Below, in pieces: positions 1 through 64,000 of a DNA stretch of 64,000 nucleotides. Under the pieces are notes generated by a model. It was not told the DNA's origin and did not search any database. It saw nothing but the letters and a program-made list of their open reading frames with translations. This DNA comes from a virus (Duplodnaviria; Heunggongvirae; Uroviricota; Caudoviricetes; Crassvirales). Positions within the stretch are counted from its first letter, which is position 1, and each line of letters begins with the position of its first letter. Location: the IMG/VR virus record IMGVR_UViG_3300035495_000018, positions 24,104 through 88,103 of that record; one strand, given 5' to 3'. A program made the translations under genes and the position numbers.

Positions 1-3000
1 CTCCATATCATTATTAAGAGGAGTAGATATTCTATCAGTTACCTCCATAATGATACCATCGTTTGCTTCCACTTCTTGAAGGTACTTGTTAACCCTCATC
101 TGCTGTGCATAGAGGTCACCAAAGGTAGAACCTACTGCATTTGATGCAGTGAACTTAGTTGAAGTTACAAACTGAGATACTTGATTAGCAATAGTTGTAA
201 TATTGCTGAACAACTCAAGAATCTCAAGTTGCTGAGATACAAATGATACATCAGACATCTTACTATTACCAGACTCTTTTGCCTTTCTCTCCTCAATTAT
301 ATGAGAAGCAAGTGCTTCAAGAGAGAAGGAACCAGGCTGTGCCTTTCCCTTCTTTGGTGCAGTAACACCATCCATTGCCATGTAACTGGCTTTCACATCT
401 CTGAGGGCAGTGTCAATTCCAACACCATTATTGAAACAATATTCGCATAGTTCCTTTATAATAGGTTGATTGAATAACATACCTATCTCTTGAGTTGTGT
501 AGCCAATTCTTGCAAGAACAGCTCCAGCATCAGCAGTTATAGTGTTAAGGTTCATGAAGTTGAGAACAGGGTCTTTTACAGCATCCACAGATGCAGAAAG
601 AAGTTCAGCTACATTCAAGTCTACGTCAATTCCACTAGGTGGATTGAGGAAGTCACTTACTCTACCATCACCATAGCTATGACCAGCAAACTCAATGGGT
701 GCTCCAAGTCTGAAGGAATGCATCAAACTTGCAAAAGCATGATTGGTGTTCTGGTTTGCAAATACGCCAATAAGTTTACCTGCAACCTGATTCTGCTGAT
801 TATATGTTATGATAGTCATAGGGTCAGATGGGTCATAGTTAGGTTCAGGGTCTTTGCTTTCTTTACTAGAAGCTCTTTCTTCAAGAGCTGCAAAGTCAAC
901 TGTACCATTCTTGACAATGCCATTAAGGTCACCAAAGATGAGTTCCCTCATTACTCTAGCAGACTTTGAAGCATTGGCGAAACCACCAGGAGTGTATCTC
1001 TGCTCGAATGTCTCTTCATCCACCAGTCTCTGCTGAATAAGATGAATCAACATGTTGTTTCTAGCAGCCTTACTATTCTCAAGAGGGGACTTATCAAAGT
1101 CATATTCTTCAAACTCAATGAGCTCAGAAGTGTCCTGTCCAAAGATAGCTGACAGAAGATTATCTGTGGCCTCGTCATTTGACTGTCTCTTTTTAGCTTT
1201 ATACTCTCTTCTCATTAAGTAAAGCTTATCTACGTCAAAGTCAAAACCAGCAATAGTAGTACCTTCTGCTGGAACCTTGATAGTTCCACCAGCAGTCTTC
1301 TGACTGAATCTCTTAACCCTAAGGTTAATCATTGAGTAGTCTCTCTCTGTAGGAATTCTATATGCTACCATACTGGTAACACCAGGAAGTTTCTTCTCTA
1401 TTAAAGGAGTGCCATCCTTATCAAGTTTGAGGGTGCCATCTTCATTGCAATAGTCATTGAACTCTAGTGCAACTAGATTGCCTTTCTCATCCTTATATGT
1501 AAGGTCCCAAGGAATCTCACATTCAGCATAAAGGATATTGTTCTTTCCATCAGTAACATACTTGAGGTCACCATCTTCAGCATATCCATTGATACCCATT
1601 GCAGAAACCTGCACTAGAGGATTACCCTGGATAGTTTGTTTGTTTACCATTTTCTTGAAGATACTGAGTAGCATAGATGAAGCATCATGCTCAAGTCCTG
1701 CTTCAAACAATGGCATTGCAAAGTTACCATCAATTATACCATAGGACAGAAGATTGTCCATAGACTCTCTACTGTTGTTGATTACTCCTTGGATTAGCTG
1801 CTTACTTAACTCCTCTATATTTCCAGTGCTCTGTGAGAACAGGTTGAATGAGTCCATTATGTTGGCAACAATAAGAGAGTTATAGAAGGAAATAAGGTTC
1901 CTACCATTCATTCTTACTTTGCCATGCTTGCCACCCAGATTTATAAACTCTGAGTCTACATAGCTTGCATAGTGACCATCATCAAACCTATCCATCTTTA
2001 CTCCTGCCATGATGAGTTTCCTCACCTGAGTACCAAATAGTCTTCCACTCTGAACATGGTCAGGAACATTACCTTGAATTCTATAGTCAGCATAGCTCAA
2101 CTGATGAACATATCCTTTGCTAAGAGCCTCATTAAGTTCTGTTCCATTTGTAGCCTTACTTATATCAGTAGAGCCAAAACCACCAACCTTGACTATCTTG
2201 GTAGAACCAACTAAATCAATGTTATTATCATCCATGTAGTAAGCTATATCCCTTAACTTACTTCCTTGTGGAAGTAGCTCTGGTATCAATACAGCTTCAG
2301 CATATTTATGCTGTACAGGAATAAGTAGTTTATCAGAGTTATTAACTGCCAGAACCTCATGTGTGAACATATAAGGTTTGATAGGCTGGAATATTACAGC
2401 AAGGTCAGCAATTCTTTTCAACTCCTGGGCTGGAATCTTCTGGTCTCTTCCATAAGAAGCCCTGATACTTTCAATCTGCTTGAAGGCATTCTCCATCTCA
2501 TCAGTCCATTGACCTGCCATACCAAGAACCTTCCTATATGACCTGAGACTTCTATAGCCTTGACCATCAGTCAGAGTATTATCAAGATACTTCTTCCACC
2601 TTGAATCTCTTCCAAAGTGAGCCTCAATAGCTCTCATGAACTCTGGATTAGTTTCACTTGAGTTAAGTGAAATATCATCAAAGTAAAGGCACCTCTCAAT
2701 CCCATCCTCACTGAACTTTTTTCCATCTTTGTCAAGAGCAGCAAGGCTTAATACACTACCAGGAGCATGAATCTCCTTGTACCTCTTCTGAAGGTCTTTA
2801 GTGCCTTTATAGAAGGCAGTGTCTATAGTCATCATCTGCAACTGTTGTATAGTTGCAAACTTGGTATTCCAGTAGAAGTTCTGTAAGTCAGCATCAAGGG
2901 TAGCCGGAGATATATTCTTAGGAAGATATACATATCTGTCTACATCCTCCCATTGATTAGTCTTAGGATTTCTGACTCTCACTGACTTTGTCTCAAGGAG

Positions 3001-5483
3001 ACCCATGTTACTTAAAGATTGCTTGAAGTCTGCAATAGCATCATTCATATATGCTTCAATAGCAGCTTTTACTTCTTGCTCACTACCAGTTCCAAGCATC
3101 TTATAGTACTTACCTCTGGTATTATCTTTAGCAACATAGTCCTCATTGAGGAATGGAAGGAAAGTAAACTCACCCTTTACATCAAGAACTCTGCCATTAG
3201 AGTCCCTGATAACCTGGACTTTCCTCTTAGAGAAATTATCAATACCCTTGTAGCCACCATCAGAAAGTACCTTATTGGCAGCTTCAGATAACATCATTCT
3301 CCTCTTCTCTTGCCTCCACACTTTGAACAGTCCATCAAGTATATCTTCTGTGCTATACATCTTAGCTCTTAGATATTTACTTACACCACTATCACCTAAT
3401 ATGAATACAGGATATAAAGCAGTGTCAGCATTTGAGCTAATCTGTTTGTCAGAGAAGAACCTTGTCAGCATATCCATCATGTGCTGTTTGCCAGTAAAGT
3501 TCTCAAAACTTACATCAGCAGTTCCAAGAGACCTCATGTAGTCAAACTGAGCAGCAAATGTTTCTGAAAGGTCAGGCCCCTTTTCATCACAGCACTTGAG
3601 TAACTCTTCAAGCCACTTATTAAGTACAGTTCCTTTGGAGTCTCTGAAGTATGAAGATGATAGGTAGTGGTCCTCAAGGAATTTCCTAAGACCTTTCTTA
3701 TCATTACTCTCAACATAGCTTTTTATAACATCAATCCTATCTCCCATGTAAGAGGGATTGATATATGAGAACAGGGTTATTCCATTACCTTTAGAGTCTT
3801 TGTGTCTTACTCTAGACTCAAGCCTAAGACCCTCTCTGTTCTTTGTAATGACAGTGAGCATCTTATCAATCTTCTCTCTTAATGAGCCCTTGGCTGAGTT
3901 CTGTGCTGTAAGCAGTGACTTATAAGTTCTCTTACCTAGAGAATAGTCACCACTGTCAAGCTTCTTCTTAGCTTCCTCTGTAAGATTGCCCTCAATACCA
4001 TAGGTAAGAGCCTGCTTTAGGTTGTCAAGAAAATCCTTTAGGTCCTTTGGCGTGCCCATTATAGAGTCTATAGTATCAGCATCAAGTTGTATACCAAGAG
4101 CCTCACTTACATCCATTAGGAAAGCTCTCCTTTGTGCAAGTGTAGGGGCACCCTGGGCATTCTTAGGAAGGTACCACTTTGCTGCTTTTAGGGCACCATC
4201 AGGTTTAAGCCACTCTTTAAGTAGCCCTCTTACCTTCTGTAAGTTCTTCCAGTTTACATTACCCTGTTTGTCAAATACAGAAGTTTGCTCATTTACAGGA
4301 GTTCCAAGCTGTACTCTCGTCATAAACTCTCCACCGAGTATATTCTCAATTCTATTGAGAAGCTTGGTCTTGAATACCCTAAGACCTTTATTTGAAGGGT
4401 CTCTATCCTCTACAAGTATAGAGTATGGTTGGAAGTTCTTCTTGAAGTCTACAAAGAACTGAGTTCTGAGCTGATTATTTGTCTTAAGAGCTTGAACAAT
4501 AGGTTTCAACCACTCATGCTTGAGTGTTCCTTCCTTAGTAAAGAAGTCTCTCATCATCTGTGCTTCAGATGTAATACCTCTTAGGTCTTCCATCAAAGCC
4601 TGATGAACCTTGACAGGGTCAAGCATAATAGGATGACCAAGGTCATCATACTTAACCTGAATTTTCCCATCAACCTCCTTGTATAAGGGCAAGCAACTGA
4701 TAAGCCTTCTCACCTGTTGTCCAACTGAACCAAATGAAGACCTCATATCATTGGTCTCTTGCCATCCCTCTCTCTTAGATTCAGCCATGTCAAATAACTC
4801 TCCCATGTTATTATCACCGAAGTTATCTGCATTGGCATCATCAGACCATTCAAGAGTATTACCTAGTTTGACTCCCTCAGTATCTCTTAATTTCATTCTT
4901 ACGAATGCTGTAAGAGGAGCCCAGTTGCTGAGTATCTGACTTATCTTTTCGGCTCTCTCTCTGCCCTCTTGAGTGTTCATGCTCATATAAGCTGACTGCC
5001 TATCAATCAACTCATCATAAATCTTCTCAAAGATAGAGAACTCTCCTGCTGCTTTTCCGCCAGCATCATCAGTCCATCCAGCAACTATTTGACTTCTTGA
5101 CTTCCCTGGGTTAGCAGCCTTTACTCTGTCAACCCACCTTGAGAACAGGGATGCCAGCATATTGACCCTATTAAACCTTTCTTCTGCTGTGAAGTCACGC
5201 CTAAGTTGAATGTAGGAGTCATGAAGATTTGTTCCTGCACTATTCATAGAAGATGCATTCCTTCTAGATAGAGACTGCCTGAAAGTCTTCAGTACTTGAG
5301 CAGCTTTAACTGGGTCAGAAGTGTCAAGAGGCTCTTTTCCAAGCCTCTCTTGATTCTCATCATACATACCTCTAAGGGTTGCCACTCTGTATGCAGGATT
5401 GAATTTTTCTGTGGGTTTCCACCCAAGGTTGGATGCTATTACATCATCCACCCCTTTAAGGGGAATATAACATACTTTCTTCA
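1..5483 (-). CDS. Giant protein, N-terminal ~1,827 aa visible (ORF continues past window start); function unknown, possibly a multidomain virion/RNAP-like protein
   Basis: Uninterrupted minus-strand reading frame from ATG at 5483 (MKKVCYIPLKGVDD...) to position 1; only short spurious plus-strand ORFs overlap; preceded by TAccTTTG -7 element. Confidence 0.6.
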
Positions 5484-5574
5484 TGCGAATAAGTTTATTT
5501 TTTGTGCAAAGGTAAGTAAATTTCTCCACACCACCAAGTGGTTTATGGATAATTTTAGATTGATTTAAGAAAAA

Positions 5575-5602
5575 ATAGAGGGAGATGTTACTCTCCCCCT
5601 AA
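5575..5602 (-). terminator. Rho-independent terminator (hairpin GGGAGAG..CTCTCCC followed by T-run on minus strand)
   Basis: Plus strand gagggagatgttactctccccc; minus sense gives stem plus tctattttttctt. Confidence 0.5.
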
Positions 5603-5715
5603 TTGATATTTACATGTCAGTTATATCATCATGATAATTGCAGTCAGGGTCATTGGTATCACCTACCTCACAATCCAATAACTCACAATAACCATTGCTA
5701 AAGAACTGACATCCT

Positions 5716-6336
5716 TTACAATATGCTCTTCTCATAACTCTGTTGTTTAATTGATTCTGGGAAATATAGCAATGTCCCCATTGAGTTCTTATGAACATCA
5801 ACATTAGGAAATGCTTCACTGAAATCCTTGGTATTGAACTTAGGAGTAATGAAATGACAACATTGTACTGTAGGAACTTCTATCACATACATACTTGTCT
5901 CATCACCCCACATATTCTTCAACCAATTGTAAATAGAATCCTTCTGCTCAGGGTCATCAACATCAATAATCCATCTTGTGGTTCTTGACTTTAACTCTCC
6001 AGCAGCACTATTGAGGGTCTTCCTGGGGTTCCTTACAATGTCCTCACTTATATCAAAAGCAAGCTTTCTCAACATAAGTTTCTGAAGAGCATAGAAGTCT
6101 TTCCCTGCCATATTAATATAGGCTCTAGCACCATAGTGTTCACACAAGAGAATAATCTCTGGCATGACTCTTTGAAGAGGCTCTCTACTCCTAATGAAGT
6201 AGGTCTTGAGAGCACCCTCCTTTACTTTCTCTCCCTTATGGTCTTTTGCTCTTTGCACTATTTGACAGTGCATGAACATATTATTACCTTCATTGAAATA
6301 GATATAAGGGAGTAACAATTCCATGTTATTTATCAT
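5716..6336 (-). CDS. hypothetical protein
   Basis: 206-aa ORF, no recognised motif. Confidence 0.5.
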   Translation of the reverse strand: MINNMELLLPYIYFNEGNNMFMHCQIVQRAKDHKGEKVKEGALKTYFIRSREPLQRVMPEIILLCEHYGARAYINMAGKDFYALQKLMLRKLAFDISEDIVRNPRKTLNSAAGELKSRTTRWIIDVDDPEQKDSIYNWLKNMWGDETSMYVIEVPTVQCCHFITPKFNTKDFSEAFPNVDVHKNSMGTLLYFPESIKQQSYEKSIL

Positions 6337-7168
6337 ACCACATCTTTAGCAACCCTCTGTTAATAAACTCCTTCATAAGTGGTTCAGCAAGAATCTTAGC
6401 ATCAGGATGAGGTGCTCCTGTTGTACCAAGTGCCCTTAAATCAAAGAAGTGCTTCCAATCACTGACAAATCCAGTCATCACCAACTCAGTCTTCAATGCT
6501 AAAGGAAGAACCTCTCTAGCATCTTGAGGCTTGTAACCAAGGTCAAGTAGTTGGAAATAGTACTTCTCACTCTGTTCACAGGCTTGCATGAATCCACAGA
6601 ACATATCATTCCTATTCTCTTCAAATGTACCTCCTGGGTACTTAATCCAGGATGGATAAATGAAGGTAAGTTCTTTGCCAAACTTATCTTTGGAATAGTT
6701 ACAATACCTAGTAGACTCTTGTGCAAAGCTAAATACTCTGTGCCTACAGAATTCTCTTGCAATACCATTAGAAGTAGTGAATACTACAGTAACTCTTCTC
6801 TTATGGTACTCAGTAGGTTCACATAGATACTTGAGGTCATCGAGCAGTCTATTCTCTACTAGTACTCTTAGATTAGTAGTAACATACCAAGCCAACTGCC
6901 CCTTTATGAAAGACACCTTACTATAAGGGTTATTACTATACTCCTCAATATCCTTAGCTAGCATTGGTATCTTCAAATACACAGTACCATGCTCTAACAT
7001 AGCATAGTGTTGGGATGCTACCATTCTATCAACAAAGTCTTTAGCAGTTTTACCTTCAGGTCTTTTAGACTTATAGCAAGTTCTACCTGCAAGTTCAATC
7101 TGCTCATATATACCTTCTATTCCAGGTCTCTGTTCAAGTATTTTAAAGCTTGGTCTAATGTACTTCAT
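6326..7168 (-). CDS. thyX: Flavin-dependent thymidylate synthase ThyX
   Basis: ThyX signature RHRxxSxxxxSxR (CRHRVFSFAQESTRY), N-terminal QRPGIEGIYE..RTCYKS. Confidence 0.85.
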   Translation of the reverse strand: MKYIRPSFKILEQRPGIEGIYEQIELAGRTCYKSKRPEGKTAKDFVDRMVASQHYAMLEHGTVYLKIPMLAKDIEEYSNNPYSKVSFIKGQLAWYVTTNLRVLVENRLLDDLKYLCEPTEYHKRRVTVVFTTSNGIAREFCRHRVFSFAQESTRYCNYSKDKFGKELTFIYPSWIKYPGGTFEENRNDMFCGFMQACEQSEKYYFQLLDLGYKPQDAREVLPLALKTELVMTGFVSDWKHFFDLRALGTTGAPHPDAKILAEPLMKEFINRGLLKMWYDK

Positions 7169-8018
7169 AATCTAAATAGTTGTCACTAAATTCATTGCAC
7201 CATGTTTTATTGTAGTTCCCATTTGGATACAATTTAGGAACTGTTGGCTCATCTATAATGTTAGTTTCCCCAGGGATACATCTTTTGAACCTTACCCCAT
7301 TATAGAAAGCATACATATAAGAACCATTGCGTAACCACTTGAGTGTATTTAGCAAATCCCAGACCTCTTTGTCCTCACATAGTTCATGGAAATCTGGAGT
7401 GAAGTACATTGATACACTTCTCCTCTGAAATCCTCTTGTATCCTCTATGAACTGAAGCATCTTACTATATGTGAAGGACTTGTCTCCAGCAATCTTGATA
7501 TTTGCCTTGTCTATGTATGGTTTAAGGAATTCAATATCTTCCTTAGTATGCACTGTAATCTGAGTCCAATCAAATATCTTTATAAGCTCATACCACAAGC
7601 TTTTCTTTCTGATGTTAGTAGAAATAATAGGGCTAAAATTGAAACTACGTATTACACTACATATCTCTCTCAGATACTTAATTCCAACTACAGTAGGCTC
7701 ACCTCCTAGTAGCAGTATCTCTGTTCCAGGCTCAGCATATCTTGATAATGTCTGTAAGAATTGCTTTATTGAGTCTAGACTTACTACACTGTTACTAGTA
7801 TTTATGAACTTGTCTATGCAGAACTTACAATGGTTAGGACAACTATGAGTGACTACAATATCTGCATGGTCTATGCAGACCTCTTGGTACTCCTCCCTTA
7901 TATAAGTGTCAATACCTTCTTCCTCCCACTTCTGGTCCTGTATAGCAAGTGCCTCTTCATAAGAACCAGCACCTGCTACATAGGAACCATCTTTGATATT
8001 TTCAATCCAGTATATCAT
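7155..8018 (-). CDS. Radical SAM protein (CxxxCxxC), function unknown (QueE-like or other)
   Basis: CPNHCKFC cluster plus GGEPTV motif; 4-nt overlap with downstream thioredoxin. Confidence 0.6.
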   Translation of the reverse strand: MIYWIENIKDGSYVAGAGSYEEALAIQDQKWEEEGIDTYIREEYQEVCIDHADIVVTHSCPNHCKFCIDKFINTSNSVVSLDSIKQFLQTLSRYAEPGTEILLLGGEPTVVGIKYLREICSVIRSFNFSPIISTNIRKKSLWYELIKIFDWTQITVHTKEDIEFLKPYIDKANIKIAGDKSFTYSKMLQFIEDTRGFQRRSVSMYFTPDFHELCEDKEVWDLLNTLKWLRNGSYMYAFYNGVRFKRCIPGETNIIDEPTVPKLYPNGNYNKTWCNEFSDNYLDYEVH

Positions 8019-8263
8019 ACTAATGCTGCTTTAATAGTATCAATAGGAGTGATACCTTTGAATGCTTGGAAACCATTGTCATCATAGACTATGATAGTAG
8101 GAACTGTCCTAATACCATACTTATCTACTAGCTCTTGGTTAGCCTCATCAGCAATATCTACTTCTGTGATTTCAACACCATCAAGACCTTCAAGGTTTTT
8201 ACTCATAACCTTACAAGGTCCACAAGTCTTACTGTAAAACTTAAGAATCTTTTTCATCTTCAT
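8015..8263 (-). CDS. Thioredoxin/glutaredoxin-like protein
   Basis: CGPC active-site motif in 82-aa protein, thioredoxin fold length. Confidence 0.75.
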   Translation of the reverse strand: MKMKKILKFYSKTCGPCKVMSKNLEGLDGVEITEVDIADEANQELVDKYGIRTVPTIIVYDDNGFQAFKGITPIDTIKAALV

Positions 8264-8379
8264 CTTCTTTTAGAACATCTCTAAACTCATCCATTGACTC
8301 CTCTATCAGCCAAGTAGCTATCCTGCTTAAAGCCATAGATATACCTACCAACACAAGTATCATTACCATAGCTAGGAAG

Positions 8380-8760
8380 TCATTCATAGATTACCTCCAT
8401 TTCATCTATATCCCAGCCTTCACAATCTTCAATAGCTTGCTTGAGGTATCTGGGCATTCCTGCTGCCTTGAGGTCTAAGTCCTTATCAAAGATACTTTTA
8501 GTATAGCCAGCAAGGTCAGTAGGTAAAGTTACTTGGTCTTCTACAGCTTTATGCAAGTCACAGTCAGAATAGTCTATTGAATGGTACGGGCCATCTTCAT
8601 CTATTCCACTTTCCTCTGTGTAGTCATTAACAGTGACAGTGAATGTCTTACTGATAGTCATAGACACTGTTACTTCAATCTCCCTATCAGGAGGGTCTAC
8701 TTGGTTGTACGGAGCATTGGGGTCAAACTCTGCACCAGGGGGATAATATCCACTTTCCAT
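8380..8760 (-). CDS. Acidic hypothetical protein (possible HicB-like antitoxin partner)
   Basis: Start/stop overlap with upstream HicA-like gene; very acidic; no motif. Confidence 0.35.
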   Translation of the reverse strand: MESGYYPPGAEFDPNAPYNQVDPPDREIEVTVSMTISKTFTVTVNDYTEESGIDEDGPYHSIDYSDCDLHKAVEDQVTLPTDLAGYTKSIFDKDLDLKAAGMPRYLKQAIEDCEGWDIDEMEVIYE

Positions 8761-8957
8761 TATTTCTTTCTTTTAAATTCTGTTACTAAATTATTCTCTT
8801 TGACTAGTCTTCTTGCAATTACACTATTAAGTTTCTGAGGAATAGAAAGGTGTTTACCATCTCTGACATATATAGCATGGTCACCACTATGTCTATTATA
8901 AGTAAAACCATTTCTTTGTATTATCCTAATAAACTCTCTTTGTGTATATTGCTTCAT
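8760..8957 (-). CDS. hicA: HicA-family toxin-like (mRNA interferase) protein
   Basis: 65 aa, RHSGDHAIYVRDGKHLSIP resembles YcfA/HicA GSH..xP core. Confidence 0.5.
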   Translation of the reverse strand: MKQYTQREFIRIIQRNGFTYNRHSGDHAIYVRDGKHLSIPQKLNSVIARRLVKENNLVTEFKRKK

Positions 8958-9211
8958 CTCTTACCATCTAGCCCATAGTGAATATGGTTTGTACTAGTTT
9001 GTTTTACATGCCCACAGAGAGGACACCTTATAGTAGTATAAGATGTCCCTCCTTCATACTTAGTTTCAGGATTATATTCTATGAGCTTTTTACAGTTATC
9101 ACATATAATATATTTAGCCATGAAGTACTTGAGATATTGCTTTAGCTGCCTCTTGTATTTTATTCTTCTGAGAGGCAGTATATCTCCGAAGTTCTCCACA
9201 CTCTTCTTCAA
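8954..9211 (-). CDS. Zinc-ribbon protein
   Basis: CDNC...CPLC four-Cys arrangement. Confidence 0.5.
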   Translation of the reverse strand: MKKSVENFGDILPLRRIKYKRQLKQYLKYFMAKYIICDNCKKLIEYNPETKYEGGTSYTTIRCPLCGHVKQTSTNHIHYGLDGKR

Positions 9212-9228
9212 ATAAGAAGCTATTTATT

Positions 9229-9528
9229 TTATTCAGTAAACTCAGACTGGCTTTCAGTTGAGTCTTTGCTATTATCTTTATTCCCATCTTTAATCTTTAC
9301 TATATTTTCAGGTTCTCTATAACAATTATAGTAGTATTGTATTCCTTTAACAATAGAACTAGGAACTTTTATAGCCACTTTATTAGTCTCTGCAAAGTGA
9401 CTTACTATACCTATTTCAGGTTTTGCTCTATAATTGTTATTAATAATCACAGTATCACCAGGATAAATGCGCTTATTTTGCATATCATACATCTCCCGAT
9501 TATACTTTAAATATTCTCTTTTAGTCAT
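9229..9528 (-). CDS. hypothetical protein
   Basis: 99-aa ORF in operon context. Confidence 0.45.
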   Translation of the reverse strand: MTKREYLKYNREMYDMQNKRIYPGDTVIINNNYRAKPEIGIVSHFAETNKVAIKVPSSIVKGIQYYYNCYREPENIVKIKDGNKDNSKDSTESQSEFTE

Positions 9529-9970
9529 GTTTCTTTAACTCTTTTATTCTATCTTTAATACACCATATAGCCTTTTGAAGGTCTTCAATTTCCTTCTCTT
9601 TATCAGTAAGATTAGCATCCTTCTTTAGACCTGCTCTCCACAGGTATTTAATTGCACTACCAATGGTAAAACAATAATATCTAATAATTTCAATACATTC
9701 AATACCTGATGGATGTTGAGTATAATGACTAGGATGGTTAACATTGTCATCTTCTGGATTATTATTATCACTACCCATAGGAGGATTTTCCCAATAAAGT
9801 TGAGCAAAGTAATTTTCATCATCAACAATATAAGGTTTTCCTTTTATGGATTGATGAGACCCATCATTAGTTACTGTAAGATTATCTGATTGTAATGTCA
9901 GATAATCTCCTTTCTTAGCAAATAATACATCTTCTATATAGAAGTCTTTTATACAAATATATTCTTTCAT
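9521..9970 (-). CDS. hypothetical protein
   Basis: 149-aa ORF, overlapping start with neighbour. Confidence 0.45.
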   Translation of the reverse strand: MKEYICIKDFYIEDVLFAKKGDYLTLQSDNLTVTNDGSHQSIKGKPYIVDDENYFAQLYWENPPMGSDNNNPEDDNVNHPSHYTQHPSGIECIEIIRYYCFTIGSAIKYLWRAGLKKDANLTDKEKEIEDLQKAIWCIKDRIKELKKHD

Positions 9971-9983
9971 TTCTTTTATTTTT

Positions 9984-12071
9984 TTAATGTATCCAGTGGT
10001 CTCCTACAGCAGGCTCAGCAGGAATAGGTAATTTATGGTAGTATTTAGCAGCAGCTTCTTGCATTATTTTAGATACTATATTAGGATAAGTATCTTTTAA
10101 TTCCTCAGGAAACTCAGAGTTTATCTCATCATGGGTGAAATTACAGAATAATATCTTACCCCAATAGCCATTATCTATTATCCATTTATATAATGCAATT
10201 ACTGCTTCTTTAAGCACTATAGCTCCTCCTCCTTGAGTAGGTAAATTTAAAGACATTCTGTCACACCATTTAGACTTAGCTTGAAAATGTTGTGTAACCT
10301 TTTTACAAACATCATCATTTTTACCTTTATGATTTAATCTATAATCTTCCCAGAAATCTGATGTGAAAGTTTTCTGTCTTTCTAGCCAATCTTTCCAGTC
10401 CCACCAATATGCTCTATGCCCTGTTTCAGGCATTATTTCTACATATCCATGAGACATAACAAATTTAGAACCTCTTTCTTTAAAAGACTTTAAACCACTC
10501 ATACCATTAAGTAGATTATTAACTAAAGTTCTAGCAGCTTCTTTTGTAATACCTAACTGAGGGGCTACTGCTGTACCATCTGAACCAAATTGTACTGCAA
10601 ACTCAATACTTTTAACACTATTTCTTAAGTCAGGTCTCTTTTTCTTAATATCTTTAGTTTCTATATCTTTAAGTTCATCTACATATACTACTTTAGCATA
10701 AGCAGCATGAGAATCTCCTGAGCCATATAAAAATTCATCTAATAGTTTATGCTCATTATACACCTCTGCTCCAATCCTGGCTTCCATAGCACTAAAGTCA
10801 CAAGAACAGAATAAATTACCTTTTTCAGATACAAAACATCCTCTAGTTACTTCATCATGAGGAAGTTGTTGCATATTAGGGTAAGAACAACCTAAACCTT
10901 CTCTTTTTTGTTTATTAGAAGGGTTTACAGGAAGTCCTTTATATTTAGCTAAGTCATTATTATTTTGTTTATTACCTGATGCCATTCTACCTGAAACAGT
11001 ACCTATAGCTCTATATGTAGTATGTAGTCTACCTGTCTTAGGGTTAATAGCATTTAAATGGCCTTGACCAAAGGAAGTAATTACTTTATAATAACCTTGA
11101 TAATCTAAATATAATTTAAGGAAAGTATCATCAATACCTTTTTGTACTTTAATAACTTTTTCTGTTACTGACTCAGTTTCTTCTCCTGTAGTCTTACTTA
11201 TAGCATCTAGATTAAAACCTAAAGTCTTAAACACTTGTTTAGCTTCATCTTTTTGCCAGTCTATATTGAATTTAGGAGTAGTATCAAAGCCATCAAATAA
11301 ACTACCTTGTCTATTTATATAAACCCATTTTTGAAGTTTAGGATTGCTAATACAATAATCATTTAAGGTTTTAACAGTCTCTTCTAATTTAATTTTATCA
11401 TTATTCATTTTAGCTTTCCATTTTCCTTCATCTAGTTTAATTCCACACCATTCTAGATAAGCTATACAAGGTGTAAAATCACACTCCAGCTTGGCTCCTT
11501 TTAAGCAGTTTCTTTCTCTACAATCCTTTAACTGAGACCACATTATATCTTCAAGATATTTTACATCATTAGCAGCATATATAATTACTTTAGTATCTAT
11601 ACCTCTCCATATAATTTCACCTCTGACAGTTTTATCTATATATATATTTAACCTCCTAAGAGCTATATCAGCTAAGCTATAGTGTATTACCCCTGAAGGA
11701 TAGCCTAAATGTAGAAACTGCTCCACAATCATAGTATCATATACCATCTGAGGTTTAATACCATAATTATAAAGAAATTGTAAATCAAATTTTAAATTTT
11801 GCCCTATTAAATATTTAGTTTCTAGTATATCTTTATACTTTAATATATCAATAGTGGTAGCATCTACTACTATTTGAAAATCATTTTCTTTATTACCAAA
11901 CTGAATAAGTAATAACTTATTTATATGAGCATCTTTACCATCAGTTTCAGTATCAAACTGTAGAAAGTTACAAGAAGATAATAGGGATAGACTTTCTTCT
12001 ATCCCTATTATTTTATACTCATTATTATCAAACAGTTGTTTCTGTGTAGTTACAAGATATATCTGACTCAT
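9984..12071 (-). CDS. polA: DNA polymerase I (family A) with 3'-5' exonuclease domain
   Basis: Exo I FDTETDG; motif A CDFSAMEARI; motif B RPDLRNSVKSIEFAVQFG; motif C HDEI. Confidence 0.85.
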   Translation of the reverse strand: MSQIYLVTTQKQLFDNNEYKIIGIEESLSLLSSCNFLQFDTETDGKDAHINKLLLIQFGNKENDFQIVVDATTIDILKYKDILETKYLIGQNLKFDLQFLYNYGIKPQMVYDTMIVEQFLHLGYPSGVIHYSLADIALRRLNIYIDKTVRGEIIWRGIDTKVIIYAANDVKYLEDIMWSQLKDCRERNCLKGAKLECDFTPCIAYLEWCGIKLDEGKWKAKMNNDKIKLEETVKTLNDYCISNPKLQKWVYINRQGSLFDGFDTTPKFNIDWQKDEAKQVFKTLGFNLDAISKTTGEETESVTEKVIKVQKGIDDTFLKLYLDYQGYYKVITSFGQGHLNAINPKTGRLHTTYRAIGTVSGRMASGNKQNNNDLAKYKGLPVNPSNKQKREGLGCSYPNMQQLPHDEVTRGCFVSEKGNLFCSCDFSAMEARIGAEVYNEHKLLDEFLYGSGDSHAAYAKVVYVDELKDIETKDIKKKRPDLRNSVKSIEFAVQFGSDGTAVAPQLGITKEAARTLVNNLLNGMSGLKSFKERGSKFVMSHGYVEIMPETGHRAYWWDWKDWLERQKTFTSDFWEDYRLNHKGKNDDVCKKVTQHFQAKSKWCDRMSLNLPTQGGGAIVLKEAVIALYKWIIDNGYWGKILFCNFTHDEINSEFPEELKDTYPNIVSKIMQEAAAKYYHKLPIPAEPAVGDHWIH

Positions 12072-12553
12072 TTCTTAGGATATGCGAGATATTTTTCAAA
12101 ATCTATAATATAAGAATACCTGTCTAGAAAGTCAGAGCCAAGGATACCATGTAGAATAATACCTTTCTTCACTTTTAAATCCTTAAATGATGTGTCTAAA
12201 CTACTGTTTACAATTAGCTTTACATCAAAGTCTCTGTCTTTATATGTTAGTACAGTATCTATAATTTTACAATTAGATTCTTCTGTTCCTTGAGCAGAAA
12301 TTACCTCCATACTATATGTAGACTCTTTACCAGTAACTAGATTAGATACTGATTGTGCAATAAATGATTGAGTAGCACCAGTATCTAACAAGAAATTTAC
12401 TTTTGTATTACCAGCAAACATAGTTATAATAGGCATTTCTGTCAAGTTAAAGGTCTCCATAAAGGAGATAGAGAACTTATCTTTCTTACCAGCCCATATT
12501 GCAAATACAGAAAAGCAAAGAAAGACTATTACAATTACAATCAATATATTCAT
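12068..12553 (-). CDS. Membrane-anchored retropepsin-like aspartic protease
   Basis: N-terminal TM helix; LLDTGATQSFI (D-T-G-A active site motif). Confidence 0.55.
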   Translation of the reverse strand: MNILIVIVIVFLCFSVFAIWAGKKDKFSISFMETFNLTEMPIITMFAGNTKVNFLLDTGATQSFIAQSVSNLVTGKESTYSMEVISAQGTEESNCKIIDTVLTYKDRDFDVKLIVNSSLDTSFKDLKVKKGIILHGILGSDFLDRYSYIIDFEKYLAYPKK

Positions 12554-12558
12554 TATTA

Positions 12559-13098
12559 CTATTTAACTCCAGTAGAACCAAAACCATTCCTATTAGCTCC
12601 ACTAAGTGATTCAACTTCTACAATTTTTACTCCACTAGATAGGAGCCATTTCAACTTCTGCCACACAGTAGCCTTCTGAGACAACTGAATTCTAAACTGA
12701 CAGATTCTATCACCCTCATTGATGGTGGTATCCTTAATAGCAAGTGCAGGGTACTTCCACTCATCATTGTTGCCACAGTAGGTATTATCAATAACACCCT
12801 CACTGTTAGCAGTGATAACTCCGAACTTCTTGGGAGTGCTGCTTCTTGCCAATACTACAGCTTCAAAGCCTTTAGGCAACTCAATTGCTACACCCAAAGG
12901 AATGAGGGTCATATCAAAAGTAACATCCCTGTGGCTTTCCTCTGCATCTTTGCCTCTGTGCCTTTTAAGTACACCAGCTTGAGGTGCCTTTAAGGTCACT
13001 GTCTCAGAAGCCTTGAGGTCAATCCAATCACCCCCCTCAATAACTTCGGGGAGAGTGATGTTCTTATTTATTCTTTTTACTTTGATTTTTAGTTTCAT
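12559..13098 (-). CDS. dut: dUTPase
   Basis: Motif 3 GVIDNTYCG, motif 5 RNGFGSTG. Confidence 0.8.
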   Translation of the reverse strand: MKLKIKVKRINKNITLPEVIEGGDWIDLKASETVTLKAPQAGVLKRHRGKDAEESHRDVTFDMTLIPLGVAIELPKGFEAVVLARSSTPKKFGVITANSEGVIDNTYCGNNDEWKYPALAIKDTTINEGDRICQFRIQLSQKATVWQKLKWLLSSGVKIVEVESLSGANRNGFGSTGVK

Positions 13099-13256
13099 AA
13101 CCTATTACTTTAGTAGGCTGTTTTACTGTTGTAAGTATTGCTACAGCCTTATTATTAGTTGTTGTTTTCTTATATTTAAATATTGGAATACAAAGAAAGG
13201 TGACCTCTGCAGTCCTCACAGCAAGGTCACCTTCTTTATACTCTTTAGTAAGTACT

Positions 13257-13739
13257 TTAATCATCTTTCTTTTGAAATTTGTATGTTACATCATACATTT
13301 TACTTTTACCTGATGATAGATGAACTACATTATAGAATCTTTGATTAGTTGTCTTTGAGTTAAGTGGGCCCAAATCTTTATTATAAGGACCAAGCTTAAT
13401 AAAGTCAAAGTAGCATAAATCAATCTTATTGGATAACTCTTGTCTACCACTATACCAAGCTACTTTTGTATGAGGAAAATAGTATTTAACATCTGAGGCT
13501 AACTCATTAATAGCTGCTGGGTCACTATCTCCTCCTAAAAAGCAAACACAATTAATAAGACCATTATTATTTATAAGGTAACAAAGAGTGTCTCTAGTTA
13601 GAGGTTCTCCTATATCATCTGCTAAATATGCAGAGTGACAACCTTCACAATGACAAGGACATCCTGATATATTGATAGCTAATGTTATTTCATCAGGCAC
13701 TTCTTGAAATACTACTTTAGTATCTACATATTTAAGCAT
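13257..13739 (-). CDS. nrdG: Anaerobic ribonucleotide reductase activating protein NrdG (radical SAM)
   Basis: CPCHCEGC cluster, 160 aa, directly downstream of nrdD. Confidence 0.8.
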   Translation of the reverse strand: MLKYVDTKVVFQEVPDEITLAINISGCPCHCEGCHSAYLADDIGEPLTRDTLCYLINNNGLINCVCFLGGDSDPAAINELASDVKYYFPHTKVAWYSGRQELSNKIDLCYFDFIKLGPYNKDLGPLNSKTTNQRFYNVVHLSSGKSKMYDVTYKFQKKDD

Positions 13740-13989
13740 CTTTTACTTCTATATGATAGATTGAACCAATATCATCTATTCTATAATCATCAACAATTTT
13801 TTCACCATCAGCACGAAGCCAATCTTCTTGTTCCTCTCTTGAAAGTCCCTTGAACTCTTCATACTGTTCATCAGTTAGTTCTAACTCAAGATGACCATCT
13901 CTAAGATGACCTGTCATATAATCTACATCAGCGATTATTTTCTTCATAATTTGAATATATTCTATGTTTTTGTTCAGCTTGTCTAGCAT
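13732..13989 (-). CDS. hypothetical acidic protein
   Basis: 85-aa ORF between nrdD and nrdG; overlaps nrdD 3' end in another frame. Confidence 0.3.
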   Translation of the reverse strand: MLDKLNKNIEYIQIMKKIIADVDYMTGHLRDGHLELELTDEQYEEFKGLSREEQEDWLRADGEKIVDDYRIDDIGSIYHIEVKDA

Positions 13990-16153
13990 TAGACCAACTA
14001 TTTACACAAGTTAGATAGCCTATAATTCTAGTCCAATATTTAATCTTGTTAGATTTACATTTAGGGCATTCTTTAATAGGGGCATTAACTACATGACCAC
14101 ACTCAGTACATTCACTCATTGGAATATTAAATGTAAAGTAATTAGTTCCATAGTCTTTTGCTATATCAAGTATTTTTAAATACTGTTCTTTACTTAAATG
14201 AGAATCTAAGTTTATATGAGCTGCTTGGCCTCCATCAGTAAACTCTGCTATCTCTTTACCATGTAATTTGAGTTTATCTAACACAGAAGTATTTTCATCC
14301 CATGGGCTATAGAAGTAACAATTATATAAGTTTTGATTTTCAGGTACTTCATAACCATCAGCTTTATCCCATTTATAGAGTTTAACTGCTAAGTTTTCAC
14401 CAGGCACAGCCTCAGAGTTAAACAAGAAAGGCCTCTTTTTATCTTGAATAGAGTGTAACTTGTTTTGCTCTTTAATAGTACCAAGAACTACCTTTAAGAA
14501 TTCCTTATATTCAGGATTATTACCAACCTCTATACCTAAGAATTTAGCTGCTTCACAATAACCTAAAACACCAATAGTACTATATAATTTCTTCAAGTAG
14601 ATATAGCCAGCATTAGAAGCTGCTAACATACCTTTATCCTCAAGGTCATATAACATGGTTTTATAAGCAATGTGATACTTATAAACTCTTTCAAGTATAG
14701 GTTTCAGATAGTCAGCAAGTGAAGCAATTTCTATATGTATATCTCTATAATGCTGTGTTGCTGTTCCCATTGCCACTCCTCCAAGGAGGTCATTAAAAGT
14801 ATCATTACCTACTTTGTAAGAATGACTGTGATACCAATCTTGAACTATCCTATTAATATTAAGTGTAATTACATTCACAGAACCAGTCATAACACCTGTC
14901 ATGCCTGTAGTAGAACTAAATGTATTGTCTTTAATTTCATTCAAGACTCGACAACACGAAGCTAATGATGTAGGATTATCACTAGTATAGCAGAAGAAAC
15001 TACCACCTTTAGCCCATTCTTTGGCACATAACAATTTATAGTCTAAGTCAAGATACTCATCATCATTATGTACTAGAGCCATAGTAGATACAGGGAAAGT
15101 GAGAGGTTTAATCAATCTAAGTTCTCTATGTAACTTCATAAACATTCTTTGCAGAGTATCTATAGCTAGCCATTCAGGTTTAGTACCATCAGGATAATAG
15201 AACTCTCCAAATAGGGATTTAAAATACTTCTTATCATAATAAGAAACATTAGTAAATGGAGAGTTATAACTTCGATTTCCTGCTGGCTGATTTACACCAT
15301 AAATAAATTGCTTCATACCTTTTCTAATGAAATACTTTATAGTATGAGCAGCAGTGTGACTATTAGTTATTACTACATCAAGTTTATCATACCACTTAGG
15401 ACCAAACTCTTTAATAACATAATAGTTTAAAGCAATAAAATAATCACCTAAAGCTACAGCTCCTTTAACTTGAGAAGATAATAGAAATACTAGATTAGTT
15501 ACTTGTCCACTGAATGATTGAATGTCATTAGGGGCAGAGGGAGTAACACCATCAATATTACCTACACCATCTAACATTAGAGGATAAAGAGTAGCAGCCA
15601 TACAATAAGGCTTTAGTACTGGAGTTGATGCCTCATCATGAGTATAAATAATATGATTCTCAAGGTCTTTCTCATACTGTTTAGCTAACTCAGGATACAT
15701 TGTATTAAGTTTCTCTTTCATCCTTTGTCTTTGGATGATTCTATTAGTAGTCTTATAAACCTCTCCTTCTAAATTAGCAACATTCTTCATAGAAACATTA
15801 GCATTAGCATCAGTCTCTGAAGAACTAGCAGCATTATCTCCTGATTGACTATACCTTTCCATATAGTCTAACCTTTCCCTGACAAATCTAGCTTGACTAT
15901 GCTGCTCTCTATAGAGAATAAAGGATTTAGCAACATCATAAGGAGCTAAATCCATTAAAATCTTAATTACTGAATCTTGTATTGCTTCAACACTTACAGC
16001 ATCTTCACTTAATAATGTAGGAATATAACTTAATTCTTCTAGTACATCCTTGTCTACTTCCTTCTTACAAGCTTTATAAGCAGACTCAACAGCATGTACA
16101 ATCTTGTCAAGATTGAAAGGCTCTAATGAGCCATCTCTTTTTAGTACTTTCAT
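13928..16153 (-). CDS. nrdD: Anaerobic ribonucleoside-triphosphate reductase NrdD (class III)
   Basis: N-terminal ATP-cone (VLKRDGSLEPF), C-terminal Zn ribbon CTECG..CPKC and glycyl-radical motif RIIGYLT. Confidence 0.85.
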   Translation of the reverse strand: MKVLKRDGSLEPFNLDKIVHAVESAYKACKKEVDKDVLEELSYIPTLLSEDAVSVEAIQDSVIKILMDLAPYDVAKSFILYREQHSQARFVRERLDYMERYSQSGDNAASSSETDANANVSMKNVANLEGEVYKTTNRIIQRQRMKEKLNTMYPELAKQYEKDLENHIIYTHDEASTPVLKPYCMAATLYPLMLDGVGNIDGVTPSAPNDIQSFSGQVTNLVFLLSSQVKGAVALGDYFIALNYYVIKEFGPKWYDKLDVVITNSHTAAHTIKYFIRKGMKQFIYGVNQPAGNRSYNSPFTNVSYYDKKYFKSLFGEFYYPDGTKPEWLAIDTLQRMFMKLHRELRLIKPLTFPVSTMALVHNDDEYLDLDYKLLCAKEWAKGGSFFCYTSDNPTSLASCCRVLNEIKDNTFSSTTGMTGVMTGSVNVITLNINRIVQDWYHSHSYKVGNDTFNDLLGGVAMGTATQHYRDIHIEIASLADYLKPILERVYKYHIAYKTMLYDLEDKGMLAASNAGYIYLKKLYSTIGVLGYCEAAKFLGIEVGNNPEYKEFLKVVLGTIKEQNKLHSIQDKKRPFLFNSEAVPGENLAVKLYKWDKADGYEVPENQNLYNCYFYSPWDENTSVLDKLKLHGKEIAEFTDGGQAAHINLDSHLSKEQYLKILDIAKDYGTNYFTFNIPMSECTECGHVVNAPIKECPKCKSNKIKYWTRIIGYLTCVNSWSNARQAEQKHRIYSNYEENNR

Positions 16154-17184
16154 ATTTTATCACTTAATTCATTAGGTTTTACTAGGTCAATTCCATCAGG
16201 AACTATTGGTTTTTCATCAAGATACCTTCTCAGTTGTTTACCAATCTCAAAAGGATGTCTCAATACAATACCACTCTTAGTTGTAATTTCTTCCATGCTT
16301 TGAGTTTTATCAAAGTTCCATACAAGAGGATTTAATGATTTCCTATTAATTACTATAAACCTATAATCAGCAAGTTTAAAGTCTTTAAAGTAGTCATCTT
16401 TATCCAAGTTAGCTCTTATAATATTCCAATAGAGCCGACTTTGCACGTCATACCTCCACTCTACAAAGCTTTTATAGAAATCATATTCTTGTTTATAACT
16501 AGTCTTTAAATCAACTGGAACTATAACTTTCTTATCATGTAAAACTACAATTAAATCAGCCATACATCTATAATCTACACCATCAAGAGCAGCTTTAAAC
16601 TTTAATTGAAATAATCTTTCAATACTATCATCAAAAGCATTATCTGCTTCAAAGTAGAATCTAGTTGAAGGTGCTGATTTAAGTTTATCTACACAATTAA
16701 GAGCATCTTGATAAGCATAAGTACTTACAATAGTTCTATTGCCTGATAGATATAATAGTTTATAATATGCTGCACAATCTTCTTTAATCTTCTTAGCTCT
16801 TGTCTTAGCTTGCCAATGATTATTCCATTGTATATCAGCTATAGTAGATATAAGATAATCATCTGGTATATCAGTAATTGAAGCATAATTATTTTTCCAT
16901 CTCTCAAAGAGAGTCTTTGTGATAGTTACTAGAGTATCAGAAGGAGGAGTATCTAATTGAGCAATCATAAACTGCTCATCAAACTCTTCCTGTGTACCTG
17001 TCATAAGAGTATCTACCATACTACCAAACTGTAATGAAGGGCTTTCTACCTTATCAAACAGTTTATCTAGACTTGCAAATCCTTCTCTTTCAAACTTAGC
17101 TAAAGTAGAGTAGGACAGTGCAGGGTCAGCTCTATATTCAGGTTCAGTAACTTGCCATGAAATGTCTTTTAAACTTTTTCTCAT
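16150..17184 (-). CDS. Putative PD-(D/E)xK-family nuclease
   Basis: D..VDLK arrangement (ADLIVV...VPVDLKTS) typical of RecB/Cas4-like nucleases. Confidence 0.4.
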   Translation of the reverse strand: MRKSLKDISWQVTEPEYRADPALSYSTLAKFEREGFASLDKLFDKVESPSLQFGSMVDTLMTGTQEEFDEQFMIAQLDTPPSDTLVTITKTLFERWKNNYASITDIPDDYLISTIADIQWNNHWQAKTRAKKIKEDCAAYYKLLYLSGNRTIVSTYAYQDALNCVDKLKSAPSTRFYFEADNAFDDSIERLFQLKFKAALDGVDYRCMADLIVVLHDKKVIVPVDLKTSYKQEYDFYKSFVEWRYDVQSRLYWNIIRANLDKDDYFKDFKLADYRFIVINRKSLNPLVWNFDKTQSMEEITTKSGIVLRHPFEIGKQLRRYLDEKPIVPDGIDLVKPNELSDKI

Positions 17185-17471
17185 GTGAAATAGTCATAAT
17201 CATCAGAGTTATCAGGAACATCAAGATAAGACATATAGGTAAGTAGTTCTTCTCTAAGTTTCATAAGAACTGCTATATGATTATCAAAGATATTCTCACA
17301 CTCTGGTTGTTTTAATCTGTTTGCCTTACTTGCCTTATATATATCAGATTCTACAATCTCCAAAAGGTATTCAAAGTTTCGTTCTTTAAGGAACTTCTTT
17401 GATAGTTCAGCATCTTTTCCTGGAAGTTCAGGAATAAGCTCTTCTATTATTTTCAAAGGATTCTTCTTCAT
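17181..17471 (-). CDS. hypothetical protein
   Basis: 96-aa ORF. Confidence 0.4.
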   Translation of the reverse strand: MKKNPLKIIEELIPELPGKDAELSKKFLKERNFEYLLEIVESDIYKASKANRLKQPECENIFDNHIAVLMKLREELLTYMSYLDVPDNSDDYDYFT

Positions 17472-17506
17472 CGTCTTTTAAATTGAGGTGCAGCAAAGGT
17501 AAGACT

Positions 17507-17950
17507 TTATTCTGAATTCTGCAAATCATTTAAAAGAAATTTTAAATCCTTGATAGTATACACTATTGCATAACATAAGTGCTCTCCTGTCTCCTCTTTT
17601 AACTTTTCTAATAGGTCTCTAAATAATCTAGTTTTATAAGGAACAGCATCATTCTTAAATCCTTTTACTTCAAGAATAACTTTAGTATTACCTACATTAA
17701 AGATAAAATCAGGAGTATAATGAACTGAGGTAGGCTTCCTTGTAATCTTCTTAAAGGTTTTACCAAACTTATCATAAAATGGGACAGAGAAACTATCCCT
17801 GTCCCATATAGTAAACCTTTCAGATTCATATTTAGGAGTTATTCCTACTGATAGAAGGTATCTATAAATAGACCTCTCCTGTTTACTTCTGAAGGTTATT
17901 CCATCTAACTCACACTCTGTGGCATTCTTAATCTTTTTGTTTTCTTGCAT
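17507..17950 (-). CDS. Putative PD-(D/E)xK endonuclease
   Basis: YTPDF...ILEVKG motif (PD..ExK). Confidence 0.45.
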   Translation of the reverse strand: MQENKKIKNATECELDGITFRSKQERSIYRYLLSVGITPKYESERFTIWDRDSFSVPFYDKFGKTFKKITRKPTSVHYTPDFIFNVGNTKVILEVKGFKNDAVPYKTRLFRDLLEKLKEETGEHLCYAIVYTIKDLKFLLNDLQNSE

Positions 17951-18410
17951 TACTGAACATGCCTTTGAGTTGACCTCTCAAGAGGGTACATACAACCTTA
18001 GCATCTTCTACTGACCTAAAGGCAGGGAAGTTTCTATAGTTCTTAATGTACTTCTTGCATACCTCATGAATTACACCATCATAAGGAGAAATAACAAAGA
18101 TTTTGTCACTCTTCTCAATGTGGTCTTCATACTTCTTGTCAAGCTCAACAGCAAGCTCTCTTGCTACAATGTTGAATGCAGCAATAGGGCTGACAGTTGC
18201 AATCTCATAGAGCCATCTGTTGACTCTCTCAACCTTCCAACCCTTCTTAGCGGCAATATTCATGAGTGCCAACTCTACTGATACACCACCAACTTGGATA
18301 GGCATATTACTAGCAGTTACAGCATCAAAAATAGCTGCCATCAAACCTTGCAAATCCTTTGCTTCGATTGTAATTACTTTTGTTCCGTTATTCTTCTTCA
18401 TACCATTTAA
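17928..18410 (-). CDS. hypothetical protein (start probably at internal MKKNNG, not the 18536 start of the ORF track)
   Basis: Long ORF overlaps UDG by 150 nt; internal ATG just after the UDG stop is the more plausible start. Confidence 0.4.
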   Translation of the reverse strand, partial: LNGMKKNNGTKVITIEAKDLQGLMAAIFDAVTASNMPIQVGGVSVELALMNIAAKKGWKVERVNRWLYEIATVSPIAAFNIVARELAVELDKKYEDHIEKSDKIFVISPYDGVIHEVCKKYIKNYRNFPAFRSVEDAKVVCTLLRGQLKGMFSNARKQKD

Positions 18411-19062
18411 TTTTTTCTCCGTACTTACCATACAGTTTGTTATTAATTTCAGTGAATACACTATGAGGCATACCTTGATTGGTTCTAGCAAAGTATGCTG
18501 GATGCTCAATCTCAATAATATCATTGAACTTCTCATTAATATAAGGCTTTAGAGTCTGAGCCTGCTTACCAAACAGAACATATATAATGCCTGTTTCCAT
18601 GGTAGATAAGTTCTTTATCAACTTACTTACAAAGGGTCTCCATACATTAACATGAGAACCTACTTTATTGAGTTCACAAGTCAATGCTGAATTAATCATT
18701 AGGATACCTTGTCTAGCCCATGACTCTAAAGTATTATCAAAGGTGATAAGTCCATGAGGAACCTCATAGTTTATTACAGACTCTTTGACTACTTGTAAGG
18801 ACGGAGATAGTTTATCTTCTGTAGTCTCTTTACCATTACCAAACAGAATACCTGTTGCTATACCCTTCTGAGGATATGGGTCTTGACCTATAAATACAAC
18901 TTTGCAGTCTCTGTAGGTACACAGTCTAAAGGCTCTGAAAACATTAGGCAAAGCAGGACAAAGAGTATTAGGATTAACTGTTTTAAGCCAACCCATAATC
19001 CTCATTGTCTCTACTCTATCTAATACTTTCATCCAATCTCCAAAGTATTCTTCTATTGTCAT
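18388..19062 (-). CDS. ung: Uracil-DNA glycosylase (family-1-like, divergent)
   Basis: GQDPY water-activating motif (VVFIGQDPYPQKG) and HPA/HPS-like motif (IEHPAYF). Confidence 0.65.
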   Translation of the reverse strand: MTIEEYFGDWMKVLDRVETMRIMGWLKTVNPNTLCPALPNVFRAFRLCTYRDCKVVFIGQDPYPQKGIATGILFGNGKETTEDKLSPSLQVVKESVINYEVPHGLITFDNTLESWARQGILMINSALTCELNKVGSHVNVWRPFVSKLIKNLSTMETGIIYVLFGKQAQTLKPYINEKFNDIIEIEHPAYFARTNQGMPHSVFTEINNKLYGKYGEKIKWYEEE

Positions 19063-20036
19063 ACTTGTCTATCAGTGATACACTTCATTGCTATATCAAG
19101 CAATTTATCAGTTATAGTATCTTTATTAATACCAGGTATTTCAGGTATTTTAATACTATAAGAAGAATCTTCCTCTGTACCCATAATACCTTCATAGATT
19201 ACTTTAGTGACATAGCCACAGTCAAAACCATCATTAGCTTCAAATGGAATAATATGACCATCTTCACCAAACTTTGCTTTATCAATAGGAAGGTAAGCAC
19301 AGGTTCTTAGTTTGCCATAATTAGATATATATGGGACAGCAACTACATCAGTAGGATTAACTAAGACTACTAAACCTTGACTACCATAATAGTTTCTTTC
19401 AAGCCAATTAGCACCTGCTGCATGAAGGCCTCTACTACAAGAATGAGAAGAGTCAGTATCACATTTCTCTCTAGGCATAGTAACTACTTCACCAATCTTA
19501 ATTCTAGTAGAATGACTGTGCATATCAGTATAAATCTGATTACCTTCCTCATCCACTTCAAGAGGTTCTGCATTTCTATAAGCTACAAAGAAACCACATC
19601 TAGAAATCTTAAGCCCCCATTTATTAAGGAACCAGTAGAGATTTCTTCTACATTCTTCATCAGGATTAAGTGACATTAAAGTCCAGAAGTTTCTATAAGT
19701 ATCAATCTTTACTTCATCATTGTTAGACTCTGCTTCAAGTATAGCCTTAACAAGCTCAGTAGGTAATGATAACTGAGAGACCTCTTCCCAATAAACACTT
19801 TCTCCTTTAAGTGTAAGAAGATTAGAGCTTCCAACATTATCAAGGACACTTACAGCTTCCTTGTAATCTTGTACTTTCTTTTCATACTCAGGACACATGA
19901 GGACAAATATTTCCTCATCACTGTCAGCATTAACTATCCTTTCAAATAGTTCTTTTGACACATTGTCTCTTTCACAGTAAGTACCATCCTCAAATAGAGT
20001 AATGACCTTACCATCTACTTTAATTATTTTCTGCAT
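19059..20036 (-). CDS. hypothetical protein
   Basis: 325-aa ORF. Confidence 0.45.
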   Translation of the reverse strand: MQKIIKVDGKVITLFEDGTYCERDNVSKELFERIVNADSDEEIFVLMCPEYEKKVQDYKEAVSVLDNVGSSNLLTLKGESVYWEEVSQLSLPTELVKAILEAESNNDEVKIDTYRNFWTLMSLNPDEECRRNLYWFLNKWGLKISRCGFFVAYRNAEPLEVDEEGNQIYTDMHSHSTRIKIGEVVTMPREKCDTDSSHSCSRGLHAAGANWLERNYYGSQGLVVLVNPTDVVAVPYISNYGKLRTCAYLPIDKAKFGEDGHIIPFEANDGFDCGYVTKVIYEGIMGTEEDSSYSIKIPEIPGINKDTITDKLLDIAMKCITDRQV

Positions 20037-21886
20037 AACACTCTTAAAAGTTGATTATTATGTATTTTCTTATAAGTTTCTCCATTGATTCTGTATGCTT
20101 TTGTTTTCATTATAACTGCTGCTGTTAATAGAGAATTTTGTTTTTCATCACTCTCAACATCTACTATCTTGGCTGCTTTTCTATGTTTAATTATATAGTC
20201 TTTCAGCTTTGTACATAGATATTCTGTATAAGCATCATACGGAATTACTCCTCTATTAGCTATTCCTCTATAATCATAATTTGAACAAAATGTATCCCAG
20301 ATTTTAAGAAGTCTTTCAAACTCTTTTGCTTCTATTTTATCTATGTTCTTACATATTTGCTTAACAGTTACAGCAATACTATGATTGAGCTGATATAAAG
20401 CAGCATCATAAGGAAAATACTTTAATATTGTCTTTACAACAGATAGCATAGGGTCTTTATTTAATACCCAATCAAGGTCAACAAGAAAACTTGGATTAAG
20501 CTTCTTAATATCTGCTACAACATCTTTCCTTGCTGTTACAAGAATGTATCCTTTTAAAGCTATTACTGCCTTTATTTCAGGAGTTGGAACATCCATATTG
20601 CACAATACAATACCACTTTGAAGACCCTTTAAGTATTTAATACAGTCAAGCATAGTTCTAAAGACCTTCTTATCCCTCCAGTCAATCCTATTACTATGAA
20701 TATAAACAATAGTTTCCTTTACCTTTGAGGTATCTTTGCCTAATTTTCTTTCATCAGCCAAGCATTCCTTATACTCTTTAAAGTCCTCATCCTTATTTAA
20801 GTCAAGAGGAGTAGCATTACCTCTATAAGCTTCATAAATAGCTTCTACTATAAAATTAACAGTATCTATGTCAAAGTTATTTGGTAGATAACCTTTAGCT
20901 TCTCTTGTATAGATTCTAAAGAAACTAAGAGGTACATCTTTAGCTATAGCCATCTTATTAAAATTCTCTCTTATATAAAGTCTAGCTGTTGCAGTTAACT
21001 TAGCATCCTGATTTAAAAGCAATAGATTTGGAGTTCTAATTTGATTATAATTATATACTGAGCTAGGAAGTCTTAAATTGTAGATTTTATCTTGATAAAG
21101 AGTGCCTACATATTTAGGAAGTTGCATTCTAAATATAGCGCCAATAAAATTCACATATTCTTTTAAATCTCTTCCTTTGTACTTAGGATACTTACTTATA
21201 TTATTAAAGTCTACTTTATATCCATAATAACCCTCTGTAATCTTATTCTCTATTGGGTCATATATATGAGTATCTGACATTGTAGTCCAATATTCAAATA
21301 TATCATCATATTCTAATGTTAAAGCAGAGACTATAAGACCTTCAAGTTCTTGTTTAGCTGCTTTGATTTTATTAGAGATTTTCTCAATAGTTTCATTGTT
21401 ATAAATAACTTCTTCTCTATTAGGAGTTATACTTAAATCCCCTACATCAAACCTTAATACTATTCCAGTACTACTAATTGACCCAAGAAATTCTTTTAAA
21501 TCATCTTGGAACCTACTTTTATCAATAGGATAAAGAACATTTCCAAGAAGAATTTTATGTTCCATGGTAGCAGAAGCTGCTGCAAAGTTATTGAATTTCT
21601 TTATTTTAATGTCATTAATTTTAGTTTGACTATAACCACAGCCATCTATGTATATATTGGGGAAGAAAGTAATACATTTAAGGGCATCTTCATATCTCCT
21701 AAAACTATAGACATTCTTAATAGATACTTCTACACCATTCTTTTCAGTAGTAGGCTTCTCCATAAGAAGGTTAGTGGTGATAGTATTACCACTTTTAACC
21801 ATTACATAATAATAAGCTATTCCTTCATAATATGAAGTAATATATACACTATTACTACAAGCTAGGGCACTGAATCTTCCAATCAA
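20024..21886 (-). CDS. Large hypothetical protein; proposed 3' exon of a split GHKL-ATPase (rIIA-like?) gene; annotated start is TTG
   Basis: 620-aa ORF immediately downstream of a GHKL ATPase N-terminal ORF, separated by a ~250-nt element with group-I-like core. Confidence 0.45.
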   Translation of the reverse strand: MIGRFSALACSNSVYITSYYEGIAYYYVMVKSGNTITTNLLMEKPTTEKNGVEVSIKNVYSFRRYEDALKCITFFPNIYIDGCGYSQTKINDIKIKKFNNFAAASATMEHKILLGNVLYPIDKSRFQDDLKEFLGSISSTGIVLRFDVGDLSITPNREEVIYNNETIEKISNKIKAAKQELEGLIVSALTLEYDDIFEYWTTMSDTHIYDPIENKITEGYYGYKVDFNNISKYPKYKGRDLKEYVNFIGAIFRMQLPKYVGTLYQDKIYNLRLPSSVYNYNQIRTPNLLLLNQDAKLTATARLYIRENFNKMAIAKDVPLSFFRIYTREAKGYLPNNFDIDTVNFIVEAIYEAYRGNATPLDLNKDEDFKEYKECLADERKLGKDTSKVKETIVYIHSNRIDWRDKKVFRTMLDCIKYLKGLQSGIVLCNMDVPTPEIKAVIALKGYILVTARKDVVADIKKLNPSFLVDLDWVLNKDPMLSVVKTILKYFPYDAALYQLNHSIAVTVKQICKNIDKIEAKEFERLLKIWDTFCSNYDYRGIANRGVIPYDAYTEYLCTKLKDYIIKHRKAAKIVDVESDEKQNSLLTAAVIMKTKAYRINGETYKKIHNNQLLRVLCRK

Positions 21887-21895
21887 TTTGTTATC

Positions 21896-22143
21896 TTAAG
21901 AGCTTTTTATCTCTTAACTCTATAGGTTCATTTCCCTATAGTTCAGCATATCTTTTCATCCTAATAGGATGTTCCTGCCTCTTGGAGACATTATATTCTA
22001 CAAAGTAGTTTCAGTCTCTATGCGTTGCCCCTGTTATTATTTTTAAATAATAACTTCAGGTCTGATTCCCATCACAGGGTTCCAGGTTTTTTCAGGAATT
22101 TAGTCATCAACAATTACTTGCTGAGTCGGCATTGGATATAAGG
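21896..22143 (-). mobile_element. Putative ORF-less group I intron (boundaries approximate)
   Basis: Shares 24-nt block TGAAACTACTTTGTAGAATATAA (minus sense) with the helicase intron; AGAGACTG R-like and AAGATATG S-like elements; GGCT(tcggt)AGCC hairpin. Confidence 0.4.
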
Positions 22144-22490
22144 CTACCGAAGCCTCCTATATAGTCATTACTATCTCTTTTAGTACTACTACCTATATTA
22201 CAGAATATATTCTTAAATCTATCAGGAGATAGTCCTGTACCATAGTCTCTAATAGTGATAGTACTATCTTTAAATCTAATAATTACAGGTTCTTTAGTAT
22301 TGCCAGCTTCTACATGTGAATCCCATGCATTACTGACAATTTCTCGAATGAATGATTCTTCAGGATGTGAATATAAGTTTGAAGATAGTAGAGTAGTAAT
22401 AAACTCTATGTTCTTAGGGTCTATTGAAGTTTTGAATTCCTTTACATCACCTACTACTTCAATATCTCCTGTTTGTGTATTTATAATCAT
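22107..22490 (-). CDS. GHKL (HATPase_c) ATPase N-terminal domain; proposed 5' exon (last ~12 codons probably intron read-through)
   Basis: Bergerat-fold motifs: N box [11 protein letters not shown]1 RDYGTGLS, G2 YIGGFGS. Confidence 0.55.
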
Positions 22491-22496
22491 CTTGTT

Positions 22497-22540
22497 TAAA
22501 AAAAAATAAAGGGTAGGCAGGATTTACCTACCTACCCATT
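22497..22540 (-). terminator. Rho-independent terminator after the 22544..22798 gene
   Basis: GGGTAGG...CCTACCC 7-bp stem followed (minus sense) by ttattttttttt. Confidence 0.6.
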
Positions 22541-22543
22541 GGT

Positions 22544-22798
22544 TTAAGCTTTTTTAATGGCATCAACCTCAGACTTAAGAAGAATTTTCTTCTTAGCCAA
22601 GATTTCTACTAGTTTGTTAAATGGTGAAGCACCTACTGCACTAATAGGCTCAAGAGCTGCAACTGCTTTGTCAATTACAGCTTTAAGTTCTTCATTGCTA
22701 CAAACAGTATAATTCTTACCATAAATAGCTTTTACTTCATCTTTTAAATTAAGATTGATGATGTCATTGTACAGCTGTTTTCTGTTTAATTTAGTCAT
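22544..22798 (-). CDS. hypothetical protein
   Basis: 84-aa ORF followed by a terminator. Confidence 0.5.
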   Translation of the reverse strand: MTKLNRKQLYNDIINLNLKDEVKAIYGKNYTVCSNEELKAVIDKAVAALEPISAVGASPFNKLVEILAKKKILLKSEVDAIKKA

Positions 22799-23778
22799 TT
22801 GAATAGATTTAAAATTGTTTGTTTAAATTGTTCTTTATTGTGGAGAATCTTGAAATAATCAGAGACATCTTTTCCACCTTCAAATTGAGGTAATACAATA
22901 TTAATGAAACCTGTTTTTTCAGATAGATGTTTAGCATCCTCTAAGCCTGGAGGGTCATTATCTAAGAGTATATATACATTCTTAAATCTTCTTTTAAGTT
23001 CATTAATAGCTGTATTACTTATACCATATCCCTCACCTTGTATAGCCAAGGCTGGAATACCTGTATTAGCATAAAGACACAAAGCATCTTTCAAAGATGA
23101 GCATATACATACTTTATCACCTTCTTTAGGTACTTTAGTCCATAGACTTATAACAGACCTATCATGTCTGTTGGCCCACTTGAATCCTCTCTTATTGAAT
23201 GGCTGATATATCTTTAAAGTAGTTCTACCTTCTTTAAATTCTACATAAGCATAGGCATATTTATCAGCTGCAAAAGCATAACTGATGTTATCCTTAATCA
23301 CTATTTTATGTGATATAGGATAAACATCAGCATACTTAAGCCAACTGAGTGTTATACCATAGGACTCCCAGTAAGCTAGGTCATAATCCCTCCATTCCCT
23401 AATCTTACATTGTAAGTCAATTCCAGAGCCTACTCTTACTGGTGTCCTATTAGCATAACTACCTTTACCAACAGAGATATTCAAATTACAATCTCCCATA
23501 TCATTAGCTATTCTCCTTTTAGCTTCTACAAAACTACAGTTCCACATTTGCATTAATAAGTCTATTATACTTCCATGCTCTCTGGTACTATAATCTATAA
23601 AGCCAACTTCTTCCCCATTGTTAGAGAATAGACTGAATGATGGTTTATTATCCTTTCTTAGTGGGCTCTTAATCAAACATGGAATAGACTTTATTCCAAG
23701 ATAATAAGCAGCAATATCTGCTTGTCTTATCTTAGATATATCTATATATTCACTTGATTTAGTGCCCTTACTAATCAT
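22795..23778 (-). CDS. DnaG-like DNA primase (zinc-binding + TOPRIM)
   Basis: N-terminal CP..KDNKPSFSLF zinc-finger-like region; TOPRIM YILLDNDPPG and EGGKDVSDY. Confidence 0.7.
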   Translation of the reverse strand: MISKGTKSSEYIDISKIRQADIAAYYLGIKSIPCLIKSPLRKDNKPSFSLFSNNGEEVGFIDYSTREHGSIIDLLMQMWNCSFVEAKRRIANDMGDCNLNISVGKGSYANRTPVRVGSGIDLQCKIREWRDYDLAYWESYGITLSWLKYADVYPISHKIVIKDNISYAFAADKYAYAYVEFKEGRTTLKIYQPFNKRGFKWANRHDRSVISLWTKVPKEGDKVCICSSLKDALCLYANTGIPALAIQGEGYGISNTAINELKRRFKNVYILLDNDPPGLEDAKHLSEKTGFINIVLPQFEGGKDVSDYFKILHNKEQFKQTILNLFK

Positions 23779-23788
23779 AACTACTTAT

Positions 23789-24721
23789 TTAGTTCCAAGG
23801 AGAAGAACTTTCAGATGTGCTGAAAGGAAGTTCATCAGTAGGAGCTGCCTCTGTGGTAGGAGTAAATGTAGTTGCTTCTACAGAATACTCATGTACAGGA
23901 GCTGCTGAATACTCAGTATTAAGAGTCCTACCATTAGCTGCTGCATTTTGAATCATCTCTTGAAGCTCTTTATCAAGAGTGCTATAGTTATTAGCTGAGT
24001 TTCGCAAGAATTTCCTTGTATATACAGCTTGATAAAGTCTTCCAGTTTCTGCATCAGTTCTTACACCAAGCATAATTTTAACCTTATTAGTAGGTTGGAA
24101 GCCAAGTGCATCTTTAATCTCAGAGAAGTCTCCTTTGAAGATTTTGTCAAGGCTATCAAACCTACATTCACATTCCTCAGGTTTAACTTTAGTATTGGGG
24201 ACCATTTTCTTAAGATTGGCATCCCATGTAGTTACACTAGGAATACAAAGATAAGCCTTTACAAACTCCATGAGTTCTTCTTCTCCTACATAAGCAGGCC
24301 TATAGTCCTTATCAATGTCAGCAGGACCATTAGAATAAACAGGAATAGCTTTAGCTGCAAGCTCTTCAGCTGTAGCCCATGCAGTCCTACCATACTTATC
24401 AATTACTTGAGTTTTACCTGATGTAGCACCTACTCTAGGCCTATTTTGCAAGAACAAAGCCATAGTTACAAGAGGCATTTCAAAGCCTACTTTCTCTGTG
24501 TCAGGTTGGAATACAATTTGAATTCTTGCATTACCATACTCATTACCATCACTATCTGTTACTTTACCAAGATAATTAGGAGCTTCATCCAATGTAGTAT
24601 TAAACAAAGACTCATGTTCTGCTTTATCAGGATTTACTGCTTTAATAAATACAGGAGCTACACCTACATATCTTTTAAACTCCTGAGCTTCTTTTGATTC
24701 TGAACCTTTAGCAATTGCCAT
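23789..24721 (-). CDS. Putative ssDNA-binding protein
   Basis: 310 aa, acidic C-terminal tail ending DELPF like the SSB DDDIPF tail; position in replication module. Confidence 0.35.
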   Translation of the reverse strand: MAIAKGSESKEAQEFKRYVGVAPVFIKAVNPDKAEHESLFNTTLDEAPNYLGKVTDSDGNEYGNARIQIVFQPDTEKVGFEMPLVTMALFLQNRPRVGATSGKTQVIDKYGRTAWATAEELAAKAIPVYSNGPADIDKDYRPAYVGEEELMEFVKAYLCIPSVTTWDANLKKMVPNTKVKPEECECRFDSLDKIFKGDFSEIKDALGFQPTNKVKIMLGVRTDAETGRLYQAVYTRKFLRNSANNYSTLDKELQEMIQNAAANGRTLNTEYSAAPVHEYSVEATTFTPTTEAAPTDELPFSTSESSSPWN

Positions 24722-24749
24722 AGTTGTATATTTTTATTTGTTGTTAATA

Positions 24750-25148
24750 TTAATAAATTGTGTTATTAGCTACTTCTGTAACTTCCTCTTCTTCTACTTC
24801 TGATACTGCTTCTTCAGTAGCACTTTGACCTACTGTTTCTTCAACAGGAGGAATGATTGTATCAGGATAAATAAACTCATAACTGGTTTGTTTAATAACA
24901 TTACCATTCTTATCAAGTTTATCAGTAGCAGTTACTACTTTCTTGATAATGTCTTCAGTACCATAGCCACCAGTCATAGCTTTAGTAGGAGCATCAGTCA
25001 GCTCAATAAGGTTAAGTACTTCTGCAAGCTCTGCATCAATTTCTTGCTTTTTAGCTTCAAGTTTGTTCTTCTTTTGAATAAACTGGTCTACATTTTGAGC
25101 TGTTCTTTTCAATCTTGCCAGCTCGAATTTTGTGAATTTCTTTTCCAT
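24750..25148 (-). CDS. Coiled-coil hypothetical protein
   Basis: 132-aa ORF, E/K-rich heptads. Confidence 0.45.
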   Translation of the reverse strand: MEKKFTKFELARLKRTAQNVDQFIQKKNKLEAKKQEIDAELAEVLNLIELTDAPTKAMTGGYGTEDIIKKVVTATDKLDKNGNVIKQTSYEFIYPDTIIPPVEETVGQSATEEAVSEVEEEEVTEVANNTIY

Positions 25149-25157
25149 TTTTTGTAA

Positions 25158-25967
25158 TTATTTGTTGTTAATAAATATTTTAGAGGCATCAAATTTTACC
25201 TCATTATTTTCATTTGATTCTGCTACAAGTATCTTTTGACCTCTGAGATGAGGACATCTAGCTTCTTTAATGGTATTATCTCCACCCTCAAAAGATACAT
25301 AAGTTTTATTACCATCTCTATAGATAAGACCTATTGCATCAGCTTCTCCACATATAATATCTGCTGATTTACCAGCTAAGTCTACTGCCATTTCTGACAT
25401 CTCTTGACCATCTTTTCTGATTTGTTTATCCTTTACATGAGTTACTAAGATTAGTGTCTCACATAGAGGTTTATACATATCAATAAGATACCTTAGAGCC
25501 TTACGTAAATAGGTGTAACCCGCTCCATTAGGTAAAGTCCTTACATCAGCCTTAGGGTCAGTAAGTGGCTTCCCTGTCTTAGGGTCTTTAACTGGCATAC
25601 CTTTGGCATCTTTAAGTAGTCCATAACCCTGTCCCATAGCAGTATTTCTATACATCTCAGCTGCAAGAACAAGACTCATTTCTTCAAGTCTAGTGGCATT
25701 ATCAATAGTGATAAACCTATAAGGAGCTCTCTTTAGTTCTTTACCTTTTGCTAGAATAGCTGCCTTAATTTCTTCAAGGTCTTTTACACTCCTAGCCTGT
25801 ACTTTCATTACTGAGAGAGCTCTATAGCCATCTTCCAAATCAATGATAAGATTATCATCAATAGCTGCTACTAATGAGGACTTTCCCTGTTTGGGTCTGC
25901 CCATAAGAATTAATAGCTTTGGATTGTAGTTTGTAACTACACTTCTTTCTGTTGGTAATTCAATCAT
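25158..25967 (-). CDS. P-loop NTPase (RecA-like/Sak4-like or helicase loader)
   Basis: Walker A GRPKQGKSS, Walker B hhhhD (IIDLED). Confidence 0.5.
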   Translation of the reverse strand: MIELPTERSVVTNYNPKLLILMGRPKQGKSSLVAAIDDNLIIDLEDGYRALSVMKVQARSVKDLEEIKAAILAKGKELKRAPYRFITIDNATRLEEMSLVLAAEMYRNTAMGQGYGLLKDAKGMPVKDPKTGKPLTDPKADVRTLPNGAGYTYLRKALRYLIDMYKPLCETLILVTHVKDKQIRKDGQEMSEMAVDLAGKSADIICGEADAIGLIYRDGNKTYVSFEGGDNTIKEARCPHLRGQKILVAESNENNEVKFDASKIFINNK

Positions 25968-26364
25968 TTTTAAATATATTTGTTACTTTACTCCACATCA
26001 TCATAAGTGTGGAAATTTTCTTTTTCTTGTTATCCTCCATAAATTTATATACTTTGTACATCTCAGCATGGTCATCTGCTCTAGGTAGCTCTGAGAAAGA
26101 AGAAACTGCACCATCAAAGTAGAGAGGACATATGTTGCCATTAGCTCCATAATCTCTATCTTCAAGGATTTCCATAAATCTAATATGGTTCTTGAATTTA
26201 GTAATATCATATCCTTCATACTCTGTTAAACCATACTTAAAAGGACTATATAAACCAATTACCATATTAGCATCTCTAGTAGTAGTCTTAGCATCAGCTA
26301 AGCCATCTGAAGTTGGTTTAATCCTATTTAGTTTAAATGACTCATTGCCTTCTTTGTCTTGCAT
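25960..26364 (-). CDS. DnaB-like replicative helicase, 3' exon (C-terminal part)
   Basis: LNRIKPTSDGLADAKTTTRDANMVIGLY matches DnaB motif H4/Arg-finger region (QLNR..P.LSDLRESGxIEQDAD..FLYR). Confidence 0.65.
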   Translation of the reverse strand: MQDKEGNESFKLNRIKPTSDGLADAKTTTRDANMVIGLYSPFKYGLTEYEGYDITKFKNHIRFMEILEDRDYGANGNICPLYFDGAVSSFSELPRADDHAEMYKVYKFMEDNKKKKISTLMMMWSKVTNIFKND

Positions 26365-27470
26365 ATGTTAATATATAGGCTCTTTATCCTATATTTCTTC
26401 TTTTTTCAAAGAAGTGTCGGACTATATCTTCACTATAAAGTGTGGGATTCTCGTGTCTCTATTATATTCTACAAAGTAGTTTCAAGAGTTAGTCTCTGAA
26501 CCTTCAAATAGCTTTTACACTATAAGCTCGGCTGCTGATTGGCATATATCTCTACTTAGCTTTCCAGCAATTCTTCCCATTTATCCAGACCCAATTTATT
26601 ATTCAATTAATTTATATCTCATTGATTCACATATATAAGGCTTTATTATATTAGTAAATAGTTCTCTACTTTTTGCTAATATATAGATAGTAGGCTTATT
26701 TTTCATCATGTTTATAGATGAATGTATGCCAAATTTATCTAATAGAAGTTTCTGTAAAAATATTACATCTTCTATATTAAAACCTTCTGTATGTAAATAG
26801 TAAGAACAATTATTTTTAGAACCATCATCCATAAACCATATAGCTAAACTCAATGCTGTAAAATGCTCTTTTATATTTGTAGGTACTACTTTCTTATTAT
26901 TTGGATACCATAAATCCCTCCAATAATTAAAAGTAATACTTCTAGATATTCTTATATCACATCTACCATTACAAACACAAGTTCTATTTCCAATTACATG
27001 AGTAAAAGCTTCAGGATTCTCAGTATAATTAACTTTCAACCCTTCTTTCTCTAACAGAGATTTTAGATATAATGTATATTCCCTCTGTTTATAAGAATGT
27101 CCACAAGTAATTGTACTATTTAATATTTTAACTGCCTCACAATTTCTATTATATTTGGTTATAGAAGAATCTCCTAGAAGAGTACCTATTAATATAGATT
27201 TTGCTATATCTGTTAAAATAATTGGATGGTTCCTATCAGTATTATTTAATTTCTGTTGAGCTACTCTGTCTCTATAGATTCCTAACTTATTAAAATAATA
27301 CTGAATTGTTGATTTTGAACATCCTATCTTTTTAGCTATATCTTTATAAGACATTGTAGGATATTCTTTTAATATCTCCTTAATTTGTTCTTCTGTATTC
27401 ATAATTTTTTTCTATAGGTATTAATTATGATACAAAGATAATAAATAAAATTGAATTATGCAAACGTAAA
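26345..27470 (-). mobile_element. Group I intron carrying a LAGLIDADG homing endonuclease, inserted in the DnaB-like helicase gene (boundaries approximate)
   Basis: Conserved core elements on minus sense: R GTTCAGAGACTA (plus ~26470-26487) and S AAGATATAGTCC (plus ~26420-26431); splits helicase between motif H4 halves. Confidence 0.7.
26599..27402 (-). CDS. LAGLIDADG homing endonuclease with N-terminal HTH
   Basis: Two LAGLIDADG motifs: LIGTLLGDSS and LAIWFMDDGS. Confidence 0.8.
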   Translation of the reverse strand: MNTEEQIKEILKEYPTMSYKDIAKKIGCSKSTIQYYFNKLGIYRDRVAQQKLNNTDRNHPIILTDIAKSILIGTLLGDSSITKYNRNCEAVKILNSTITCGHSYKQREYTLYLKSLLEKEGLKVNYTENPEAFTHVIGNRTCVCNGRCDIRISRSITFNYWRDLWYPNNKKVVPTNIKEHFTALSLAIWFMDDGSKNNCSYYLHTEGFNIEDVIFLQKLLLDKFGIHSSINMMKNKPTIYILAKSRELFTNIIKPYICESMRYKLIE

Positions 27471-28261
27471 GCCTGGTGCTGAATCATTACTATAGTATAT
27501 TTTAGTTGGTCTCTAAGAGTAATAAAATACTTTGACATCTTTTCTATAGTTTCCCTTTTACTTAGACCACTTTCTTGAGATAAATTAGAGGCATTATCAA
27601 GTATCACTATTCTATACTCTTCTGAATCATTAGGAGTATAAGGATTAACAGTATCTACTATCTTTTTGTCTTCTAACTCTCCTGTAATTGGATGTGGTAC
27701 TTTAATAGTCTTAAAGTTAAGATGTCCATTCTCTAAGGCTACTTCTCTACATTTCTTGTTTATCCCAGTTGGATTTCTAATGTCATCAATATAAGTAACT
27801 ACTTCATTGAATTTTCTAATATACATTTGATACTTCTCAGTTTCTAATAGACTAAGTACTTCTTCAGATACAGGATGGTCTTTATCAGTACTTTCAATAT
27901 CTGCATTAGTGTATCTAAGATTATCAAGTCTATATAATAAGTGACAAAGAAACTCTATATATTTCTTTCTTGGGCTCTCTTCAAGGCAGAAATATAATAT
28001 CTTCAATCTAACCTCAGGATGTTTTATAATAAAATCTATAGCTTCATATACATATACAAAGTCACAGAATTTAGTTTTACCTACCTTTTGGTTAGCTGTA
28101 CATATTATATACCTTCCCATTTGAGTTCCTGGAAATAATGTACGGAACCTTGGAAATGGCCAGGGAATACAGTTATATAAGCCACTTATGGCTCTTTCTC
28201 TTTTATCTTTTAAATAAGATAGTACTTCTTCAAAATAACTCATACCATTGTAGACATCCAA
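27425..28261 (-). CDS. DnaB-like replicative helicase, 5' exon (Walker A/B); last ~15 codons probably intron read-through
   Basis: Walker A TANQKVGKTKF, Walker B IVILDNASNL, H3/H4-like LKYTIVMIQHQ. Confidence 0.65.
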   Translation of the reverse strand: MDVYNGMSYFEEVLSYLKDKRERAISGLYNCIPWPFPRFRTLFPGTQMGRYIICTANQKVGKTKFCDFVYVYEAIDFIIKHPEVRLKILYFCLEESPRKKYIEFLCHLLYRLDNLRYTNADIESTDKDHPVSEEVLSLLETEKYQMYIRKFNEVVTYIDDIRNPTGINKKCREVALENGHLNFKTIKVPHPITGELEDKKIVDTVNPYTPNDSEEYRIVILDNASNLSQESGLSKRETIEKMSKYFITLRDQLKYTIVMIQHQALRLHNSILFIIFVS

Positions 28262-28845
28262 TCATCTTTAAGTGACTTCTCATGTCCTTCATTCTCTATA
28301 TATGCAGCAAGGTCTGAAACTTCTTCAATATATCCAACACCTTCAGAATCTACCTTCTTTTCATTCTTGCATATAAAGTATTTAAGTACTCTCATAAACT
28401 GGTATCTTCCATTAAAAGAACTAACATATCTCTGTGTAGCAGATATTAATTGTTCATCAGTGTACTTATTACCATAGAGCTTAAAGAACTTCTGTAGTTT
28501 AAGAGTAACATCTCTTATGTTTCCTCTCCAATATTGACAAGTACCTTCCTTTCTACCTTCTGGGAAGCATTCCATAAGGGATTTAGCTAGTTTATTCAGC
28601 CTTTCTCCTTTTGGAACACTTTCATCAGCAGTAAGCAAGGCACTATCACAAAGGTCATTCCATCGCTGAGTTACTAGTAGAGTTTTACCCATAAGGGTAT
28701 GTTCCTCTACTAGTACTTGTTTCTCCTTCATGTCCTTTACAAGCTCTTCTATACTTGCTCCAGTTCTTACAAGGAGAATCATTAGAGTCTCAGCAACAGA
28801 TAGATTAACCTTTTTGCAGGCATCCTCATCTATTGTAAACTTCAT
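28240..28845 (-). CDS. hypothetical protein
   Basis: 201-aa ORF. Confidence 0.45.
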   Translation of the reverse strand: MKFTIDEDACKKVNLSVAETLMILLVRTGASIEELVKDMKEKQVLVEEHTLMGKTLLVTQRWNDLCDSALLTADESVPKGERLNKLAKSLMECFPEGRKEGTCQYWRGNIRDVTLKLQKFFKLYGNKYTDEQLISATQRYVSSFNGRYQFMRVLKYFICKNEKKVDSEGVGYIEEVSDLAAYIENEGHEKSLKDDWMSTMV

Positions 28846-30023
28846 ATTTCTATTTCTTCTATTTTACTGATTGTAGTAACTAAGTCAGGATTGTAATCCT
28901 CAAGCATAATCTGAACTAACTCTACCTCTCTTGTATCCTGATAATAAGGAACAATGATAACAGGTTTAGGGTGTCTCAATAATCTACCCATCCTCTGTTT
29001 GATGATAGCTTCAGAACTGTTGAGGTTAGCATAGATGCCTACCTGACAATTAACAAGGTTCATACCCTCATTAAGCATATTGCAGGCTGTAATGTGGTCA
29101 ATCTTACCACTATTAAAGTCCTCCAGGTATTGCACTGAATCAGCATTCTTGCTATTAATGCAATACTCACCGAGCAACTCTGTTTGCTCTATGCTATTAC
29201 AGAATGTTAATGTCCTGTACTTAGTAAGAGTGGGGAGAAGTTGGTGCATATACTTGACTTTCTTATCACTTAACCACTTGAGTCTGTCTGCACACACTCT
29301 GAGCCACTTGTTCTTAGCTATTGGACTCTTTGTTCTAAGGTATGTCTTCTTCCAATACTCTATCTGACCACAAAGGTCACAGTAGTATTGTTGTTCAGTA
29401 CAATAAATCCTTACTGGATGAGTCTTTTGCTTAATGTAATTCCATCTTTCAGCCCAGCTGCACTCATAGGCTCTACCTTTAGCCTTAGGATTTTTCCATA
29501 TAGACTCAGTAGGCAAATCAGTTCTAAGCTTAAGAGGCCACAAGTAAACTCTTGGGTCAGGTAATATATCTTCATCAATGACATCTCTAAGGTCTCTCTT
29601 ATATGACACTAAGTCATTAAACAGACCATTGAGTTCATCTTTGAGATTCTTGGTTACAGTAGCAGAGCATAACACAGCATGCTTGATTTCAAAGTCCTGT
29701 AGAACCTCTCTGCATCTCTCTGACAAATGATGACACTCATCAAAGATTACAAAGTCCCACTTCTTTTGCATCTTAGGGAATGATACATAGGTTGTGTACA
29801 TTAAGCTGAGTTGGCAATCAGGCCACCACTTTATTATCTCCTCATGCCAATTTGCTTTATGTACATTCCTAGGCACTACTATAAGCATAGTTCCCTTATT
29901 GTGTGATATTTTCTTTACTACTTCAAGAGCCATTCGGCTTTTACCTGTGCCTGTGGCTAGTTCTAAGAGCCAGTTAGCTCCTTTAAGAGAGAGAATCTCT
30001 CTCAACATGTCTTCTCTTGTCAT
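28842..30023 (-). CDS. SF2 (DEAD/DEAH-like) helicase
   Basis: Walker A LATGTGKS, motif II DECH, C-terminal helicase motifs. Confidence 0.7.
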   Translation of the reverse strand: MTREDMLREILSLKGANWLLELATGTGKSRMALEVVKKISHNKGTMLIVVPRNVHKANWHEEIIKWWPDCQLSLMYTTYVSFPKMQKKWDFVIFDECHHLSERCREVLQDFEIKHAVLCSATVTKNLKDELNGLFNDLVSYKRDLRDVIDEDILPDPRVYLWPLKLRTDLPTESIWKNPKAKGRAYECSWAERWNYIKQKTHPVRIYCTEQQYYCDLCGQIEYWKKTYLRTKSPIAKNKWLRVCADRLKWLSDKKVKYMHQLLPTLTKYRTLTFCNSIEQTELLGEYCINSKNADSVQYLEDFNSGKIDHITACNMLNEGMNLVNCQVGIYANLNSSEAIIKQRMGRLLRHPKPVIIVPYYQDTREVELVQIMLEDYNPDLVTTISKIEEIEI

Positions 30024-30504
30024 ACTTCTTGTTTACTATAATCTTGAGTTTCTTTGTATAGTGAGGGTCAGTTGCATAACCAATCCTCCTTAAAAATGTA
30101 TAATAGTCCTCTGAGGGAGGCTTCCATCTCTTCTGTACCCACTCCTTATAGGCTACAACACTCTCAGCCCAATGGTCAAACCTGCAATATCTATTGGCAC
30201 TACTATTATATAGACCAAATAAGTTGTTATGTTCAATACAACCTACTGACTTAAAGTGCCCTGTTTCAAGTATTGCCTGTGCATATACTATCTCAGGATG
30301 TTTAATGTCATAATAGATGAGGGCATCCATTAAGCCCTCTTGTGCAGATAGACTAAAGAACTCAGGTACTGTGTCCTCAGGAGTAGCTATTGTTGCTTCT
30401 GTATGAGTATTGGCACTACTCTTATGAGTTATATAAGTTATAGCACCTACACCTACACTGAGAACCAACAATACCTTAATACAATTCATTACTCTTTGCT
30501 TCAT
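29983..30504 (-). CDS. Peptidoglycan hydrolase, glucosaminidase (FlgJ-like) domain with N-terminal signal anchor
   Basis: AQAILETGHF...NNLFGL signature of mannosyl-glycoprotein endo-beta-N-acetylglucosaminidase family. Confidence 0.65.
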   Translation of the reverse strand: MKQRVMNCIKVLLVLSVGVGAITYITHKSSANTHTEATIATPEDTVPEFFSLSAQEGLMDALIYYDIKHPEIVYAQAILETGHFKSVGCIEHNNLFGLYNSSANRYCRFDHWAESVVAYKEWVQKRWKPPSEDYYTFLRRIGYATDPHYTKKLKIIVNKKYDKRRHVERDSLS

Positions 30505-30609
30505 TGTATTTCTTATTTAAGGGGTTGAACTAACTTGAGCCAGTTCCACTATGTTTAAGTAGCCCTAAGGCTACCAAACATAGTATTAGAGCTATTATCC
30601 AAACAGTAA

Positions 30610-30828
30610 TCATTTAGAAATATCCCTAAATAGTGTTGGAACCTGACCATAGACAGGTAACTTGCCATCCCACTTCTCAATCCACATTTTCTCTAGGATT
30701 TGAGGAGTAAGGGCTTGCTGTTTAAGCCTATTGGCTTCTGCTTCTGCTTGTGCTGCAACAATAAGTTTCTTTGCATTAGCTTCTGCAACAGCTACCTCAT
30801 TCTGAGCTTGCTGAGCTCTTTGTATCAT
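30610..30828 (-). CDS. SPFH/band-7 protein, 3' exon (C-terminal coiled-coil part)
   Basis: AQQAQNEVAVAEANAKKLIVAAQAEAEANR resembles HflK/C-type C-terminal region; in-line with the 198-aa SPFH N-terminal ORF. Confidence 0.45.
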   Translation of the reverse strand: MIQRAQQAQNEVAVAEANAKKLIVAAQAEAEANRLKQQALTPQILEKMWIEKWDGKLPVYGQVPTLFRDISK

Positions 30829-30834
30829 TTATCT

Positions 30835-31790
30835 TCACATAACCACGCAACTAGTTATGCAGTTCTCTTATGAACTTCTATACATTACTGCATAGATGAG
30901 ACTATATCTTCACCCTCAACATTACTTGGTAGGGGTTTCCCATTTCCACCTGCATTAGCTTCAGATGTACTCTCTTTCGAGATAGTCGTTGAACCTTTAC
31001 TAATACTAAAGTTATATATTCTCTCTACTTGCTTTAAGAAATCTTCCTTTTGTTGAGTATGTTTCATATAATTACATATAGGACAGCAAGGAACACAATT
31101 ATCCACTTGATAACCTATATTAGGATTTATCCTATCTATGCCATTATACCTTATTGTAGGCTGATGAGTGTCTCCTCTTTTAACGAGAAGCTCCTTACTT
31201 GCTTCTCTAGGCTCTGCTCCACAATAATGGCATGGTTGTGATATTATATGATTAAACTCTTCAAATGTTAAATTAAAACTATGCTTCCTTGAAGCAGCAT
31301 TAGCTTTACTCGACCTATAAAGAAAATTTCTCAATCCATATTGAGATTCGTTACTGAATTTAGTTTGAACTCTACTACCTAGTTTATGCAGGTAAGCTCC
31401 TCCATAGAGAAACTCCTTACCAGTGTTCACATTTCTGCATTTCCACTTGGTTACATAACATTTTTCAGTAGGTATTCTTACCTCTTCAATAACTTCATAC
31501 ACTCCATAGACCTGTCCTACATGGACAGGATATTTAAGTGCATTCTTTTTAATACTTCTGTAATTAGTACTTGGCTGCTGATTTTCCATAAATAATTCAT
31601 TTTGATAATACAAAGATAAGCAAAATCTTTGAATTATGCAAATGAATAAATATGGATGTTCCAGCAATTAAGGAAATTTATTATCTTGCCTTTTCAAGCA
31701 AGGAGACCGTACATTTCAGCCTCATTCTTAGCATTGACAGCCTTTACAATAGTCTCTGGATATTTAAGACCTGAAGTAAGCTGTTCAAGT
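30835..31790 (-). mobile_element. Group I intron carrying an HNH homing endonuclease, splitting the SPFH gene (boundaries approximate)
   Basis: S-like element AAGATATAGTCT (plus 30898-30909) and R-like CCAGAGACTAT (plus ~31747-31757) bracket the HNH ORF, consistent with an ORF in the P8 loop. Confidence 0.5.
30885..31667 (-). CDS. HNH homing endonuclease
   Basis: CHYCG...NGIDRINPNIGYQVDNCVPCCPICN (HNH with Zn-binding Cys pairs). Confidence 0.75.
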   Translation of the reverse strand: MLEHPYLFICIIQRFCLSLYYQNELFMENQQPSTNYRSIKKNALKYPVHVGQVYGVYEVIEEVRIPTEKCYVTKWKCRNVNTGKEFLYGGAYLHKLGSRVQTKFSNESQYGLRNFLYRSSKANAASRKHSFNLTFEEFNHIISQPCHYCGAEPREASKELLVKRGDTHQPTIRYNGIDRINPNIGYQVDNCVPCCPICNYMKHTQQKEDFLKQVERIYNFSISKGSTTISKESTSEANAGGNGKPLPSNVEGEDIVSSMQ

Positions 31791-32290
31791 TGGAAGTTTT
31801 CCCTCAGCAATGCAGCAGACAAGTACCTCTCAATGGCATTCTCAATAGAATCCCTATTACTTACAATGTAGTCTGTAGTGAAATTGTTGAGCTGAATTCT
31901 GAAAGCATCCTTTACATAGTTATAGAGTGTTCCATTAATGACCTCACTAAGCTCTTTCCTGTATTTCTTGAATACAATAGGAGACTTACCATCTACAATC
32001 TTCAATGAGATAGTTGGGTCAACAGTAAACTCTGAACCATCCTTTGCATTGATAGTAAAGGGTTCATAGTCTACAGTCTGTACAAATGTAGGATACTCAT
32101 ACACAGATTGTGTAAAAGGATTGTACCATACTGCACCTGTACACATAGAAATGTCACCTACTCCCTTGTCATCACCATAAAGGTTTACAAGGATACCTTC
32201 ATGTCCCGCATCTATTCTTTCATAGCCACAAGAGGACATCATAAACACAGCCATAAAGGCCATGAGAAAACCTAGAATCTTTGTCTTCAT
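31694..32290 (-). CDS. SPFH/band-7 (prohibitin-like) lipoprotein, 5' exon
   Basis: Signal peptide plus lipobox MSSCG; ERIDAGHEGILV SPFH N-terminal motif. Confidence 0.5.
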   Translation of the reverse strand: MKTKILGFLMAFMAVFMMSSCGYERIDAGHEGILVNLYGDDKGVGDISMCTGAVWYNPFTQSVYEYPTFVQTVDYEPFTINAKDGSEFTVDPTISLKIVDGKSPIVFKKYRKELSEVINGTLYNYVKDAFRIQLNNFTTDYIVSNRDSIENAIERYLSAALLRENFQLEQLTSGLKYPETIVKAVNAKNEAEMYGLLA

Positions 32291-32475
32291 TTCTTGTTTG
32301 TTAATTTAATTTGGGTGAAACACTTAGTTTTAACTGACAGACAACCAAAGCCTACCAGTAACACAATACCACAGAGATTAGCTATGGTACTTGGGTAAGT
32401 AACCAGTCCACAACCTGTTGACAGAATGAACATGAATACAACTACCCACAGAATAAATAGTACTACTTTCTGCAT
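32287..32475 (-). CDS. Small two-TM membrane protein (holin-like?)
   Basis: 62 aa, two hydrophobic helices, adjacent to SPFH and glucosaminidase. Confidence 0.35.
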   Translation of the reverse strand: MQKVVLFILWVVVFMFILSTGCGLVTYPSTIANLCGIVLLVGFGCLSVKTKCFTQIKLTNKK

Positions 32476-32485
32476 CTTTGTTTTA

Positions 32486-32713
32486 TTAATAGTAATAATA
32501 CCATCTATACTTCATCTCCCATAGTTTCTTCATAGAGAGATGAAATACTTCTCCAAGATTCTTGAAGAACTTCGTCCTTCTAGGATTAGTAGCTCTTTTA
32601 TTCTTGCCTCCAATCCTATAGTTGAAGTGCGTTCCATTCCACCCTCTTTTATTGACTCTTTTGTGCCAATACTTTGCAGGTGTCTTATATCTCTTACCTT
32701 TGCTCATACTCAA
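32486..32713 (-). CDS. Small highly basic protein
   Basis: 75 aa K/R-rich. Confidence 0.35.
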   Translation of the reverse strand: MSMSKGKRYKTPAKYWHKRVNKRGWNGTHFNYRIGGKNKRATNPRRTKFFKNLGEVFHLSMKKLWEMKYRWYYYY

Positions 32714-32935
32714 ATAGCTTTATCCACTTTCTTTTGATTTCAATACCCTCATAATGATTATACCATAGTAGAACTCTGAACTCTCTTTGTCCTATTTGTA
32801 TAATCTCTATATTGGGACTGAAATACTTGAACAGAAGCCATAGAATGATAGTCAGAATGATTAAGTACTGCATAACTAGAATTATTAAAAAAGAAGGGAC
32901 AAGCAGGATTATTCCCACTTGACCCTAAGATAAGC

Positions 32936-33349
32936 TTAGTCACCAAGGACCTCAAAGCTGTATGAAACAGCACCAAGGTCATGTGCTATAAGGTCTAGAT
33001 GACTCTTCAACCTTTCATTTTCTGAGAGTGTATCCCAAATTCTCTCAACCACATCTCCATAAGCATTTACTTTGGTGGGTTTTGCGAGTTTAGGACTGGT
33101 AGGAGTTGAGAGCATGTGGTGGTATGCCTCATCACAGAGATTGATGTTTTGAGACACCAATTTCTGCTTTCTCAGCTTGACAATCAGAGGCTTCTTTACA
33201 ACCTTCTGATATTTGCCTTTGCCTTTGGTGTAGCTAAGGAGCATCTTATGCTCACTATAGCATTCTTTTGGGTTTTGTTCGCACACCTGCGAGCTTAGCA
33301 TACCTGCGCCTGGCACAAGTAAGCTAAGACTAATCTTTGGTTCTACCAT
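32936..33349 (-). CDS. hypothetical protein
   Basis: 137-aa ORF. Confidence 0.4.
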   Translation of the reverse strand: MVEPKISLSLLVPGAGMLSSQVCEQNPKECYSEHKMLLSYTKGKGKYQKVVKKPLIVKLRKQKLVSQNINLCDEAYHHMLSTPTSPKLAKPTKVNAYGDVVERIWDTLSENERLKSHLDLIAHDLGAVSYSFEVLGD

Positions 33350-33365
33350 AATTTAAAATTGGTTG

Positions 33366-33479
33366 TGGGGGAGGTAGGAATCGAACCTACGTTAAAATAA
33401 AAACCACAAATTTTACCAGATAATTTTTTAGATTTGTAAGTATCCAAAGATACTCTAAAACCAACATTCTAACTCCCCC
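33366..33479 (-). ncRNA. Overlong (114 nt) tRNA-like RNA with canonical 7-bp acceptor (GGGGGAG/CTCCCCC) and T-arm (GTAGG TTCGATT CCTAC) but ~40-nt internal insertion; Y-RNA-like or intron-containing tRNA
   Basis: Acceptor and T-arm read directly from sequence; no canonical anticodon arm at expected position; internal ACTTACAAA motif. Confidence 0.45.
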
Positions 33480-33494
33480 ATAGATAGTCACTAA

Positions 33495-33568
33495 ATTCAC
33501 ATGATGGACTCGAACCATCTACTCTAAGCACCAAAAAACTTATGCTCTACCTAATGAGCTAATGTTAT
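33495..33568 (-). tRNA. Atypical tRNA: canonical D-arm (TA GCTC ATTAGGTA GAGC) and T-arm, but 8-10-nt anticodon loop (TTTTTTGGTG) and 5/7 acceptor pairs
   Basis: Manual fold. Confidence 0.4.
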
Positions 33569-33604
33569 TAGTATTGTAAGTGACTGTATATAACAAATGG
33601 CATG

Positions 33605-33724
33605 CGGGGATTATTGGATTTGAACCAATAACTCTGGATTGTATCCCAGAATAAATTGTTAAGTTGCTTTTGTAAGTGACCTTAGCCACTCAAACAATCT
33701 GCCTTTCCATAAGGCTGAATCCCC
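33605..33724 (-). ncRNA. Overlong (120 nt) tRNA-like RNA: perfect acceptor GGGGATT/AATCCCC, D-arm GCCT-TATGGAA-AGGC, T-arm ATTGG TTCAAAT CCAAT, ~47-nt insertion containing hairpin TCTGG(gatacaa)CCAGA and ACTTACAAA motif
   Basis: Manual fold. Confidence 0.45.
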
Positions 33725-33743
33725 TTGATTTAGACACTTGAAT

Positions 33744-33816
33744 TTTCCAATAGTGGGGTCGAACCACTGCCATTAAAATTACAAATTTTACACTCTAACC
33801 TCTGAGTTAATCGGAT
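33744..33816 (-). tRNA. tRNA-Thr (anticodon TGT)
   Basis: Canonical cloverleaf: D-stem ACTC/GAGT, anticodon stem TAAAA/TTTTA, loop TTTGTAA, T-arm AGTGG TTCGACC CCACT; A1-A72 mismatch. Confidence 0.7.
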
Positions 33817-33958
33817 AATTAGTATTGTAAGTGTCTATAGTGAATGTAGGAGGTATTTCTCCTCCTACACCCTGTATGATACTTGGTTTACGAATTTATA
33901 GTCTATGATTTACGAAGTATGTATGAGTATAAATTGTAAGTATCATTAGTATTATGTA

Positions 33959-35776
33959 TTAAAGCACATTGGCTCTTACTACATCATACCTGTTGCTTCT
34001 GTACAAAGACTGCAATGGAGTATAGGCATCATAGATGTCCATATCCTTGAAGTTTGTGAGAAACTGTTCAATCTGAGCAGGGTTAGAAGGTATGTACATA
34101 AAGTTGTCAATACCACTAAATCTATCAGCTCTTGCAGTACTGAAGTACCTTCCAGCTACATCAATAGCTACAATGAAGGGCTTGAATCCAAAGTATGTCT
34201 CGCACTTTCTCATGAAGTCATTTAATGATGCTTCAGGGCTAGAAAGGTTGTTCCATTCACCATCACTGATGATAGTCCAAACAGGATAAGCCTTTAATGC
34301 ATCAAGAACCTCTGGATTCTCTTTGCAAGCTTGCCTCAATCCTTCAGGGATAGCACTAATATTAGTACCACCACCATTGAATACAGCATTGCAGAAAGAC
34401 TTGATGTTGAGGTAGTTCTCATAGAAACTAGCTTTAGGATTGACAAAAGGAGTTGCCTTTGTTTTAGCAACTTGCTTTCTCATCATCCAGTTAGGAGTCT
34501 CATTTGCTTTCCTATCAATATAGCCATACCAATGAGAGCTATAATCAAAGAATCCAAGGAGATTTCTACCATCATCATCAGGGTTCTTAACAAGACATAC
34601 TGATGCAAGGAAAGTAGCAAAGTTGAAGGGCTCACCAGACATTGAGCCAGAGTCATCTATAATGACAAGGCTGTTGTAAGGAAGGTTCACTTTATTGATG
34701 AAAGACTCAAGTTTGAGCTTATCAACTCTATTATTGAGAATATCATCATAAATGTCATTGAAGCTTGTTGCTCCAACTGTGACCTTAGCCTCTTTCTTAA
34801 CTTTGTTGAGCTTGACTACATCCTCTTCAGTAGCCTGCCCCTGCCTTACTTTCTCTTCAAGAACTCTCTGCTCTTCTTGCTTCTTCTCCTTGTACATCTC
34901 CCACTCAAGATACCAATCTTGGAACTTAGGATATTTAGGGTCATCAGTATCCTTTACCTTAGAGTAGAGGATTCTGTTCTTAACCCTAAACCTAGCTTGT
35001 GCAGGAAGCTGGTCAAACCACTTAATGAACTCATCTTTACTGAATTCCTTGATTTTACCAGTTGAGAAGAGCACTGATTCAAGAGTTCCATTGTACTGCT
35101 TTCTCCATTCTCTATAACCAATAAAATTGGCAATAGTAGGAGTTACAGTGTATTTCCAACCCATTTGTTCTGACAGAGTAATGAGTAATTTAGCCTTATC
35201 TTCCATGACCTTCTTGGTCTCAGGAAGCATCTTCTTGTGACCACTTCTCTTAGATAATCTAGGAAGAGTCAAGAATTTAGCTACGAGCAGCTTGTCAAAA
35301 GGATTAGTGCCGTTGATTACCTTATAAAGGTATTCAACAATAGCTGCTCTATACCCAGCTACTGCAAGAACATTATGAGTTCTCACAACTCTAGTTCTCT
35401 TAGTCTGGATTCTATTTCTGAGGAGTAAGTCGAAACAACTATACTCATTGAACAGACCAGCATTAAGGAACTTGATGAACTGTTCTTTGTGCTTATTCCG
35501 CATCCAGTCCAGTACAGTAATAAACCCCTCTCTATTGGCATTGCCACCAGAGTCTCGCTTATTACCCTTGAAGATATTGTGCTGTCTAGCTGTAATATCA
35601 CCAATTGAGAACAACAGTGAGAAGAACATCTCTCTCTGTTCTTTGGTTTTACATTCAGCATAACCACCATCAAGCATATCATTGGTGATATTACCACCAA
35701 CATTCTGCATGATTTTAAGACAGTCTTTCATCCCATAAAAGGGATTTTCGTTACTTTTGTTAAGTTTTACTTCCAT
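33959..35776 (-). CDS. Ro60/Rsr-like protein candidate (N-terminal ~370 aa + C-terminal vWA domain with MIDAS)
   Basis: MIDAS DxSxS (VIIDDSGSMSG) at residues ~374-380, the same position as in Ro60; 605 aa; adjacent to atypical tRNA-like RNAs. The TROVE part is inferred from architecture only. Confidence 0.4.
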   Translation of the reverse strand: MEVKLNKSNENPFYGMKDCLKIMQNVGGNITNDMLDGGYAECKTKEQREMFFSLLFSIGDITARQHNIFKGNKRDSGGNANREGFITVLDWMRNKHKEQFIKFLNAGLFNEYSCFDLLLRNRIQTKRTRVVRTHNVLAVAGYRAAIVEYLYKVINGTNPFDKLLVAKFLTLPRLSKRSGHKKMLPETKKVMEDKAKLLITLSEQMGWKYTVTPTIANFIGYREWRKQYNGTLESVLFSTGKIKEFSKDEFIKWFDQLPAQARFRVKNRILYSKVKDTDDPKYPKFQDWYLEWEMYKEKKQEEQRVLEEKVRQGQATEEDVVKLNKVKKEAKVTVGATSFNDIYDDILNNRVDKLKLESFINKVNLPYNSLVIIDDSGSMSGEPFNFATFLASVCLVKNPDDDGRNLLGFFDYSSHWYGYIDRKANETPNWMMRKQVAKTKATPFVNPKASFYENYLNIKSFCNAVFNGGGTNISAIPEGLRQACKENPEVLDALKAYPVWTIISDGEWNNLSSPEASLNDFMRKCETYFGFKPFIVAIDVAGRYFSTARADRFSGIDNFMYIPSNPAQIEQFLTNFKDMDIYDAYTPLQSLYRSNRYDVVRANVL

Positions 35777-35870
35777 TTCAAGTAGATGTTTTTAATGAGT
35801 TTGTAAGTAACAAAGATGAGGATATTCTTTCATGTTTGAACTATTCTGTCTTCCTCATTTTACCTTCTAA

Positions 35871-36308
35871 CTAAATGTTAGGGTTGTCAAGAGCAGCAAG
35901 CTCTTCTTCAGCCTCTTTAAGCCTGTCTTCAGGAGTCTTTGCTTCCTCCTTCATCTTGGCTATTTTGTCCTCCAATTCATGTCTCTTGGTTCTAATTTCA
36001 GCAAGCTCTTGCTTGAATCTCTTATAACCAATGACAAGATTGACAGTCTCTTTAGCAGTTTTGAGCTTATTAAGCTGAATCTGAGAAGCATCTGTAGCTA
36101 CCCATTCATCAGCATTCTCAAGACTCTCAATTTGCTTTGCAAGTGAGAGTCTAATGCTATTAAGACTATTGACTGTAGTTGTGTGGAGTAAATCCACAAC
36201 ATTCAGAGGCTGTCCTAACTTAGAGTTAACAGTCTCATTGTTCAGGAGCATTCCCATCAGAAGGGTTTGCATCCTTTGAAAGTGGTCTTGCGTGAAGTTG
36301 ATTTTCAT
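35871..36308 (-). CDS. Coiled-coil hypothetical protein
   Basis: 145-aa ORF. Confidence 0.45.
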   Translation of the reverse strand: MKINFTQDHFQRMQTLLMGMLLNNETVNSKLGQPLNVVDLLHTTTVNSLNSIRLSLAKQIESLENADEWVATDASQIQLNKLKTAKETVNLVIGYKRFKQELAEIRTKRHELEDKIAKMKEEAKTPEDRLKEAEEELAALDNPNI

Positions 36309-36494
36309 ACTTCTTTGAGATTAGTTTTACTGATGTTTTATTTGGCTTATAGCCAGTATCTCCTGGGGCAAATTCCCTGGATTCAACAACACCATCAATG
36401 GAGAGAATTAACTCTCCAAATGGTGTTTCAGTGCTAAAGTTGACTTCAGCTTCTGAATCAACTTTATAAAGCAGTTCTCTGAGCTCACTGATTT

Positions 36495-37103
36495 TCATAC
36501 CCAATTATAATTATTGTGTTGAACATACATAGCATCAAAGATTTCCTTTGCAAAGTACTTGCTCATGTGGTGTGCTATCTCTCCTGATTCACAACAGAGC
36601 AACCCCAGCGGAGCAATAACATCACCATCGCCGTAGCCGAAATCGCCGAGACCAGCGCCGCAGCCATCATAACCACCGCCAACCAAATAGTAAGAAGTGC
36701 CTTCAATCTCAACCTTACCACAGAGTTCCCAATCACCGTCTCTTACTGCACTCTTGGCATCATCATAGCTCTTGTAGAACCTAACCCAAGGGTAATAAAC
36801 AGTACCATGAACCAATGAAGATTTATAGTCTTTGTTTAATGCTTGTCTAATGACGTCAAGCTTGTAGAGAGCTGTAAGATGCTTTCTGAAACCATACTTG
36901 GTTACTGCACCATTCAGCCCAAATGAACTGTCAATACCCAATGCATCACAAGCATCTTCAAAGGTTTTGATTCTTTCCCAGTCCTCTGTTTTGAGCTCCT
37001 GTTCACTATAGGCTTGCAATGCTACCTCTTTGAGGTCTGCACTACCACTGTTATACCACTCTTTAGCCTTCTCAAGAGTCAGTGAAATGTTTCTTGTTTC
37101 CAT
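36495..37103 (-). CDS. hypothetical protein (Gly-rich C-terminus)
   Basis: 202-aa ORF. Confidence 0.45.
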   Translation of the reverse strand: METRNISLTLEKAKEWYNSGSADLKEVALQAYSEQELKTEDWERIKTFEDACDALGIDSSFGLNGAVTKYGFRKHLTALYKLDVIRQALNKDYKSSLVHGTVYYPWVRFYKSYDDAKSAVRDGDWELCGKVEIEGTSYYLVGGGYDGCGAGLGDFGYGDGDVIAPLGLLCCESGEIAHHMSKYFAKEIFDAMYVQHNNYNWV

Positions 37104-37208
37104 TATTATTTTGCTGTCTTTATGTTAATAACCGCAATTATAAACTCCTCAAGAATATTCTTAGGTGAAATATCCTGAGGAGTTATATCAGTATGAGTAA
37201 TGTCCATA

Positions 37209-37526
37209 TTACAGATTAAGAAGTTCTTTAATCTTTCTCCATAAACCCTTCTTAACAGGCATAGGAGTAACATGAACATTTTCTCTGTTGATAGTTCTGT
37301 TGTCTAATCTAGATGCATGACCTATCATAGTGAACATACAACCAACATAGCACTTGCTCTTGGGATTGCTAAGACACTCATACCATCTAAATGATATAGC
37401 ACCTACACTTCTATCAAGCTTTTCAGAAGCATTTCTGAATGCTTGAGCCTTGTTGTGAGGATTAGCTTTTACAGCCTGGACCAGGATTTCATCCTCCTCT
37501 TTAGTCCATAGAACTCTTTTTGTCAT
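37209..37526 (-). CDS. Myb/SANT-like DNA-binding protein
   Basis: WTKEEDEIL...ISFRW tryptophan-repeat pattern. Confidence 0.45.
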   Translation of the reverse strand: MTKRVLWTKEEDEILVQAVKANPHNKAQAFRNASEKLDRSVGAISFRWYECLSNPKSKCYVGCMFTMIGHASRLDNRTINRENVHVTPMPVKKGLWRKIKELLNL

Positions 37527-37555
37527 TTGCTATCTGTTATTTGTAATGTTGTGGA

Positions 37556-37592
37556 GCTAGAGGGACTCGAACCATCATCTAGAGTAAATATG
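37556..37592 (-). other. tRNA 3'-half fragment (T-arm + 3' acceptor strand, no D or anticodon arm)
   Basis: Minus sense GATGG TTCGAGT CCCTC TAGCTCC A directly downstream of tRNA-Arg(CCT). Confidence 0.4.
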
Positions 37593-37593
37593 G

Positions 37594-37665
37594 TGGTTGA
37601 TGGGAGACTCGAACTCCCAACCTGAAAATTAGGAATTTCCTGCTCTGTCCATTGAGCTAATCAAC
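37594..37665 (-). tRNA. tRNA-Arg (anticodon CCT)
   Basis: Acceptor GGTTGAT/ATCAACC, D GCTC-AATGGACA-GAGC, anticodon loop TTCCTAA, T-arm GGGAG TTCGAGT CTCCC. Confidence 0.75.
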
Positions 37666-38154
37666 CTTTGCTTTACCATAGTAAGTACTTTTTCCTCTTG
37701 GAGCATTCTTGTTCCTTGAACCAAAGTTCTCAGTTAATGAATGACAATTAGGACACAGTAGTTGTAAGTTATTCTCTATATTATTCTCAGAGTTTCCATC
37801 TATATGATGTACTTGAAGTGGTGTTTTATTTGTATATGGGTTTATTTCTCCCCATCCACAAATTTGACACTTGCCATTATATTTTTCCATTAGATAATTT
37901 CTTACAAAAGTACTACAAGAATAGCCTTTTGTGCCTGAAATTTCACCTAACTTCCATTTTCTAATGGTCTCTTTCCTTTTGTAAGAGAACTCACACTCTT
38001 TGTTACAAAACTTTCCATTACTAGAATATCTGGGATGGAAAGACTTGCCACAATTTTCACATACTACTGTCCCATTTCTAAATTCTTTGTTGGCTTTCAT
38101 ACGATTTATTTTTAATCGTACAAAGTTACAAAGAATATTTGAAATATACAACAA
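37657..38154 (-). CDS. HNH endonuclease
   Basis: VHHIDGN...NLQLLCPNCH plus N-terminal CxxC pairs. Confidence 0.7.
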   Translation of the reverse strand: MLYISNILCNFVRLKINRMKANKEFRNGTVVCENCGKSFHPRYSSNGKFCNKECEFSYKRKETIRKWKLGEISGTKGYSCSTFVRNYLMEKYNGKCQICGWGEINPYTNKTPLQVHHIDGNSENNIENNLQLLCPNCHSLTENFGSRNKNAPRGKSTYYGKAKVD

Positions 38155-38329
38155 ACTAGCTATTTATTTACTCTTGTTCTATCCCTTGAACTATGGGAGC
38201 ATAAAAAACAGTTTAGAATTAACTACTAAAGGGTCTTGAAATCCCAATATTCGGTAAATTCAAAGCACAAACCTTAATATCATCAGTTTATACTTACTTC
38301 ACTGTTTTGAATGACTAGTCTGATATTGG

Positions 38330-38403
38330 TGATTCAGATGAGACTCGAACTCATGACCCACAGTTTAGAAGACTGTTGCTCTGTCCAACTGAGCTACTGA
38401 ACC
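38330..38403 (-). tRNA. tRNA-Arg (anticodon TCT)
   Basis: Acceptor GGTTCAG/CTGAATC, D GCTC-AGTTGGACA-GAGC, anticodon stem ACAGT/ACTGT, loop CTTCTAA, T-arm ATGAG TTCGAGT CTCAT. Confidence 0.75.
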
Positions 38404-38503
38404 ATAATAAAAAGAGCCACTATCTTCACAGACCGTGACCCTCCCACTTGTTCAACAAAATCAAAATGTCTAACCTTAAAATCAACCTTTTTACCTTATC
38501 AAA

Positions 38504-38761
38504 TTACCATTCTTCACCTTCTTCTTCTTTGTCTATCTTGAGCAATTTAGTAAAGCAAAGAGCATCAAGTTCTTCATTACTAATTGTCTTGTAACAAGCA
38601 TAGATTAAACCTGCTACAATCAAGACAGCTATCTCAAAGTACCCATTGTCATAGATACTGTCAATACCACTAATGAATAGCATTGCAACTATTCCAGTAG
38701 TATATAGTAGTATGCCTTTGAGGCATAAGATTACTTTCTTCTTCATTCTTGCTCCCTCCAT
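38504..38761 (-). CDS. Small membrane protein
   Basis: 85 aa with two TM helices. Confidence 0.4.
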   Translation of the reverse strand: MEGARMKKKVILCLKGILLYTTGIVAMLFISGIDSIYDNGYFEIAVLIVAGLIYACYKTISNEELDALCFTKLLKIDKEEEGEEW

Positions 38762-39267
38762 GCTTCTATTTCAGGAATCTCTATAGATAGATAACCCTGT
38801 TTAGTTAATCTGAAGGAAATGTTTCTCACCACAATGTGAATAGTGGTTTTAGTGTACTTCTTCTTAATTGAAGAGCACACTGGTTTCTTGGTATGTGCCA
38901 TTTGCTACTTATTATTTGTTAATTTCTTGTTATTTGATTGACCAATCAAGTCTACCCATAATTATCTTATAGGTCATAGCTTGGTTGTATGTAGAGAAGA
39001 CTCTGAGAACATAGCCCTCAGAGTCTATTACTTTGTATCTTTTCATGCTTGCACTATTTAATAAAAGGTGGCATTTCAGGGAAGTAAGCCCAGTAAACTA
39101 CATCAGTATCTGGGTTACCATGAACATAGAATTTAGGTCCAGTGTTGTCAACATCAGCATATAGACCAGTGTTTCTTGCATATCTGTCATTACACCATTA
39201 ATACTTTGATAGTATCAATAGTGATTTGCCTTCTACAGGCTTCTCTGAGGCATCATGCCATTCTATT

Positions 39268-39558
39268 TCAGCCTTCATAACCTAATTCCTTTTTAATAGT
39301 TGCTTGAACATCTTTAGGCAAGTAGTACTTATACTCTTTGCCTGTCTTCTTTGACACTCTATTTACATAGCATGCACCATTCTTGGTAACAAAGATGGGA
39401 TATTTATTACCCTCTTTATCTTCCCAAGTATATTTGGTTTTAGTGTCTTGAGACTTTGATGTTTGCTCTACCTTAAAGGTATTACCTTCTCTCTTTACTT
39501 GTGCATTAGATGCAATGCAGAAGAGTGCTAAGAGTATGCACAATATGAGCTTTTTCAT
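39268..39558 (-). CDS. Small secreted protein (signal peptide)
   Basis: MKKLILCILLALFCIASNAQ signal sequence. Confidence 0.45.
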   Translation of the reverse strand: MKKLILCILLALFCIASNAQVKREGNTFKVEQTSKSQDTKTKYTWEDKEGNKYPIFVTKNGACYVNRVSKKTGKEYKYYLPKDVQATIKKELGYEG

Positions 39559-39772
39559 TGTTTATTCTTGCTTTCTGAGTATTTTATTAGCAGATAAATT
39601 ACTGCGAAAAATACTATTGTGAATATTAAATCTTGAAATTGTGTCATTGCTTATCAGTAAAAATAGTTATACTTTAACTATTTGCTTTTACTTATTGCTT
39701 AGGCAAGAAAAGTAAAAGGGTAGAGTTAATTATAGTCACCTACTTTTAACTCTACTCAATTACTGCCAAACT

Positions 39773-40054
39773 TTAAGCTTCAACACGGAAGATGTCAGCT
39801 TCTCCATCCTTACCTAAGGTAAGAAGCTTTGCAGTGCTGAGGTCAATAGACTCTCCTACTGTCTTGCTACTGTTTTGTGACAGAGGAATGAAGGTCTGGC
39901 CTCCACCTACCATCATAAAACATACTGAGTTACCATACTGGCTGGAAACTACTGTTGCAGACTTAACAGCTGCTTGCTCTTCAGCTGTAAATGCACGGCT
40001 GGCTTTCAATATCCACTTACCAGCATAAACTCGGAGTGATGAAAAGATATTCAT
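39773..40054 (-). CDS. Small protein, paralog A of a tandem pair
   Basis: 93 aa, ~55% identical to the 40648..40929 product (MNIFS.LRVYAGKW...SQYGNSV.F.M.GGG.T.IPL.QNS...GE.IDL..AKL.TLGK.GEADI.RV). Confidence 0.55.
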   Translation of the reverse strand: MNIFSSLRVYAGKWILKASRAFTAEEQAAVKSATVVSSQYGNSVCFMMVGGGQTFIPLSQNSSKTVGESIDLSTAKLLTLGKDGEADIFRVEA

Positions 40055-40150
40055 CCAATTTTACCAATGCCCTTTGGATTTATTTTGGTATCTGGCACAC
40101 CTGTTAAATGTTATATGTTATTTGCTTATAACCCCAATGCCATTGAGGTT

Positions 40151-40256
40151 GTCAAGAGCAGGGGAGGAGTAATTAGCCCCACTGATAAAATAAATCTAAT
40201 ATCAGTTAGCATTTAACCCCACGGCCTTGCCAAGGGCAAAGGAGGAGTAATTAGCC
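40151..40256. repeat. Two adjacent copies of a ~28-nt direct repeat (CAAG.GCA.GGGAGGAGTAATTAGCC); further degenerate copies at ~40982, 41219, 41408, 41471
   Basis: Read from sequence: 40151-40178 and 40229-40256 near-identical; related copies share CAAG...GAGTAAT core. Confidence 0.55.
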
Positions 40257-40647
40257 TAACTGATACCACATATATTGCTACCACTAAACTTAAAACACCA
40301 TACTAATTATCTCTTCTACCTCATACCTCTTGCTTTTTCTATACCATAGTTATAGCTCTTTCTATAAGGTTTTACCTCGCCTAACTATGTACTTTTACAC
40401 CTTGCTTCTACATACTCTACGAAAAAATATGAGCAGTATATTATAATATATATAATATATAATATCTAATGTAGATTATATCTTGCTTTAACTAGTCCTA
40501 TGAGAATTATTCTTATGGCATCAGCCCCTGCTTCTACGTCATTTGAGCTTAACTCTCTATTACATAGAAGACCTTGCTTCTGCACTATAGGACAAAAATA
40601 AATAGGGTAGGAAGAATCCTACCCTATTATAGAGAGCTGTGTAACTC

Positions 40648-40929
40648 TTAGATAGTCACACGATAGATGTCAGCCTCACCTGACTTACCTAATGTGGTAA
40701 GTTTGGCCTTAGTGAGGTCAATGACCTCTCCAACAGCACAGTTGGAGTTCTGGTCAAGTGGAATGTAAGTCAGTCCACCGCCCTTCATGGTGAACTGAAC
40801 TGAGTTACCATACTGAGATGGTACTACTACAGCCTGGATGACCTGCTCTACTTCATCAGAAGTGAAGTCTCTGGTCTCTTTAACAGACCACTTACCAGCA
40901 TACACACGGAGGTTTGAGAAAATATTCAT
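40648..40929 (-). CDS. Small protein, paralog B of a tandem pair
   Basis: See paralog A. Confidence 0.55.
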   Translation of the reverse strand: MNIFSNLRVYAGKWSVKETRDFTSDEVEQVIQAVVVPSQYGNSVQFTMKGGGLTYIPLDQNSNCAVGEVIDLTKAKLTTLGKSGEADIYRVTI

Positions 40930-41008
40930 AACAAAATGACGGTTGACCTAAGGACCGTAAGGTTCAAGTTAATATTCAGTTGTAAAGGAAAAGTAATTAG
41001 CCAGACAG

Positions 41009-41257
41009 TTAGTCTTTCCACCATCTGCCATTCTGTTCTATATATTCACAGTATTCATCTGTTTCCATAAGAACATCCATGTAGTAATCTGGATTAGCTT
41101 CCCAGATTGAATCACAATATGCCTCATAGGCATAATCTCTTTTAGCCACTTTGGTAGGCTGACACCCAGCAAGGAGCATACCTAGTATGCCCAATGCAAT
41201 AACAATGATAGATTTCATATCAAGTATGAAGGATGAGTAATTAGTTAGTAGGAGCAT
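41009..41257 (-). CDS. Small lipoprotein (probable true start at internal MKSIIV, ~41218)
   Basis: Signal peptide with lipobox LLAGC. Confidence 0.45.
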   Translation of the reverse strand: MLLLTNYSSFILDMKSIIVIALGILGMLLAGCQPTKVAKRDYAYEAYCDSIWEANPDYYMDVLMETDEYCEYIEQNGRWWKD

Positions 41258-41552
41258 GTCTTGTTACTCAGCATAGACAAGCAGGAAATCTAAGTCTTTA
41301 CTGTTTATTTTTGTGGACTTAGGTTATAGGTCAATTTGGCCTGACCATTTAGGCACTAGCTTGGCTGGCAGTTTGTCCAGCAATCTGCATGAATCCTCTA
41401 GGACTCACTCAAGTACTAGGAAGGAGTAATAAGAAGGCTCATTTCTAGTGACCGGGGGGACTATCCCCAATGTCAAAGACAGGGGGTGAGTAATGTATTA
41501 TTATTCCTCACTCCTACAAATCTAACACTCGCAGAAAAATTTCAGAAAAAAT

Positions 41553-41583
41553 TTTGTAGTATCAATTTTTATGCTTACCTTTG
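41553..41583 (+). promoter_or_regulatory. Bacteroidota-type promoter (-33 TTTG 41553-41556; -7 TAccTTTG 41576-41583)
   Basis: Consensus TTTG-N19-TAnnTTTG upstream of first late-block gene. Confidence 0.5.
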
Positions 41584-41630
41584 CACCTATAATATATATA
41601 GGTATAACCCACTCAGAATAACAATAGAAT

Positions 41631-42671
41631 ATGTGGAATAAACTATCAATGGCTGATAGAGCCAAGTATATACAAATAGGGGTTCAGAATGGTATTACAG
41701 ACCTCAGTACTATAAGGAAAGCATATAATACTTATGCTAAAGGAGGATACCTTGATTGGAAGAAGAAGGTAAAAGAGTATAAAGGCATTATAATAGATGG
41801 AGATGATACTTATGACTACGAGAGTTACTACCATGATGACCCAGACAGAGCATGGAGACTACTAGATAAAAATAGTAGTGAGCACTTTCCTGATACCTAT
41901 AAGACAGCTACTCATCCTACTTTCTCAGATGAATCTAGATACTCAGGTAGTAAGAATAGGTATAACCCTAATGGAATTACTGGTGGACACTGGTACGGAG
42001 ATAATAGTTATGTAATGTCTCAGTCACAGTTTGATAATGATTGGGATACTGATAGGACTCTAGATTACCTAGGTCAAGAGGATAATCCACCATCATTATA
42101 TGCCCCTGATGGTTCTACTATGTTACATAGTGTAGATGTTACACCTCAGTCTTCAGCATTAAATAGAAGTAGAGAGGCAACTAGACCAAACACAGATTTC
42201 AGCAATGCACAAGATATGACTAAGACACAAAGGTTTGGTGCTACTTGGTTAGCAGGTGTACCATTTCTAGGCATTGACCCACATACTTGTCTCAATACTG
42301 TAACTGGCTTCTATGACCCAAATAATACAGTAGCTTCTAATCCTAATATGGTAGCTCACCCTGAGGACTATGGCTATAAAGAGATAAATCAAAGTGACGC
42401 TGTACCTGGTGACATTATTATATTATCAAACAAGAATAACCACCCTACTCATGCAGTGATGTTTGATAGTGTATCAGTTAAAAGTGGTATACATAATGGA
42501 TTCCCTTATGAGCCTGGAGATACTCTTGTAAACTACTCTAATGGAGGAAGGAGTAATGATAGCTACAGACTGCAAGGACCACTCAAAAGATTTGATGACC
42601 CAGATGCTGCTCATGGTGACTTCTCAGGGTCTCGCAGGTACTTCAGATTTACAGGAAAAGGAAAGAAATAA
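41631..42671 (+). CDS. Hypothetical protein, possibly CHAP/NlpC-P60-like peptidase
   Basis: 346 aa; candidate catalytic Cys (HTCLNTVTGFY) and His (NHPTHAVMF); weak. Confidence 0.3.
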   Translation: MWNKLSMADRAKYIQIGVQNGITDLSTIRKAYNTYAKGGYLDWKKKVKEYKGIIIDGDDTYDYESYYHDDPDRAWRLLDKNSSEHFPDTYKTATHPTFSDESRYSGSKNRYNPNGITGGHWYGDNSYVMSQSQFDNDWDTDRTLDYLGQEDNPPSLYAPDGSTMLHSVDVTPQSSALNRSREATRPNTDFSNAQDMTKTQRFGATWLAGVPFLGIDPHTCLNTVTGFYDPNNTVASNPNMVAHPEDYGYKEINQSDAVPGDIIILSNKNNHPTHAVMFDSVSVKSGIHNGFPYEPGDTLVNYSNGGRSNDSYRLQGPLKRFDDPDAAHGDFSGSRRYFRFTGKGKK

Positions 42672-42688
42672 AAATAATCCAGTAAAAA

Positions 42689-42720
42689 TTTGCATAATTC
42701 AAAATTTTTTCGTATCTTTG
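42689..42720 (+). promoter_or_regulatory. Bacteroidota-type promoter driving the tRNA array (-33 TTTG 42689-42692; -7 TAtcTTTG 42713-42720)
   Basis: 20-nt spacing, immediately upstream of first tRNA. Confidence 0.5.
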
Positions 42721-42736
42721 CACCGTCAATTGAAAT

Positions 42737-42808
42737 TGCTGCTTGGTGTAAAGGCTAACACACCAGTTTTTGGCACTGGGTTTAGAAGTTCGAGTCTTCT
42801 AGCAGCAA
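42737..42808 (+). tRNA. tRNA-Gln (TTG)
   Basis: Manual cloverleaf: acceptor TGCTGCT/AGCAGCA, anticodon loop TTTTGGC, T-arm AGAAG TTCGAGT CTTCT. Confidence 0.7.
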
Positions 42809-42816
42809 CACTGAAT

Positions 42817-42888
42817 GCCTCCTTAGTATAAGGGATAATGCAATAGTCTTCTAAACTATCAATCTAGGTTCGAGTCCTAGAGGAGGTA
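42817..42888 (+). tRNA. tRNA-Arg (TCT)
   Basis: Anticodon stem ATAGT/ACTAT, loop CTTCTAA, T-arm CTAGG TTCGAGT CCTAG. Confidence 0.7.
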
Positions 42889-42974
42889 CTTGCGGAGATG
42901 CGTTTTGTTTTTGTTTGTTGTTTAAAGTGATTGAAAGGAACCCACCCAACCTGTGAAGGTGCAAGTGGGTAAAT

Positions 42975-43047
42975 GGAGCCATCATCTAACAGGTTAGGAT
43001 GCCACTCTTTCAAGGTGGTAATCTGGGTTCAATCCCCAGTGGCTCTA
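42975..43047 (+). tRNA. tRNA-Glu (TTC)
   Basis: Anticodon stem CCACT/GGTGG, loop CTTTCAA, T-arm CTGGG TTCAATC CCCAG. Confidence 0.7.
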
Positions 43048-43056
43048 CTAGATATT

Positions 43057-43127
43057 GGGTGTGTGGTGTAATGGTTAGCATACAACACTGTCACTGTTGA
43101 GGTTGGGGTTCAAGTCCCCCACATCCA
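43057..43127 (+). tRNA. tRNA-Asp (GTC); T-stem appears to be 4 bp
   Basis: Anticodon stem CAACA/TGTTG, loop CTGTCAC, T-loop TTCAAGT. Confidence 0.6.
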
Positions 43128-43132
43128 GCTAT

Positions 43133-43219
43133 GGAAGTTTGGCAGAGTGGCTTAATGCACTGGTCTTGAAAACCAGCAGCCTGTAACAGGGTTCATGGGT
43201 TCAAATCCCATAGCTTCCT
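43133..43219 (+). tRNA. tRNA-Ser (TGA), type II
   Basis: Anticodon stem CTGGT/ACCAG, loop CTTGAAA, long variable arm, T-arm ATGGG TTCAAAT CCCAT. Confidence 0.7.
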
Positions 43220-43224
43220 CAAAT

Positions 43225-43307
43225 GGAGGGTAAAGCAGTGAGGTACTGCATCTGCCTGCTAAGCATGATGTACCTTAGGGTATTTGGTTCGAGTCTAATG
43301 CCCTCCT
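43225..43307 (+). tRNA. tRNA-Ser (GCT), type II (fold less certain)
   Basis: Acceptor GGAGGGT/GCCCTCC, loop CTGCTAA, variable arm TACC-ttag-GGTA. Confidence 0.5.
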
Positions 43308-43317
43308 CAATATATTT

Positions 43318-43390
43318 AGGGAAGTGGTCTAGTGGTTATGATGCATGCTTTGGGAGCATGAGGTCGAGAGTTCGAGTCTCTCTTTCCCTA
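43318..43390 (+). tRNA. tRNA-Pro (TGG)
   Basis: Anticodon stem CATGC/GCATG, loop TTTGGGA, T-arm GAGAG TTCGAGT CTCTC. Confidence 0.7.
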
Positions 43391-43396
43391 CTATAT

Positions 43397-43469
43397 GGGC
43401 TTTTAGTTAAGATGGCTATAACAATAGATTTGCACTCTATAGTCCTGGGTTCGAGTCCCAGTTAGTCCA
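43397..43469 (+). tRNA. tRNA-Ala (TGC); U-U mismatches at acceptor 6-67 and 7-66
   Basis: D GTTA/TAAC, anticodon stem ATAGA/TCTAT, loop TTTGCAC, T-arm CTGGG TTCGAGT CCCAG. Confidence 0.6.
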
Positions 43470-43477
43470 CTAAATAT

Positions 43478-43551
43478 TCCTTCTTAGCTCAGTTGGTTAG
43501 AGCAGTTGACTGTTAATCAAAAGGTCGTAGGTTCAAGTCCTACAGGGGGAG
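43478..43551 (+). tRNA. tRNA-Asn (GTT)
   Basis: D GCTC-AGTTGGTTA-GAGC, loop CTGTTAA, T-arm GTAGG TTCAAGT CCTAC. Confidence 0.7.
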
Positions 43552-43683
43552 CATAATAAAGAGAATAGTACTAGTGTAAGACTCAACGTAACTTAGTGGC
43601 TTTACATTGTATGTAAGTCTAGCCCACTTGAGTGTCGTATAACTCACCTTAGCTACAGAGGATGGTCAATGGTAGCATTATTC

Positions 43684-43754
43684 ATTGGTGTGGTATAATG
43701 GTATTACTCAGGTCTCCAAAACCTGCAATGGGAGTTCGATTCTCTCCACCTTTG
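43684..43754 (+). tRNA. tRNA-Trp (CCA); two U-U acceptor mismatches
   Basis: Anticodon stem CAGGT/ACCTG, loop CTCCAAA, T-arm GGGAG TTCGATT CTCTC. Confidence 0.55.
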
Positions 43755-43760
43755 CTTATT

Positions 43761-43834
43761 GGGCAGTTAACTCAGTTGGTTAGAGTACATGACTGATATT
43801 CATGAGGTCCTAAGTTCGAGCCTTAGATTGCCCA
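43761..43834 (+). tRNA. tRNA-Ile (GAT)
   Basis: Acceptor GGGCAGT/ATTGCCC, anticodon stem CATGA/TCATG, loop CTGATAT, T-arm CTAAG TTCGAGC CTTAG. Confidence 0.75.
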
Positions 43835-43836
43835 CT

Positions 43837-43906
43837 GTGTTAGTAGCTTATAGGTAAAGTGCTTGACTGTGAATCAAGAGAAGAGGGTTCGAGTCCCCCT
43901 AACACC
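43837..43906 (+). tRNA. tRNA-His (GTG)
   Basis: Acceptor GTGTTAG/CTAACAC, D GCTT/AAGT, anticodon stem CTTGA/TCAAG, loop CTGTGAA. Confidence 0.65.
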
Positions 43907-43914
43907 CTATATAT

Positions 43915-43988
43915 TGCTGAGTAGCTTAGACAGTAGAAGCACCTGCCTTATAAGCAGGAGATAGTGGGAGCATTACCCATCTCAGCTA
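43915..43988 (+). tRNA. tRNA-like gene with anticodon TAT (Ile-AUA-type) and non-canonical T-arm GTGGG AGCATTA CCCAT
   Basis: Canonical acceptor/D/anticodon geometry (D GCTT/AAGC, anticodon stem CCTGC/GCAGG, loop CTTATAA) but T-loop lacks TTC. Confidence 0.5.
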
Positions 43989-44248
43989 CTACTCTATGAT
44001 AATACAATTTCTAAATTATATTATTATGAAAAGAGCATGTAAATTACTGAAGAAGGCAGCTAAATGGTACTTTAAACAGATGGAAAGTGCATACTTCTGT
44101 CCTTCGGGAATGATTCCTATGAATTACATAGGATAATTCCCACCCTTCTTTTTGTGATAGTATATAATGTAGAAACATAAGATATAAGAGGATGCTGGTA
44201 GCCACTTCCTAGGAGGAACCTCTATAAAAACAGCTGTAGGCTACACAA

Positions 44249-44321
44249 CTTCCTATAGCTCAATTGGCAGAGCTTCTGACTCTTAATCAGAGGGTTCAGG
44301 GTTCAAGTCCCTGTGGGAAGA
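44249..44321 (+). tRNA. tRNA-Lys (CTT)
   Basis: Acceptor CTTCCTA/TGGGAAG, loop CTCTTAA, T-arm CAGGG TTCAAGT CCCTG. Confidence 0.7.
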
Positions 44322-44328
44322 CTATTAT

Positions 44329-44400
44329 TCTCCTATAGCTGAATGGTAAAGCTGCACTCTTTTAAAGTGAGGATTCTAGGTTCGAGTCCTAGTGGGAGAA
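44329..44400 (+). tRNA. tRNA-Lys (TTT)
   Basis: Loop CTTTTAA, T-arm CTAGG TTCGAGT CCTAG. Confidence 0.65.
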
Positions 44401-44409
44401 CTATTATAT

Positions 44410-44491
44410 GGGAATACTTTAATGCGGAGAATTAGTGCAGTCTGTAAAACTGTTGCCTCTGGCTAAATTGGTTCGACTCCATTTATTCCCA
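44410..44491 (+). tRNA. tRNA-Tyr (GTA), type II
   Basis: Perfect acceptor GGGAATA/TATTCCC, anticodon stem GCAGT/ACTGT, loop CTGTAAA, long variable arm. Confidence 0.65.
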
Positions 44492-44499
44492 CATTGATT

Positions 44500-44573
44500 G
44501 GAGACATAGCAAAGATGGTCTATGCGGAGGACTGAAAATCCTAAGATGTGAGGTTCGATACCCACTGTCTCCA
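44500..44573 (+). tRNA. tRNA-Phe (GAA); T-stem has a bulged A
   Basis: Perfect acceptor GGAGACA/TGTCTCC, loop CTGAAAA. Confidence 0.6.
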
Positions 44574-44577
44574 CTAT

Positions 44578-44665
44578 GCCCAAGTGGTGGAATAGGTAGA
44601 CACAATAGCCTTAGAAGCTATGTCGAAGTAATAGTAGAGTGTGGGTTCGAGTCCCACCTTGGGTA
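44578..44665 (+). tRNA. tRNA-Leu (TAG), type II
   Basis: Anticodon stem ATAGC/GCTAT, loop CTTAGAA, long variable arm, T-arm GTGGG TTCGAGT CCCAC. Confidence 0.7.
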
Positions 44666-44667
44666 CT

Positions 44668-45009
44668 ATGGAAAAGAAGTTTATATTCTATTTCAATGGG
44701 ATGATAGTCAAAGCTTCTATATCAGAATACAATACTAATATAGAAGATTCTTATAGATTCAAGAACATATCCAGTATGAGGGATATTCTGAGAGTGATAA
44801 GAGCTGAATCCCTAAATGATTCTACTGAGAGAGCAATAAGCAAAAGGTCTCTATTCAGTATGGTTAATGAATGGAGGGTACATAATTTATTGTATGCCCT
44901 TGGCATTAAGAGAGATAGGGTTAAAAGTGTTGATTTAAATATAGGTCAACCTTGGTATATTAAGGCAGTGTACACCCTTCTATCACCATTTTATTTGCAC
45001 TTTGTGTGA
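44668..45009 (+). CDS. hypothetical protein (start moved downstream of tRNA-Leu)
   Basis: ORF-track start 44641 lies inside the tRNA; in-frame ATG at 44668 (MEKKF...). Confidence 0.4.
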   Translation: MEKKFIFYFNGMIVKASISEYNTNIEDSYRFKNISSMRDILRVIRAESLNDSTERAISKRSLFSMVNEWRVHNLLYALGIKRDRVKSVDLNIGQPWYIKAVYTLLSPFYLHFV

Positions 45010-45026
45010 AAATACTTATCAATTTA

Positions 45027-45058
45027 TTTGGTAGTATGAAATATTTTACTTAACTTTG
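45027..45058 (+). promoter_or_regulatory. Bacteroidota-type promoter (-33 TTTG 45027-45030; -7 TAacTTTG 45051-45058)
   Basis: Consensus spacing, 22 nt upstream of 45080 ATG. Confidence 0.45.
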
Positions 45059-45079
45059 TAGCATCAAAAGAAAACAAGT

Positions 45080-45277
45080 ATGGCGAAGAATTTATCAAGC
45101 ATGGAGAAGAAGTGGCAGGCTGAAGAGGATGCTAGGACAATGGCTAGATACCAAGAGATAATGTCCGACTCTAAAAGAAAATCAGCAGCCATTAAGCAAG
45201 CCAGAACAGAAGCTTCAGCATTAGAGAAGAGGGCTAATGCAATGAAACTAGCTGCTGGTGGAAAGCTAAAGAAATAA
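45080..45277 (+). CDS. Small hypothetical protein (K/A-rich)
   Basis: 65-aa ORF behind promoter. Confidence 0.45.
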   Translation: MAKNLSSMEKKWQAEEDARTMARYQEIMSDSKRKSAAIKQARTEASALEKRANAMKLAAGGKLKK

Positions 45278-45285
45278 TAAGTGAT

Positions 45286-45358
45286 GCTTCCTTAGTTCAA
45301 TTGGCAGAGCAACTGTTTTGTAATCAGTCTGTTGTAAGTTCGAGTCTTACAGGAAGCT
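45286..45358 (+). tRNA. tRNA-Thr (TGT)
   Basis: Perfect acceptor GCTTCCT/AGGAAGC, loop TTTGTAA, T-arm GTAAG TTCGAGT CTTAC. Confidence 0.75.
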
Positions 45359-45363
45359 CTAAT

Positions 45364-45435
45364 GCAGGATTAGTATAAAGGTTATTATGCCAGTATTCCA
45401 AACTGGATATGAGGGTCCAATTCCCTCATCCTGCT
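45364..45435 (+). tRNA. tRNA-Gly (TCC)
   Basis: Perfect acceptor GCAGGAT/ATCCTGC, anticodon stem CCAGT/ACTGG, loop ATTCCAA, T-arm GAGGG TCCAATT CCCTC. Confidence 0.7.
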
Positions 45436-45441
45436 CAATTA

Positions 45442-45511
45442 TGTGGGGAGAGGAAGTCCTCCATCTAGTCTCATAAGCTAGATTCCGTGGGAGCATTACC
45501 CACCCCCGCAA
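45442..45511 (+). tRNA. tRNA-like gene with anticodon CAT (Met/Ile-lysidine type), same non-canonical T-arm GTGGG AGCATTA CCCAC, very short D-arm
   Basis: Anticodon stem CTAGT/GCTAG, loop CTCATAA; acceptor TGTGGGG/CCCCGCA. Confidence 0.45.
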
Positions 45512-45530
45512 CTAAATAAACAACAAAGAA

Positions 45531-45797
45531 ATGGAAGAGACAATTAAAGACAACACAATGGATATAGCTGCATCTATCAAGGATGCATTTGATGAGAAGT
45601 CAATCTTACCAAGATTCAGTTCCTATGCTGCTGTATCTAAGTTTAAATCAGTAAGAAGAGCTATTAGAAGAGGCCATGTAGATTTGTTCTTTGGCATTAT
45701 CTTCCCTAACAGACCCTTCAATAATAGGAAGGCTACTCCTGGTAGAGCTCAGAATTACACAAAGAAGAGGATGTATGGACAGTTCAAATTACAATGA
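45531..45797 (+). CDS. hypothetical protein
   Basis: 88-aa ORF. Confidence 0.4.
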   Translation: MEETIKDNTMDIAASIKDAFDEKSILPRFSSYAAVSKFKSVRRAIRRGHVDLFFGIIFPNRPFNNRKATPGRAQNYTKKRMYGQFKLQ

Positions 45798-46005
45798 TGA
45801 ACCTGTGTTCTACTGCAAGAGCTGTTTATCTTTAAAAGTAAAGACTGTAGCATCAGGGTTGAACCTTGACTACTGTGATGAGTGTGGCTCCACAGATATA
45901 GAACAATCACATATAGAGGATTGGAGAAAACTCTATAGAGATAGATATGGATTTGATTATCTTACAAAAGAATTAAATAATGGAAGAGAAAAACAAAGAC
46001 ACTAA
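45775..46005 (+). CDS. Small zinc-ribbon protein (start placed at internal Met)
   Basis: CKSC...CDEC motif. Confidence 0.4.
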   Translation: MDSSNYNDEPVFYCKSCLSLKVKTVASGLNLDYCDECGSTDIEQSHIEDWRKLYRDRYGFDYLTKELNNGREKQRH

Positions 46006-46258
46006 GAAGCTGAGTTATGAGGAGCTTGAAAAGGCTGCTGTTCAGCTTCAGCAGAGAGCTATGATGGCTGAGAACAAACTCAGAGGTATTGATTTTGCAT
46101 CAATCAGACTGAACTGGTTGTTCAAGGTACTTGAGAACAAAGAAACATTTAAGCCTGAGTTTGTAAGCAAGTGTGCTAATGAGGTACAGGAGATGCTTAC
46201 AATTGATTCAGAGGATACTGAAGGTACCACTGATGAACAGGCTGGTGAGGCAGACTAA
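45980..46258 (+). CDS. hypothetical acidic protein
   Basis: 92-aa ORF. Confidence 0.4.
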   Translation: MEEKNKDTKKLSYEELEKAAVQLQQRAMMAENKLRGIDFASIRLNWLFKVLENKETFKPEFVSKCANEVQEMLTIDSEDTEGTTDEQAGEAD

Positions 46259-46270
46259 ATGTAGAGTAAA

Positions 46271-46651
46271 ATGGGGAACATTAATAATGTTATTACCATC
46301 CCTACTTCTACAGAAGGTAAGTTCTTCAGGTACTGGCTAGAGTTTCTAAGGCCATTCCATAAGTTGACTGAAAGAGAGACTGATGTTATGGCTGCTTTCT
46401 TGAAGCAAAGGTATGAACTCAGCAAGGTTATTAAAGACCAAGAGGTACTTAATAAGTACACTATGAATGAGGAAACCAAGAGGAAAGTTAGGGAAGAGTG
46501 TGGTATTACACAGGCACACTTTCAAGTCATAATGACTAAACTCAAGAAGAGCAAGATGATTGACAATGGTAGGATTAATCCTAAGTTCATACCTAGAGTG
46601 GAAGAGGATGCTAAGAACTTTCTATTGCTTCTCTCATTTAACTTACAATGA
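46271..46651 (+). CDS. hypothetical protein
   Basis: 126-aa ORF. Confidence 0.45.
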   Translation: MGNINNVITIPTSTEGKFFRYWLEFLRPFHKLTERETDVMAAFLKQRYELSKVIKDQEVLNKYTMNEETKRKVREECGITQAHFQVIMTKLKKSKMIDNGRINPKFIPRVEEDAKNFLLLLSFNLQ

Positions 46652-46932
46652 CCTACACAGAAATCATAAAGAAAGTATCAGAAGATACTGGAATACCTAC
46701 TGAGATAGTAGACAAAGCCTATAAGGCATTTTGGTCATATATAAGGAACTCAGTCCAGGAACTACCTTTAAAAGAGGAACTTACTGAGGCTGAGTTTCTT
46801 AGTTTAAGACCAAACTTTAATATACCTTCACTGGGCAAACTTACCTGTACCTACACAAGGTACATAGGAGTAAAAGAGAAATTTAACCATATAAGGAAGC
46901 TTAGAAGAAATGAAGAAGCTAAAACAGATTAA
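46648..46932 (+). CDS. hypothetical protein
   Basis: 94-aa ORF, start overlaps previous stop. Confidence 0.45.
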   Translation: MTYTEIIKKVSEDTGIPTEIVDKAYKAFWSYIRNSVQELPLKEELTEAEFLSLRPNFNIPSLGKLTCTYTRYIGVKEKFNHIRKLRRNEEAKTD

Positions 46933-47329
46933 GCCCATGTTTAATAGAATCGTCACTACTATGGACGTCTATGAAACTGACCAGTTAAGAGGTGGGTTGG
47001 TTGACCCAACTAAGGCAAAGGGCTCTCTCAAAGAATACCAGACAGTAATCTCAGTAGGAGATACTGTAAGAGGAATCAAACCAGGTGATGTAGTTTGTAT
47101 TGACCCTACAAGATATATGGTCACAAGACACAATGACAAGTCTCTCCACAATGGAGTTATTGGTGATAATATGACTGTAGGATATAAGTTTAGCACTATT
47201 AAACTCAATGACAAAGATTGTCTGATGTTGTATGACCAAGACATTACATTTGTAGTTGAGGAAAGTGAAGATGTTGAAGACCCAACAGTCCAAATTATTC
47301 AACCTGAGAAACCTACTATTATAGTTTAA
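46910..47329 (+). CDS. hypothetical protein
   Basis: 139-aa ORF. Confidence 0.45.
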   Translation: MKKLKQIKPMFNRIVTTMDVYETDQLRGGLVDPTKAKGSLKEYQTVISVGDTVRGIKPGDVVCIDPTRYMVTRHNDKSLHNGVIGDNMTVGYKFSTIKLNDKDCLMLYDQDITFVVEESEDVEDPTVQIIQPEKPTIIV

Positions 47330-47377
47330 ACTATAGGGCCTGTTGATTATTCAGCAGGCCTTTATTATTTTATAGAT

Positions 47378-47929
47378 ATGAAGTTACTCAAATATGAAGG
47401 TTACAAGTTGACCATAGAGCCTGAAGCTCTGACACTTGCACCATTTAAGAAAATATGGAATAGAGACAGGTCTATTAATAAGGACAGAGCTCTTTCTGAA
47501 ATGGGTTACATCTATTTTATGATGGACCCTAGAAGTGATTATCAATACCTAGTAGATGAAGAGGAAAGGTCTAAAGCTATTATAGAAGGAGAGGGTTTAT
47601 CAAGCGATTGGAAGCCTGATAAACTTGTAACAGAAGCTATGGAGTTCTATGGTAAGTTCAAGCCTACAGCTGCTTTACTCCTTGAAGATACAAGGTATGC
47701 AGTAGACAAACTTAGAAAGCTACTTAGGGACATAGACCTTAATCAGTTGGATGACAAAGGTAAACCTGTGTATACTCTAAATACTATTACTGCTACAATC
47801 AAGCAGGTACCTAGTTTGGCAAAAGACCTTGATGAAGCAGAGAAGGCACTTGCATCAGAGATGAGAAATCAAGGTAAAATGAGAGGACAGGGAGAAAAGA
47901 CAATTTACGAAGATAGTTTGGATATATGA
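47378..47929 (+). CDS. hypothetical protein
   Basis: 183-aa ORF. Confidence 0.45.
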   Translation: MKLLKYEGYKLTIEPEALTLAPFKKIWNRDRSINKDRALSEMGYIYFMMDPRSDYQYLVDEEERSKAIIEGEGLSSDWKPDKLVTEAMEFYGKFKPTAALLLEDTRYAVDKLRKLLRDIDLNQLDDKGKPVYTLNTITATIKQVPSLAKDLDEAEKALASEMRNQGKMRGQGEKTIYEDSLDI

Positions 47930-48231
47930 TAGAATTGAATGATATTGTAGAATCCCTCAGCTCTAATATCAAGACTGAGAAGGGGATGCTTGTACTGCAT
48001 AGAAGTATGAAAGTACACCCAAAGTTCAAGGTATACAAGAGGTTTTGTTATGACCTATACCTTATAAAGGGTAAGGAGAAGACACTTATATCTTCTATAG
48101 AAGATGTCAGAAACACTCCTGCTGATGACATAATTAAGGTATGGAATGAGTGTGACAAAGCTTATTTAGGCAAGCTATTAAGGTGGGTTACAAGTGATGA
48201 GTATAAAGCCATGTTGAAAGATGGAATTTAA
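47926..48231 (+). CDS. hypothetical protein
   Basis: 101-aa ORF with ATGA overlap. Confidence 0.45.
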   Translation: MIELNDIVESLSSNIKTEKGMLVLHRSMKVHPKFKVYKRFCYDLYLIKGKEKTLISSIEDVRNTPADDIIKVWNECDKAYLGKLLRWVTSDEYKAMLKDGI

Positions 48232-50482
48232 TAAGTATCAAACTCCTCTAACTGATGAGCTCCTTGACTCTCTACCACAGGAAGTTAGGGACCAGTTATT
48301 GGATATAATAAATAATGTAGAGTTTGTCAGGAGACTGGTTTCTCCTGATAGACAATATGCCAAGGATAGACCTAGGGATGATAGAGGTAGAATTATAATA
48401 GATTTAGCCAATCCACATATAGTGGAGAATGTAGACTACTTTAGACCTACTGCAATACATTATCAGAAGTATGGTTGCTTTACTAATCTAAGACCTAATG
48501 CAAACCCTAACAGTGAGTATGGCAAATGGATTAGGGAGGAGAAAAGAAGATGCTGGGAAGGTTATGTAAGAGAGAGTGACGGAGAGTGGATAACAGGATA
48601 TATGTATTGGTTCTTGAACTACTCTCCTATAATGCTCTCTAAGATTATCAAAGGAACCAAGAGGGCAAACAGAGTTGAAGACTTCCCAGAATTCTGGGAA
48701 GGCATTTACTGGAGATTCCATTATATGGAACAAGCTGCAAATGGTGGTCTTTATAATAACTTTGAGGGAGGTCAGCATTGTGCTGAACTCGCATCAAGAG
48801 GTAAGGGTAAGTCTTTCTCCCTTGCATCTATCCTGAGTCATGACTTCATATTAGGAGTAAATGAGATTGCGCACTATAAAGTAATGTCTGTAGTTACTGC
48901 TTATCAGAAAGAGTACTTGACAAAGGACGGTGTGCTCAATAAGTTCTCCTCTATGGCTAACTTCTGTGCGGAGCATACTCAGTTTCCTAGAAAGAGACTG
49001 AAATCTTCTATGCAGGAGATGACTTGGGTAATGGGATATAAGGATGTAGAACTTGATGTGGAAAGAGGCACTCTTAATAATATTCTTGGTGTATCATCTA
49101 AGGATGACGAATCAAAGCTTAGAGGTAAAAGAGCTGCGCACATTCTGATTGAAGAGTTTGGTACATTTCCTAGGTTGACTGATATGTACAATGTCCTTAC
49201 TCCTTCTGTAGAGGAAGGTGATATTGTGTTTGGTCAGATATATATGCTTGGTACTGCTGGTGATAATGAGTCAGACTTTGCTGGTGCTCAGGAAATTATG
49301 TACAATCCTAAAGGTTATAGGATGTATGCACTACCAAATGTATTTGATAAGAACAATCAAGGTAGACCTAACTTTGTATTCTTCTTCCCTGGTTACATAA
49401 ATAGAAAGGGCTGTTATAATGAGGATGGAGTGTCTGATGTAATCAAGGCTCTTATTGAGATTCTGATGAACAGATATACAAAGAAGTATAATTCATCTGA
49501 CCCTAACACTATTATAAAGGTAATAGCCGAAGTTCCTGTTACTCCAGCAGAAGCTATAGTAAAGACAGGAGTCAATATGTTCCCAGTAGTTGACCTTACT
49601 GAAAGGCTACAGCAATTGGACAATAACCCAAGAGAGTATGATGATGTCTATACAGGAGAATTAGTTATTAATAGTAAGGGTGATATAGAATTCAAGCCTA
49701 CTGCTGTTCAACCTATCAGAGAGTTCCCACACAAGGACAATAAGATAGAGGGAGCTGTGGAGATATTCCAGCTGCCTGAGATAGATAGAAGTACTGAGAG
49801 ACCATACAATGGAAGATACATTTTAGGGTGTGACCCTTATGATGATGATGCTTCAAATACTATGTCATTAGGTTCTGTCTTTGTACTTGATTTGTGGACA
49901 GATAAAATAGTGGCAGAGTATACAGGTAGACCTATGTTTGCTGATGACTTCTATGAGATATGTAGAAGGATGTGTTTGTTCTATAATGGTAGAATGAACT
50001 ATGAGAACAACAAGAAGGGTTTATTCTCATACTTCTCACAGAGAAACTGTACTTACCTTTTGACAGAACAGCTTGAATTCCTTAAGGATAAACAACTTAT
50101 AAAGGATACTGGTTATGGTAATAAAGCAAGAGGTACTAATGCTACTGCTGCTATTAATGCCTATGCTAGAAATCTACTCAGGGCTTGGTTACTCAGACCT
50201 ACTATTATAGTACAAGAGGTTGATGGAGAGCCTACAGAAGTTGCAGTTCCTTCATTGTTTACATTGAGGAGTAGAGCCTTAATCAAAGAGCTCATCAACT
50301 ATAATAGTGAAGGTAACTTTGATAGAATTTCATCAATGGGTATGTTGATGCTTCTAAGAGAAGATAAGATGATTACATACCAAGGTAATGTATCAAAGGA
50401 GAGGGAAGAGAAAGCATCTTCCTCATACCTAGGTAATGACCCCTTCTTTAGTAGGAACTATAAATCAGTAAATTTAGCATAA
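48221..50482 (+). CDS. terL: Terminase large subunit
   Basis: Walker A SRGKGKS, Walker B ILIEEFG, C-terminal RNaseH-like nuclease acidic residues (ILGCDPYDDDA). Confidence 0.75.
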   Translation: MEFNKYQTPLTDELLDSLPQEVRDQLLDIINNVEFVRRLVSPDRQYAKDRPRDDRGRIIIDLANPHIVENVDYFRPTAIHYQKYGCFTNLRPNANPNSEYGKWIREEKRRCWEGYVRESDGEWITGYMYWFLNYSPIMLSKIIKGTKRANRVEDFPEFWEGIYWRFHYMEQAANGGLYNNFEGGQHCAELASRGKGKSFSLASILSHDFILGVNEIAHYKVMSVVTAYQKEYLTKDGVLNKFSSMANFCAEHTQFPRKRLKSSMQEMTWVMGYKDVELDVERGTLNNILGVSSKDDESKLRGKRAAHILIEEFGTFPRLTDMYNVLTPSVEEGDIVFGQIYMLGTAGDNESDFAGAQEIMYNPKGYRMYALPNVFDKNNQGRPNFVFFFPGYINRKGCYNEDGVSDVIKALIEILMNRYTKKYNSSDPNTIIKVIAEVPVTPAEAIVKTGVNMFPVVDLTERLQQLDNNPREYDDVYTGELVINSKGDIEFKPTAVQPIREFPHKDNKIEGAVEIFQLPEIDRSTERPYNGRYILGCDPYDDDASNTMSLGSVFVLDLWTDKIVAEYTGRPMFADDFYEICRRMCLFYNGRMNYENNKKGLFSYFSQRNCTYLLTEQLEFLKDKQLIKDTGYGNKARGTNATAAINAYARNLLRAWLLRPTIIVQEVDGEPTEVAVPSLFTLRSRALIKELINYNSEGNFDRISSMGMLMLLREDKMITYQGNVSKEREEKASSSYLGNDPFFSRNYKSVNLA

Positions 50483-50529
50483 TAGGGGTTTCTTAATAAG
50501 AAATTCACTAAAATACTTGTGCGTATAGA

Positions 50530-50537
50530 ATGTTTTT
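50530..50537 (+). promoter_or_regulatory. -7 element TAccTTTG upstream of the portal gene
   Basis: Matches Bacteroidota TAnnTTTG; -33 region weaker (CTTG). Confidence 0.35.
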
Positions 50538-50568
50538 ACTACCTTTGCACAATAAAAGTTGAAAGAGT

Positions 50569-52962
50569 ATGAATGAAATAATGCAATTTCCACCACAACA
50601 ATTACCTTTCTCCAAGAAGACAAAAGCTTGGAGAAAGAAACATTGTGATTGGGCGGCGAGTAAAGCCTTTTTCAACTACTCCCCAGTTAGAAAGAGTGTC
50701 CTTCATAAGAAGATAAACTATGACCTTCTTAATGGAAAGTTATATATGAAGGACCTCATGTTGGTAATAAACCCTGACAACATTAAGGCAGGTTTTATAC
50801 CTGACAAGATTCAACACTATCCTATCATGAATTCCAAGTTGAATGTATTGAGAGGAGAGGAATCTAAAAGAGTTTTTGACTACAGGGTAGTTATAACCAA
50901 TCCCAATGCTATATCAGAGATTGAGAATAACAAGAAGGCAGAGTTGATGCAGAGACTTCAACAGATGGTAGCTGACACTTCTCAATCAGAGGAAGAGTTC
51001 AATGCAGAGCTTGATAAACTCAATGAGTTCATTACTTATGAGTGGCAAGACATGAGAGAGATAAGAGCCAATGCTCTACTTAATCATTATGTGAAAGAGC
51101 TCAACATGCCCCTTATGTTTAATAAGGGATTCATGGATGCAATGGCTGTGGCAGAGGAAGTTTATATGTGTGATATAGTAGGTGGAGAACCTACTATTGA
51201 AAGGCTTGACCCATGTAAACTCAGGGTGTTTAGGTCTGGTTATTCAGACAGAATTGAGGATGCTGATGTAATTATCTATGAGGACTATTGGAGTCCAGGT
51301 AAGATTATAGATACATTCTATGATAGCTTGAACTCTGATGATATAAAGTACATAGAGAATATTCCAAATAACCCTTATGGAGAACAGGGTGATGTTGAAC
51401 CTGACCCTAGGTTAGAGTTCCTACCAACAGGTGGTATTATAGGTGATGATGAAATCATGGACCCCAGTCAATTGTTCACAGAGAGCTATGACAATTCAAT
51501 GATGCCTTATGATACTGCTGGGAACATTAGAGTGATAAGGATATTCTGGAAGTCAAGAAGAAAGATTAAGAAGGTTAAGTCCTATGACCCTCAGACAGGT
51601 GAAGAAACCTTCAACTTCTATCCTGAGACCTATGTTATTAATGAGGCTCTTGGTGAGGAAGAAGAGACACTTTGGATTAATGAGGCATGGGAAGGAACTA
51701 AGATTGGAGAGAATATATATGTCAATATGAGACCTAGGGTAGTTCAGTACAATAGACTGTCCAATCCTTCAAGGTGTCACTTTGGTATTATAGGTTCAAT
51801 CTATAACCTTAATCAGAGTAAGCCTTTCTCCTTAGTTGATATGATGAAGCCGTACAACTATTTGTATGATGCTATTCATGACAGGCTTAATAAGATGCTT
51901 GCTAAGAACTGGGGTAAGATTATTACTCTTGACCTTGCGAAGGTTCCTGCTAAGTGGGACATTGATAAATGGATGTACTATGCAAAGACCAATAACATAG
52001 CAGTTATTGATAGTTTCAAGGAAGGTAACATTGGTGCTGCTACAGGTAAACTTGCAGGTGCTCTTAATAATGCAAGCTCAGGTGTAATTGATGCTGAACT
52101 TGGTAATTCAATACAGCAAAGTATCAATCTTCTTGAGTTCATTAAACTGGAGATGGCTGATGTGGCTGGTATCTCTAAACAGAGAGAAGGTCAGATTAGT
52201 AACAGAGAAACTGTTGGTGGTGTAGAAAGAGCTACTTTACAGTCTTCACATATTACAGAGTGGCTATTCATCACCCATGATGATGTAAAGAGAAGGGCCC
52301 TTGAATGTTTCTTGGAAACTGCCAAGATAGCATTAAAAGGAAGAAATAAAAAGTTCCAATACATCCTGTCTGATAACTCAATGAGAGTTATGGATATTGA
52401 TGGTGATGAATTTGCTGAGTGTGACTATGGTCTTGTAGTAGACAATAGCAATGCTATTCAAGAACTTCAACAGAAGATGGATATGCTTGCACAGGCTGCT
52501 CTACAGAATCAAACATTGAACTTCTCTACTATTATGAAGCTTTATAATAGCTCATCTCTTGCAGAGAAACAAAGAATGGTTGAAAAGAATGAAGCAGAAC
52601 TTCTACAGAGACAACAAGAGGCTCAACAGCAACAGTTAGAGCAACAGCAGCAACAAGCTGAAATGGAAGCTCAAGCTAAGGAAGCTGAAATGCAACTTAA
52701 AGACCAGTTGAATCAAAGGGATAATGAAACCAAGATTATTATTGCTACTATCTCAGCCAATAATAATCAGTCATCAGATGATGGCATTCAGGAACCTGAG
52801 TTCTCTGAGGAGGCTAAAGCCAAGCTGCTAGAAAATATGAGACAGTTTGATGAAAGGCTTAAGCTTGACAGAGATAGGCTGGCATTTGATAAAGATAAGG
52901 CTAGAACTGATGCTGAGCTTAAAAGAAAGCAGATAAATAAATCCAATAAAACAAGTAAGTAA
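50569..52962 (+). CDS. Portal protein
   Basis: 797 aa immediately after TerL; C-terminal Q/E-rich coiled coil; gene order typical of crAss-like phages. Confidence 0.6.
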   Translation: MNEIMQFPPQQLPFSKKTKAWRKKHCDWAASKAFFNYSPVRKSVLHKKINYDLLNGKLYMKDLMLVINPDNIKAGFIPDKIQHYPIMNSKLNVLRGEESKRVFDYRVVITNPNAISEIENNKKAELMQRLQQMVADTSQSEEEFNAELDKLNEFITYEWQDMREIRANALLNHYVKELNMPLMFNKGFMDAMAVAEEVYMCDIVGGEPTIERLDPCKLRVFRSGYSDRIEDADVIIYEDYWSPGKIIDTFYDSLNSDDIKYIENIPNNPYGEQGDVEPDPRLEFLPTGGIIGDDEIMDPSQLFTESYDNSMMPYDTAGNIRVIRIFWKSRRKIKKVKSYDPQTGEETFNFYPETYVINEALGEEEETLWINEAWEGTKIGENIYVNMRPRVVQYNRLSNPSRCHFGIIGSIYNLNQSKPFSLVDMMKPYNYLYDAIHDRLNKMLAKNWGKIITLDLAKVPAKWDIDKWMYYAKTNNIAVIDSFKEGNIGAATGKLAGALNNASSGVIDAELGNSIQQSINLLEFIKLEMADVAGISKQREGQISNRETVGGVERATLQSSHITEWLFITHDDVKRRALECFLETAKIALKGRNKKFQYILSDNSMRVMDIDGDEFAECDYGLVVDNSNAIQELQQKMDMLAQAALQNQTLNFSTIMKLYNSSSLAEKQRMVEKNEAELLQRQQEAQQQQLEQQQQQAEMEAQAKEAEMQLKDQLNQRDNETKIIIATISANNNQSSDDGIQEPEFSEEAKAKLLENMRQFDERLKLDRDRLAFDKDKARTDAELKRKQINKSNKTSK

Positions 52963-53342
52963 TGTTTTTCACAACGGATGACTATAAAAAGATACAGCAA
53001 TGGTTGCAGCATAACTCTGTAAAGGATACAGACCTACCAGACACTGGAGAGCTAAAGGGAACTGAGACTCTTGTTATAGTGCAGAATGGTAAGAATGTCA
53101 AAGTATCTCTCTCTGAGTTTGTTGACCAACTGTTCCTATTAGGTATTCCTGATTTTGTAAATGCTACTGATAAGTTTGATGCTCATAGTTTGGATGATGT
53201 TATAAAAGCAATTCCATATAGAGCAAGAAAGATAGGTCAGATGGTTACCTTTATTACTGATGAAGGTGATTGGAAGGTATATCAATTCAGGGGTCAGAGA
53301 GTTAATCAATGGAATACTAATTCCTTATGGGTTGAATTATAA
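52962..53342 (+). CDS. hypothetical structural-module protein
   Basis: 126-aa ORF. Confidence 0.4.
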   Translation: MFFTTDDYKKIQQWLQHNSVKDTDLPDTGELKGTETLVIVQNGKNVKVSLSEFVDQLFLLGIPDFVNATDKFDAHSLDDVIKAIPYRARKIGQMVTFITDEGDWKVYQFRGQRVNQWNTNSLWVEL

Positions 53343-53347
53343 ATAAT

Positions 53348-54454
53348 ATGGCAGAACAACTAGTAAAGAAAGAAGGTCAGGGGTATAATAGAGTGTACCC
53401 CAAGACCTTTACAGATGCAGTAGTAGATAGAGCTACTGGTCAAAGTCTTATAGATATTCTTGCTAACTTCAACTGTTACTTCCTATCCTATGCTGGGGAT
53501 GATGAGACTACAAGACTACAAGTTCCTTCTTCACTAAGAAGGCAGGGTCTTTGGATTACTTATGTTCCCTACAATGGAACTATAACAGTAGAATACTACT
53601 CATCTAATGAACTGGATGATGACTCTTGGAAGTCAAGTAAGAACTGGATGAAGGGTTCTAATAACCTTGTAGGTGATGTTACTATTTCATCTGAAGGGCA
53701 CTGGATTGTAAATGGTATTGACACTGGTGTTACAGCAAGTGGAGAATCAGGTACTTCACCACTTATTAGAATAGAGAACAACAGATTCCAGGTATCCTAT
53801 AATGAAGGTAGAAGCTTTGTTAATCTTAGTGATGTACCTGTGTATTCACAGTTCAGAGTTGAGGGTAACAAGCTACAAATCTCTACTGACCTTGGAGGTA
53901 GCTGGCAGGATGTCAGTGACCCTATTGCCGCTTGGTTCAGGTGGGTTGAAGGTGACTTCAATACTGTAGGTAAGATTCAGATAAGTAGAGACCAAGAGAC
54001 TTGGACTGACCTTACTCCTTCTATCTCTAATACTCTTAAGGTACAGGCATATTACAAGAGCCTTAATGATGCTCCTGATACAGCAGCTGAAGGTTACATT
54101 ATCATGGTTGGTCCATTCTATGATGAGTCTAACTCACCTAAGTATGAGCTATACATTTATCTTAATAGTGGATGGTTTGACGTAGGTTCTTTCCAAAGTA
54201 TCCAGTCTGGTGTTACAGGAGAGATTGATGAGAGTGGTGCTGATATTGGTCTGGTAGTACCTACTTCAGAAGCTGTCATTGACTACATAAAACCACTCAA
54301 AGAAAGAGTTGAAACTCTTGAAGGTCAACTAAACAACCTCACTATTGAGACACCTCTCAGTGAGTCAGACTTTGAGTCATTAGAAGGCAATGGTGAGCTT
54401 AAGGAAAACAGCCTCTACTTTGTATTTGAGAATGATGAAGAGGAGGGTACCTAA
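53348..54454 (+). CDS. hypothetical structural protein
   Basis: 368-aa ORF. Confidence 0.45.
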   Translation: MAEQLVKKEGQGYNRVYPKTFTDAVVDRATGQSLIDILANFNCYFLSYAGDDETTRLQVPSSLRRQGLWITYVPYNGTITVEYYSSNELDDDSWKSSKNWMKGSNNLVGDVTISSEGHWIVNGIDTGVTASGESGTSPLIRIENNRFQVSYNEGRSFVNLSDVPVYSQFRVEGNKLQISTDLGGSWQDVSDPIAAWFRWVEGDFNTVGKIQISRDQETWTDLTPSISNTLKVQAYYKSLNDAPDTAAEGYIIMVGPFYDESNSPKYELYIYLNSGWFDVGSFQSIQSGVTGEIDESGADIGLVVPTSEAVIDYIKPLKERVETLEGQLNNLTIETPLSESDFESLEGNGELKENSLYFVFENDEEEGT

Positions 54455-54619
54455 TGGCACTATACTATAAAGACAAAGAGATAATAGCTGTATATTATGG
54501 AAGCAAAGTAATTACAGCTATTTATAAAGGTGCTAAAGTAATCTGGGAGGCAGCTCTTAGATTGTGGAAAGGCACTCAAGTATGGAAATCAAGTGAAACT
54601 TGGAAATATTAAATAATTT

Positions 54620-57600
54620 ATGGCAAGTCTAAATTCAGACAAAGGGGCTATTACATCTCTTGACCAATCCTGGGAAGGCCATAGCCACTATGAGGTTGAG
54701 CAGTTTCTCAAGGACCAAATAGAAACCCTGGGTGGTCAGGTTGTAAGGTCTAAGATTTCTCTTGCAATTGATGGTAATTCTATCAAGTCATTCCTTAATG
54801 GAGCAAGCAATGTATCCTTCGGATACACTGTAACCTACACTAAGGATAATGTAGATATGACCTCTTGTAAGATTAGAATCTCTGTTGGAAGCAAGGTTGT
54901 ATACAATGGAGATACAGTAGCTGGAAGTTTAGCACAGTCTCCTAACATTGCATCATACCTTAATGCTCTGAGTGACTCAGTAATCTATGTTACTCTTAGA
55001 GCTTATGATATTGATGATGAAGGTAATGAAACAGCTTATAGTACTGCTAGAATTACCTATAATAAGCAGACTGCAACAACTGTAAATACAGTTGCTCTAG
55101 GTACTGTAGACCCTGCTACATTAACATTCAATATTAACTTCTCTACAGATGAAGCTACCCTATTTGCAGAATTCTATGATGCTAGTGGTGTAACTCTGCT
55201 ATCTACTGTTAAGAGAACCTTCACTTCTAAAGGTGATGCTACAGTACAGGTTCCTACATTAACTAAGGGTGCCCATGTAGTTAAGGCTTATCTAGTATTG
55301 AATGACATTGAGGAGACAAGGGGTAACACAGCAAGTACTACTATTATCAGTACTAATGGTGCTAATGATGGAGACATCTTTATAGTTGTAGGTACTGTAG
55401 ATGATGCAGTTGTAAATGACTATGTAGATATTCAGTTCTCTGCTTATGTTTACAGAACAAGCAATGTAGGTGATGAAGTAATTCCTATAGCTATGGAAGA
55501 GCTGTCAGGAAATACTTATGTAACAAAGGCTGTCAGAAATGCAGCTAATGGTGCTAGACAAACATGGCACTATCTTGTTAAGTCAGACCTTGTAAATCTA
55601 AGAATCGGTGTTCCTCAGGTTGATAGCAATGGTGACCTTGTGTACAGTAGAACTGGTGTTCTTCAGTTTGAAGAGGGTGATGGTAACCCTGTACAGTTCT
55701 CATTTGAAGCAACACAATCTACTATTAACTGGGTTACTCCAGAGAACTCAGTAGCATATTTCACTGCACAAAATAAGTCAAACAATGACTTTGATATTGG
55801 CACATGGGAGAACAGTGGTAAGAGCTTTGCCTTTGAAGATGTTCAGTGGAATAGTGCTGGTAGTGGCTGGAAGGACATTAAATTCAAATCAGGCTCACCT
55901 GTTGATGATTCAACTACTACTGACAAGTATGATAATACTTCGACTGCCCTTCACCTTGTAGGTACTTCTAAAGCCTATATAAAGGACTTCTATCCATTCT
56001 ATGATACTACTGTAGCTGCAACTCTGTCAGGTGGTGGTATCCTTGCTAAGGGTAGAACTCTGAAGATGTCCTTTATGATAAGGAATGTAAGTAATCCAGA
56101 TGAAAGAATCATTGATTGCTTTGATGACCAAAGCAAGACAGGTTTCTATGTAACTGGTAATGCTATTTACATTAACCTTGGAGAGGAGCTTGTAAGTCTT
56201 CCTGAGGAAGGTCAAGCTAAGGCAGGTCACAATGCTAGAAGGTTCTCTGCTGATACCAAGTTGGATTTGACTATTACAGTACAGCCTTACTATGAGAATG
56301 GTGCTGAAACTAAGCATGAACTTAGATACTATATCAATGGTGAGATTGCTGGTTTTGCTGTGCTTGAAGCTACAAGCTTGTCACAGACTAATCCTACTCT
56401 ACTTAAGTTTGGTGGTAGTGGTGCTATCCTAGACCTGTTTGATGTTAGATACTATGATAAGGCTCTTAGTTCATTTAAAGTTCTTCAGATGAGAACTATG
56501 GACCTTGATAGTTCAGCAGAGATTGCAGAGACATTTAATAAGAACAACTTCTATGAAACTGACTCTGATGGTTCTCCTGTAATCACTCTTTCAGAAGCTA
56601 TTGAATATGGTAAGTATCTAGCTTCACAAGGAATCACTGACTTTGCAGTCTGGGCTTGTACAAACCTATGTAATGGTGAAGCCTACATTGGTAATACAAA
56701 AACTCACTCTACTAGAGCTGAATCCTTCTACCTATATAAGTTTAAGCAGGATGCTGATGGTAAGGGTATAATTGACCCTGACTACACTATCTTTGTAGAA
56801 GCTATGGGTATTGATACAGATAAGGCTGAATCTTACCTTAGGCTTAGAAGACAGGGTACCTCTACTGCTTCTTCTACTAAGGGTAATATCAGACTTGATG
56901 TTAGAAATACTTGTAGAATCCATAAGTACAATGCCTCTACAGGCAAGTTCTACGAATGGGATGGTGACCCAACTCACTGCTATGAAGTTAAAAAGAAGGC
57001 TGCTATTTGGCAGATTCCTAATGATGATACTATTGCTTGTCAGCTTTTGACTTGTAAGAAAAACCCTAATGAATCTACACAAGCAAGAAACCTACCTACT
57101 GCTAAGTGGTATGAAGACTGCTGTAGATACCTCGCTACTATAAATACAGGTACTTCCAGTGCTCCTGTTTATAAGTATGAAGACTGTCTTACAATGCCTC
57201 AGAGAAAAGAGCTTCAGAGTATCATTGAGAATAACCCTGACCTAAGTAGAACTGACCAAATAGCTAAGATTAAAACAAGACAATGTGTGAATGGTATTCC
57301 TAGCCTTGGCTTTGAGATTGGTTACTCTGATGATGATTCTACTAAGAATGACCCTCTTTCAAATACAGCTACCTTTGGTGGTCAGTTTGACCTTATCACT
57401 GATAAATCAAACATGACAGTGTTTGGATTTGGTGGTTACAATACTCAAGATGCTGATGGCAATGTTACTTGGCATAGCAATGAAGATGATGAGGACTTCT
57501 CTGCTGAATGGAGACAGAATGATTCTGCTGTATGTAACTTCCTTACTGCTGACCTAAGTACTCTCTCTGGTGATGGTAGTTATGCTGCAAAGGCTATGGA

Positions 57601-59323
57601 ATACAGATACCCTGTAGATTATCCTACTGAGGATGTTGTAACTCCTGTTTCCCCTGCTGCTAACTCTGATACATGGAAGGAGCTTTATCCTAATGGTACT
57701 AGAGGTATGGCACTTGATGGTCCTATTCAAAGGCTATTTGACTTTGTTAGAACTTGTGCCCTTGATAAGGCTGATGTAGCTAATGAAGGTACTTACTATA
57801 GTGGTGGTGAAGTTCAGAACTACACAAAGCCAGGCCAAATACCTATTGGTGAAGTTACTCTTGGTGAAGCTAATCTTAATCCTTCTGCCTACACTTGGAA
57901 GACAGATAATGTAACCAACAGAGTTGAGAAGTTCCATACTGAACTTGGTCACTATGTAACTGTCAATCAAATTCTGTTCAATGGTCTTGCAATCATTGCT
58001 GCTCTAATGTGTGACCAGGATACTAAGAACCAATTCTTCACTCACTTTACTGGTGAGTATGATGAAAATGGTAAGCAAATCCTTAGACTTCTAGGTTATG
58101 ACTTTGACTCATCTTGGGGTATTGATAATGATAACTTCTTTAGATTCCTCTATACAGTTCTATATGATGATGGTCTATATGATGGTAGAGGTATTGACCC
58201 AGTAACAAAGGAAGAGAAAGGCCCTATGTTCTGGAAACTTATCTTCAAAGCATTCAAGAGTGAAATGGCTACAATAGCTAATCTTCTTTACTCTGGATTC
58301 CTAAGTAAGGATGCTCTCTTGAAGTACATGGAGACTAATCAGGTTAATCTGTACAATGCTCTTATCTACAATGCTAACTCTGAGTACTCTTATACATCAA
58401 GTGCTGCTGACTACCTAAAGACCCATGGTTCTGCTAAAGAGCATACTAGATGGTTTATTGAAGGTAGAATGCACTTCTTGAGTGGTAGACTTAGTGTAGG
58501 TTCTACAACTGTTGGTGGTGACTTTGCAACAAATGCAGCTAACTTCAACCTTGCAATCTTCTCTAATGAGCTTATAGCAGAGTATCCTCTGAATGCAGCT
58601 AATAGAGGTAAGGATGATTGGGCTATTGAAGTTCAGGGCTATGAAAGAACAGCAGCTTGTTTAAGATATGGTGCTAGTGGTTTCTTCCCTGTAGTTGAGG
58701 TCAATGTAAACACTACATATGATTCAAACTATAAGCCAATAAATGTTGAATATGAGACTGCTGTAGTCAAGGCTGACTCTACTATTGGTTCATCTGCTGG
58801 TGATAATAGATTGGCTATATTTGGTGGTAAACACTTAAAGTCTGTTAAGGGCTTGTCAAGATGGTATATTGCTAATGTAATGGACTGGGGTGATTTAACC
58901 AATATTGAGGAACTTGAGATTGGTAGTACTGAGAACTTGGGTACTGAAGAGAATCCTGAGTACTATAGAAATCCTAACCTTACTTCACTTGCACTATCTA
59001 AGACCTTTGGTTCTTGCAAGAAGTTCAATACTGCTGGTTGTCCTAGCCTTCAGGGTAACTTCAGCTTGAGCAGCTTCCCAGTACTTGAGGAGTTTGAAGG
59101 TATTAGAATGGATGGTGTAACTTCAATTACACTTCCTATTAGTAATAGCTTGAAGAAGATTAGCTATCCTAAGAACCTTACTTCTTGGACAGTAGACAAT
59201 AAGCCTAATCTTGAAAGTATCACCTTTGAAGGTACAGACTCATTGACTTCTATCAGTGTTACTAATTCAAGTCAGTATGCAGCAAGTTATGCAGTAACTC
59301 TACTTAATAATATATTAGTATGA
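54620..59323 (+). CDS. Large virion/tail protein (1,567 aa) with leucine-rich-repeat-like C-terminus
   Basis: Long ORF; C-terminal NLTSL..L..N.. repeats; stop overlaps next gene start (ATGA). Confidence 0.5.
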   Translation: MASLNSDKGAITSLDQSWEGHSHYEVEQFLKDQIETLGGQVVRSKISLAIDGNSIKSFLNGASNVSFGYTVTYTKDNVDMTSCKIRISVGSKVVYNGDTVAGSLAQSPNIASYLNALSDSVIYVTLRAYDIDDEGNETAYSTARITYNKQTATTVNTVALGTVDPATLTFNINFSTDEATLFAEFYDASGVTLLSTVKRTFTSKGDATVQVPTLTKGAHVVKAYLVLNDIEETRGNTASTTIISTNGANDGDIFIVVGTVDDAVVNDYVDIQFSAYVYRTSNVGDEVIPIAMEELSGNTYVTKAVRNAANGARQTWHYLVKSDLVNLRIGVPQVDSNGDLVYSRTGVLQFEEGDGNPVQFSFEATQSTINWVTPENSVAYFTAQNKSNNDFDIGTWENSGKSFAFEDVQWNSAGSGWKDIKFKSGSPVDDSTTTDKYDNTSTALHLVGTSKAYIKDFYPFYDTTVAATLSGGGILAKGRTLKMSFMIRNVSNPDERIIDCFDDQSKTGFYVTGNAIYINLGEELVSLPEEGQAKAGHNARRFSADTKLDLTITVQPYYENGAETKHELRYYINGEIAGFAVLEATSLSQTNPTLLKFGGSGAILDLFDVRYYDKALSSFKVLQMRTMDLDSSAEIAETFNKNNFYETDSDGSPVITLSEAIEYGKYLASQGITDFAVWACTNLCNGEAYIGNTKTHSTRAESFYLYKFKQDADGKGIIDPDYTIFVEAMGIDTDKAESYLRLRRQGTSTASSTKGNIRLDVRNTCRIHKYNASTGKFYEWDGDPTHCYEVKKKAAIWQIPNDDTIACQLLTCKKNPNESTQARNLPTAKWYEDCCRYLATINTGTSSAPVYKYEDCLTMPQRKELQSIIENNPDLSRTDQIAKIKTRQCVNGIPSLGFEIGYSDDDSTKNDPLSNTATFGGQFDLITDKSNMTVFGFGGYNTQDADGNVTWHSNEDDEDFSAEWRQNDSAVCNFLTADLSTLSGDGSYAAKAMEYRYPVDYPTEDVVTPVSPAANSDTWKELYPNGTRGMALDGPIQRLFDFVRTCALDKADVANEGTYYSGGEVQNYTKPGQIPIGEVTLGEANLNPSAYTWKTDNVTNRVEKFHTELGHYVTVNQILFNGLAIIAALMCDQDTKNQFFTHFTGEYDENGKQILRLLGYDFDSSWGIDNDNFFRFLYTVLYDDGLYDGRGIDPVTKEEKGPMFWKLIFKAFKSEMATIANLLYSGFLSKDALLKYMETNQVNLYNALIYNANSEYSYTSSAADYLKTHGSAKEHTRWFIEGRMHFLSGRLSVGSTTVGGDFATNAANFNLAIFSNELIAEYPLNAANRGKDDWAIEVQGYERTAACLRYGASGFFPVVEVNVNTTYDSNYKPINVEYETAVVKADSTIGSSAGDNRLAIFGGKHLKSVKGLSRWYIANVMDWGDLTNIEELEIGSTENLGTEENPEYYRNPNLTSLALSKTFGSCKKFNTAGCPSLQGNFSLSSFPVLEEFEGIRMDGVTSITLPISNSLKKISYPKNLTSWTVDNKPNLESITFEGTDSLTSISVTNSSQYAASYAVTLLNNILV

Positions 59324-61443
59324 TACAAAATTTTACATGGAACAATGGGACCCTAGAAAGTCCCATTGTCCTTACAACCCAACAAATTTCTACACTGATT
59401 TCAGCAGGTAACAATCCTGACATTAATACTAGTGTGAAAGGAGTTATCAAGAGCTCCACAGGTATCTATAAGTACCTTAAGTATGCTCTTACAAAGTTGT
59501 ATGGTAGTGACCTAACAGTACTTGGAGAGGAAGTTGCAGACTCCTTCCAAATATCTGCTCCTACAAGCAACCTTCTTGAAGGTAACTCTATGACACTTAA
59601 TGTCTCTAGTTCCTCTGGTATGACTGCTGAGGATTTGCAGTACAAGCTTATCTTTGGTACAGTGAAGACTGATAATGTACTTGATGAAGATACTATTAAG
59701 TCTAGAATCTCTATTAATAATGGTATTCTTCAAATATCTCAGGCACAAGAGAATGGTAGCTGGGAGATTCCTGTTACTGTAAAGGCTTGTCCACTATATG
59801 AGGATATTGACACTACAAACAACTTCGTAAAGTCTGAGGCCATTCTTTGTAGAGCTGTAGCTATGACAAGTTTCTCTGCACAAGCAGAAGAATCTATTTC
59901 AATTAACTCAAGTGCAGATATATCTTATATTACTGCTCCTAGCAATACAACTAAGCTTGGTACAGCTAAGATTGTCTATGAGATTACAGAGGGTGATGGC
60001 TCATTCCTTGATGGTAGATTCTATGCTTCTGAGAAGCCAGGAAATGTTACTATTAAGGTTACTTGTACTCTAGCTGGTGGTGCTAGTTTTACATCAACTG
60101 TCAATATAAAGGTTAAGAACTCTACACAATCTACTATTACTATTTGGAATGGTGGTGTTGATGGAGGTATCTCTGATACTAAGTCAATGGTAACTGGAGA
60201 TGTTGTAGTAGACCCTACAACTGCTGCTATCCACACTAATTCAGACAATGTAATCTTATGGATTAGAAAGAACTCTCACCTGTATCTATGTAAGTACATG
60301 GGTAGAGACATAGGTATGAAGATTAAGCAGCTTGATGACAATGATAGAAGGAAATACTCTGATGGAACTGATGCTTCTAAAGCTATTGCTGGTGCTCCTG
60401 GTTCTGACGGTATTATCATGGATGTCATGCTTAAGTTACCTACATTCTACTACAAGTGTGTTACTAATGTTGATAACCCAAGTGCAGTAGATGTAATCTT
60501 CTCAGCAGGTAATGATGATGCTAATAGTTACTATGAATGGGATACTAATAAGCTTATTGGTGTTTATGAAGGTGTAATCTATAGAGATGGTGTACCTCTT
60601 AATCCTACATCAAGTACTAGCTATGCATCAGGTGATGTTATGTATAGTATCTCTGGTGTAACTCCTACAGCTAACTACTCACAAGCTTCATTTAAGCAAG
60701 CTGCTAGAGCTAGAAATACTGTACCTGTTGGTACAGTAGCTACAGATGGTTTCCAAATTGTAGACTATGAAACTCATGTTATCATGGCTCTGCTATACTA
60801 TGGTTACTATGGTGGTTACAACATCAACTGTCAGGAAGTAATTGGTTATGGTACTAGTAGCTATCCTAAGGTAGCTGGTTACTATACAGATGAACTTGGT
60901 ATGAATGATACATTCTCTAAGAACATGGGTGGTACTGGTGATTCAGGTAGTATTAACTTCTGGGGTCTAGAGAACTGGTGGGGTGACCTATATGAATGGG
61001 TTGATAATCTAATAACTGCTACTAGCACTGGTATTGTTAGAATCAACAACTGGCAAGGTAATCCTGTTAGGTATCTACAAGTTCCAACTGACTATCTGAG
61101 TAAAGACCAATGTATATCTAAGATGATTTTCAATGAGGCATCATTGAAGGTAGATAGCAGTGGTAATCCTACTGGAGAGTATACTAACTATCCTGACCTA
61201 CTGTTCAAAGAACTAAGTGGTTCTACAGACTTCACAAAGTACTATGCTGATGCTGGCTGTGTGAATGCGTACTCTGGTTATGTGGCGTGTCGTAGCAGTT
61301 ATGGTTCTGATGCTAATGGCGGTGTTGGTCGGCTTTATCTGAATTATGCTTCTTCTGCTACTTATGGCCATGTTGGCTCTCGGTTGGTTTTTTGTGGTAC
61401 AGTAACAGATGTAACTGGAACAGCTGAAGCTGATAGCTTCTAA
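59320..61443 (+). CDS. DGR target protein: tail-fibre/receptor-binding-like protein with Big_2 domain and C-terminal C-type-lectin fold bearing the variable repeat
   Basis: Big_2-like segment (GNVTIKVTCTLAGGASFTSTVNIKV); CLec motif GLENWWGDLYEWVD; VR at the C-terminus. Confidence 0.8.
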   Translation: MIQNFTWNNGTLESPIVLTTQQISTLISAGNNPDINTSVKGVIKSSTGIYKYLKYALTKLYGSDLTVLGEEVADSFQISAPTSNLLEGNSMTLNVSSSSGMTAEDLQYKLIFGTVKTDNVLDEDTIKSRISINNGILQISQAQENGSWEIPVTVKACPLYEDIDTTNNFVKSEAILCRAVAMTSFSAQAEESISINSSADISYITAPSNTTKLGTAKIVYEITEGDGSFLDGRFYASEKPGNVTIKVTCTLAGGASFTSTVNIKVKNSTQSTITIWNGGVDGGISDTKSMVTGDVVVDPTTAAIHTNSDNVILWIRKNSHLYLCKYMGRDIGMKIKQLDDNDRRKYSDGTDASKAIAGAPGSDGIIMDVMLKLPTFYYKCVTNVDNPSAVDVIFSAGNDDANSYYEWDTNKLIGVYEGVIYRDGVPLNPTSSTSYASGDVMYSISGVTPTANYSQASFKQAARARNTVPVGTVATDGFQIVDYETHVIMALLYYGYYGGYNINCQEVIGYGTSSYPKVAGYYTDELGMNDTFSKNMGGTGDSGSINFWGLENWWGDLYEWVDNLITATSTGIVRINNWQGNPVRYLQVPTDYLSKDQCISKMIFNEASLKVDSSGNPTGEYTNYPDLLFKELSGSTDFTKYYADAGCVNAYSGYVACRSSYGSDANGGVGRLYLNYASSATYGHVGSRLVFCGTVTDVTGTAEADSF
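61245..61395 (+). repeat. DGR variable repeat (VR)
   Basis: ~150-nt near-repeat of the TR; ~30 differences, nearly all at positions where the TR has A. Confidence 0.85.
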
Positions 61444-61463
61444 ATTTAGTGAGTGATAATTAA

Positions 61464-61492
61464 AATTGTATTGAGTACTCCCCTGTAAAAGG
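61464..61492 (+). other. Perfect 10-bp hairpin GTACTCCCCC-tgtaaaa-GGGGGAGTAC between target gene and TR
   Basis: Read from sequence; no T-run follows. Confidence 0.5.
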
Positions 61493-61590
61493 GGGAGTAC
61501 ACTTTACGAGGTATATAAGTGGGTGCTAGTTGGTAGATTTGGTATTAGATTTACCAAAGTTATTACCAGAATTGTTTTCTACACCTATTA

Positions 61591-61742
61591 GTGAAAAAAC
61601 TAGCTATGTGAATGCAGACTCTAGTAATGTAGCGAATCGTAGCAATAATAGTTCTAATGCTAATAGCAGTGTTAGTCAGCTTAATCTGAATAATACTTCT
61701 TCTAATACTAATGGCAATAATGGCTCTCAGTTAGTTTTATGT
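61591..61742 (+). repeat. DGR template repeat (TR)
   Basis: Adenine/AAT-codon-rich copy of the VR (spurious Asn-rich ORF 61530..61745 reads through it). Confidence 0.85.
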
Positions 61743-61891
61743 TGAAATGATTTTTGATATTTTTTGAACTTTAAATTTTGGCTAACTTCTTATATACCCT
61801 GCCTCTTGGCAAAAGATTACTTATAGGTTAGTAAGTACACTTAAGTGTGTGACGAACCCCTTTAATTTCAACAAAAATATAGATATGATAA

Positions 61892-63121
61892 ATGAAGACT
61901 TATAGTAACTTGTTTGACAAAATATGCACGATTGAAAACTTCCAAGCTGCATATCAGAATGCTATAAAAGGCAAGATGCACTATAGGGAAGTAATAGAGA
62001 TAGAAAAGAACAGAGATGCCTACTTGGAGGCTCTACTGGAAGAAGTAAAGTCCAAGAAATATAAGGTCTCAGAGTATACAGTGTTCAACCTCTTCACAGG
62101 TCATAAGATGAGAGAAATCTTTAAGCTACCTATGAGAGATAGAATAGTACAACATGCTATTATGATATACTGTGAGCCAATATTCAGAGAGACATTCATT
62201 CTAGATACCTATGCTTCTATTAAGACTAGAGGTATTCACTTAGGGTTACAAAGAGTGAAGAAAGCTCTAAAGAAGTACCACTACAAGTACTGCTTGAAAC
62301 TGGATATACACAAGTGCTATCCTTCACTAGATAAGGAAATATTAAAGAAGAAACTAGCAAGGAAGTTTACAGACCCTGACTTACTAGACCTGCTATTCAA
62401 GATAGTAGATAGTTGTGAGAAGGGTGTTCCTATTGGAAACTATACATCTCAATATTTCAACAACTTCTACTTCAGTGATTTTGACCACTGGATAAAAGAG
62501 GTTAAGGGTATTAAAGCCTACTTCAGATATTGTGATGATATGGTTATACTGAGCAATAGTAAAGAAGAGCTTCATGCTATGCTAGAAGAAATAATGGGAA
62601 AGATGAAAGAACTCAATGTTTCACTCAAAGAGAACTATCAGCTGTTTCCTATTGATTCTAGAGGTATAAGCTTCCTTGGTTATATAATTACAGAGGACTG
62701 CATCAAGGTTAGAAAGAACACTAAGAAGAACTTTGTACACAAGGTATCAAAGATGAACTTTTCCAACCCCTCAGCTAAAGACATTAATGTACTTGGTTCA
62801 TATTGGGGTATCTTAGTTCATGCTGATTGTAGACACCTATGGAAATCATACATGGGTTGTAGTGCATTCAAATCCTTCATGAAGAGATACAAGTGTTCAG
62901 CTAGAGATGTTCTTAATAAACCTATCAGGGTGCTAAGGGCTTACAGAAAGTATTCATCTGGTAAATGGTATACTGTTATGGAAGCTCTTGTTGGAAATCT
63001 GTATGCCACAATTAAAACTACAAGTAAGTATTTAGCAGTAGCTCTAAATGCTGTACTTCCATTTGATACATATATTATAGCTACTCAAAGAGGTTATAGA
63101 TTTAATACAATTGTAATATGA
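61892..63121 (+). CDS. DGR reverse transcriptase
   Basis: RT motifs: LKLDIHKCYPSLD (domain 3), YxDD box FRYCDDMVIL; 409 aa; immediately downstream of the TR. Confidence 0.85.
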   Translation: MKTYSNLFDKICTIENFQAAYQNAIKGKMHYREVIEIEKNRDAYLEALLEEVKSKKYKVSEYTVFNLFTGHKMREIFKLPMRDRIVQHAIMIYCEPIFRETFILDTYASIKTRGIHLGLQRVKKALKKYHYKYCLKLDIHKCYPSLDKEILKKKLARKFTDPDLLDLLFKIVDSCEKGVPIGNYTSQYFNNFYFSDFDHWIKEVKGIKAYFRYCDDMVILSNSKEELHAMLEEIMGKMKELNVSLKENYQLFPIDSRGISFLGYIITEDCIKVRKNTKKNFVHKVSKMNFSNPSAKDINVLGSYWGILVHADCRHLWKSYMGCSAFKSFMKRYKCSARDVLNKPIRVLRAYRKYSSGKWYTVMEALVGNLYATIKTTSKYLAVALNAVLPFDTYIIATQRGYRFNTIVI

Positions 63122-63651
63122 ATTGGACAAAAGGTAACACAGAATGGCTGAAGTCTGTAGAGTGTGTAAACACTAAGAAGGGTATTTACTATGTAAATAT
63201 GGCTCCTACTGAATACCACAGTGAGGATGAAGAATCCTCTAATGTGAGGTATGTTAACTTCAGGATTGACCACCTTCCTTCAACTAAGGAACTTAAAGAC
63301 ATGCTAGTCTCAGTTCAGAATGACTATGACTCAAGTGATGAGGTCAAGGGTTTCTATGTTGGTGGTAGTATTGTATGGCTTGATAAGTCTACCAGACTTG
63401 GTCTAATCAACAGTCTTACTATACAGAAGGAAGAGGGCAATACAGAAAGTACTCTATGGCTTGATGGAGTGTCTTACACAGTAAACATTGATGCTGCTCT
63501 ACAGTTCTTGAAGACCCTTGAACTCTATGCTATTGAGTGCTATAATGTAACTCAACAGCACCTAGCAGAGATTGAGGCTCTAACAGACAAAGATGCAATT
63601 TTGACTTATGATGTAACTAAGGGATACCCAGACAGAATATCCTTTAGCTGA
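63118..63651 (+). CDS. hypothetical protein downstream of the RT
   Basis: 177-aa ORF, ATGA overlap with RT. Confidence 0.45.
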   Translation: MNWTKGNTEWLKSVECVNTKKGIYYVNMAPTEYHSEDEESSNVRYVNFRIDHLPSTKELKDMLVSVQNDYDSSDEVKGFYVGGSIVWLDKSTRLGLINSLTIQKEEGNTESTLWLDGVSYTVNIDAALQFLKTLELYAIECYNVTQQHLAEIEALTDKDAILTYDVTKGYPDRISFS

Positions 63652-63725
63652 GAGGGAAGAGGCTCTAGTTTCTAGGGCCTCTTTAGTTTTTGAATTATAC
63701 TAATATAACTAATTTCCCTATACAC

Positions 63726-63756
63726 TTGCAAATCTCGCATTTTTTACTTAATTTTG
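63726..63756 (+). promoter_or_regulatory. Bacteroidota-type promoter (-7 TAatTTTG 63749-63756)
   Basis: TTG-N20-TAATTTTG upstream of the 63775 ATG. Confidence 0.45.
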
Positions 63757-63774
63757 CAGCCAAAAAGATAGTTA

Positions 63775-64000
63775 TGAAAAATTTACTCATAGTAATAATT
63801 CTCTTTCTATGCGTGTCCTGTGCTTCTACAAAGTATGTAGAGGTGCCTATTGAAACTATTAAGACGGAGTATGTCAATAAGGTTGACTACAAAACTGATA
63901 GTATCTTCATCAGGGATAGCATAGACAGATATATCAAGGGAGATACAGTCTTCATAGAGAAGTACAAAACTACATACAAGTACAAAGATAGAGTTCTTAC
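63775..64000 (+). CDS. Lipoprotein (5' part; continues past window end)
   Basis: MKNLLIVIILFLCVSCAS signal peptide with lipobox. Confidence 0.5.

Follow-up and report, generated by a model that had tools for sequence, protein, structure and literature searches.

A probable ORF-less group I intron of 262 nt splitting the rIIA-like GHKL-ATPase gene of a crAss-like gut phage

A crAss-like gut phage has an rIIA-like GHKL-ATPase gene that is, with a probability that we put at roughly 0.92, split by a 262-nt group I intron that carries no ORF of its own. The gene lies in the window, by which we mean the whole 64,000-nt stretch of DNA analyzed here. A preliminary description had proposed an ORF-less group I intron at this place, and the proposal was borne out by a family covariance model (R1), covariation, splice signals, and exon colinearity: the element has the anatomy of a group I intron, its helices covary, it belongs to an intron family, and the exons on either side of it are colinear with an uninterrupted homologue. 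The parts of the gene are these:

22146..22490, minus strand: exon 1, the first 115 codons of the rIIA-like gene, holding the GHKL N-box and G1 box and, of the G2 box, the first half (..IGGFG)
21884..22145, minus strand: ORF-less group I intron, 262 nt, from the R1 model, covariation, folding, and exon joining
20024..21883, minus strand: exon 2, the remaining 619 codons of the rIIA-like gene and its stop, beginning IGRFSALACS..

Exon 1 is the conserved part of a 127-aa ORF (22107..22490, minus strand) that was rightly described as an ATPase head stopping 12 codons into the element: similarity to the IAS-virus and T4 RIIA proteins continues to GGFG and ends there in the exon-1 reading frame, leaving 12 codons and a stop beyond the end of the similarity to homologues. 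Taken alone, this GHKL head falls slightly under the cut-offs of both Pfam HATPase_c (1.5e-5) and HATPase_c_3 (5.5e-5). The second ORF (20024..21886, minus strand; 620 aa) lies on the same strand, as had been noted, and the TTG at 21886 that looks like its start belongs to the intron. Removal of the intron restores an uninterrupted, conserved reading frame, and the exons joined in silico give a 734-aa protein in which GGFG meets IGRF at the junction; the combined length had been put at about 750 aa, close to T4 rIIA. The joined protein is 43% identical to, colinear with, and gapless at the junction against the product of the uninterrupted 732-aa gene of the IAS virus, which, like the phiCrAss001 relatives, we take to belong to the Beta group. 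The gene is also uninterrupted over the junction region in seven further IMG/VR relatives. Moreover, PHROG 612 ("RIIA lysis inhibitor") matches residues 1-712 of the joined protein over profile positions 1-709 of 725 (E 1.4e-59), and the Pfam HATPase_c_3 score rises from 23.7 bits for exon 1 alone, below the cut-off of 25, to 38.1 bits for the joined protein, with a match that crosses the junction. The suggestion that the 620-aa ORF supplies the remainder of rIIA thus agrees with PHROG 612, with IAS-virus colinearity, and with the T4 RIIA alignment given below. Downstream, the ORF at 19059-20036 matches rIIB PHROGs, and the joined protein has the features expected of an RIIA family member (GHKL N, G1, and G2 boxes, a length of ~725 aa, and an rIIB neighbor). 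The product is called RIIA-like by family, its role in lysis inhibition or exclusion being putative.

The intron falls between the codons for Gly115 and Ile116, in the ATP-binding G2 box (GGFG before it, IG after it). The element is non-coding, as had been described, and its length is 262 nt (22145..21884) rather than about 250 nt. Two short features define its splice sites:

22126..22136, minus strand: internal guide sequence 5'-UCCAAU-GCCGA-3', from a shuffle test and conserved in the same-site copies
21884..21884, minus strand: terminal G (omega-G), read from the sequence and preceded by the conserved tail GAUAACAAAUU

The last base of exon 1, at the 5' splice site, is U. The exon-1 end UCGGU pairs with intron GCCGA to form a P1 of 5 bp with a U22146.G wobble at the 5' splice site, and the exon-2 start AUUGGA pairs with guide UCCAAU to form a P10 of 6 bp contiguous with P1. 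The resulting 11 contiguous pairs were equalled in 1 of 20000 shuffles, and by P1 + P10 pairing the annotated pair of splice sites beats all combinations within ±15 nt of a T before the first cut and a G before the second. The reading frame, the homologue alignment, and P10 together place the 3' splice site. A U.G pair in P1 with a guide, an omega-G, and a P10 are all present. The GGCT-tcggt-AGCC hairpin of the preliminary description does exist (22141-22153); it straddles the 5' splice site and was rejected as P1, the true P1 being exon UCGGU with intron GCCGA. The exon-1 frame passes through the guide and P2 before it stops at a UGA (22109-22107) within the P2 3' strand, and translating ribosomes could therefore disturb folding.

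Within the intron, the following elements of the fold were located:

22107..22124, minus strand: P2 hairpin UCAGCAA-GUAA-UUGUUGA with a GNRA tetraloop; 7 of 7 pairs with both-side changes, 98% of cells paired; recovered by RNAalifold
22093..22098, minus strand: P3 5' strand UUCCUG, followed by an A-rich J3/4; partner 21972-21977, 5 of 6 pairs covarying
22029..22085, minus strand: P4-P5-P6 domain, with P4 CUGG/UCAG, P5 CCC/GGG, P6 CCU/GGG, and P6a GUUAUUAUU/AAUAAUAAC; covariation and RNAalifold
22019..22023, minus strand: P7 5' strand GCAUA, at the classical place of the R element, pairing with UAUGC at 21946-21950
21985..22018, minus strand: P7.1/P7.1a extension between P7 and P3', with a GAGAC/GUCUC outer stem and a CUAC-UUU-GUAG inner hairpin; covaries
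21972..21977, minus strand: P3 3' strand CAGGAA; covariation with the 5' strand, RNAalifold
21957..21971, minus strand: P8 hairpin CAUCC-UAUUA-GGAUG, followed by J8/7 AAAAGA; 5 of 5 pairs covary, R1 alignment
21946..21950, minus strand: P7 3' strand UAUGC, at the classical place of the S element; complementarity, Rfam alignment of a relative, R1 alignment
21896..21941, minus strand: P9 CUAUAGG/CCUAUAG and P9.1 UUAAGAG/CUCUUAA, the latter with the conserved loop AUAAAAAG; covariation and RNAalifold

The fold was assessed on an 18-sequence MAFFT alignment with a paired structure drawn from the window sequence itself. Paired cells amounted to 94.2% across the 18 sequences against 33-45% when the partners were slid, and 50 of 65 pairs were changed on both sides, counts that depend on a structure drawn from the window, a dependence that RNAalifold on the alignment without the window offsets only partly. 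The covariation score was 0.70 (0.08-0.15 in slid controls; reached by none of 500 shuffles), and the element has an RNA folding z-score of -4.07. From the alignment without the window, RNAalifold recovered P2, P3, P4, P5, P6, P6a, P7.1, P9, and P9.1, including the long-range P3. P9 and P9.1 are paired in 100% of cells, with 12 of 14 pairs showing both-side changes, and P8 in 82%, its loop region aligning poorly. Between the window and the same-site copy L014, P5 goes from CCC/GGG to AGC/GCU and P6 from CC/GG to GG/CC, with both sides changed. P7 is invariant in the alignment by construction, the search pattern having fixed it, and what argues for it is confined to its complementarity and to the two pairs of GCAUA/UAUGC that are changed on both sides relative to the canonical GACUA/UAGUC; in the Rfam alignment of a relative (L126), GGUUCAACGCAUA is placed on the R-element consensus GGUUCAaAGACUA. 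Helices P3 to P8 of a group I core are thus present, with the long-range P3 in a pseudoknot with P7. In the Michel-Westhof scheme, the phage-type subgroup IA is marked by additional pairing between P7 and P3', as either P7.1/P7.1a or P7.1/P7.2, and the covarying P7.1 and P7.1a arm between the P7 5' and P3 3' strands places the window intron there.

The covariance-model check suggested in the preliminary description came out differently with two models. Rfam RF00028 gave no match to the window intron, either at its gathering score or at E <= 10 in a 600-nt search, while R1, built from 15 relatives with the window sequence left out, recognized it at full length (21884-22128) with 235.6 bits (E 4e-58), a score as high as that of any relative searched (212.8-234.4 bits). 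RF00028 counts the R and S sequences as conserved single-stranded positions, and the compensatory change of the window intron sits there; among 17 scanned contigs with the same core signature, three passed the RF00028 gathering score (62.7, 55.9, and 51.0 bits) and 14 were missed. R1 also matches introns of Twort orf142 (43.9 and 37.5 bits) and the rIIA intron of cr116_1. More than 120 stretches in IMG/VR, among the matches listed, carry the core signature, and blastn relatives of the 3' half of the intron are found in the gaps of split tape measure, terminase, and major capsid genes, beside endonuclease ORFs. The intron is one member of a large, mobile family of phage group I introns.

From these features we infer catalysis and splicing in vivo, the ribozyme of the window copy being predicted from its sequence to be intact. 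The primary transcript would fold into the group I core, P3-P8 with its P3/P7 pseudoknot, together with P2, P7.1/P7.1a, P9, and P9.1, and the guide UCCAAU-GCCGA would hold the exon-1 end UCGGU (P1, with U.G at the cleavage site) and the exon-2 start AUUGGA (P10). Exogenous guanosine would then attack after U22146, the freed 3'-OH of exon 1 would attack after the terminal G21884, and ligation would give an mRNA for the 734-aa RIIA-like protein, with the junction 22146/21883 expected to read ...GGAGGCUUCGGU joined to AUUGGAAGAUUC... Unspliced RNA would yield only the 127-aa truncated ATPase head. A mutation in a tertiary contact, which tests of this kind do not see, could have abolished the activity of the ORF-less copy.

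In three crAss-like contigs the same intron recurs at the identical site, there with a LAGLIDADG ORF inside its P1 loop: L014 (IMGVR_UViG_3300045988_073211), L104 (IMGVR_UViG_3300045988_045610), and L254 (metagenome contig Ga0265298_10077141). These share with the window the insertion point between ggc ttc ggt and att gga, the identical guide CCAAUGCCGA, and the same helices; they score 212.8-231 bits with R1 and differ from the window copy by many compensatory substitutions in P2, P3, P5, P6, P7.1, P9, and P9.1. The ORF of L014 is complete (274 aa, Pfam LAGLIDADG_3), those of L104 and L254 are cut by the contig end, and all are presumed from their domain type to encode homing endonucleases. 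The P1 loop of L014 is closed by an extra helix, whereas in the window copy just 10 nt (AGCCUUAUAU) occupy that place, and its 262 nt hold no ORF beyond the 12-codon read-through. Most likely, the window copy lost the LAGLIDADG ORF or stems from an ORF-less form, the direction of loss or gain being one that we infer, and it is probably immobile on its own.

The intron had been counted as a probable third, and this count held. A second intron interrupts a DnaB-like helicase gene, and a sub-threshold RF00028 match (44.9 bits) lies at an interrupted SPFH/Band_7 gene in the window. The helicase intron was delimited as follows:

core 26361-26597, LAGLIDADG ORF 26599-27402: group I intron of the helicase gene, R1 82.7 bits

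The identical 24-nt block said to be shared by the two introns is exact (21990-22013 and 26461-26484), has only these two copies in the window, found no match in any of 100 shuffles, and lies in the P7.1/P7.1a hairpin of the rIIA intron. The two introns have the same overall architecture, and outside this block they are roughly 45% identical, as estimated from invariant alignment columns. The helicase intron differs in having canonical R/S elements and a complementary stem, CUCU/AGAG, that closes the block, and its ORF is unrelated to the LAGLIDADG ORFs of the rIIA-intron relatives (E 0.45). Two further segments had been named as common core elements: AAGATAT is indeed homologous (J8/7-P7') in both introns, whereas AGAGACT is not, being the classical R element (P7 5' strand) of the helicase intron and the last P7 base plus the P7.1 5' strand of the rIIA intron, offset by ~7 nt in the model alignment. 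No identical 24-nt arm was seen in 128 other family members sampled. A shared trans-acting factor might bind this arm, one candidate being the helicase-intron LAGLIDADG protein in the role of a maturase; if so, splicing would gate rIIA expression and link it to expression of the other intron's protein. That the ORF-less intron depends on, or is coordinated with, the helicase-gene intron in this way is doubtful at best, and a recent gene-conversion patch between co-resident introns is the plainer reading.

Other accounts of the split gene were weighed against a functional intron. The element might be a decayed relic that no longer splices, leaving rIIA as a pseudogene or as two separate polypeptides, namely the 127-aa head plus a tail of 620 aa that would begin at the TTG at 21886. 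The absence of the endonuclease ORF found in all three same-site relatives, the failure of RF00028 to recognize the element, and the TTG just upstream of exon 2 would fit such a relic; its helices, however, are all intact, with differences from relatives that are compensatory rather than disruptive, its R1 score is not below that of any relative, no flaw is seen in P1, P10, the U.G pair, or the terminal G, and both exons are open and conserved, with the identity to the IAS virus extending over the full length. Because intact intron signals and conserved open exons are unexpected after loss of function, we regard a relic as quite unlikely. Still less probable is an arrangement of two independent genes on either side of a structured intergenic RNA (for instance a regulatory element or small RNA, or a terminator-promoter module) with the 24-nt block as a shared regulatory motif. 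Public annotation of relatives does give at least two separate CDSs and the element does fold stably, but in homologues a single continuous protein runs across the exact junction, and the GHKL G2 box would be cut in half. The preliminary description had itself named a separate promoter for the 620-aa ORF, or a promoter or terminator function of the 24-nt block, as grounds against an intron. Promoter-like sites in the element show no excess over shuffles, no terminator lies inside it, and the block, confined in the window to the two intron cores and part of a covarying hairpin, was rejected as a motif of either kind.

Hardly credible, finally, is a joining of the ORFs at translation by stop-codon reassignment, frameshift, or ribosomal bypassing. 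We know of no precedent for a ribosomal bypass of 262 nt, and homologues are without residues matching these nucleotides. The window carries at least 21 tRNA genes (21 by ARAGORN; 23 Rfam tRNA matches), and stop-codon reassignment is known in crAss-like phages (Yutin et al.), yet the exon-1 frame meets TGA, TAG, and TAA stops within the 262 nt, as read from the sequence, and none of the 21 ARAGORN tRNAs has a suppressor anticodon.

The intron is an ordinary addition to a known kind and leaves current understanding unchanged. Its practical bearing is on annotation and detection. Public records split the rIIA-like gene: cr116_1 has its pieces listed as individual CDSs, and of the uninterrupted 732-aa ORF in the IAS-virus record only the 3' 411 codons are annotated. 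A survey of crAss-like phages found introns via endonuclease domains (Yutin et al., 2021; PMC7886860), a route to which ORF-less introns such as the window copy are invisible. RF00028, the only Rfam group I model found, misses the window intron, and its misses, together with the more than 120 signature stretches among the matches listed, suggest that intron density in gut phages is probably underestimated; a family-specific covariance model would recover introns that RF00028 misses.

Compared with known systems, the joined protein resembles T4 RIIA by BLASTP (E 5e-21, 28% identity over ~300 aa, with an alignment that spans the junction), shares its GHKL head containing IGGFG(L/I)G, and comes close to it in length (734 aa vs 725 aa). 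An rIIB-like gene adjoins the rIIA-like gene of the window, a further likeness to T4. The C-terminal 430 aa resemble T4 RIIA at profile level only (PHROG 612), and the T4 rIIA CDS, unlike the window gene, is annotated as one uninterrupted feature. The crAss-like phage cr116_1 (NC_055882) also has a group I intron in its rIIA-like gene, in the same G2-box motif, with a LAGLIDADG-type ORF annotated "intron-encoded endonuclease," and its splicing restores GGFGIGKY. It is a different intron, inserted 5 nt upstream (after ggg t, before tt ggc), 1026 nt long, with canonical R/S (GACUA/UAGUC), and scoring 80.8 bits with RF00028 and only 25.4 bits with R1. Codons of the rIIA G2 box are thus targeted by two different group I introns 5 nt apart, and one site has variants with and without an endonuclease ORF; both situations are stages familiar from textbook accounts of the homing-intron life cycle, here in a phage lineage abundant in the human gut.

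The orf142 introns of Staphylococcus phage Twort (AF132670), annotated as group I in GenBank and two of them matched by R1, belong to another host gene and phage lineage. Their 3' domain is similar: a P9 hairpin is accompanied by a P9.1-like one, and the GUAACA..UUG tail has G as its last base. Both they and the window intron show, between P7 and P3', the additional pairing that is typical of subgroup IA. The Twort P7 is the canonical GACUA/UAGUC and its introns presumably have separate P7.1 and P7.2 hairpins, whereas in the window intron P7 is GCAUA/UAUGC and P7.1/P7.1a forms one arm. The Twort ribozyme structure is PDB 1Y0Q, and self-splicing of the Twort orf142 intron was reportedly shown by Landthaler and Shub in 1999.

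The gene under study lies in the replication block of a crAss-like phage, with a DnaB-like helicase, an SSB-like gene and a primase upstream and a rIIB-like gene and a uracil-DNA glycosylase downstream. All of the genes discussed are on the minus strand, and the reading frames of a 127-aa and a 620-aa ORF are separated by an intervening segment that contains no ORF.

Reading frames of the split gene and its neighbor
22490..22107, minus strand: first ORF, 127 aa
21886..20024, minus strand: second ORF, 620 aa
19059..20036, minus strand: rIIB-like ORF, matching rIIB families

Among GenBank phages, IAS virus and cr116_1 (Steigviridae, Asinivirinae) come closest, with approximately 70% nucleotide identity over the 40% that can be aligned. 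In IAS virus, the equivalent place holds one uninterrupted 732-aa ORF that reads ..NDFIGGFGIGKYSSLACSN.. at the split point. The first ORF in the window reads ..NDYIGGFG, after which the sequence departs from that of IAS virus for 12 residues and then meets a stop, and the second ORF begins (L)IGRFSALACSN... Joining 22490..22146 to 21883..20024 yields a 734-aa protein that aligns with the IAS virus protein from first to last residue (43% identity), gap-free at the junction. Residues 1-712 of the joined protein match positions 1-709 of 725 in the PHROG 612 profile, “RIIA lysis inhibitor” (E 1.4e-59), and the alignment with T4 RIIA (residues 1-294, E 5e-21) runs through the junction, where T4 has IGGFGLG. 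The Pfam HATPase_c_3 match rises from 23.7 bits on the fragment, under the cut-off of 25, to 38.1 bits on the joined protein, and crosses the junction. Seven further IMG/VR relatives are also uninterrupted here. The protein identity of the joined ORFs rests on PHROG, Pfam, and BLASTP; given these homologies, the uninterrupted relatives (including the colinear IAS virus ORF) and the rIIB-like neighbor, the tentative “rIIA-like” label in the preliminary description was therefore right. Public annotation presents this gene in pieces: the IAS virus record (NC_049978, 1557-3755) covers only the 3′ 411 codons of the uninterrupted 732-aa ORF, and the cr116_1 record divides the locus into individual genes for exon 1, the intron ORF, and exon 2.

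Between the exons lie 262 nt of intervening sequence (22145..21884). Exon 1 ends in ..GGC UUC GGU and the intron in ..GAUAACAAAUUG, with U at -1 and a terminal G in the group I pattern; the ligated-exon RNA would read GGAGGCUUCGGU-AUUGGAAGAUUC across the junction. A guide sequence, UCCAAU-GCCGA, occupies intron positions 10-20. In P1, GCCGA is paired with UCGGU, the last bases of exon 1, and the U.G wobble coincides with the cleavage site; in P10, the adjoining UCCAAU is paired with AUUGGA, the six bases that open exon 2. Together these form 11 contiguous pairs, a run equalled in 1 of 20000 scripted shuffles of the 40 bases at the intron start; no other T|...G| pair of splice sites within ±15 nt did better than 8. 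Furthermore, where family members interrupt other genes, the guide co-varies with the exons. For example, in the intron within the capsid gene of bajarodcaudo virus 1, read by eye, exon AAGGGU faces guide GCCCUU and exon 2 UUGAC faces guide GUCAG. A GGCU..AGCC hairpin noted earlier was considered as P1 and dropped for UCGGU/GCCGA, which runs directly into P10 and brings the U.G pair to the splice site. In IMG/VR, a 38-nt degenerate guide pattern retrieved true same-site copies only; the 118 stretches found with a 14-nt guide-sequence pattern are almost certainly chance matches. The exon-1 frame reads on through the guide and P2 (22107-22145, minus strand) to a UGA stop in the P2 3′ strand, and ribosomes trailing the polymerase could compete with P1 and P2 formation.

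Elements of the hand-drawn intron structure
P2: UCAGCAA-GUAA-UUGUUGA
P3: UUCCUG/CAGGAA, 121 nt apart
J3/4: A-rich
P4: CUGG/UCAG
P5: CCC/GGG
P6/P6a
P7: GCAUA/UAUGC
P7.1/P7.1a arm
P8: CAUCC/GGAUG
P9 and P9.1

Minimum-free-energy folding recovers the local hairpins (z = -4.07). Relatives were gathered from IMG/VR by the core signature AACGCATAG..CCAMGAG..TATGCTG, which occurs in more than 120 stretches among the matches listed (loci L017-L136). Covariation was assessed in a MAFFT alignment of 18 ORF-less members, with 3′ partners slid by 1-3 columns as controls. Paired cells amounted to 94.2% (33-45% in slid controls), both-side changes were present in 50 of 65 pairs (18-34), and the covariation score was 0.70 (0.08-0.15); none of 500 shuffles reached the observed value on any measure. 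In the long-range P3, five of the six pairs covary. Since the hand structure came from the window itself, RNAalifold was also run on a 15-sequence alignment from which the window and the same-site copies had been excluded. P2, P3, P4, P5, P6, P6a, P7.1, P9, and P9.1 emerge independently in its prediction, with compensatory changes in 41 of 52 pairs. P7 is invariant in the sampled set because the search pattern fixed it, and its support consists of complementarity and of two pairs changed on both sides relative to the canonical GACUA/UAGUC.

The Rfam group I intron model, RF00028, did not match the element at the gathering score across the whole window or at E <= 10 within 600 nt, but R1, a covariance model made from the 15-sequence leave-out alignment, matches all 247 positions with 235.6 bits (E 4e-58). 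The silence of RF00028 was dismissed as proof of absence, since relatives pass RF00028 and the family model matches strongly. The gathering score is passed by three contigs sharing the core signature (62.7, 55.9, and 51.0 bits), in whose alignments the R element is occupied by GGUUCAACGCAUA and the S element by GAUAUAUGCUG. Additionally, R1 matches two Twort orf142 introns annotated as group I in GenBank (43.9 and 37.5 bits), as well as the cr116_1 rIIA intron, which itself scores 80.8 bits with RF00028. The failure of RF00028 is most simply explained by compensatory change in P7, because the model takes as conserved sequence the P7 bases that are changed here. With 3 of 17 scanned contigs recognised, there seems to be a sizeable family of phage group I introns that RF00028 covers poorly. 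The window element is a group I intron, as the preliminary description had proposed, with predicted catalysis.

Other explanations of the split fare less well. A dead intron relic fits poorly with an R1 score as high as that of any relative, with perfect splice-site pairings, or with two long exons that are open and conserved. Two separate genes flanking a regulatory spacer are contradicted by homologues that are colinear single genes and by the position of the split, which halves the G2 box. Promoter-like sites occur at shuffle expectation, and the only terminator (22511-22537) lies upstream of the rIIA start. No sigma-70 promoter or terminator inside the element exceeded shuffle expectation; a promoter of its own for the 620-aa ORF, considered earlier, thus finds no excess of candidate sites, which is weak evidence given that the scan was confined to sigma-70 and excludes Bacteroidetes and phage-RNAP promoters. 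Recoding, by which stop-codon reassignment or read-through would join the ORFs, was rejected because TGA, TAG, and TAA are all in frame and a suppressor tRNA is absent among the 21 tRNAs called by ARAGORN.

The rIIA intron shares an identical 24-nt block with an intron in the DnaB-like helicase gene.

Helicase-gene intron
~26361-27470, minus strand: intron in DnaB-like gene, between exons ~28261..27470 and 26361..25960
26599-27402: intron ORF, 267 aa, LAGLIDADG_2

Across the 64 kb this intron is the sole other credible R1 site, its 3′ core scoring 82.7 bits but just 29.7 bits with RF00028, which is below gathering, so that the whole-window Rfam scan missed it. A partial R1 match at 63776-63814 (E 0.32) is intergenic, without intron context, and was set aside as chance. 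The block (21990-22013 in the rIIA intron, 26461-26484 in the helicase intron) forms the inner P7.1/P7.1a arm, UGAA-ACUAC-UUU-GUAG-AAUAUAAU, in which the internal-loop bases UGAA and AAUAUAA are conserved in the family and the hairpin between them is variable. The closing stem differs, being GAGAC/GUCUC in the rIIA intron and CUCU/AGAG in the helicase intron. As the block lies inside a closed P7.1/P7.1a arm in both introns, it is structural RNA and not the promoter or terminator motif envisaged earlier as an alternative; no further copies occur within the window. Outside the block the two introns have roughly 45% identity, as estimated from invariant alignment columns, and none of 128 other family members in IMG/VR has the same P7.1a hairpin; the exact identity thus exceeds family conservation. 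It suggests either a gene-conversion patch or a putative shared binding site, the former, between co-resident introns, being the simplest reading. A shared endonuclease lineage was also considered but finds no support, the LAGLIDADG protein of the helicase intron having no similarity to those of the rIIA-intron relatives (E 0.45).

Family members also lie close together, apparently in one gene, in MT835481, an unverified human-gut phage scaffold (538-2679, minus strand). One is ORF-less (2431-2679, R1 234.4 bits), and a second is apparently split by an HNH-type ORF in P8 (5′ part 1489-1657, 3′ part 538-641). In the window, an SPFH/Band_7 gene is apparently split (30600-32300, minus strand) into an N-terminal part (31694-32290, Pfam Band_7) and possibly a C-terminal remainder, the 72-aa ORF 30610-30828. 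Between them is a 260-aa ORF (30885-31667) with Cys-rich HNH-like motifs and no Pfam match, whose 3′ end is overlapped by a below-gathering RF00028 match (30878-31110, 44.9 bits, E 3.4e-9); this interruption is probably another group I intron. ARAGORN reports a tRNA with a four-base anticodon (tttg) and no assigned identity at 33494-33569 (minus strand), and Rfam gives a nearby 120-nt tRNA match at 33605-33724 (minus strand, 35.8 bits) where ARAGORN makes no call; this second match may represent a tRNA interrupted by an insertion or intron. Finally, a 409-aa ORF at 61892-63121 (plus strand) has a Pfam RVT_1 match (58.1 bits), a PIGNYTSQ motif and a YCDD box, and presumably resembles the reverse transcriptases of diversity-generating retroelements.

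Group I introns of crAss-like phages have already been reported on the basis of endonuclease domains, chiefly from the Delta and Zeta groups (Yutin et al., 2021; PMC7886860), and the cr116_1 GenBank record already names an “intron-encoded endonuclease” within rIIA. A literature search for rIIA, intron, and crAssphage together found no papers. The rIIA intron is notable in being ORF-less and eluding both the Rfam model and endonuclease-based detection, and in having ORF-bearing same-site siblings as well as an identical arm in another intron of the same genome. These siblings, in phage contigs L014, L104, and L254, are copies of this intron that share its exact insertion point and its guide. 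In each of them an ORF follows the 5′ splice site and precedes the guide. Only the ORF of L014 is complete; it encodes 274 aa matching Pfam LAGLIDADG_3 and occupies the loop of an extended P1. The window copy has just AGCCUUAUAU in place of the ORF. Compensatory substitutions distinguish the window copy from the siblings in P2, P3, P5, P6, P7.1, P9, and P9.1, which speaks for continuing structural constraint on the ORF-less ribozyme. The intron of cr116_1, a canonical group I intron of 1026 nt with a LAGLIDADG ORF, is a different one; it interrupts the same G2-box codons at a point 5 nt further upstream, and its removal restores GGFGIGKY. With two different introns 5 nt apart, the codons of the rIIA ATP-binding loop have thus been invaded at least twice.

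Follow-up and report, generated by a model that had tools for sequence, protein, structure and literature searches.

Sequence evidence for a subgroup IA2-type group I intron with a PacI-like endonuclease ORF in the SPFH gene of a crAss-like phage

Introduction

The window, which is the whole 64,000-nt stretch of phage DNA analysed here, contains pieces of an SPFH/Band-7 lipoprotein gene on both sides of an endonuclease ORF. Is this a single gene interrupted by a self-splicing intron, or was the SPFH gene broken by a free-standing endonuclease gene? A preliminary description, made from the letters alone, proposed a split caused by a group I intron carrying an HNH endonuclease. Intronless alleles and splice-site rules bear this proposal out, as do covariation and a compensatory change at the population level. 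The explanation that fits best, and very probably the right one, is that the SPFH gene of a Steigviridae-like crAss phage of the gut is split by an 892-nt IA2-type intron with a PacI-like endonuclease.

Results

The interrupted SPFH gene

The 198-aa ORF (32290..31694, minus) matched Pfam Band_7 (E 9.6e-18) and begins with MKTKILGFLMAFMAVFMMSS-C, a putative signal peptide ending in ...MMSSC, in agreement with the proposed SPFH N-terminus. This candidate lipobox Cys is kept in relatives (..TSC, ..SSC), and the label of phrog_200 is 'lipoprotein'. On the phrog_200 profile this ORF occupied positions 80-273 and the 72-aa ORF (30828..30610) the adjoining positions 274-349, which identifies the latter as the SPFH C-terminus, as had been suggested. 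The joined protein scored 70.1 bits against Band_7 (PF01145; threshold 23.6), passing the curated cut-off, and the match spans the junction (residues 25-207, profile positions 2-174 of 176). The joined exons gave end-to-end matches with uninterrupted homologues. The PhiCrAssBcn2 homologue was covered 100% (1-262) in a single piece at 75% identity. The spliced product would be 262 aa, collinear with the intronless homologues. The phage is represented by two haplotypes that are 99.4% identical, and both exons are intact in both, with no disabling mutations.

SPFH homologues were detected by tblastn in 715 of 50,697 phage records and in every close Crassvirales relative examined, so the earlier view that an SPFH protein is unusual in a phage was not upheld. 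The closest relatives of this phage are Steigviridae (beta group). The gene order of peptidoglycan hydrolase, SPFH and small transmembrane protein is kept among the relatives, and from this conserved order the SPFH gene may be part of a lysis or membrane-remodelling module.

Intron boundaries and splice sites

The junction was set by aligning the gene with those of IAS virus, cr85_1 and PhiCrAssBcn1, which have no intron (...NAKN.A/(I/V)Q...; the first slash marks the insertion point), which places the intron between codons Ala191 and Ile192 (...VNAKNEA/IQRAQQ...). Protein homology also permits a 1-nt shift that still encodes Ala, and the register was therefore chosen by the rule of a U ending exon 1 and a terminal G ending the intron. 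The intron begins with GAAAUGUAC and ends with GAUAAAUG, its terminal G lying at 30826. The 5' splice site follows U31718, which stands opposite G31708 as a U.G wobble in a 6-bp P1. Removal of the 892 nt restores the SPFH reading frame exactly, and the predicted exon-exon junction joins ...AAGAAUGAGGCU to AUACAAAGAGCU (GAGGCU/AUACAA). The ATG of the 72-aa ORF was rejected as a start codon because its G is the final intron base. P2 contains the UGA at which the read-through ORF of exon 1 stops.

The intronless site around the insertion point reads GCTAAGAATGAGGCT/ATACAAAGAGC, also written GTCAATGCTAAGAATGAGGCT/ATACAAAGAGCTCAG, and is kept in 28 distinct intronless relatives. Among the best 80 IMG/VR relatives, the SPFH gene was intronless in 80/80. 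Three longer SPFH matches (L067, L071 and L078) were considered as ORF-less introns and rejected, as none of these genes is interrupted; they owe their extra length to a 16-aa C-terminal fragment that is duplicated downstream.

Ribozyme anatomy

Table 1. Coordinates of the SPFH gene, the intron and its predicted RNA elements in the window.
Feature	Position	Strand	Details	Basis
SPFH/Band-7 lipoprotein gene as a whole	32290-30610	minus		split by intron
SPFH exon 1	31718..32290	minus	191 codons, 3' end ...AAU GAG GCU (final base U)	Band_7, phrog_200
SPFH exon 2	30610..30825	minus	71 codons + stop, 5' end AUA CAA AGA = IQR	phrog_200
Group I intron, IA2-type	30826..31717	minus	892 nt	Rfam, covariance model, covariation, intronless homologues
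P1	31703..31723	minus	exon GAGGCU 31723-31718 with internal guide GGUCUC 31708-31703	sequence, minimum-free-energy fold
P10 (possible)		minus	4 bp; intron UGUA 31713-31710 with exon 2 UACA 30824-30821	sequence
P2 hairpin	31685..31702	minus	CUUGC-UUGAAAAG-GCAAG	minimum-free-energy fold
P3 5' strand	31671..31676	minus	UUUCCU, partner GGGAAA 30941-30936; pseudoknot with P7	covariation
P element	31669-31659	minus	AAUUGCUGGAA
P4-P5 domain	31575..31667	minus		covariation, minimum-free-energy fold
P4		minus	UUGCUG 31667-31662 with CAGCAG 31580-31575 (P and Q elements)
P5		minus	UCCAUA 31656-31651 with UAUGGA 31590-31585
Bacteroides-type promoter-like motif	31611..31642	minus	TTTGCATAATTCAA-N10-TATCTTTG	motif recurrence, consensus fit
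Intron ORF	30885..31589	minus	234 aa, PacI-like HNH (His-Me finger) endonuclease	PHROG, family profile
Q element	31583-31574	minus	AAUCAGCAGC
P6		minus	CC 31574-31573 with GG 30995-30994	100% paired
P6a		minus	UACUAAU 31569-31563 with 3' strand AUUAGUA 31004-30998	covariation
Catalytic core	30900..30995	minus		model-fitted alignment, haplotype change
R element	30995-30982	minus	GGUUCAACGACUAU, inside 3' end of endonuclease ORF
P7		minus	GACUAU 30987-30982 with AUAGUC 30905-30900
P7.1	30981-30972	minus
GUA linker	30970-30968	minus
P7.2	30967-30947	minus
P3 3' strand	30941-30936	minus
P8	30935-30913	minus	short hairpin
S element	30910-30900	minus	AAGAUAUAGUC, 3' strand of P7
Peripheral 3' helices	30838..30896	minus	P9 30896-30877; P9.1 30876-30861; P9.2 30859-30838	folds

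The P, Q, R and S elements are present in the right order, with many positions invariant in an alignment of 11 introns (Table 1). When the intron was folded with its ORF deleted, the minimum-free-energy structure contained P1. An extension of about 60 nt lies between the strands of P5 and folds as a continuous hairpin atop P5. P7.1 and P7.2 stand between P7 and the 3' strand of P3 and are linked by G-U-A, which is the mark of subgroup IA2 as quoted in PMC3428280. GTAC is nearly invariant across the aligned introns. ORF-less relatives have a GCCAAG-hairpin-AAGGU at the place of P6/P6a. GGAAAU at 30947-30942 was tried as the 3' strand of P3 and rejected, since it overlaps P7.2 and the relatives show the GGGAAA pairs.

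The S-like element of the preliminary description proved to be real. The R-like element CCAGAGACTAT (31747-31757) belongs instead to exon 1, where it codes for the conserved YPETIV that intronless homologues also have. The true R is embedded in the ORF, so R and S do not bracket the ORF as was thought. Likewise, the ORF had been assigned to the P8 loop; P8 is short, and the ORF is in the P6a loop, like those of other phage IA2 introns.

RNA family and covariation evidence

In the covariance-model search that had been proposed for the minus strand, Rfam Intron_gpI (RF00028) matched 30878-31110(-) with an E of 1.6e-9; its 44.9 bits fall short of the gathering score (50). The Rfam model forced P1-P6 into ORF sequence when scoring this intron. 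The ORF-bearing Bas93 intron, annotated as spliced, scored 43.9 bits, and ORF-less relatives scored 87-98 bits. BLAST matched the core with phage introns that are already annotated, among them 'Intron_gpI' features of Staphylococcus Twort-like phages and the intron in the DNA polymerase I gene of Bas93, whose CDS is annotated as joined. R1, a covariance model built from the core in the window, found 12 introns in other phages. No second intron was found in the window: at gathering thresholds Rfam gave only tRNAs over its whole length, and R1 gave one match.

In the 3' half of the R1 alignment, 93.1% of cells were paired, compared with 26-52% when slid, and 18/29 pairs change on both sides. A structure-blind MAFFT alignment of the 11 introns, in which the Twort-like introns served as partners, was scored over 71 named P3-P9 pairs. 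It showed 86.7% paired versus 38-47% slid, with changes on both sides in 42 pairs, and its score was reached by 0/500 shuffles. P3, P4, P6, P6a and P7 were 97-100% paired: P3 98.5% with 5/6 pairs changed on both sides, P4 98.5%, P6 100%, and P6a 97% with 7/7 pairs covarying. P5 was 91% paired, P7.1 93.5% and P7.2 95.5% (8/9 of the pairs of the last two change on both sides), P9 87% and P9.1 92%. Compensatory changes were seen in P3, P4, P5, P6a, P7.1 and P7.2. P2 was 36% and P8 59% paired in the MAFFT alignment; P8 reached 88-90% in the model-fitted alignment. Judged by its sequence and that of its relatives, the element in the SPFH gene is a genuine subgroup IA2-type group I intron.

The endonuclease ORF

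The intron ORF has its AUG within the P5 3' strand, most of its length in the loop of P6a and its UAA stop in that of P9. For the last ~38 codons the coding sequence is P6a'-P7-P7.1-P7.2-P3'-P8-P7'. Two observations set the start at 31589, a 1-nt indel that the other haplotype has at ~31597 and independent 234-aa gene calls; starts at 31598 or at TTG 31667 were rejected, as the same indel closes their frame.

The HNH-type ORF described between the SPFH pieces was confirmed by phrog_1035 (E 2.6e-17) and phrog_3118 (E 1.5e-13), which stand for HNH and endonuclease VII. It did not pass Pfam HNH (PF01844; 9.5 bits against a cut-off of 21.4), and an NCBIfam search gave no match. With a profile of five endonuclease relatives (32-35% identity), PacI (3ldy) was the only significant match among solved structures (E 7.1e-7), over CxYCG...CN..K. 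This family shows no variation in CxYC, GIDR, Y, N and CxxCN..K, nor in C120, C123, C168/C169 and C172, the putative zinc-binding Cys pairs. The canonical catalytic His is absent; in its place is an Asp-Arg (GIDR) that is invariant in the five relatives. The window GIDRINPNIGY aligns opposite GVDRSDSFEGY of PacI, and Y160 is invariant. In the PacI-like His-Me finger group (group 20, PMC5714182), the His is likewise absent and a loop Tyr after the Asp-Arg takes the catalytic role. By these conserved residues, the ORF is assigned to the His-less PacI-like branch and not to canonical HNH, and from its likeness to PacI we infer endonuclease activity. The invariance of Asp-Arg and Tyr across the five relatives argues for purifying selection.

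Promoter-like motif

The P5 extension holds the promoter-like motif, 22 nt upstream of the ATG of the endonuclease ORF. All 22 of its specified bases are repeated exactly at 27464-27433(-) and 42689-42720(+), and a further copy with 3 mismatches was found at 17525-17494(-); the chance expectation is 0.02. Similarity among the copies is limited to the motif itself. The motif fits the consensus TTTG / TAnnTTTG (PMC7366714). A P5 extension with such a motif is specific to the intron of the window, and close relatives have a short P5. A scan for sigma-70 promoters and terminators, which is uninformative for a Bacteroidota phage, gave no excess of promoter-like sites (6 versus 8±3 expected) and no terminator after the endonuclease ORF.

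Haplotypes, distribution and mobility

Two positions of the intron, 738 and 745, differ between the haplotypes: the window has U at 738 and A at 745, where the second haplotype has C and G. The two bases pair with each other in P7.1. The same changes alter the endonuclease tail (S204P and E206G), and the ORF is otherwise identical between the haplotypes and intact. This compensatory change, read from the two sequences, indicates ongoing selection on RNA structure, and it suggests that the tail may be dictated by the catalytic RNA and not by protein function.

The split SPFH arrangement was present on 13 contigs from several samples, and the exact core pattern was found in one IMG/VR contig only. 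A search of metagenome contigs with the spliced-junction pattern gave no intron-minus allele of this species, and one with the intron 5'-end pattern gave no further intron copies. No introns were seen in other SPFH genes, and this species was represented by intron-plus alleles only. There was no co-conversion tract at the insertion site relative to the five closest intronless relatives, with divergence even along the gene. Related endonuclease-intron units occur in cr53_1's DNA polymerase gene and in an AAA/nucleotide-binding gene of cr50_1. Their presence in different genes of different Crassvirales implies past mobility. In cr118_1, the related DNA polymerase intron has lost the ORF that cr53_1 has.

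Discussion

In the proposed mechanism, the intron in the pre-mRNA would fold into P1-P10 with a P3/P7 pseudoknot. Guanosine would attack after the last U of exon 1, at the U.G wobble in P1, and the exons would then be ligated after the terminal G. By these two standard transesterifications the intron would excise itself, leaving an mRNA for the 262-aa SPFH protein. The endonuclease ORF is probably transcribed from the Bacteroides-type promoter in the P5 extension. Its AUG would be paired within P5 in the full-length precursor; transcripts from the internal promoter would be missing P5's 5' strand, leaving the AUG free. The presumed target of the endonuclease, for a cut or a nick, is the conserved SPFH site of intronless relatives in co-infection, and the intron would spread by homing.

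A free-standing HNH gene with its own promoter might instead have broken the SPFH gene with no splicing, leaving the pieces as a pseudogene or as two products. A promoter-like motif does precede the ORF, gene callers give three ORFs of 198, 234 and 72 aa, and the Rfam score is under the gathering threshold. However, a complete covarying ribozyme flanks the ORF, with the long-range P3, P4 and P6a pairs spanning it. The boundaries follow the U and terminal-G rules with the frame exactly restored, both SPFH exons are intact in both haplotypes, and P7.1 was kept by a compensatory change at the cost of two amino acids. The preliminary description had named an own promoter and terminator as evidence for such a gene; the promoter-like motif was found, inside the P5 extension, and the terminator was not. 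Since known phage introns allow internal promoters, an own promoter does not discriminate against the intron reading. We regard the free-standing gene as extremely unlikely. Hardly more probable is a ribozyme that has decayed to a splicing-dead state or depends on a host or phage factor, with the SPFH protein non-functional or poorly expressed. The P5 extension indeed carries an unusual insert, the promoter motif, compared with the short P5 of close relatives, but the extension forms one unbroken hairpin on P5, the core helices are all intact, P7.1 shows the compensatory change, and the exons have no disabling mutations.

A real group I intron could also be vertically inherited only, if its endonuclease had ceased to act in homing and were inactive, a maturase or in some other role. 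Arg stands in the place of the canonical HNH His, and the score against Pfam HNH was below the cut-off; only intron-plus alleles of the species were seen, with none in other SPFH genes and no co-conversion tract; and the cr118_1 intron lost its ORF. Against this, the ORF is intact and the same in both haplotypes apart from two RNA-driven changes, PacI has Asp-Arg plus Tyr as its active configuration (PMC5714182), and these residues are invariant in five relatives, and the units in cr53_1 and cr50_1 imply past mobility. We consider this alternative unlikely, while giving it appreciable weight. For the intron with an active endonuclease, we tentatively suggest that PacI-type Tyr-for-His nucleases may form an uncharacterised family of homing enzymes in Crassvirales introns, that a host sigma-ABfr-type promoter in the P5 extension might free the AUG, and that the ~38-codon tail might be dictated by the RNA; this combined proposal is speculative.

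The closest parallels are the DNA polymerase introns of the T7-like phages PhiI/W31 (I-TslI) and cyanophage Pf-WMP3 (I-PfoP3I) (PMC3428280), which are also IA2 with an HNH gene in P6a. They share with the window P7.1-GUA-P7.2, a 4-bp P10, the U.G wobble and the terminal G, and their ORF likewise runs into P6a', P6, P7, P7.1 and P7.2. In contrast, the window intron is in an SPFH lipoprotein gene of a Bacteroidota-infecting crAss-like phage, its enzyme is PacI-like (Asp-Arg plus Tyr) where theirs are canonical His-Asn-His, and its ORF begins upstream, in the P5 3' strand, and extends further into the P9 loop. It also has a P2, which Pf-WMP3 is without. Splicing and nicking were demonstrated for Pf-WMP3; for the window intron they are predicted. 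Part of the core (54 nt) is 90.7% identical to Salmonella phage Vi06, at its DNA polymerase and endonuclease locus.

The T4 td intron with I-TevI, said to have been described by Gott, Zeeh, Bell-Pedersen et al. in Genes Dev in 1988, is reportedly also IA2 with an ORF looped from P6a. I-TevI is said to have its own promoter in the intron and a start masked by RNA structure in the full-length precursor. It is reportedly a GIY-YIG enzyme wholly within the loop, with T4 late or middle promoters and demonstrated regulation. Compared with td, the window promoter is a host-type motif and the expression scheme is one that we infer.

PacI (PDB 3ldy/3m7k) shares with the window CxYCG...G(I/V)DR...GY..N..C.(I/V)CN..K and two Cys pairs. 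As a bacterial restriction enzyme, PacI has 142 aa, works as a homodimer and cuts TTAATTAA, whereas the window ORF adds an N-terminal region of ~115 aa and a seemingly RNA-dictated tail, and its presumed role is homing. The Staphylococcus Twort-like multi-intron gene (PV017447) shares the core family (R1 57-59 bits, Rfam 87-98). Its introns differ in being ORF-less, ~230 nt long, without the P9.1/P9.2 of the window, and in phages of Gram-positive hosts.

Introns in crAss-like phages have been reported in the Delta/Suoliviridae and Zeta groups, in the genes MCP, PolB and primase as well as ATP_43b (PMC7886860). Those of cr53_1, cr118_1 (DNA polymerase) and cr50_1 (AAA/nucleotide-binding) belong to the ribozyme family of the window (R1 81-94 bits), and the crAss-like intron endonucleases are of the window's family (33-35% identity), with a matching frame through the core (...SSTTI...). 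The window intron differs in its place, an accessory membrane-protein gene of a Steigviridae (beta) relative. Group I introns of crAss-like phages thus extend beyond the reported core genes and the Delta/Zeta groups.

The intron of the window is an ordinary example of a known selfish element; the call is well supported, and the current understanding of group I introns is unchanged. The 198-, 234- and 72-aa ORFs called on 13/13 contigs should be annotated as a single SPFH gene, spliced to encode 262 aa, together with an intron ORF, and the records of cr50_1, cr53_1, cr118_1, cr116_1, bajarodcaudo virus 1 and Dulem virus 41 share this annotation problem. The likeness of the ORF to PacI suggests that PacI-like nucleases may act as homing enzymes. 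Furthermore, the intron would offer a compact natural case of RNA and protein constraints acting within one sequence.

SPFH gene and intron boundaries

The preliminary description held that the SPFH lipoprotein gene is split by a group I intron, and this was confirmed by intronless relatives, a complete predicted structure and covariation. The intron is genuine, belongs to the IA2 type of group I introns and carries a PacI-like HNH endonuclease gene in P6a.

The 198-aa and 72-aa ORFs both matched phrog_200 ("lipoprotein") in PHROGs, at the adjoining profile positions 80-273 and 274-349. The 72-aa ORF had no Pfam match. The middle ORF matched phrog_1035 (E 2.6e-17) and phrog_3118 (E 1.5e-13), which are HNH and endonuclease VII families. 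The proposed HNH-type ORF between two SPFH parts was thus found.

The window phage is crAss-like, and its nearest database relatives are Steigviridae/Asinivirinae (IAS virus, cr85_1 and PhiCrAssBcn1-3), with 73-78% nucleotide identity in the SPFH gene; the phage collection includes no genome close to it. BLAST matches to relatives came in two pieces, covering 1.6 kb in the window versus about 700-790 nt in the subject, and the annotated SPFH/prohibitin-family gene of IAS virus, cr85_1 and PhiCrAssBcn1 is uninterrupted. At the junction, relatives read ...VNAKN(A/K)A followed by (I/V)Q..., and the window reads ...VNAKNEA followed by IQRAQQ.... Alignment to the intronless genes therefore placed the end of exon 1 at 31718 (GAG GCU) and the start of exon 2 at 30825 (AUA CAA). 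The exon 1 ORF runs 8 codons into the intron, to a UGA in P2. The intron ends with the G of the "ATG" that opens the 72-aa ORF, so this triplet is no start codon.

In the joined SPFH protein of 262 aa, the Band_7 score rose to 70.1 bits with a match crossing the junction, and residues 1-262 aligned in one piece with PhiCrAssBcn2 (75% identity). The best 80 IMG/VR relatives, with amino-acid identity up to 91%, were all intronless. Three apparent exceptions were rejected, as each has an intact gene and owes its extra length to a C-terminal fragment duplicated further downstream. In the IMG/VR crAss-like loci L067 (2501-3532), L071 (300-1331) and L078 (2501-3577), a second copy of the last 16 SPFH residues, 87.5% identical to the window C-terminus, lies about 200-250 nt downstream of the intact gene and may have been left by an insertion at the gene 3' end.

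Features of the split SPFH gene, its intron and the promoter-like motif (cells paired, MAFFT alignment of 11 introns)
Feature	Position or sequence	Strand	Basis or remark	Cells paired
SPFH 5' ORF, 198 aa	32290..31694	minus	ORF listing; Pfam Band_7 E 9.6e-18	
Middle open frame, 260 aa	31667..30885	minus	ORF listing; HNH and endonuclease VII families	
SPFH 3' ORF, 72 aa	30828..30610	minus	ORF listing; phrog_200	
Group I intron, 892 nt	31717-30826	minus	alignment to intronless relatives	
Endonuclease ORF, 234 aa	AUG 31589 to UAA in P9 loop	minus	haplotype indel; independent gene calls	
P1	exon GAGGCU with intron GGUCUC	minus	splice-site U wobble-pairs with G	
P10, 4 bp	intron UGUA with exon 2 UACA	minus	sequence reading	
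P2	31702-31685	minus	sequence reading	
P3	UUUCCU (31676-31671) with GGGAAA (30941-30936)	minus	sequence reading	98.5%
P4	UUGCUG with CAGCAG	minus	P and Q elements	98.5%
P5	UCCAUA with UAUGGA, plus ~60-nt extension	minus	sequence reading	91%
P6	CC with GG	minus	sequence reading	100%
P6a	UACUAAU (31569-31563) with AUUAGUA (31004-30998)	minus	sequence reading; 7/7 pairs covary	97%
R element	GGUUCAACGACUAU (30995-30982)	minus	sequence reading	
P7	GACUAU with AUAGUC	minus	sequence reading; invariant	97%
P7.1, GUA linker, P7.2	30981-30947	minus	sequence reading	P7.1 93.5%; P7.2 95.5%
P8	30935-30913	minus	sequence reading	
S element	AAGAUAUAGUC (30910-30900)	minus	sequence reading	
P9, P9.1, P9.2	30896-30838	minus	sequence reading	P9 87%; P9.1 92%
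Intron terminal G	30826	minus	sequence reading	
Promoter-like motif	TTTGCATAATTCAA-N10-TATCTTTG, 31642-31611	minus	in P5 extension; ends 22 nt before endonuclease AUG	
Motif copy, exact	27433-27464	minus	31 nt before ORF 27402..26599	
Motif copy, exact	42689-42720	plus	17 nt before tRNA array	
Motif copy, 3 mismatches	17494-17525	minus		

Ribozyme structure and covariation

The minimum-free-energy fold of the ORF-deleted intron recovered all helices outside the pseudoknot. P7.1 and P7.2 are linked by G-U-A, the criterion for subgroup IA2 (PMC3428280). In the covariance-model search suggested by the preliminary description, Rfam Intron_gpI matched 30878-31110 (minus) at E 1.6e-9, but the 44.9 bits fell under the gathering score of 50. 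This low score is probably due to the ORF, since ORF-less relatives scored 87-98 bits and the ORF-bearing Bas93 intron 43.9.

The 3' core matched many phage introns by BLAST. Among them are "Intron_gpI" features in Twort-like phages of Staphylococcus and a match in E. coli phage Bas93, whose record gives the DNA polymerase I gene as a joined CDS enclosing an "endonuclease VII". A covariance model built from the window core alone was run on the fetched loci and found 12 introns (E 1e-9 to 1e-17), matching the window once. In its alignment, 93.1% of cells were paired, compared to 26-52% with partners slid, and 18 of 29 pairs changed on both sides. Because this alignment was fitted to the model, the test was repeated after 11 introns had been aligned by MAFFT alone, with ORF loops excised and the whole structure named, P3 pseudoknot included. 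Here 86.7% of cells were paired, compared to 38-47% when slid; 42 pairs showed changes on both sides, and the observed covariation score was reached by none of 500 shuffles. P2 and P8 were variable and badly aligned by MAFFT.

Position of the endonuclease ORF

The ORF had been assigned to the P8 loop, bracketed by R and S elements. Instead, it occupies the P6a loop, and the true R lies within its 3' end. The R-like CCAGAGACTAT at 31747-31757 was rejected: it is exon 1 coding sequence, encodes the conserved YPETIV and is present in intronless genes. At the ORF site, the ORF-less relatives cr116_1 and bajarodcaudo virus 1 have GCCAAG, a short hairpin and AAGGU(G/C)CAACGACUAU; the window has GCCAAG-UACUAAU-(ORF)-AUUAGUA-AAGGUUCAACGACUAU at the matching place.

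The start codon was set at AUG 31589 because the other haplotype has a 1-nt indel near 31597 that shuts the frame upstream; a length of 234 aa was also obtained from independent gene calls. This AUG lies within the P5 3' strand, and the ORF continues through P4', P6, the L6a loop, P6a', P7, P7.1, P7.2, P3', P8 and P7' to its stop. The ORFs of cr50_1, cr53_1, Bas93 and two further fetched loci (L007 and L010) share the window's reading frame through the core (...SSTTI...) and terminate within P7.2-P8 or where P7' begins. As in the window, a P6a location and ORF/core overlap have been described for the I-PfoP3I and PhiI/W31 introns (PMC3428280).

The endonuclease and related introns

The intron ORF scored 9.5 bits against Pfam HNH, which does not reach the threshold, and the best solved-structure match in a single-protein search was PacI, which was not significant (E 0.42). 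When five relatives (32-35% identity) were combined into a profile, PacI was matched at E 7.1e-7, with no other significant match. CxYC, G-I-D-R, Y160, N164, CC, CN and K are invariant. The usual Asp-His is replaced by Asp-Arg, as in PacI, in which a loop Tyr takes the place of the catalytic His (PMC5714182, PMC3384342).

Other endonuclease types occur in L6a of the same intron family, namely an HNH of the endonuclease VII-like type in Bas93 and a GIY-YIG-like protein in Dulem virus 41, which is the usual picture of independent invasions. The Bas93 ORF (L102, 1454-2162) is of the Asp-His type and runs through the core in the window's frame; that of Dulem virus 41 (L098, 1141-2171) stops short of the core, in which there is a separate short open frame.

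The gene split by a related intron-endonuclease unit is a DNA polymerase gene in cr53_1 and an AAA/nucleotide-binding gene in cr50_1. The cr118_1 phage has an ORF-decayed copy of the cr53_1 polymerase intron, and this pair represents an ORF-loss stage of the intron life cycle. The cr53_1 locus (L005, 2072-2844) contains an intact PacI-like ORF and the cr118_1 locus (L099, 1813-2180) a remnant of ~78 nt in the P6a loop; in each record, the polymerase is entered as two CDSs. ORF-less group I introns were also present in bajarodcaudo virus 1 (L101, 1827-2119; Rfam 86.7 bits) and cr116_1 (L100, ~1915-2160), immediately upstream of the region for anaerobic ribonucleotide reductase, in records without annotation for them.

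Promoter-like motif in the P5 extension

The P5-extension motif agrees with the consensus for Bacteroides sigma-ABfr, in which TTTG lies near -33 and TAnnTTTG at -7 (PMC7366714). There were 7 occurrences of the generic pattern in the window, compared with an expected 1.25. An extended 22-base motif recurred exactly before the ORF at 27402 and before the tRNA array at 42737 (chance expectation 0.02), with no similarity between the compared copies beyond the motif. The further copies are probably host-type (sigma-ABfr-like) promoters of this phage.

Judging from these motifs, the endonuclease ORF would be transcribed separately from the P5 extension, and its AUG would be unpaired because such a transcript would not include the P5 5' strand. 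A separate endonuclease transcript with a freed AUG would parallel the T4 td intron and I-TevI.

Gene neighbourhood and tRNAs

SPFH homologues were found in 715 phage records, including Staphylococcus Twort-like, Pseudomonas, Bacillus, Klebsiella, Erwinia and Lak phages; therefore, such a protein is not unusual for a phage, contrary to the preliminary description. Relatives keep the gene order helicase or "HKD nuclease", glucosaminidase, SPFH and 62-aa protein. The glucosaminidase has an N-terminal membrane anchor and the 62-aa protein two hydrophobic, apparently membrane-spanning segments. The conserved order is compatible with a candidate envelope or lysis-related cassette. The 393-aa neighbour at 28842-30023 (minus) has helicase domains (Pfam Helicase_C; ResIII weak), and related phage records list the corresponding gene product as "putative HKD family nuclease".

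At 33494-33569 (minus), ARAGORN called a tRNA with a 4-base anticodon (tttg) and no assigned identity (Rfam tRNA 40.8 bits), which may be frameshift-suppressor-like or unusual in some other way. A 120-nt Rfam tRNA match at 33605-33724 (minus; 35.8 bits, no ARAGORN call) may be a tRNA with an insertion. Beside the tRNAs of a near-identical contig (L006, 1118-1234; about window 33479-33363), a weak tmRNA-model match was seen (27.5 bits, gathering 47, E 3.3e-7). The array at 42737-45436 (plus) comprises 17-19 tRNA genes for many amino acids. No suppressor anticodon was seen in it, so the window appears to use the standard genetic code.

Variation and mobility

Thirteen contigs from several samples carry the split gene and represent two haplotypes, which share 99.4% identity and differ at three intron positions. 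Two of these differences, U to C at 738 and A to G at 745, affect bases that are mutual partners in P7.1, where U-A becomes C-G. Each of the two also replaces an amino acid of the endonuclease (S204P and E206G), and the protein is otherwise identical between the haplotypes. This compensatory pattern suggests selection here on the RNA helix, not on the endonuclease protein tail.

Neither an intron-minus allele of this species (exact core pattern in IMG/VR; spliced-junction pattern in metagenome contigs) nor a copy of the intron elsewhere (exact core pattern in IMG/VR; intron 5'-end pattern in metagenome contigs) was found, and comparison with intronless relatives gave no co-conversion tract around the insertion site. 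The site itself is conserved, with the consensus of 28 distinct intronless relatives agreeing at 52/60 flanking bases; thus, plausible homing targets exist. We infer homing of the window intron. Earlier work described group I introns of crAss-like phages, most of them in core genes of the Delta and Zeta groups (PMC7886860), and the window intron adds a member to this well-known kind of element.

Follow-up and report, generated by a model that had tools for sequence, protein, structure and literature searches.

Conservation of Ro60/Y-RNA particles extends from bacteria to humans, in whom Ro60 is an autoantigen, and Y RNAs tether Ro60 to PNPase. Phage-encoded Ro60 proteins with adjacent Y-like RNAs are already known (PMC4201824, PMC12135203), and the TROVE-domain protein gp96 of PhicrAss001 has been annotated as an early gene (PMC8375218). 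Here we compare these systems with a locus in the 64-kb stretch of crAss-like phage DNA analysed as a whole (the window), in which a gene for a 605-aa protein is accompanied by a group of tRNA-shaped RNAs. We favour, with some reserve, the reading of this region as an accessory cassette of early genes for the assembly of a Ro60/Y-RNA-type ribonucleoprotein.

The 605-aa protein (33959-35776, minus strand) comprises a helical N-terminal domain followed by a C-terminal vWA domain with a complete MIDAS. The N-terminal ~360 aa are α-helical and resemble a HEAT/ARM-like solenoid. The preliminary description of this locus had placed the MIDAS at the position that it occupies in Ro60; indeed, DDSGSMSG spans residues 374-381, and D374, S376, S378, T471 and D505 are invariant among 55 homologues sharing 22-61% identity. 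The vWA domain of the window protein is of the Ro type: an alignment of Ro proteins matches the vWA domain of the window family with an hhalign probability of 94-95%, and phrog_850 (Ro60 family) is matched by 48 of the 55 family members, the window protein's own match being weak (E = 1.5e-3). Within this family of 55, Pfam vWA_Ro60 is matched weakly by two members and the generic VWA_2 by 15, and the window protein itself matches neither Pfam TROVE nor VWA. Only the vWA domain aligns when hhalign is run against a single Ro60 or a seven-sequence Ro alignment; the TROVE HMMs that we built (N-terminal and full length) gave a signal only at the MIDAS strand, and the N-terminal one scored no better than on reversed sequences. 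PDB sequences searched with phmmer yielded no match to the 605-aa protein. The N-terminal region, for which Ro60 likeness had been proposed earlier, is a HEAT-like solenoid that gave neither a Pfam TROVE match nor a specific TROVE signal. At the level of sequence, the Ro60 identity of the window protein is established only in part, with a Ro-type vWA domain and a HEAT-like N-terminus, and we regard it as a candidate, very divergent Ro60/Rsr analogue. The phage reference collection does not contain this family, since none of its 50,697 records matched the region (megablast) or the protein (tblastn). Members are currently annotated as 'hypothetical' or as 'cobalamin biosynthesis protein'.

The RNAs of the cassette are linked by a short motif, ACTTACAA, which is present in 16 copies in the window, where 4.7 would be expected. 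Extending the matrix to G-N-Y-ACTTACAA-WA leaves only six strong sites (GNYACUUACAA) in the 64 kb, at 33434, 33574, 33670, 33825, 33934 and 35801, all on the minus strand and all inside the cassette. The motif takes part in a helix of 7-10 bp (the box helix), whose 5′ strand ends with G-N-Y-A-C-U-U and continues as single-stranded ACAA(UA). The 5′ half of the motif is always paired with a co-varying partner, located either just upstream, in a hairpin that replaces the anticodon loop, or 40-190 nt downstream, in a terminal stem around a tRNA-like body or around the ORF's own start codon. The null rate of a partner search tolerating G-U pairs was too high, and an exact 7-mer test was used instead: it recovered 94 own-type partners, compared with 15 on average when types were swapped, in agreement with the predicted folds and with the covariation of the class A RNAs. 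The motif was rejected as a genome-wide promoter or intron signal, and the likeness between AUACUUAC(C) and the U1 snRNA 5′ end was considered coincidental.

Four tRNA-like RNAs, two overlong and two of ~75 nt, lie within 600 nt downstream of the ORF on its strand. RNA A (120 nt; 33605-33724, minus strand) has D- and T-arms, a 7-bp acceptor stem, a variable arm of class II-like length and a discriminator G. Its anticodon stem is lengthened to 7 bp and, where the anticodon loop would be, carries a box hairpin, UGAGUGGC-UAAG-GUCACUUA, together with single-stranded CAAAAGCAACUU. The Rfam tRNA model gives RNA A 35.8 bits, above its gathering score of 29, and places 47 inserted nt in the region of the anticodon. 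When 10 orthologues are aligned, 95.4% of cells are paired (37-59% in slid controls), and both partners are changed in 10 pairs, where shuffles give 4.1 (0/500). The D and anticodon stems of class A were left out of this pair count because the MAFFT alignment is out of register there. RNA B (114 nt; 33366-33479, minus strand) has a 7-bp acceptor stem, a T-arm, a weak D region and an extra long arm, and carries the box hairpin GAGUAUC-UUUG-GAUACUU on a 5-bp stem in place of an anticodon loop; orthologues are present in loci L002-L019 and elsewhere. Both RNAs fold better than shuffled sequences (z = -5.0 for RNA A and z = -3.4 for RNA B). The sole model matched by RNA B is that of tmRNA, at a weak 27.5 bits and with ~270 model positions skipped. 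We rejected a tmRNA identity, as the match is below the gathering score of 47 and there are no tag reading frame, pseudoknots or G3:U70 pair; at 114 nt, the RNA has no room for a tag reading frame. ARAGORN did call a 'tmRNA' in L027, a locus identical to the window, but neither the default scan nor Rfam repeated the call, which was dismissed. The two overlong RNAs of the preliminary description are therefore both real, but RNA B, with its poor D-arm, does not deserve the term 'textbook' applied to the pair. The two ~75-nt tRNA-like genes (33743-33817 and 33494-33569) are absent from that description.

Both of these shorter genes are bracketed by box stems. In the unit at 33731-33837 (minus strand), UAGACACUU (33829-33837, motif 33825-33832) pairs with AAGUGUCUA (33731-33739) and encloses a tRNA-Thr(UGU) at 33743-33817 that duplicates the tRNA-Thr(UGU) of the main array. 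In the unit at 33486-33585 (minus strand), AGUCACU (33579-33585, motif 33574-33581) pairs with AGUGACU (33486-33492) around a cloverleaf (33494-33569) with an acceptor stem of only 4 bp and an 8-nt anticodon loop. The latter unit resembles Y RNAs in its succession of terminal stem, internal loop and tRNA-like domain, and has 33 homologous units in related loci with the same D-arm and very different anticodon loops. Across the box-flanked tRNA-like family, these loops correspond to Lys, Thr, Met/Ile, Pro, Asn, Glu and Ser, and some are 8 nt long. A further box unit lies directly after the stop codon (33876-33946, minus strand), where AUGAUACUU (33938-33946, motif 33934-33941) pairs with AAGUAUCAU (33876-33884); its fold has a 9-bp closing stem, and its payload of ~53 nt is not tRNA-like. 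Between two box units, a G+C-rich stem-loop, GUAGGAGG-AGAAAUA-CCUCCUAC (33846-33868, minus strand), was read from the sequence; it is not followed by a U-run and may be a terminator or a stabiliser. A corresponding hairpin adjoins the motif at related loci (e.g. L005).

The remaining box helix lies in the leader of the protein's mRNA (35747-35814, minus strand), where UUUGUUACUU (35805-35814) pairs with AAGUAACGAA (35747-35756, codons 7-10). UUUGUUACUU overlaps the motif copy ACUUACAA (35801-35808), 25 nt upstream of the ORF's ATG, and the minimum-free-energy fold has a 10-bp stem with the start codon (35774-35776) in the loop. Among 43 related loci, 30 have a GTT-type motif ahead of the ATG, at a distance of 4-47 nt (mostly 18-28 nt), and the partner (A)AGTAAC follows downstream in 28 of these 30, mostly at codons 7-9. 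The preliminary description had missed this leader copy; its spacer motifs at 33574 and 33825 were recovered, and the one that it gave as 33937 is the copy at 33934-33941.

The RNA helices, their covariation and their exclusive association with this gene family are observed well beyond the window. Same-strand motif arrays are present on each of the 44 viral contigs that encode a homologue, with 272 plus-strand and 15 minus-strand copies in 407 kb; the same 44 loci contain 60 overlong tRNA-like genes, every one on the strand of the gene, and the motif is present with at most one mismatch in 59 of 62 overlong RNAs. The IAS virus, which is syntenic, has an 82% identical terminase and lacks the gene, has no box array. 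Searching the whole collection with the raw patterns ACTTACAATACTAA and ACTTACAAN{85,112}ACTTACAA returned mostly chance matches and required re-scoring, after which, among the matches listed, only 3 of 238 loci had at least three strong sites, exactly those that encode the protein. Homologues of the P0204 clade, which are ~25% identical, retain the array with the box altered to CUUAGAAUUAA, and their CTTAGAA copies have exact 8-mer partners, with differing variable parts, in 5/5, 3/5, 4/4 and 1/2 cases. At loci of distant homologues, Rfam YrlA matches fall on box units (42.4, 39.6 and 29.1 bits; gathering score 69), the box of L046 is aligned to the Ro-binding GNCGAA position of the YrlA model, and permuted tRNA-like domains occur only beside such distant homologues. 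The association is deeply conserved, and the box motif changes along with the protein clade.

PhicrAss001 provides a further point of comparison. Its gp96 (MH675552) is matched by Pfam TROVE at 49.3 bits (cut-off 23) and also by vWA_Ro60, and occupies the same genomic slot in a related Steigviridae genome, in the order SPFH gene, small ORFs, RNAs, gene, HNH and tRNA-Arg. At 472 aa, gp96 is shorter than the window protein (605 aa) and, unlike it, passes the Pfam TROVE threshold; the two can be aligned only around the MIDAS (hhalign, 88.7% probability). Downstream of gp96 and on the same strand are two unannotated overlong tRNA-like RNAs of ~140-145 nt, together with four UUACUUCAA copies, the motif (A)GNUUACUUCAA being related to that of the window and one inserted base apart. 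The Rsr/Y-RNA module suggested at the outset hence holds as an association of gene and RNAs, at 44 loci, in distant clades and in PhicrAss001, but not as one involving Rfam Y_RNA or YrlA RNAs. The suggestion that such a module had not been described in crAss-like phages needs similar qualification, given the prior annotation of gp96 (PMC8375218); our literature search found no partner RNA for the PhicrAss001 TROVE protein, and the RNA partners of crAss-like Ro60-type proteins are apparently undescribed.

We propose that the 605-aa protein, combining a helical solenoid with a Ro-type vWA/MIDAS domain, would dock onto the box helix. The helix common to the four tRNA-shaped RNAs is probably its docking site, although the box could be recognised by another factor instead. 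The predicted pairings, including their covariation, reveal two topologies, in which the box is joined to the tRNA-shaped body either as a terminal stem below the acceptor end, as in Y RNAs, or as a capped hairpin that takes the place of the anticodon loop. The tRNA-like bodies would form an effector or adaptor module that may link the protein to host enzymes acting on tRNA or RNA, or may serve as decoys. The start codon of the protein itself lies within the sixth box helix, an arrangement suggestive of translational feedback. A broader scenario is speculative and appears to us doubtful as it stands: a widespread clade of crAss-like gut phages, together with unrelated phages (loci with weak Pfam DNA_pol_B matches), might use a Ro60-derived ring protein loaded with modular tRNA-shaped adaptors, which would bear the docking helix on the acceptor or the anticodon end and, in one RNA family, have anticodon loops that vary freely from phage to phage. 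Early in infection, such a particle would be a programmable decoy or tether aimed at tRNA-directed enzymes of the host or at defence nucleases, and the protein would govern its own translation by way of the same helix.

Other readings account for parts of these data. It is unlikely, in our estimate, that the box helices punctuate the specialised tRNA/tRNA-like gene cluster or signal its processing, next to which a vWA protein with an unrelated protein-binding role happens to be encoded; the sites would then serve cleavage, stabilisation or maturation and be read by a host or phage nuclease or by another factor. The stems bracketing the units do look like processing stems, not every box belongs to a tRNA-like body (one borders a different payload, another an mRNA start), the ligands of MIDAS domains are usually proteins, and the N-terminal domain gives no specific TROVE signal. 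Against this stand the stems themselves, which are just 7-10 bp and strictly conserved in sequence, the change of the motif along with the protein clade, the restriction of the arrays to places where the gene occurs, the Pfam-confirmed TROVE protein with the same kind of RNAs in the same slot of PhicrAss001, and the sub-threshold YrlA matches on box units. That the tRNA-shaped RNAs are decoys or substitutes against host anticodon nucleases, independent of the neighbouring protein, we hold to be improbable: phage tRNAs evading such nucleases are known and the box-flanked family displays very diverse anticodon loops on one conserved body, but this leaves unexplained why the box is conserved, why one sits on the mRNA of the protein and why linkage to the gene is strict. 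Such a decoy function is compatible with a Ro60-type particle as its downstream function.

The positions of the motif could also be read at the DNA level, as a promoter for phage or host RNA polymerase whose presence inside the overlong RNAs is incidental. Copies lie 4-16 nt ahead of the 5′ ends of tRNAs and, at the ORF, mostly 18-28 nt before the ATG, all are co-oriented with the genes, and the cassette is in the early region; in the one crAss-like phage examined, the early genes had no detectable promoter motif in common (10.1101/2020.03.07.982082). A promoter, however, has no need for a co-varying partner 40-190 nt away or for an upstream anti-motif arm, and the motif is absent from all other same-strand genes and tRNAs of the 64 kb, which makes this reading quite improbable; a dual role as promoter and RNA helix is possible. 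The alternative entertained in the preliminary description, that RNA A and RNA B are intron-containing or aberrant tRNA genes spliced to functional tRNAs of ~75-90 nt, can be rejected as highly improbable. The Rfam tRNA model accepts RNA A with its anticodon-loop insertion and ARAGORN calls both RNAs in intron mode, yet ARAGORN assigns many different amino acids to orthologues of one body, with no consistent anticodon. Moreover, the would-be anticodon positions fall in the motif-pairing arm and co-vary with the motif, the anticodon stem has 7-8 bp and no 7-nt loop, Rfam finds no group I intron or other intron family, and the same box lies outside tRNAs of ordinary length.

Under the favoured Ro60/Y-RNA-type reading, the cassette is a natural variant series for the role of the tRNA-like part of bacterial Y RNAs, which is still an open question: one docking helix is combined with different tRNA bodies in two topologies, and the motif changes with the protein. 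The system is found in some of the most abundant human gut viruses, and the question is directly testable because PhicrAss001 has been cultured (on Bacteroides intestinalis) and transcript-profiled, with gp96 early and its neighbouring RNAs unannotated. Annotation pipelines will miscall these RNAs as odd, pseudo- or intron-containing tRNAs with arbitrary anticodons.

Compared with the Ro60 (Rsr) of bacteria and actinophages (Chen et al. 2014, PMC4201824), the window protein is alike in its helical N-terminus and in a vWA/MIDAS at about residue 370, and differs in that no TROVE sequence signal is detectable. The loci are alike in that the partner RNAs, YrlA/YrlB (RF02553) in the described systems, lie within 4 kb on the same strand, and tRNA genes are often near bacterial Ro60 loci as well. 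Like YrlA/YrlB, the window RNAs unite a stem for docking of the protein (proposed here), one strand of which bears a conserved motif, with a tRNA-like domain that has T- and D-arms. The expectation that they would belong to the Rfam Y RNA families failed, as neither Y_RNA (RF00019) nor YrlA (RF02553) matched within 33000-36200 at E<=10. Their motif is GNYACUUACAA rather than the GNCGAA(N)G of YrlA/YrlB; neither the latter nor GGUCCGA was found in a terminal stem, the box-flanked units carrying GNYACUUACAA there and RNA A and RNA B having an internal, not a terminal, box helix. T-arms are present and D-arms mostly so, in normal tRNA order: the domains are unpermuted, with a real acceptor stem and free ends, whereas YrlA is permuted (T, acceptor-like stem-loop, D). 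The window-type box, unlike that of YrlA/YrlB, can replace the anticodon loop and also sits on an mRNA leader, and window-type loci have 4-10 RNAs, against 1-2 for bacterial and actinophage Ro60. Literature searches on the motif string, DUF2828/TROVE and Crassvirales tRNA introns found nothing relevant.

The phiRo60 of Thermus phage phiLo (PMC12135203; PDB 9KOP, 9L5Y) is, unlike the window protein, a recognisable TROVE protein, and its Yrl1/Yrl2 RNAs, encoded upstream of the gene, have their CGAA motif within a stem-bulge-stem and are not described there as full tRNA cloverleaves. tmRNA and intron-containing tRNAs share with the overlong RNAs an acceptor stem and T-arm with a large insertion between. 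The Yrn1 RNA of Deinococcus radiodurans, with an unpermuted tRNA-like domain (PMC4201824), differs from the box-flanked units in keeping a metazoan-type Ro-binding helix, in lacking a full D-arm and in having no known paralogue family with variable anticodon loops, but it has the same arm order (D-like, anticodon-like, T) and, likewise, a docking stem at the acceptor end.

The window belongs to a crAss-like phage of ~100 kb, with a replication module on the minus strand (DNA polymerase, NrdD, rIIA-like protein and helicase) and a structural module on the plus strand (terminase and portal), and its large terminase shares 82% identity with the IAS virus (Steigviridae) protein. Near the beginning of the replication module lies a cassette composed of a 605-aa ORF (33959-35776, minus strand), which encodes a candidate Ro60-type protein, and four RNA genes downstream on the same strand. 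The preliminary description had proposed this gene and two overlong tRNA-like RNAs, and our analysis bore out the ORF as real as well as both RNAs: RNA A (33605-33724, minus) scores 35.8 bits against the Rfam tRNA model, its anticodon region carrying a 47-nt insertion, and RNA B (33366-33479, minus) yields only a weak, partial match to the tmRNA model (27.5 bits versus a gathering score of 47). Both fold far better than shuffled sequences. The suggested Rfam comparison gave no match to the Y_RNA or YrlA models in the window cassette at E ≤ 10. The two other genes are a tRNA-Thr(UGU) (33743-33817, minus) and a tRNA-like gene with an 8-nt anticodon loop (33494-33569, minus). The tRNA-Thr is redundant for decoding, since the main tRNA array (42737-45436, plus; 17 ordinary tRNA genes according to ARAGORN and 19 according to Rfam) includes a second tRNA-Thr(UGU).

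An HNH endonuclease ORF (37657-38154, minus) ends inside or beside tRNA-Arg(CCU) (37594-37666), and this pairing (37594-38154) is also found in the crAss-like phage PhicrAss001. The SPFH/prohibitin gene is split (30610-32290, minus): its N-terminal part (31694-32290) matches Pfam Band_7, and residues 175-243 of the prohibitin of IAS virus, which is intact, share 72% identity with the ORF at 30610-30828. The intervening ~860 bp, which look like an intron or mobile insertion, contain a 260-aa ORF (30885-31667) with Cys-rich HNH-like motifs discerned by eye; neither a Pfam search with this ORF nor the Rfam intron models applied to the interruption returned a match. A 409-aa ORF beside the tail genes (61892-63121, plus) matches a PHROG reverse-transcriptase family (E = 1.3e-103) and may be part of a diversity-generating retroelement.

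The cassette is marked by a conserved motif, hereafter the box. Its core ACTTACAA occurs 16 times in the window versus 4.7 expected, and a matrix derived from related loci (consensus G-N-Y-ACTTACAA-(T)A) identifies six strong sites in the 64 kb, scoring 18-24 and all of them minus-strand sites within 33434-35808; the seventh-ranked site scores 10.6. The minus-strand tRNAs at 37594 and 38330 and the main tRNA array (42.7-45.4 kb) have no copy, so the motif is not a promoter used throughout the genome. The 5' end of eukaryotic U1 snRNA reads AUACUUACCUG; the sequence GAUACUUAC(C/A), present at 33434-33443 and in related loci, is identical to it, probably by coincidence.

Each box supplies one side of an RNA helix. 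In RNA A and RNA B, its 5' part (GNYACUUA) is the 3' arm of a hairpin standing in for the anticodon loop. At the remaining four sites, this 5' part finds its complement downstream, with UAGACACUU/AAGUGUCUA bracketing the tRNA-Thr, AGUCACU/AGUGACU the tRNA-like RNA with the 8-nt loop, AUGAUACUU/AAGUAUCAU a 53-nt spacer immediately 3' of the stop codon and UUUGUUACUU/AAGUAACGAA the start codon of the ORF itself. Covariation is thus apparent within a single window, as three variable triplets differ, each with a matching partner. Across related loci, the exact 7-mer partner of a copy's own type was found 94 times, versus a mean of 15 for swapped types, and the median motif-to-partner span is 90 nt. 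Among ten RNA A orthologues, 95.4% of the cells in the acceptor, box, variable-arm and T helices pair (37-59% in slid controls), and ten pairs have changed on both sides versus 4.1 in shuffles (0/500). Whichever the topology, the helix has its ACAA end toward the tRNA body and its GNY end distal, at the RNA termini or the capping loop.

More than 1,200 relatives of the protein were found in metagenomes, mostly on contigs of ~100 kb, and they form only 180 clusters at 50% identity, one of them named 'MAG TPA: cobalamin biosynthesis protein [Crassvirales sp.]'. A set of 44 viral contigs encoding homologues of 46-100% identity contains 60 overlong (105-157 nt) tRNA-like genes, every one on the gene's strand, and the motif (≤1 mismatch) is present in 59 of the 62 overlong RNAs obtained on adding RNA A and RNA B. 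These related loci harbor 272 copies of ACTTACAA on the gene's strand versus 15 on the opposite strand. The box occupies the anticodon position of at least four tRNA body types (class II-like, tRNA-Glu-like and others). In a fifth family of 33 units, drawn from these contigs and the window (33494-33569), it forms a terminal stem and the acceptor stem has only ~4 bp; the D-arm (UAGCUCAUUUGGUAGAGCA) is identical throughout and the anticodon loop is that of Lys, Thr, Met/Ile, Pro, Asn, Glu, Ser or Ile, or has 8 nt, so that in this family a single scaffold bears an anticodon loop free to vary. Upstream of the ATG, 30 of 43 loci have a GTT-type copy at a distance of 4-47 nt (mostly 18-28 nt), and in 28 of these 30 its partner (A)AGTAAC follows downstream, mostly at codons 7-9. 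The syntenic IAS virus has no such gene and no motif array. Among 238 loci retrieved by searching for raw motif patterns, only three have at least three strong sites, and exactly these three encode the protein. In the IAS virus record (NC_049978), replication-module genes at 71717-73186 are annotated 'RNA ligase' and 'mRNAse'. One related crAss-like contig (L029) has, ~0.8-1.3 kb upstream of the Ro-like gene, a tmRNA (2686-3198, plus) that scores 51.5 bits and so exceeds the gathering score of 47.

The proposed likeness of the protein to Ro60 held for its vWA type and architecture, which agree with Ro60, and the protein is only a candidate for TROVE membership; TROVE-only HMMs gave no signal in the N-terminal 360 residues. 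A Pfam search returned no match, a Foldseek search with the full-length AlphaFold model nothing significant, and PDB sequence searches either nothing or weak matches to the MIDAS region, four of six being Ro60. The phage Ro60 family in PHROG is phrog_850, labelled 'RNA-binding protein'. Human Ro60 (query verified at 1223.7 bits against PDB 9NEN) matches it over its full length (E = 3.5e-69); 48 of 55 members of our family match it too, the best with E = 2.2e-16 over residues 72-546, and the window protein itself with only E = 1.5e-3. Aligned by hhalign with human and six phage Ro proteins, the family reached 94% probability (E = 1.4e-7), in the vWA domain only.

PhicrAss001 encodes gp96, annotated 'TROVE domain-containing protein' (Pfam TROVE, 49.3 bits, cut-off 23, plus a vWA_Ro60 match), in the corresponding position, flanked by the SPFH gene on one side and the HNH/tRNA-Arg genes on the other. 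A 900-nt unannotated gap 3' of gp96 holds two overlong tRNA-like RNAs of ~140-145 nt, one scoring 46.6 bits against the Rfam tRNA model with an 82-nt insertion, and four same-strand copies of (A)GNUUACUUCAA; these RNAs and motifs (MH675552, 96175-96870, minus) are absent from the GenBank annotation. Infected cells express gp96 within the first 10 minutes, and the protein has been termed 'a possible ribonucleoprotein component' (PMC8375218); neither that study nor the Crassvirales review mentions a partner RNA.

Homologues only ~25% identical to the window protein (P0204, P0207, P0271, P0272 and P0273) belong to phages of a different kind, with Peptidase_M23 neighbors and weak DNA_pol_B hits. 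In the P0204 clade (L045 and L293-L295), Peptidase_M23 is conserved, the DNA_pol_B hits occur in L293-L295 and a dUTPase in L045 and L295. Box RNAs lie upstream of the Ro-like gene in these four loci, not downstream, and their box is CUUAGAAUUAA; that of L046 is ACUUAUAAG. Partners in the distant clade are exact 8-mers 49-128 nt downstream, the variable part differs in nearly every copy, and tRNAs or T-arm elements lie inside the units, on the gene's strand. From one protein clade to another, the architecture is thus retained and the box sequence altered. Three distant-clade units match Rfam YrlA along the full length of the model, scoring 42.4, 39.6 and 29.1 bits (E = 1.7e-6, 1.1e-5 and 0.013), all below the gathering score of 69, and in L046 the box aligns with the Ro-binding GNCGAA position.

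A purely DNA-level promoter would leave the co-varying partners unexplained, and an intron reading of the overlong RNAs was rejected; the main rival is that the box helices are processing signals. The best-supported reading is that the cassette specifies a Ro60/Y-RNA-type particle, in which the protein would dock onto the box helix and the tRNA-like bodies may serve as an adaptor or effector module for a putative target. The box in the mRNA leader suggests translational feedback.

Phage Ro60 proteins with Y-like RNAs are of an already known kind, 'Ro-like RNA binding protein' appearing in 357 phage records, nearly all from actinophages. The earlier view that such a module was undescribed in crAss-like phages stands for the RNAs, as any partner RNAs in these phages appear to be new in the literature searched, and falls for the protein, a TROVE protein having been noted in PhicrAss001. 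The highly divergent 605-aa protein family, the box helix, borne in two topologies by unpermuted tRNA bodies, the multi-copy box arrays and the box on an mRNA leader likewise appear new in that literature. The role proposed here is modeled on YrlA and Yrn1, with their tRNA-like body as adaptor or effector (PMC4201824), and on the Thermus phage phiLo, in which the Ro60-Yrl complex engages the PNPase of the host (PMC12135203).
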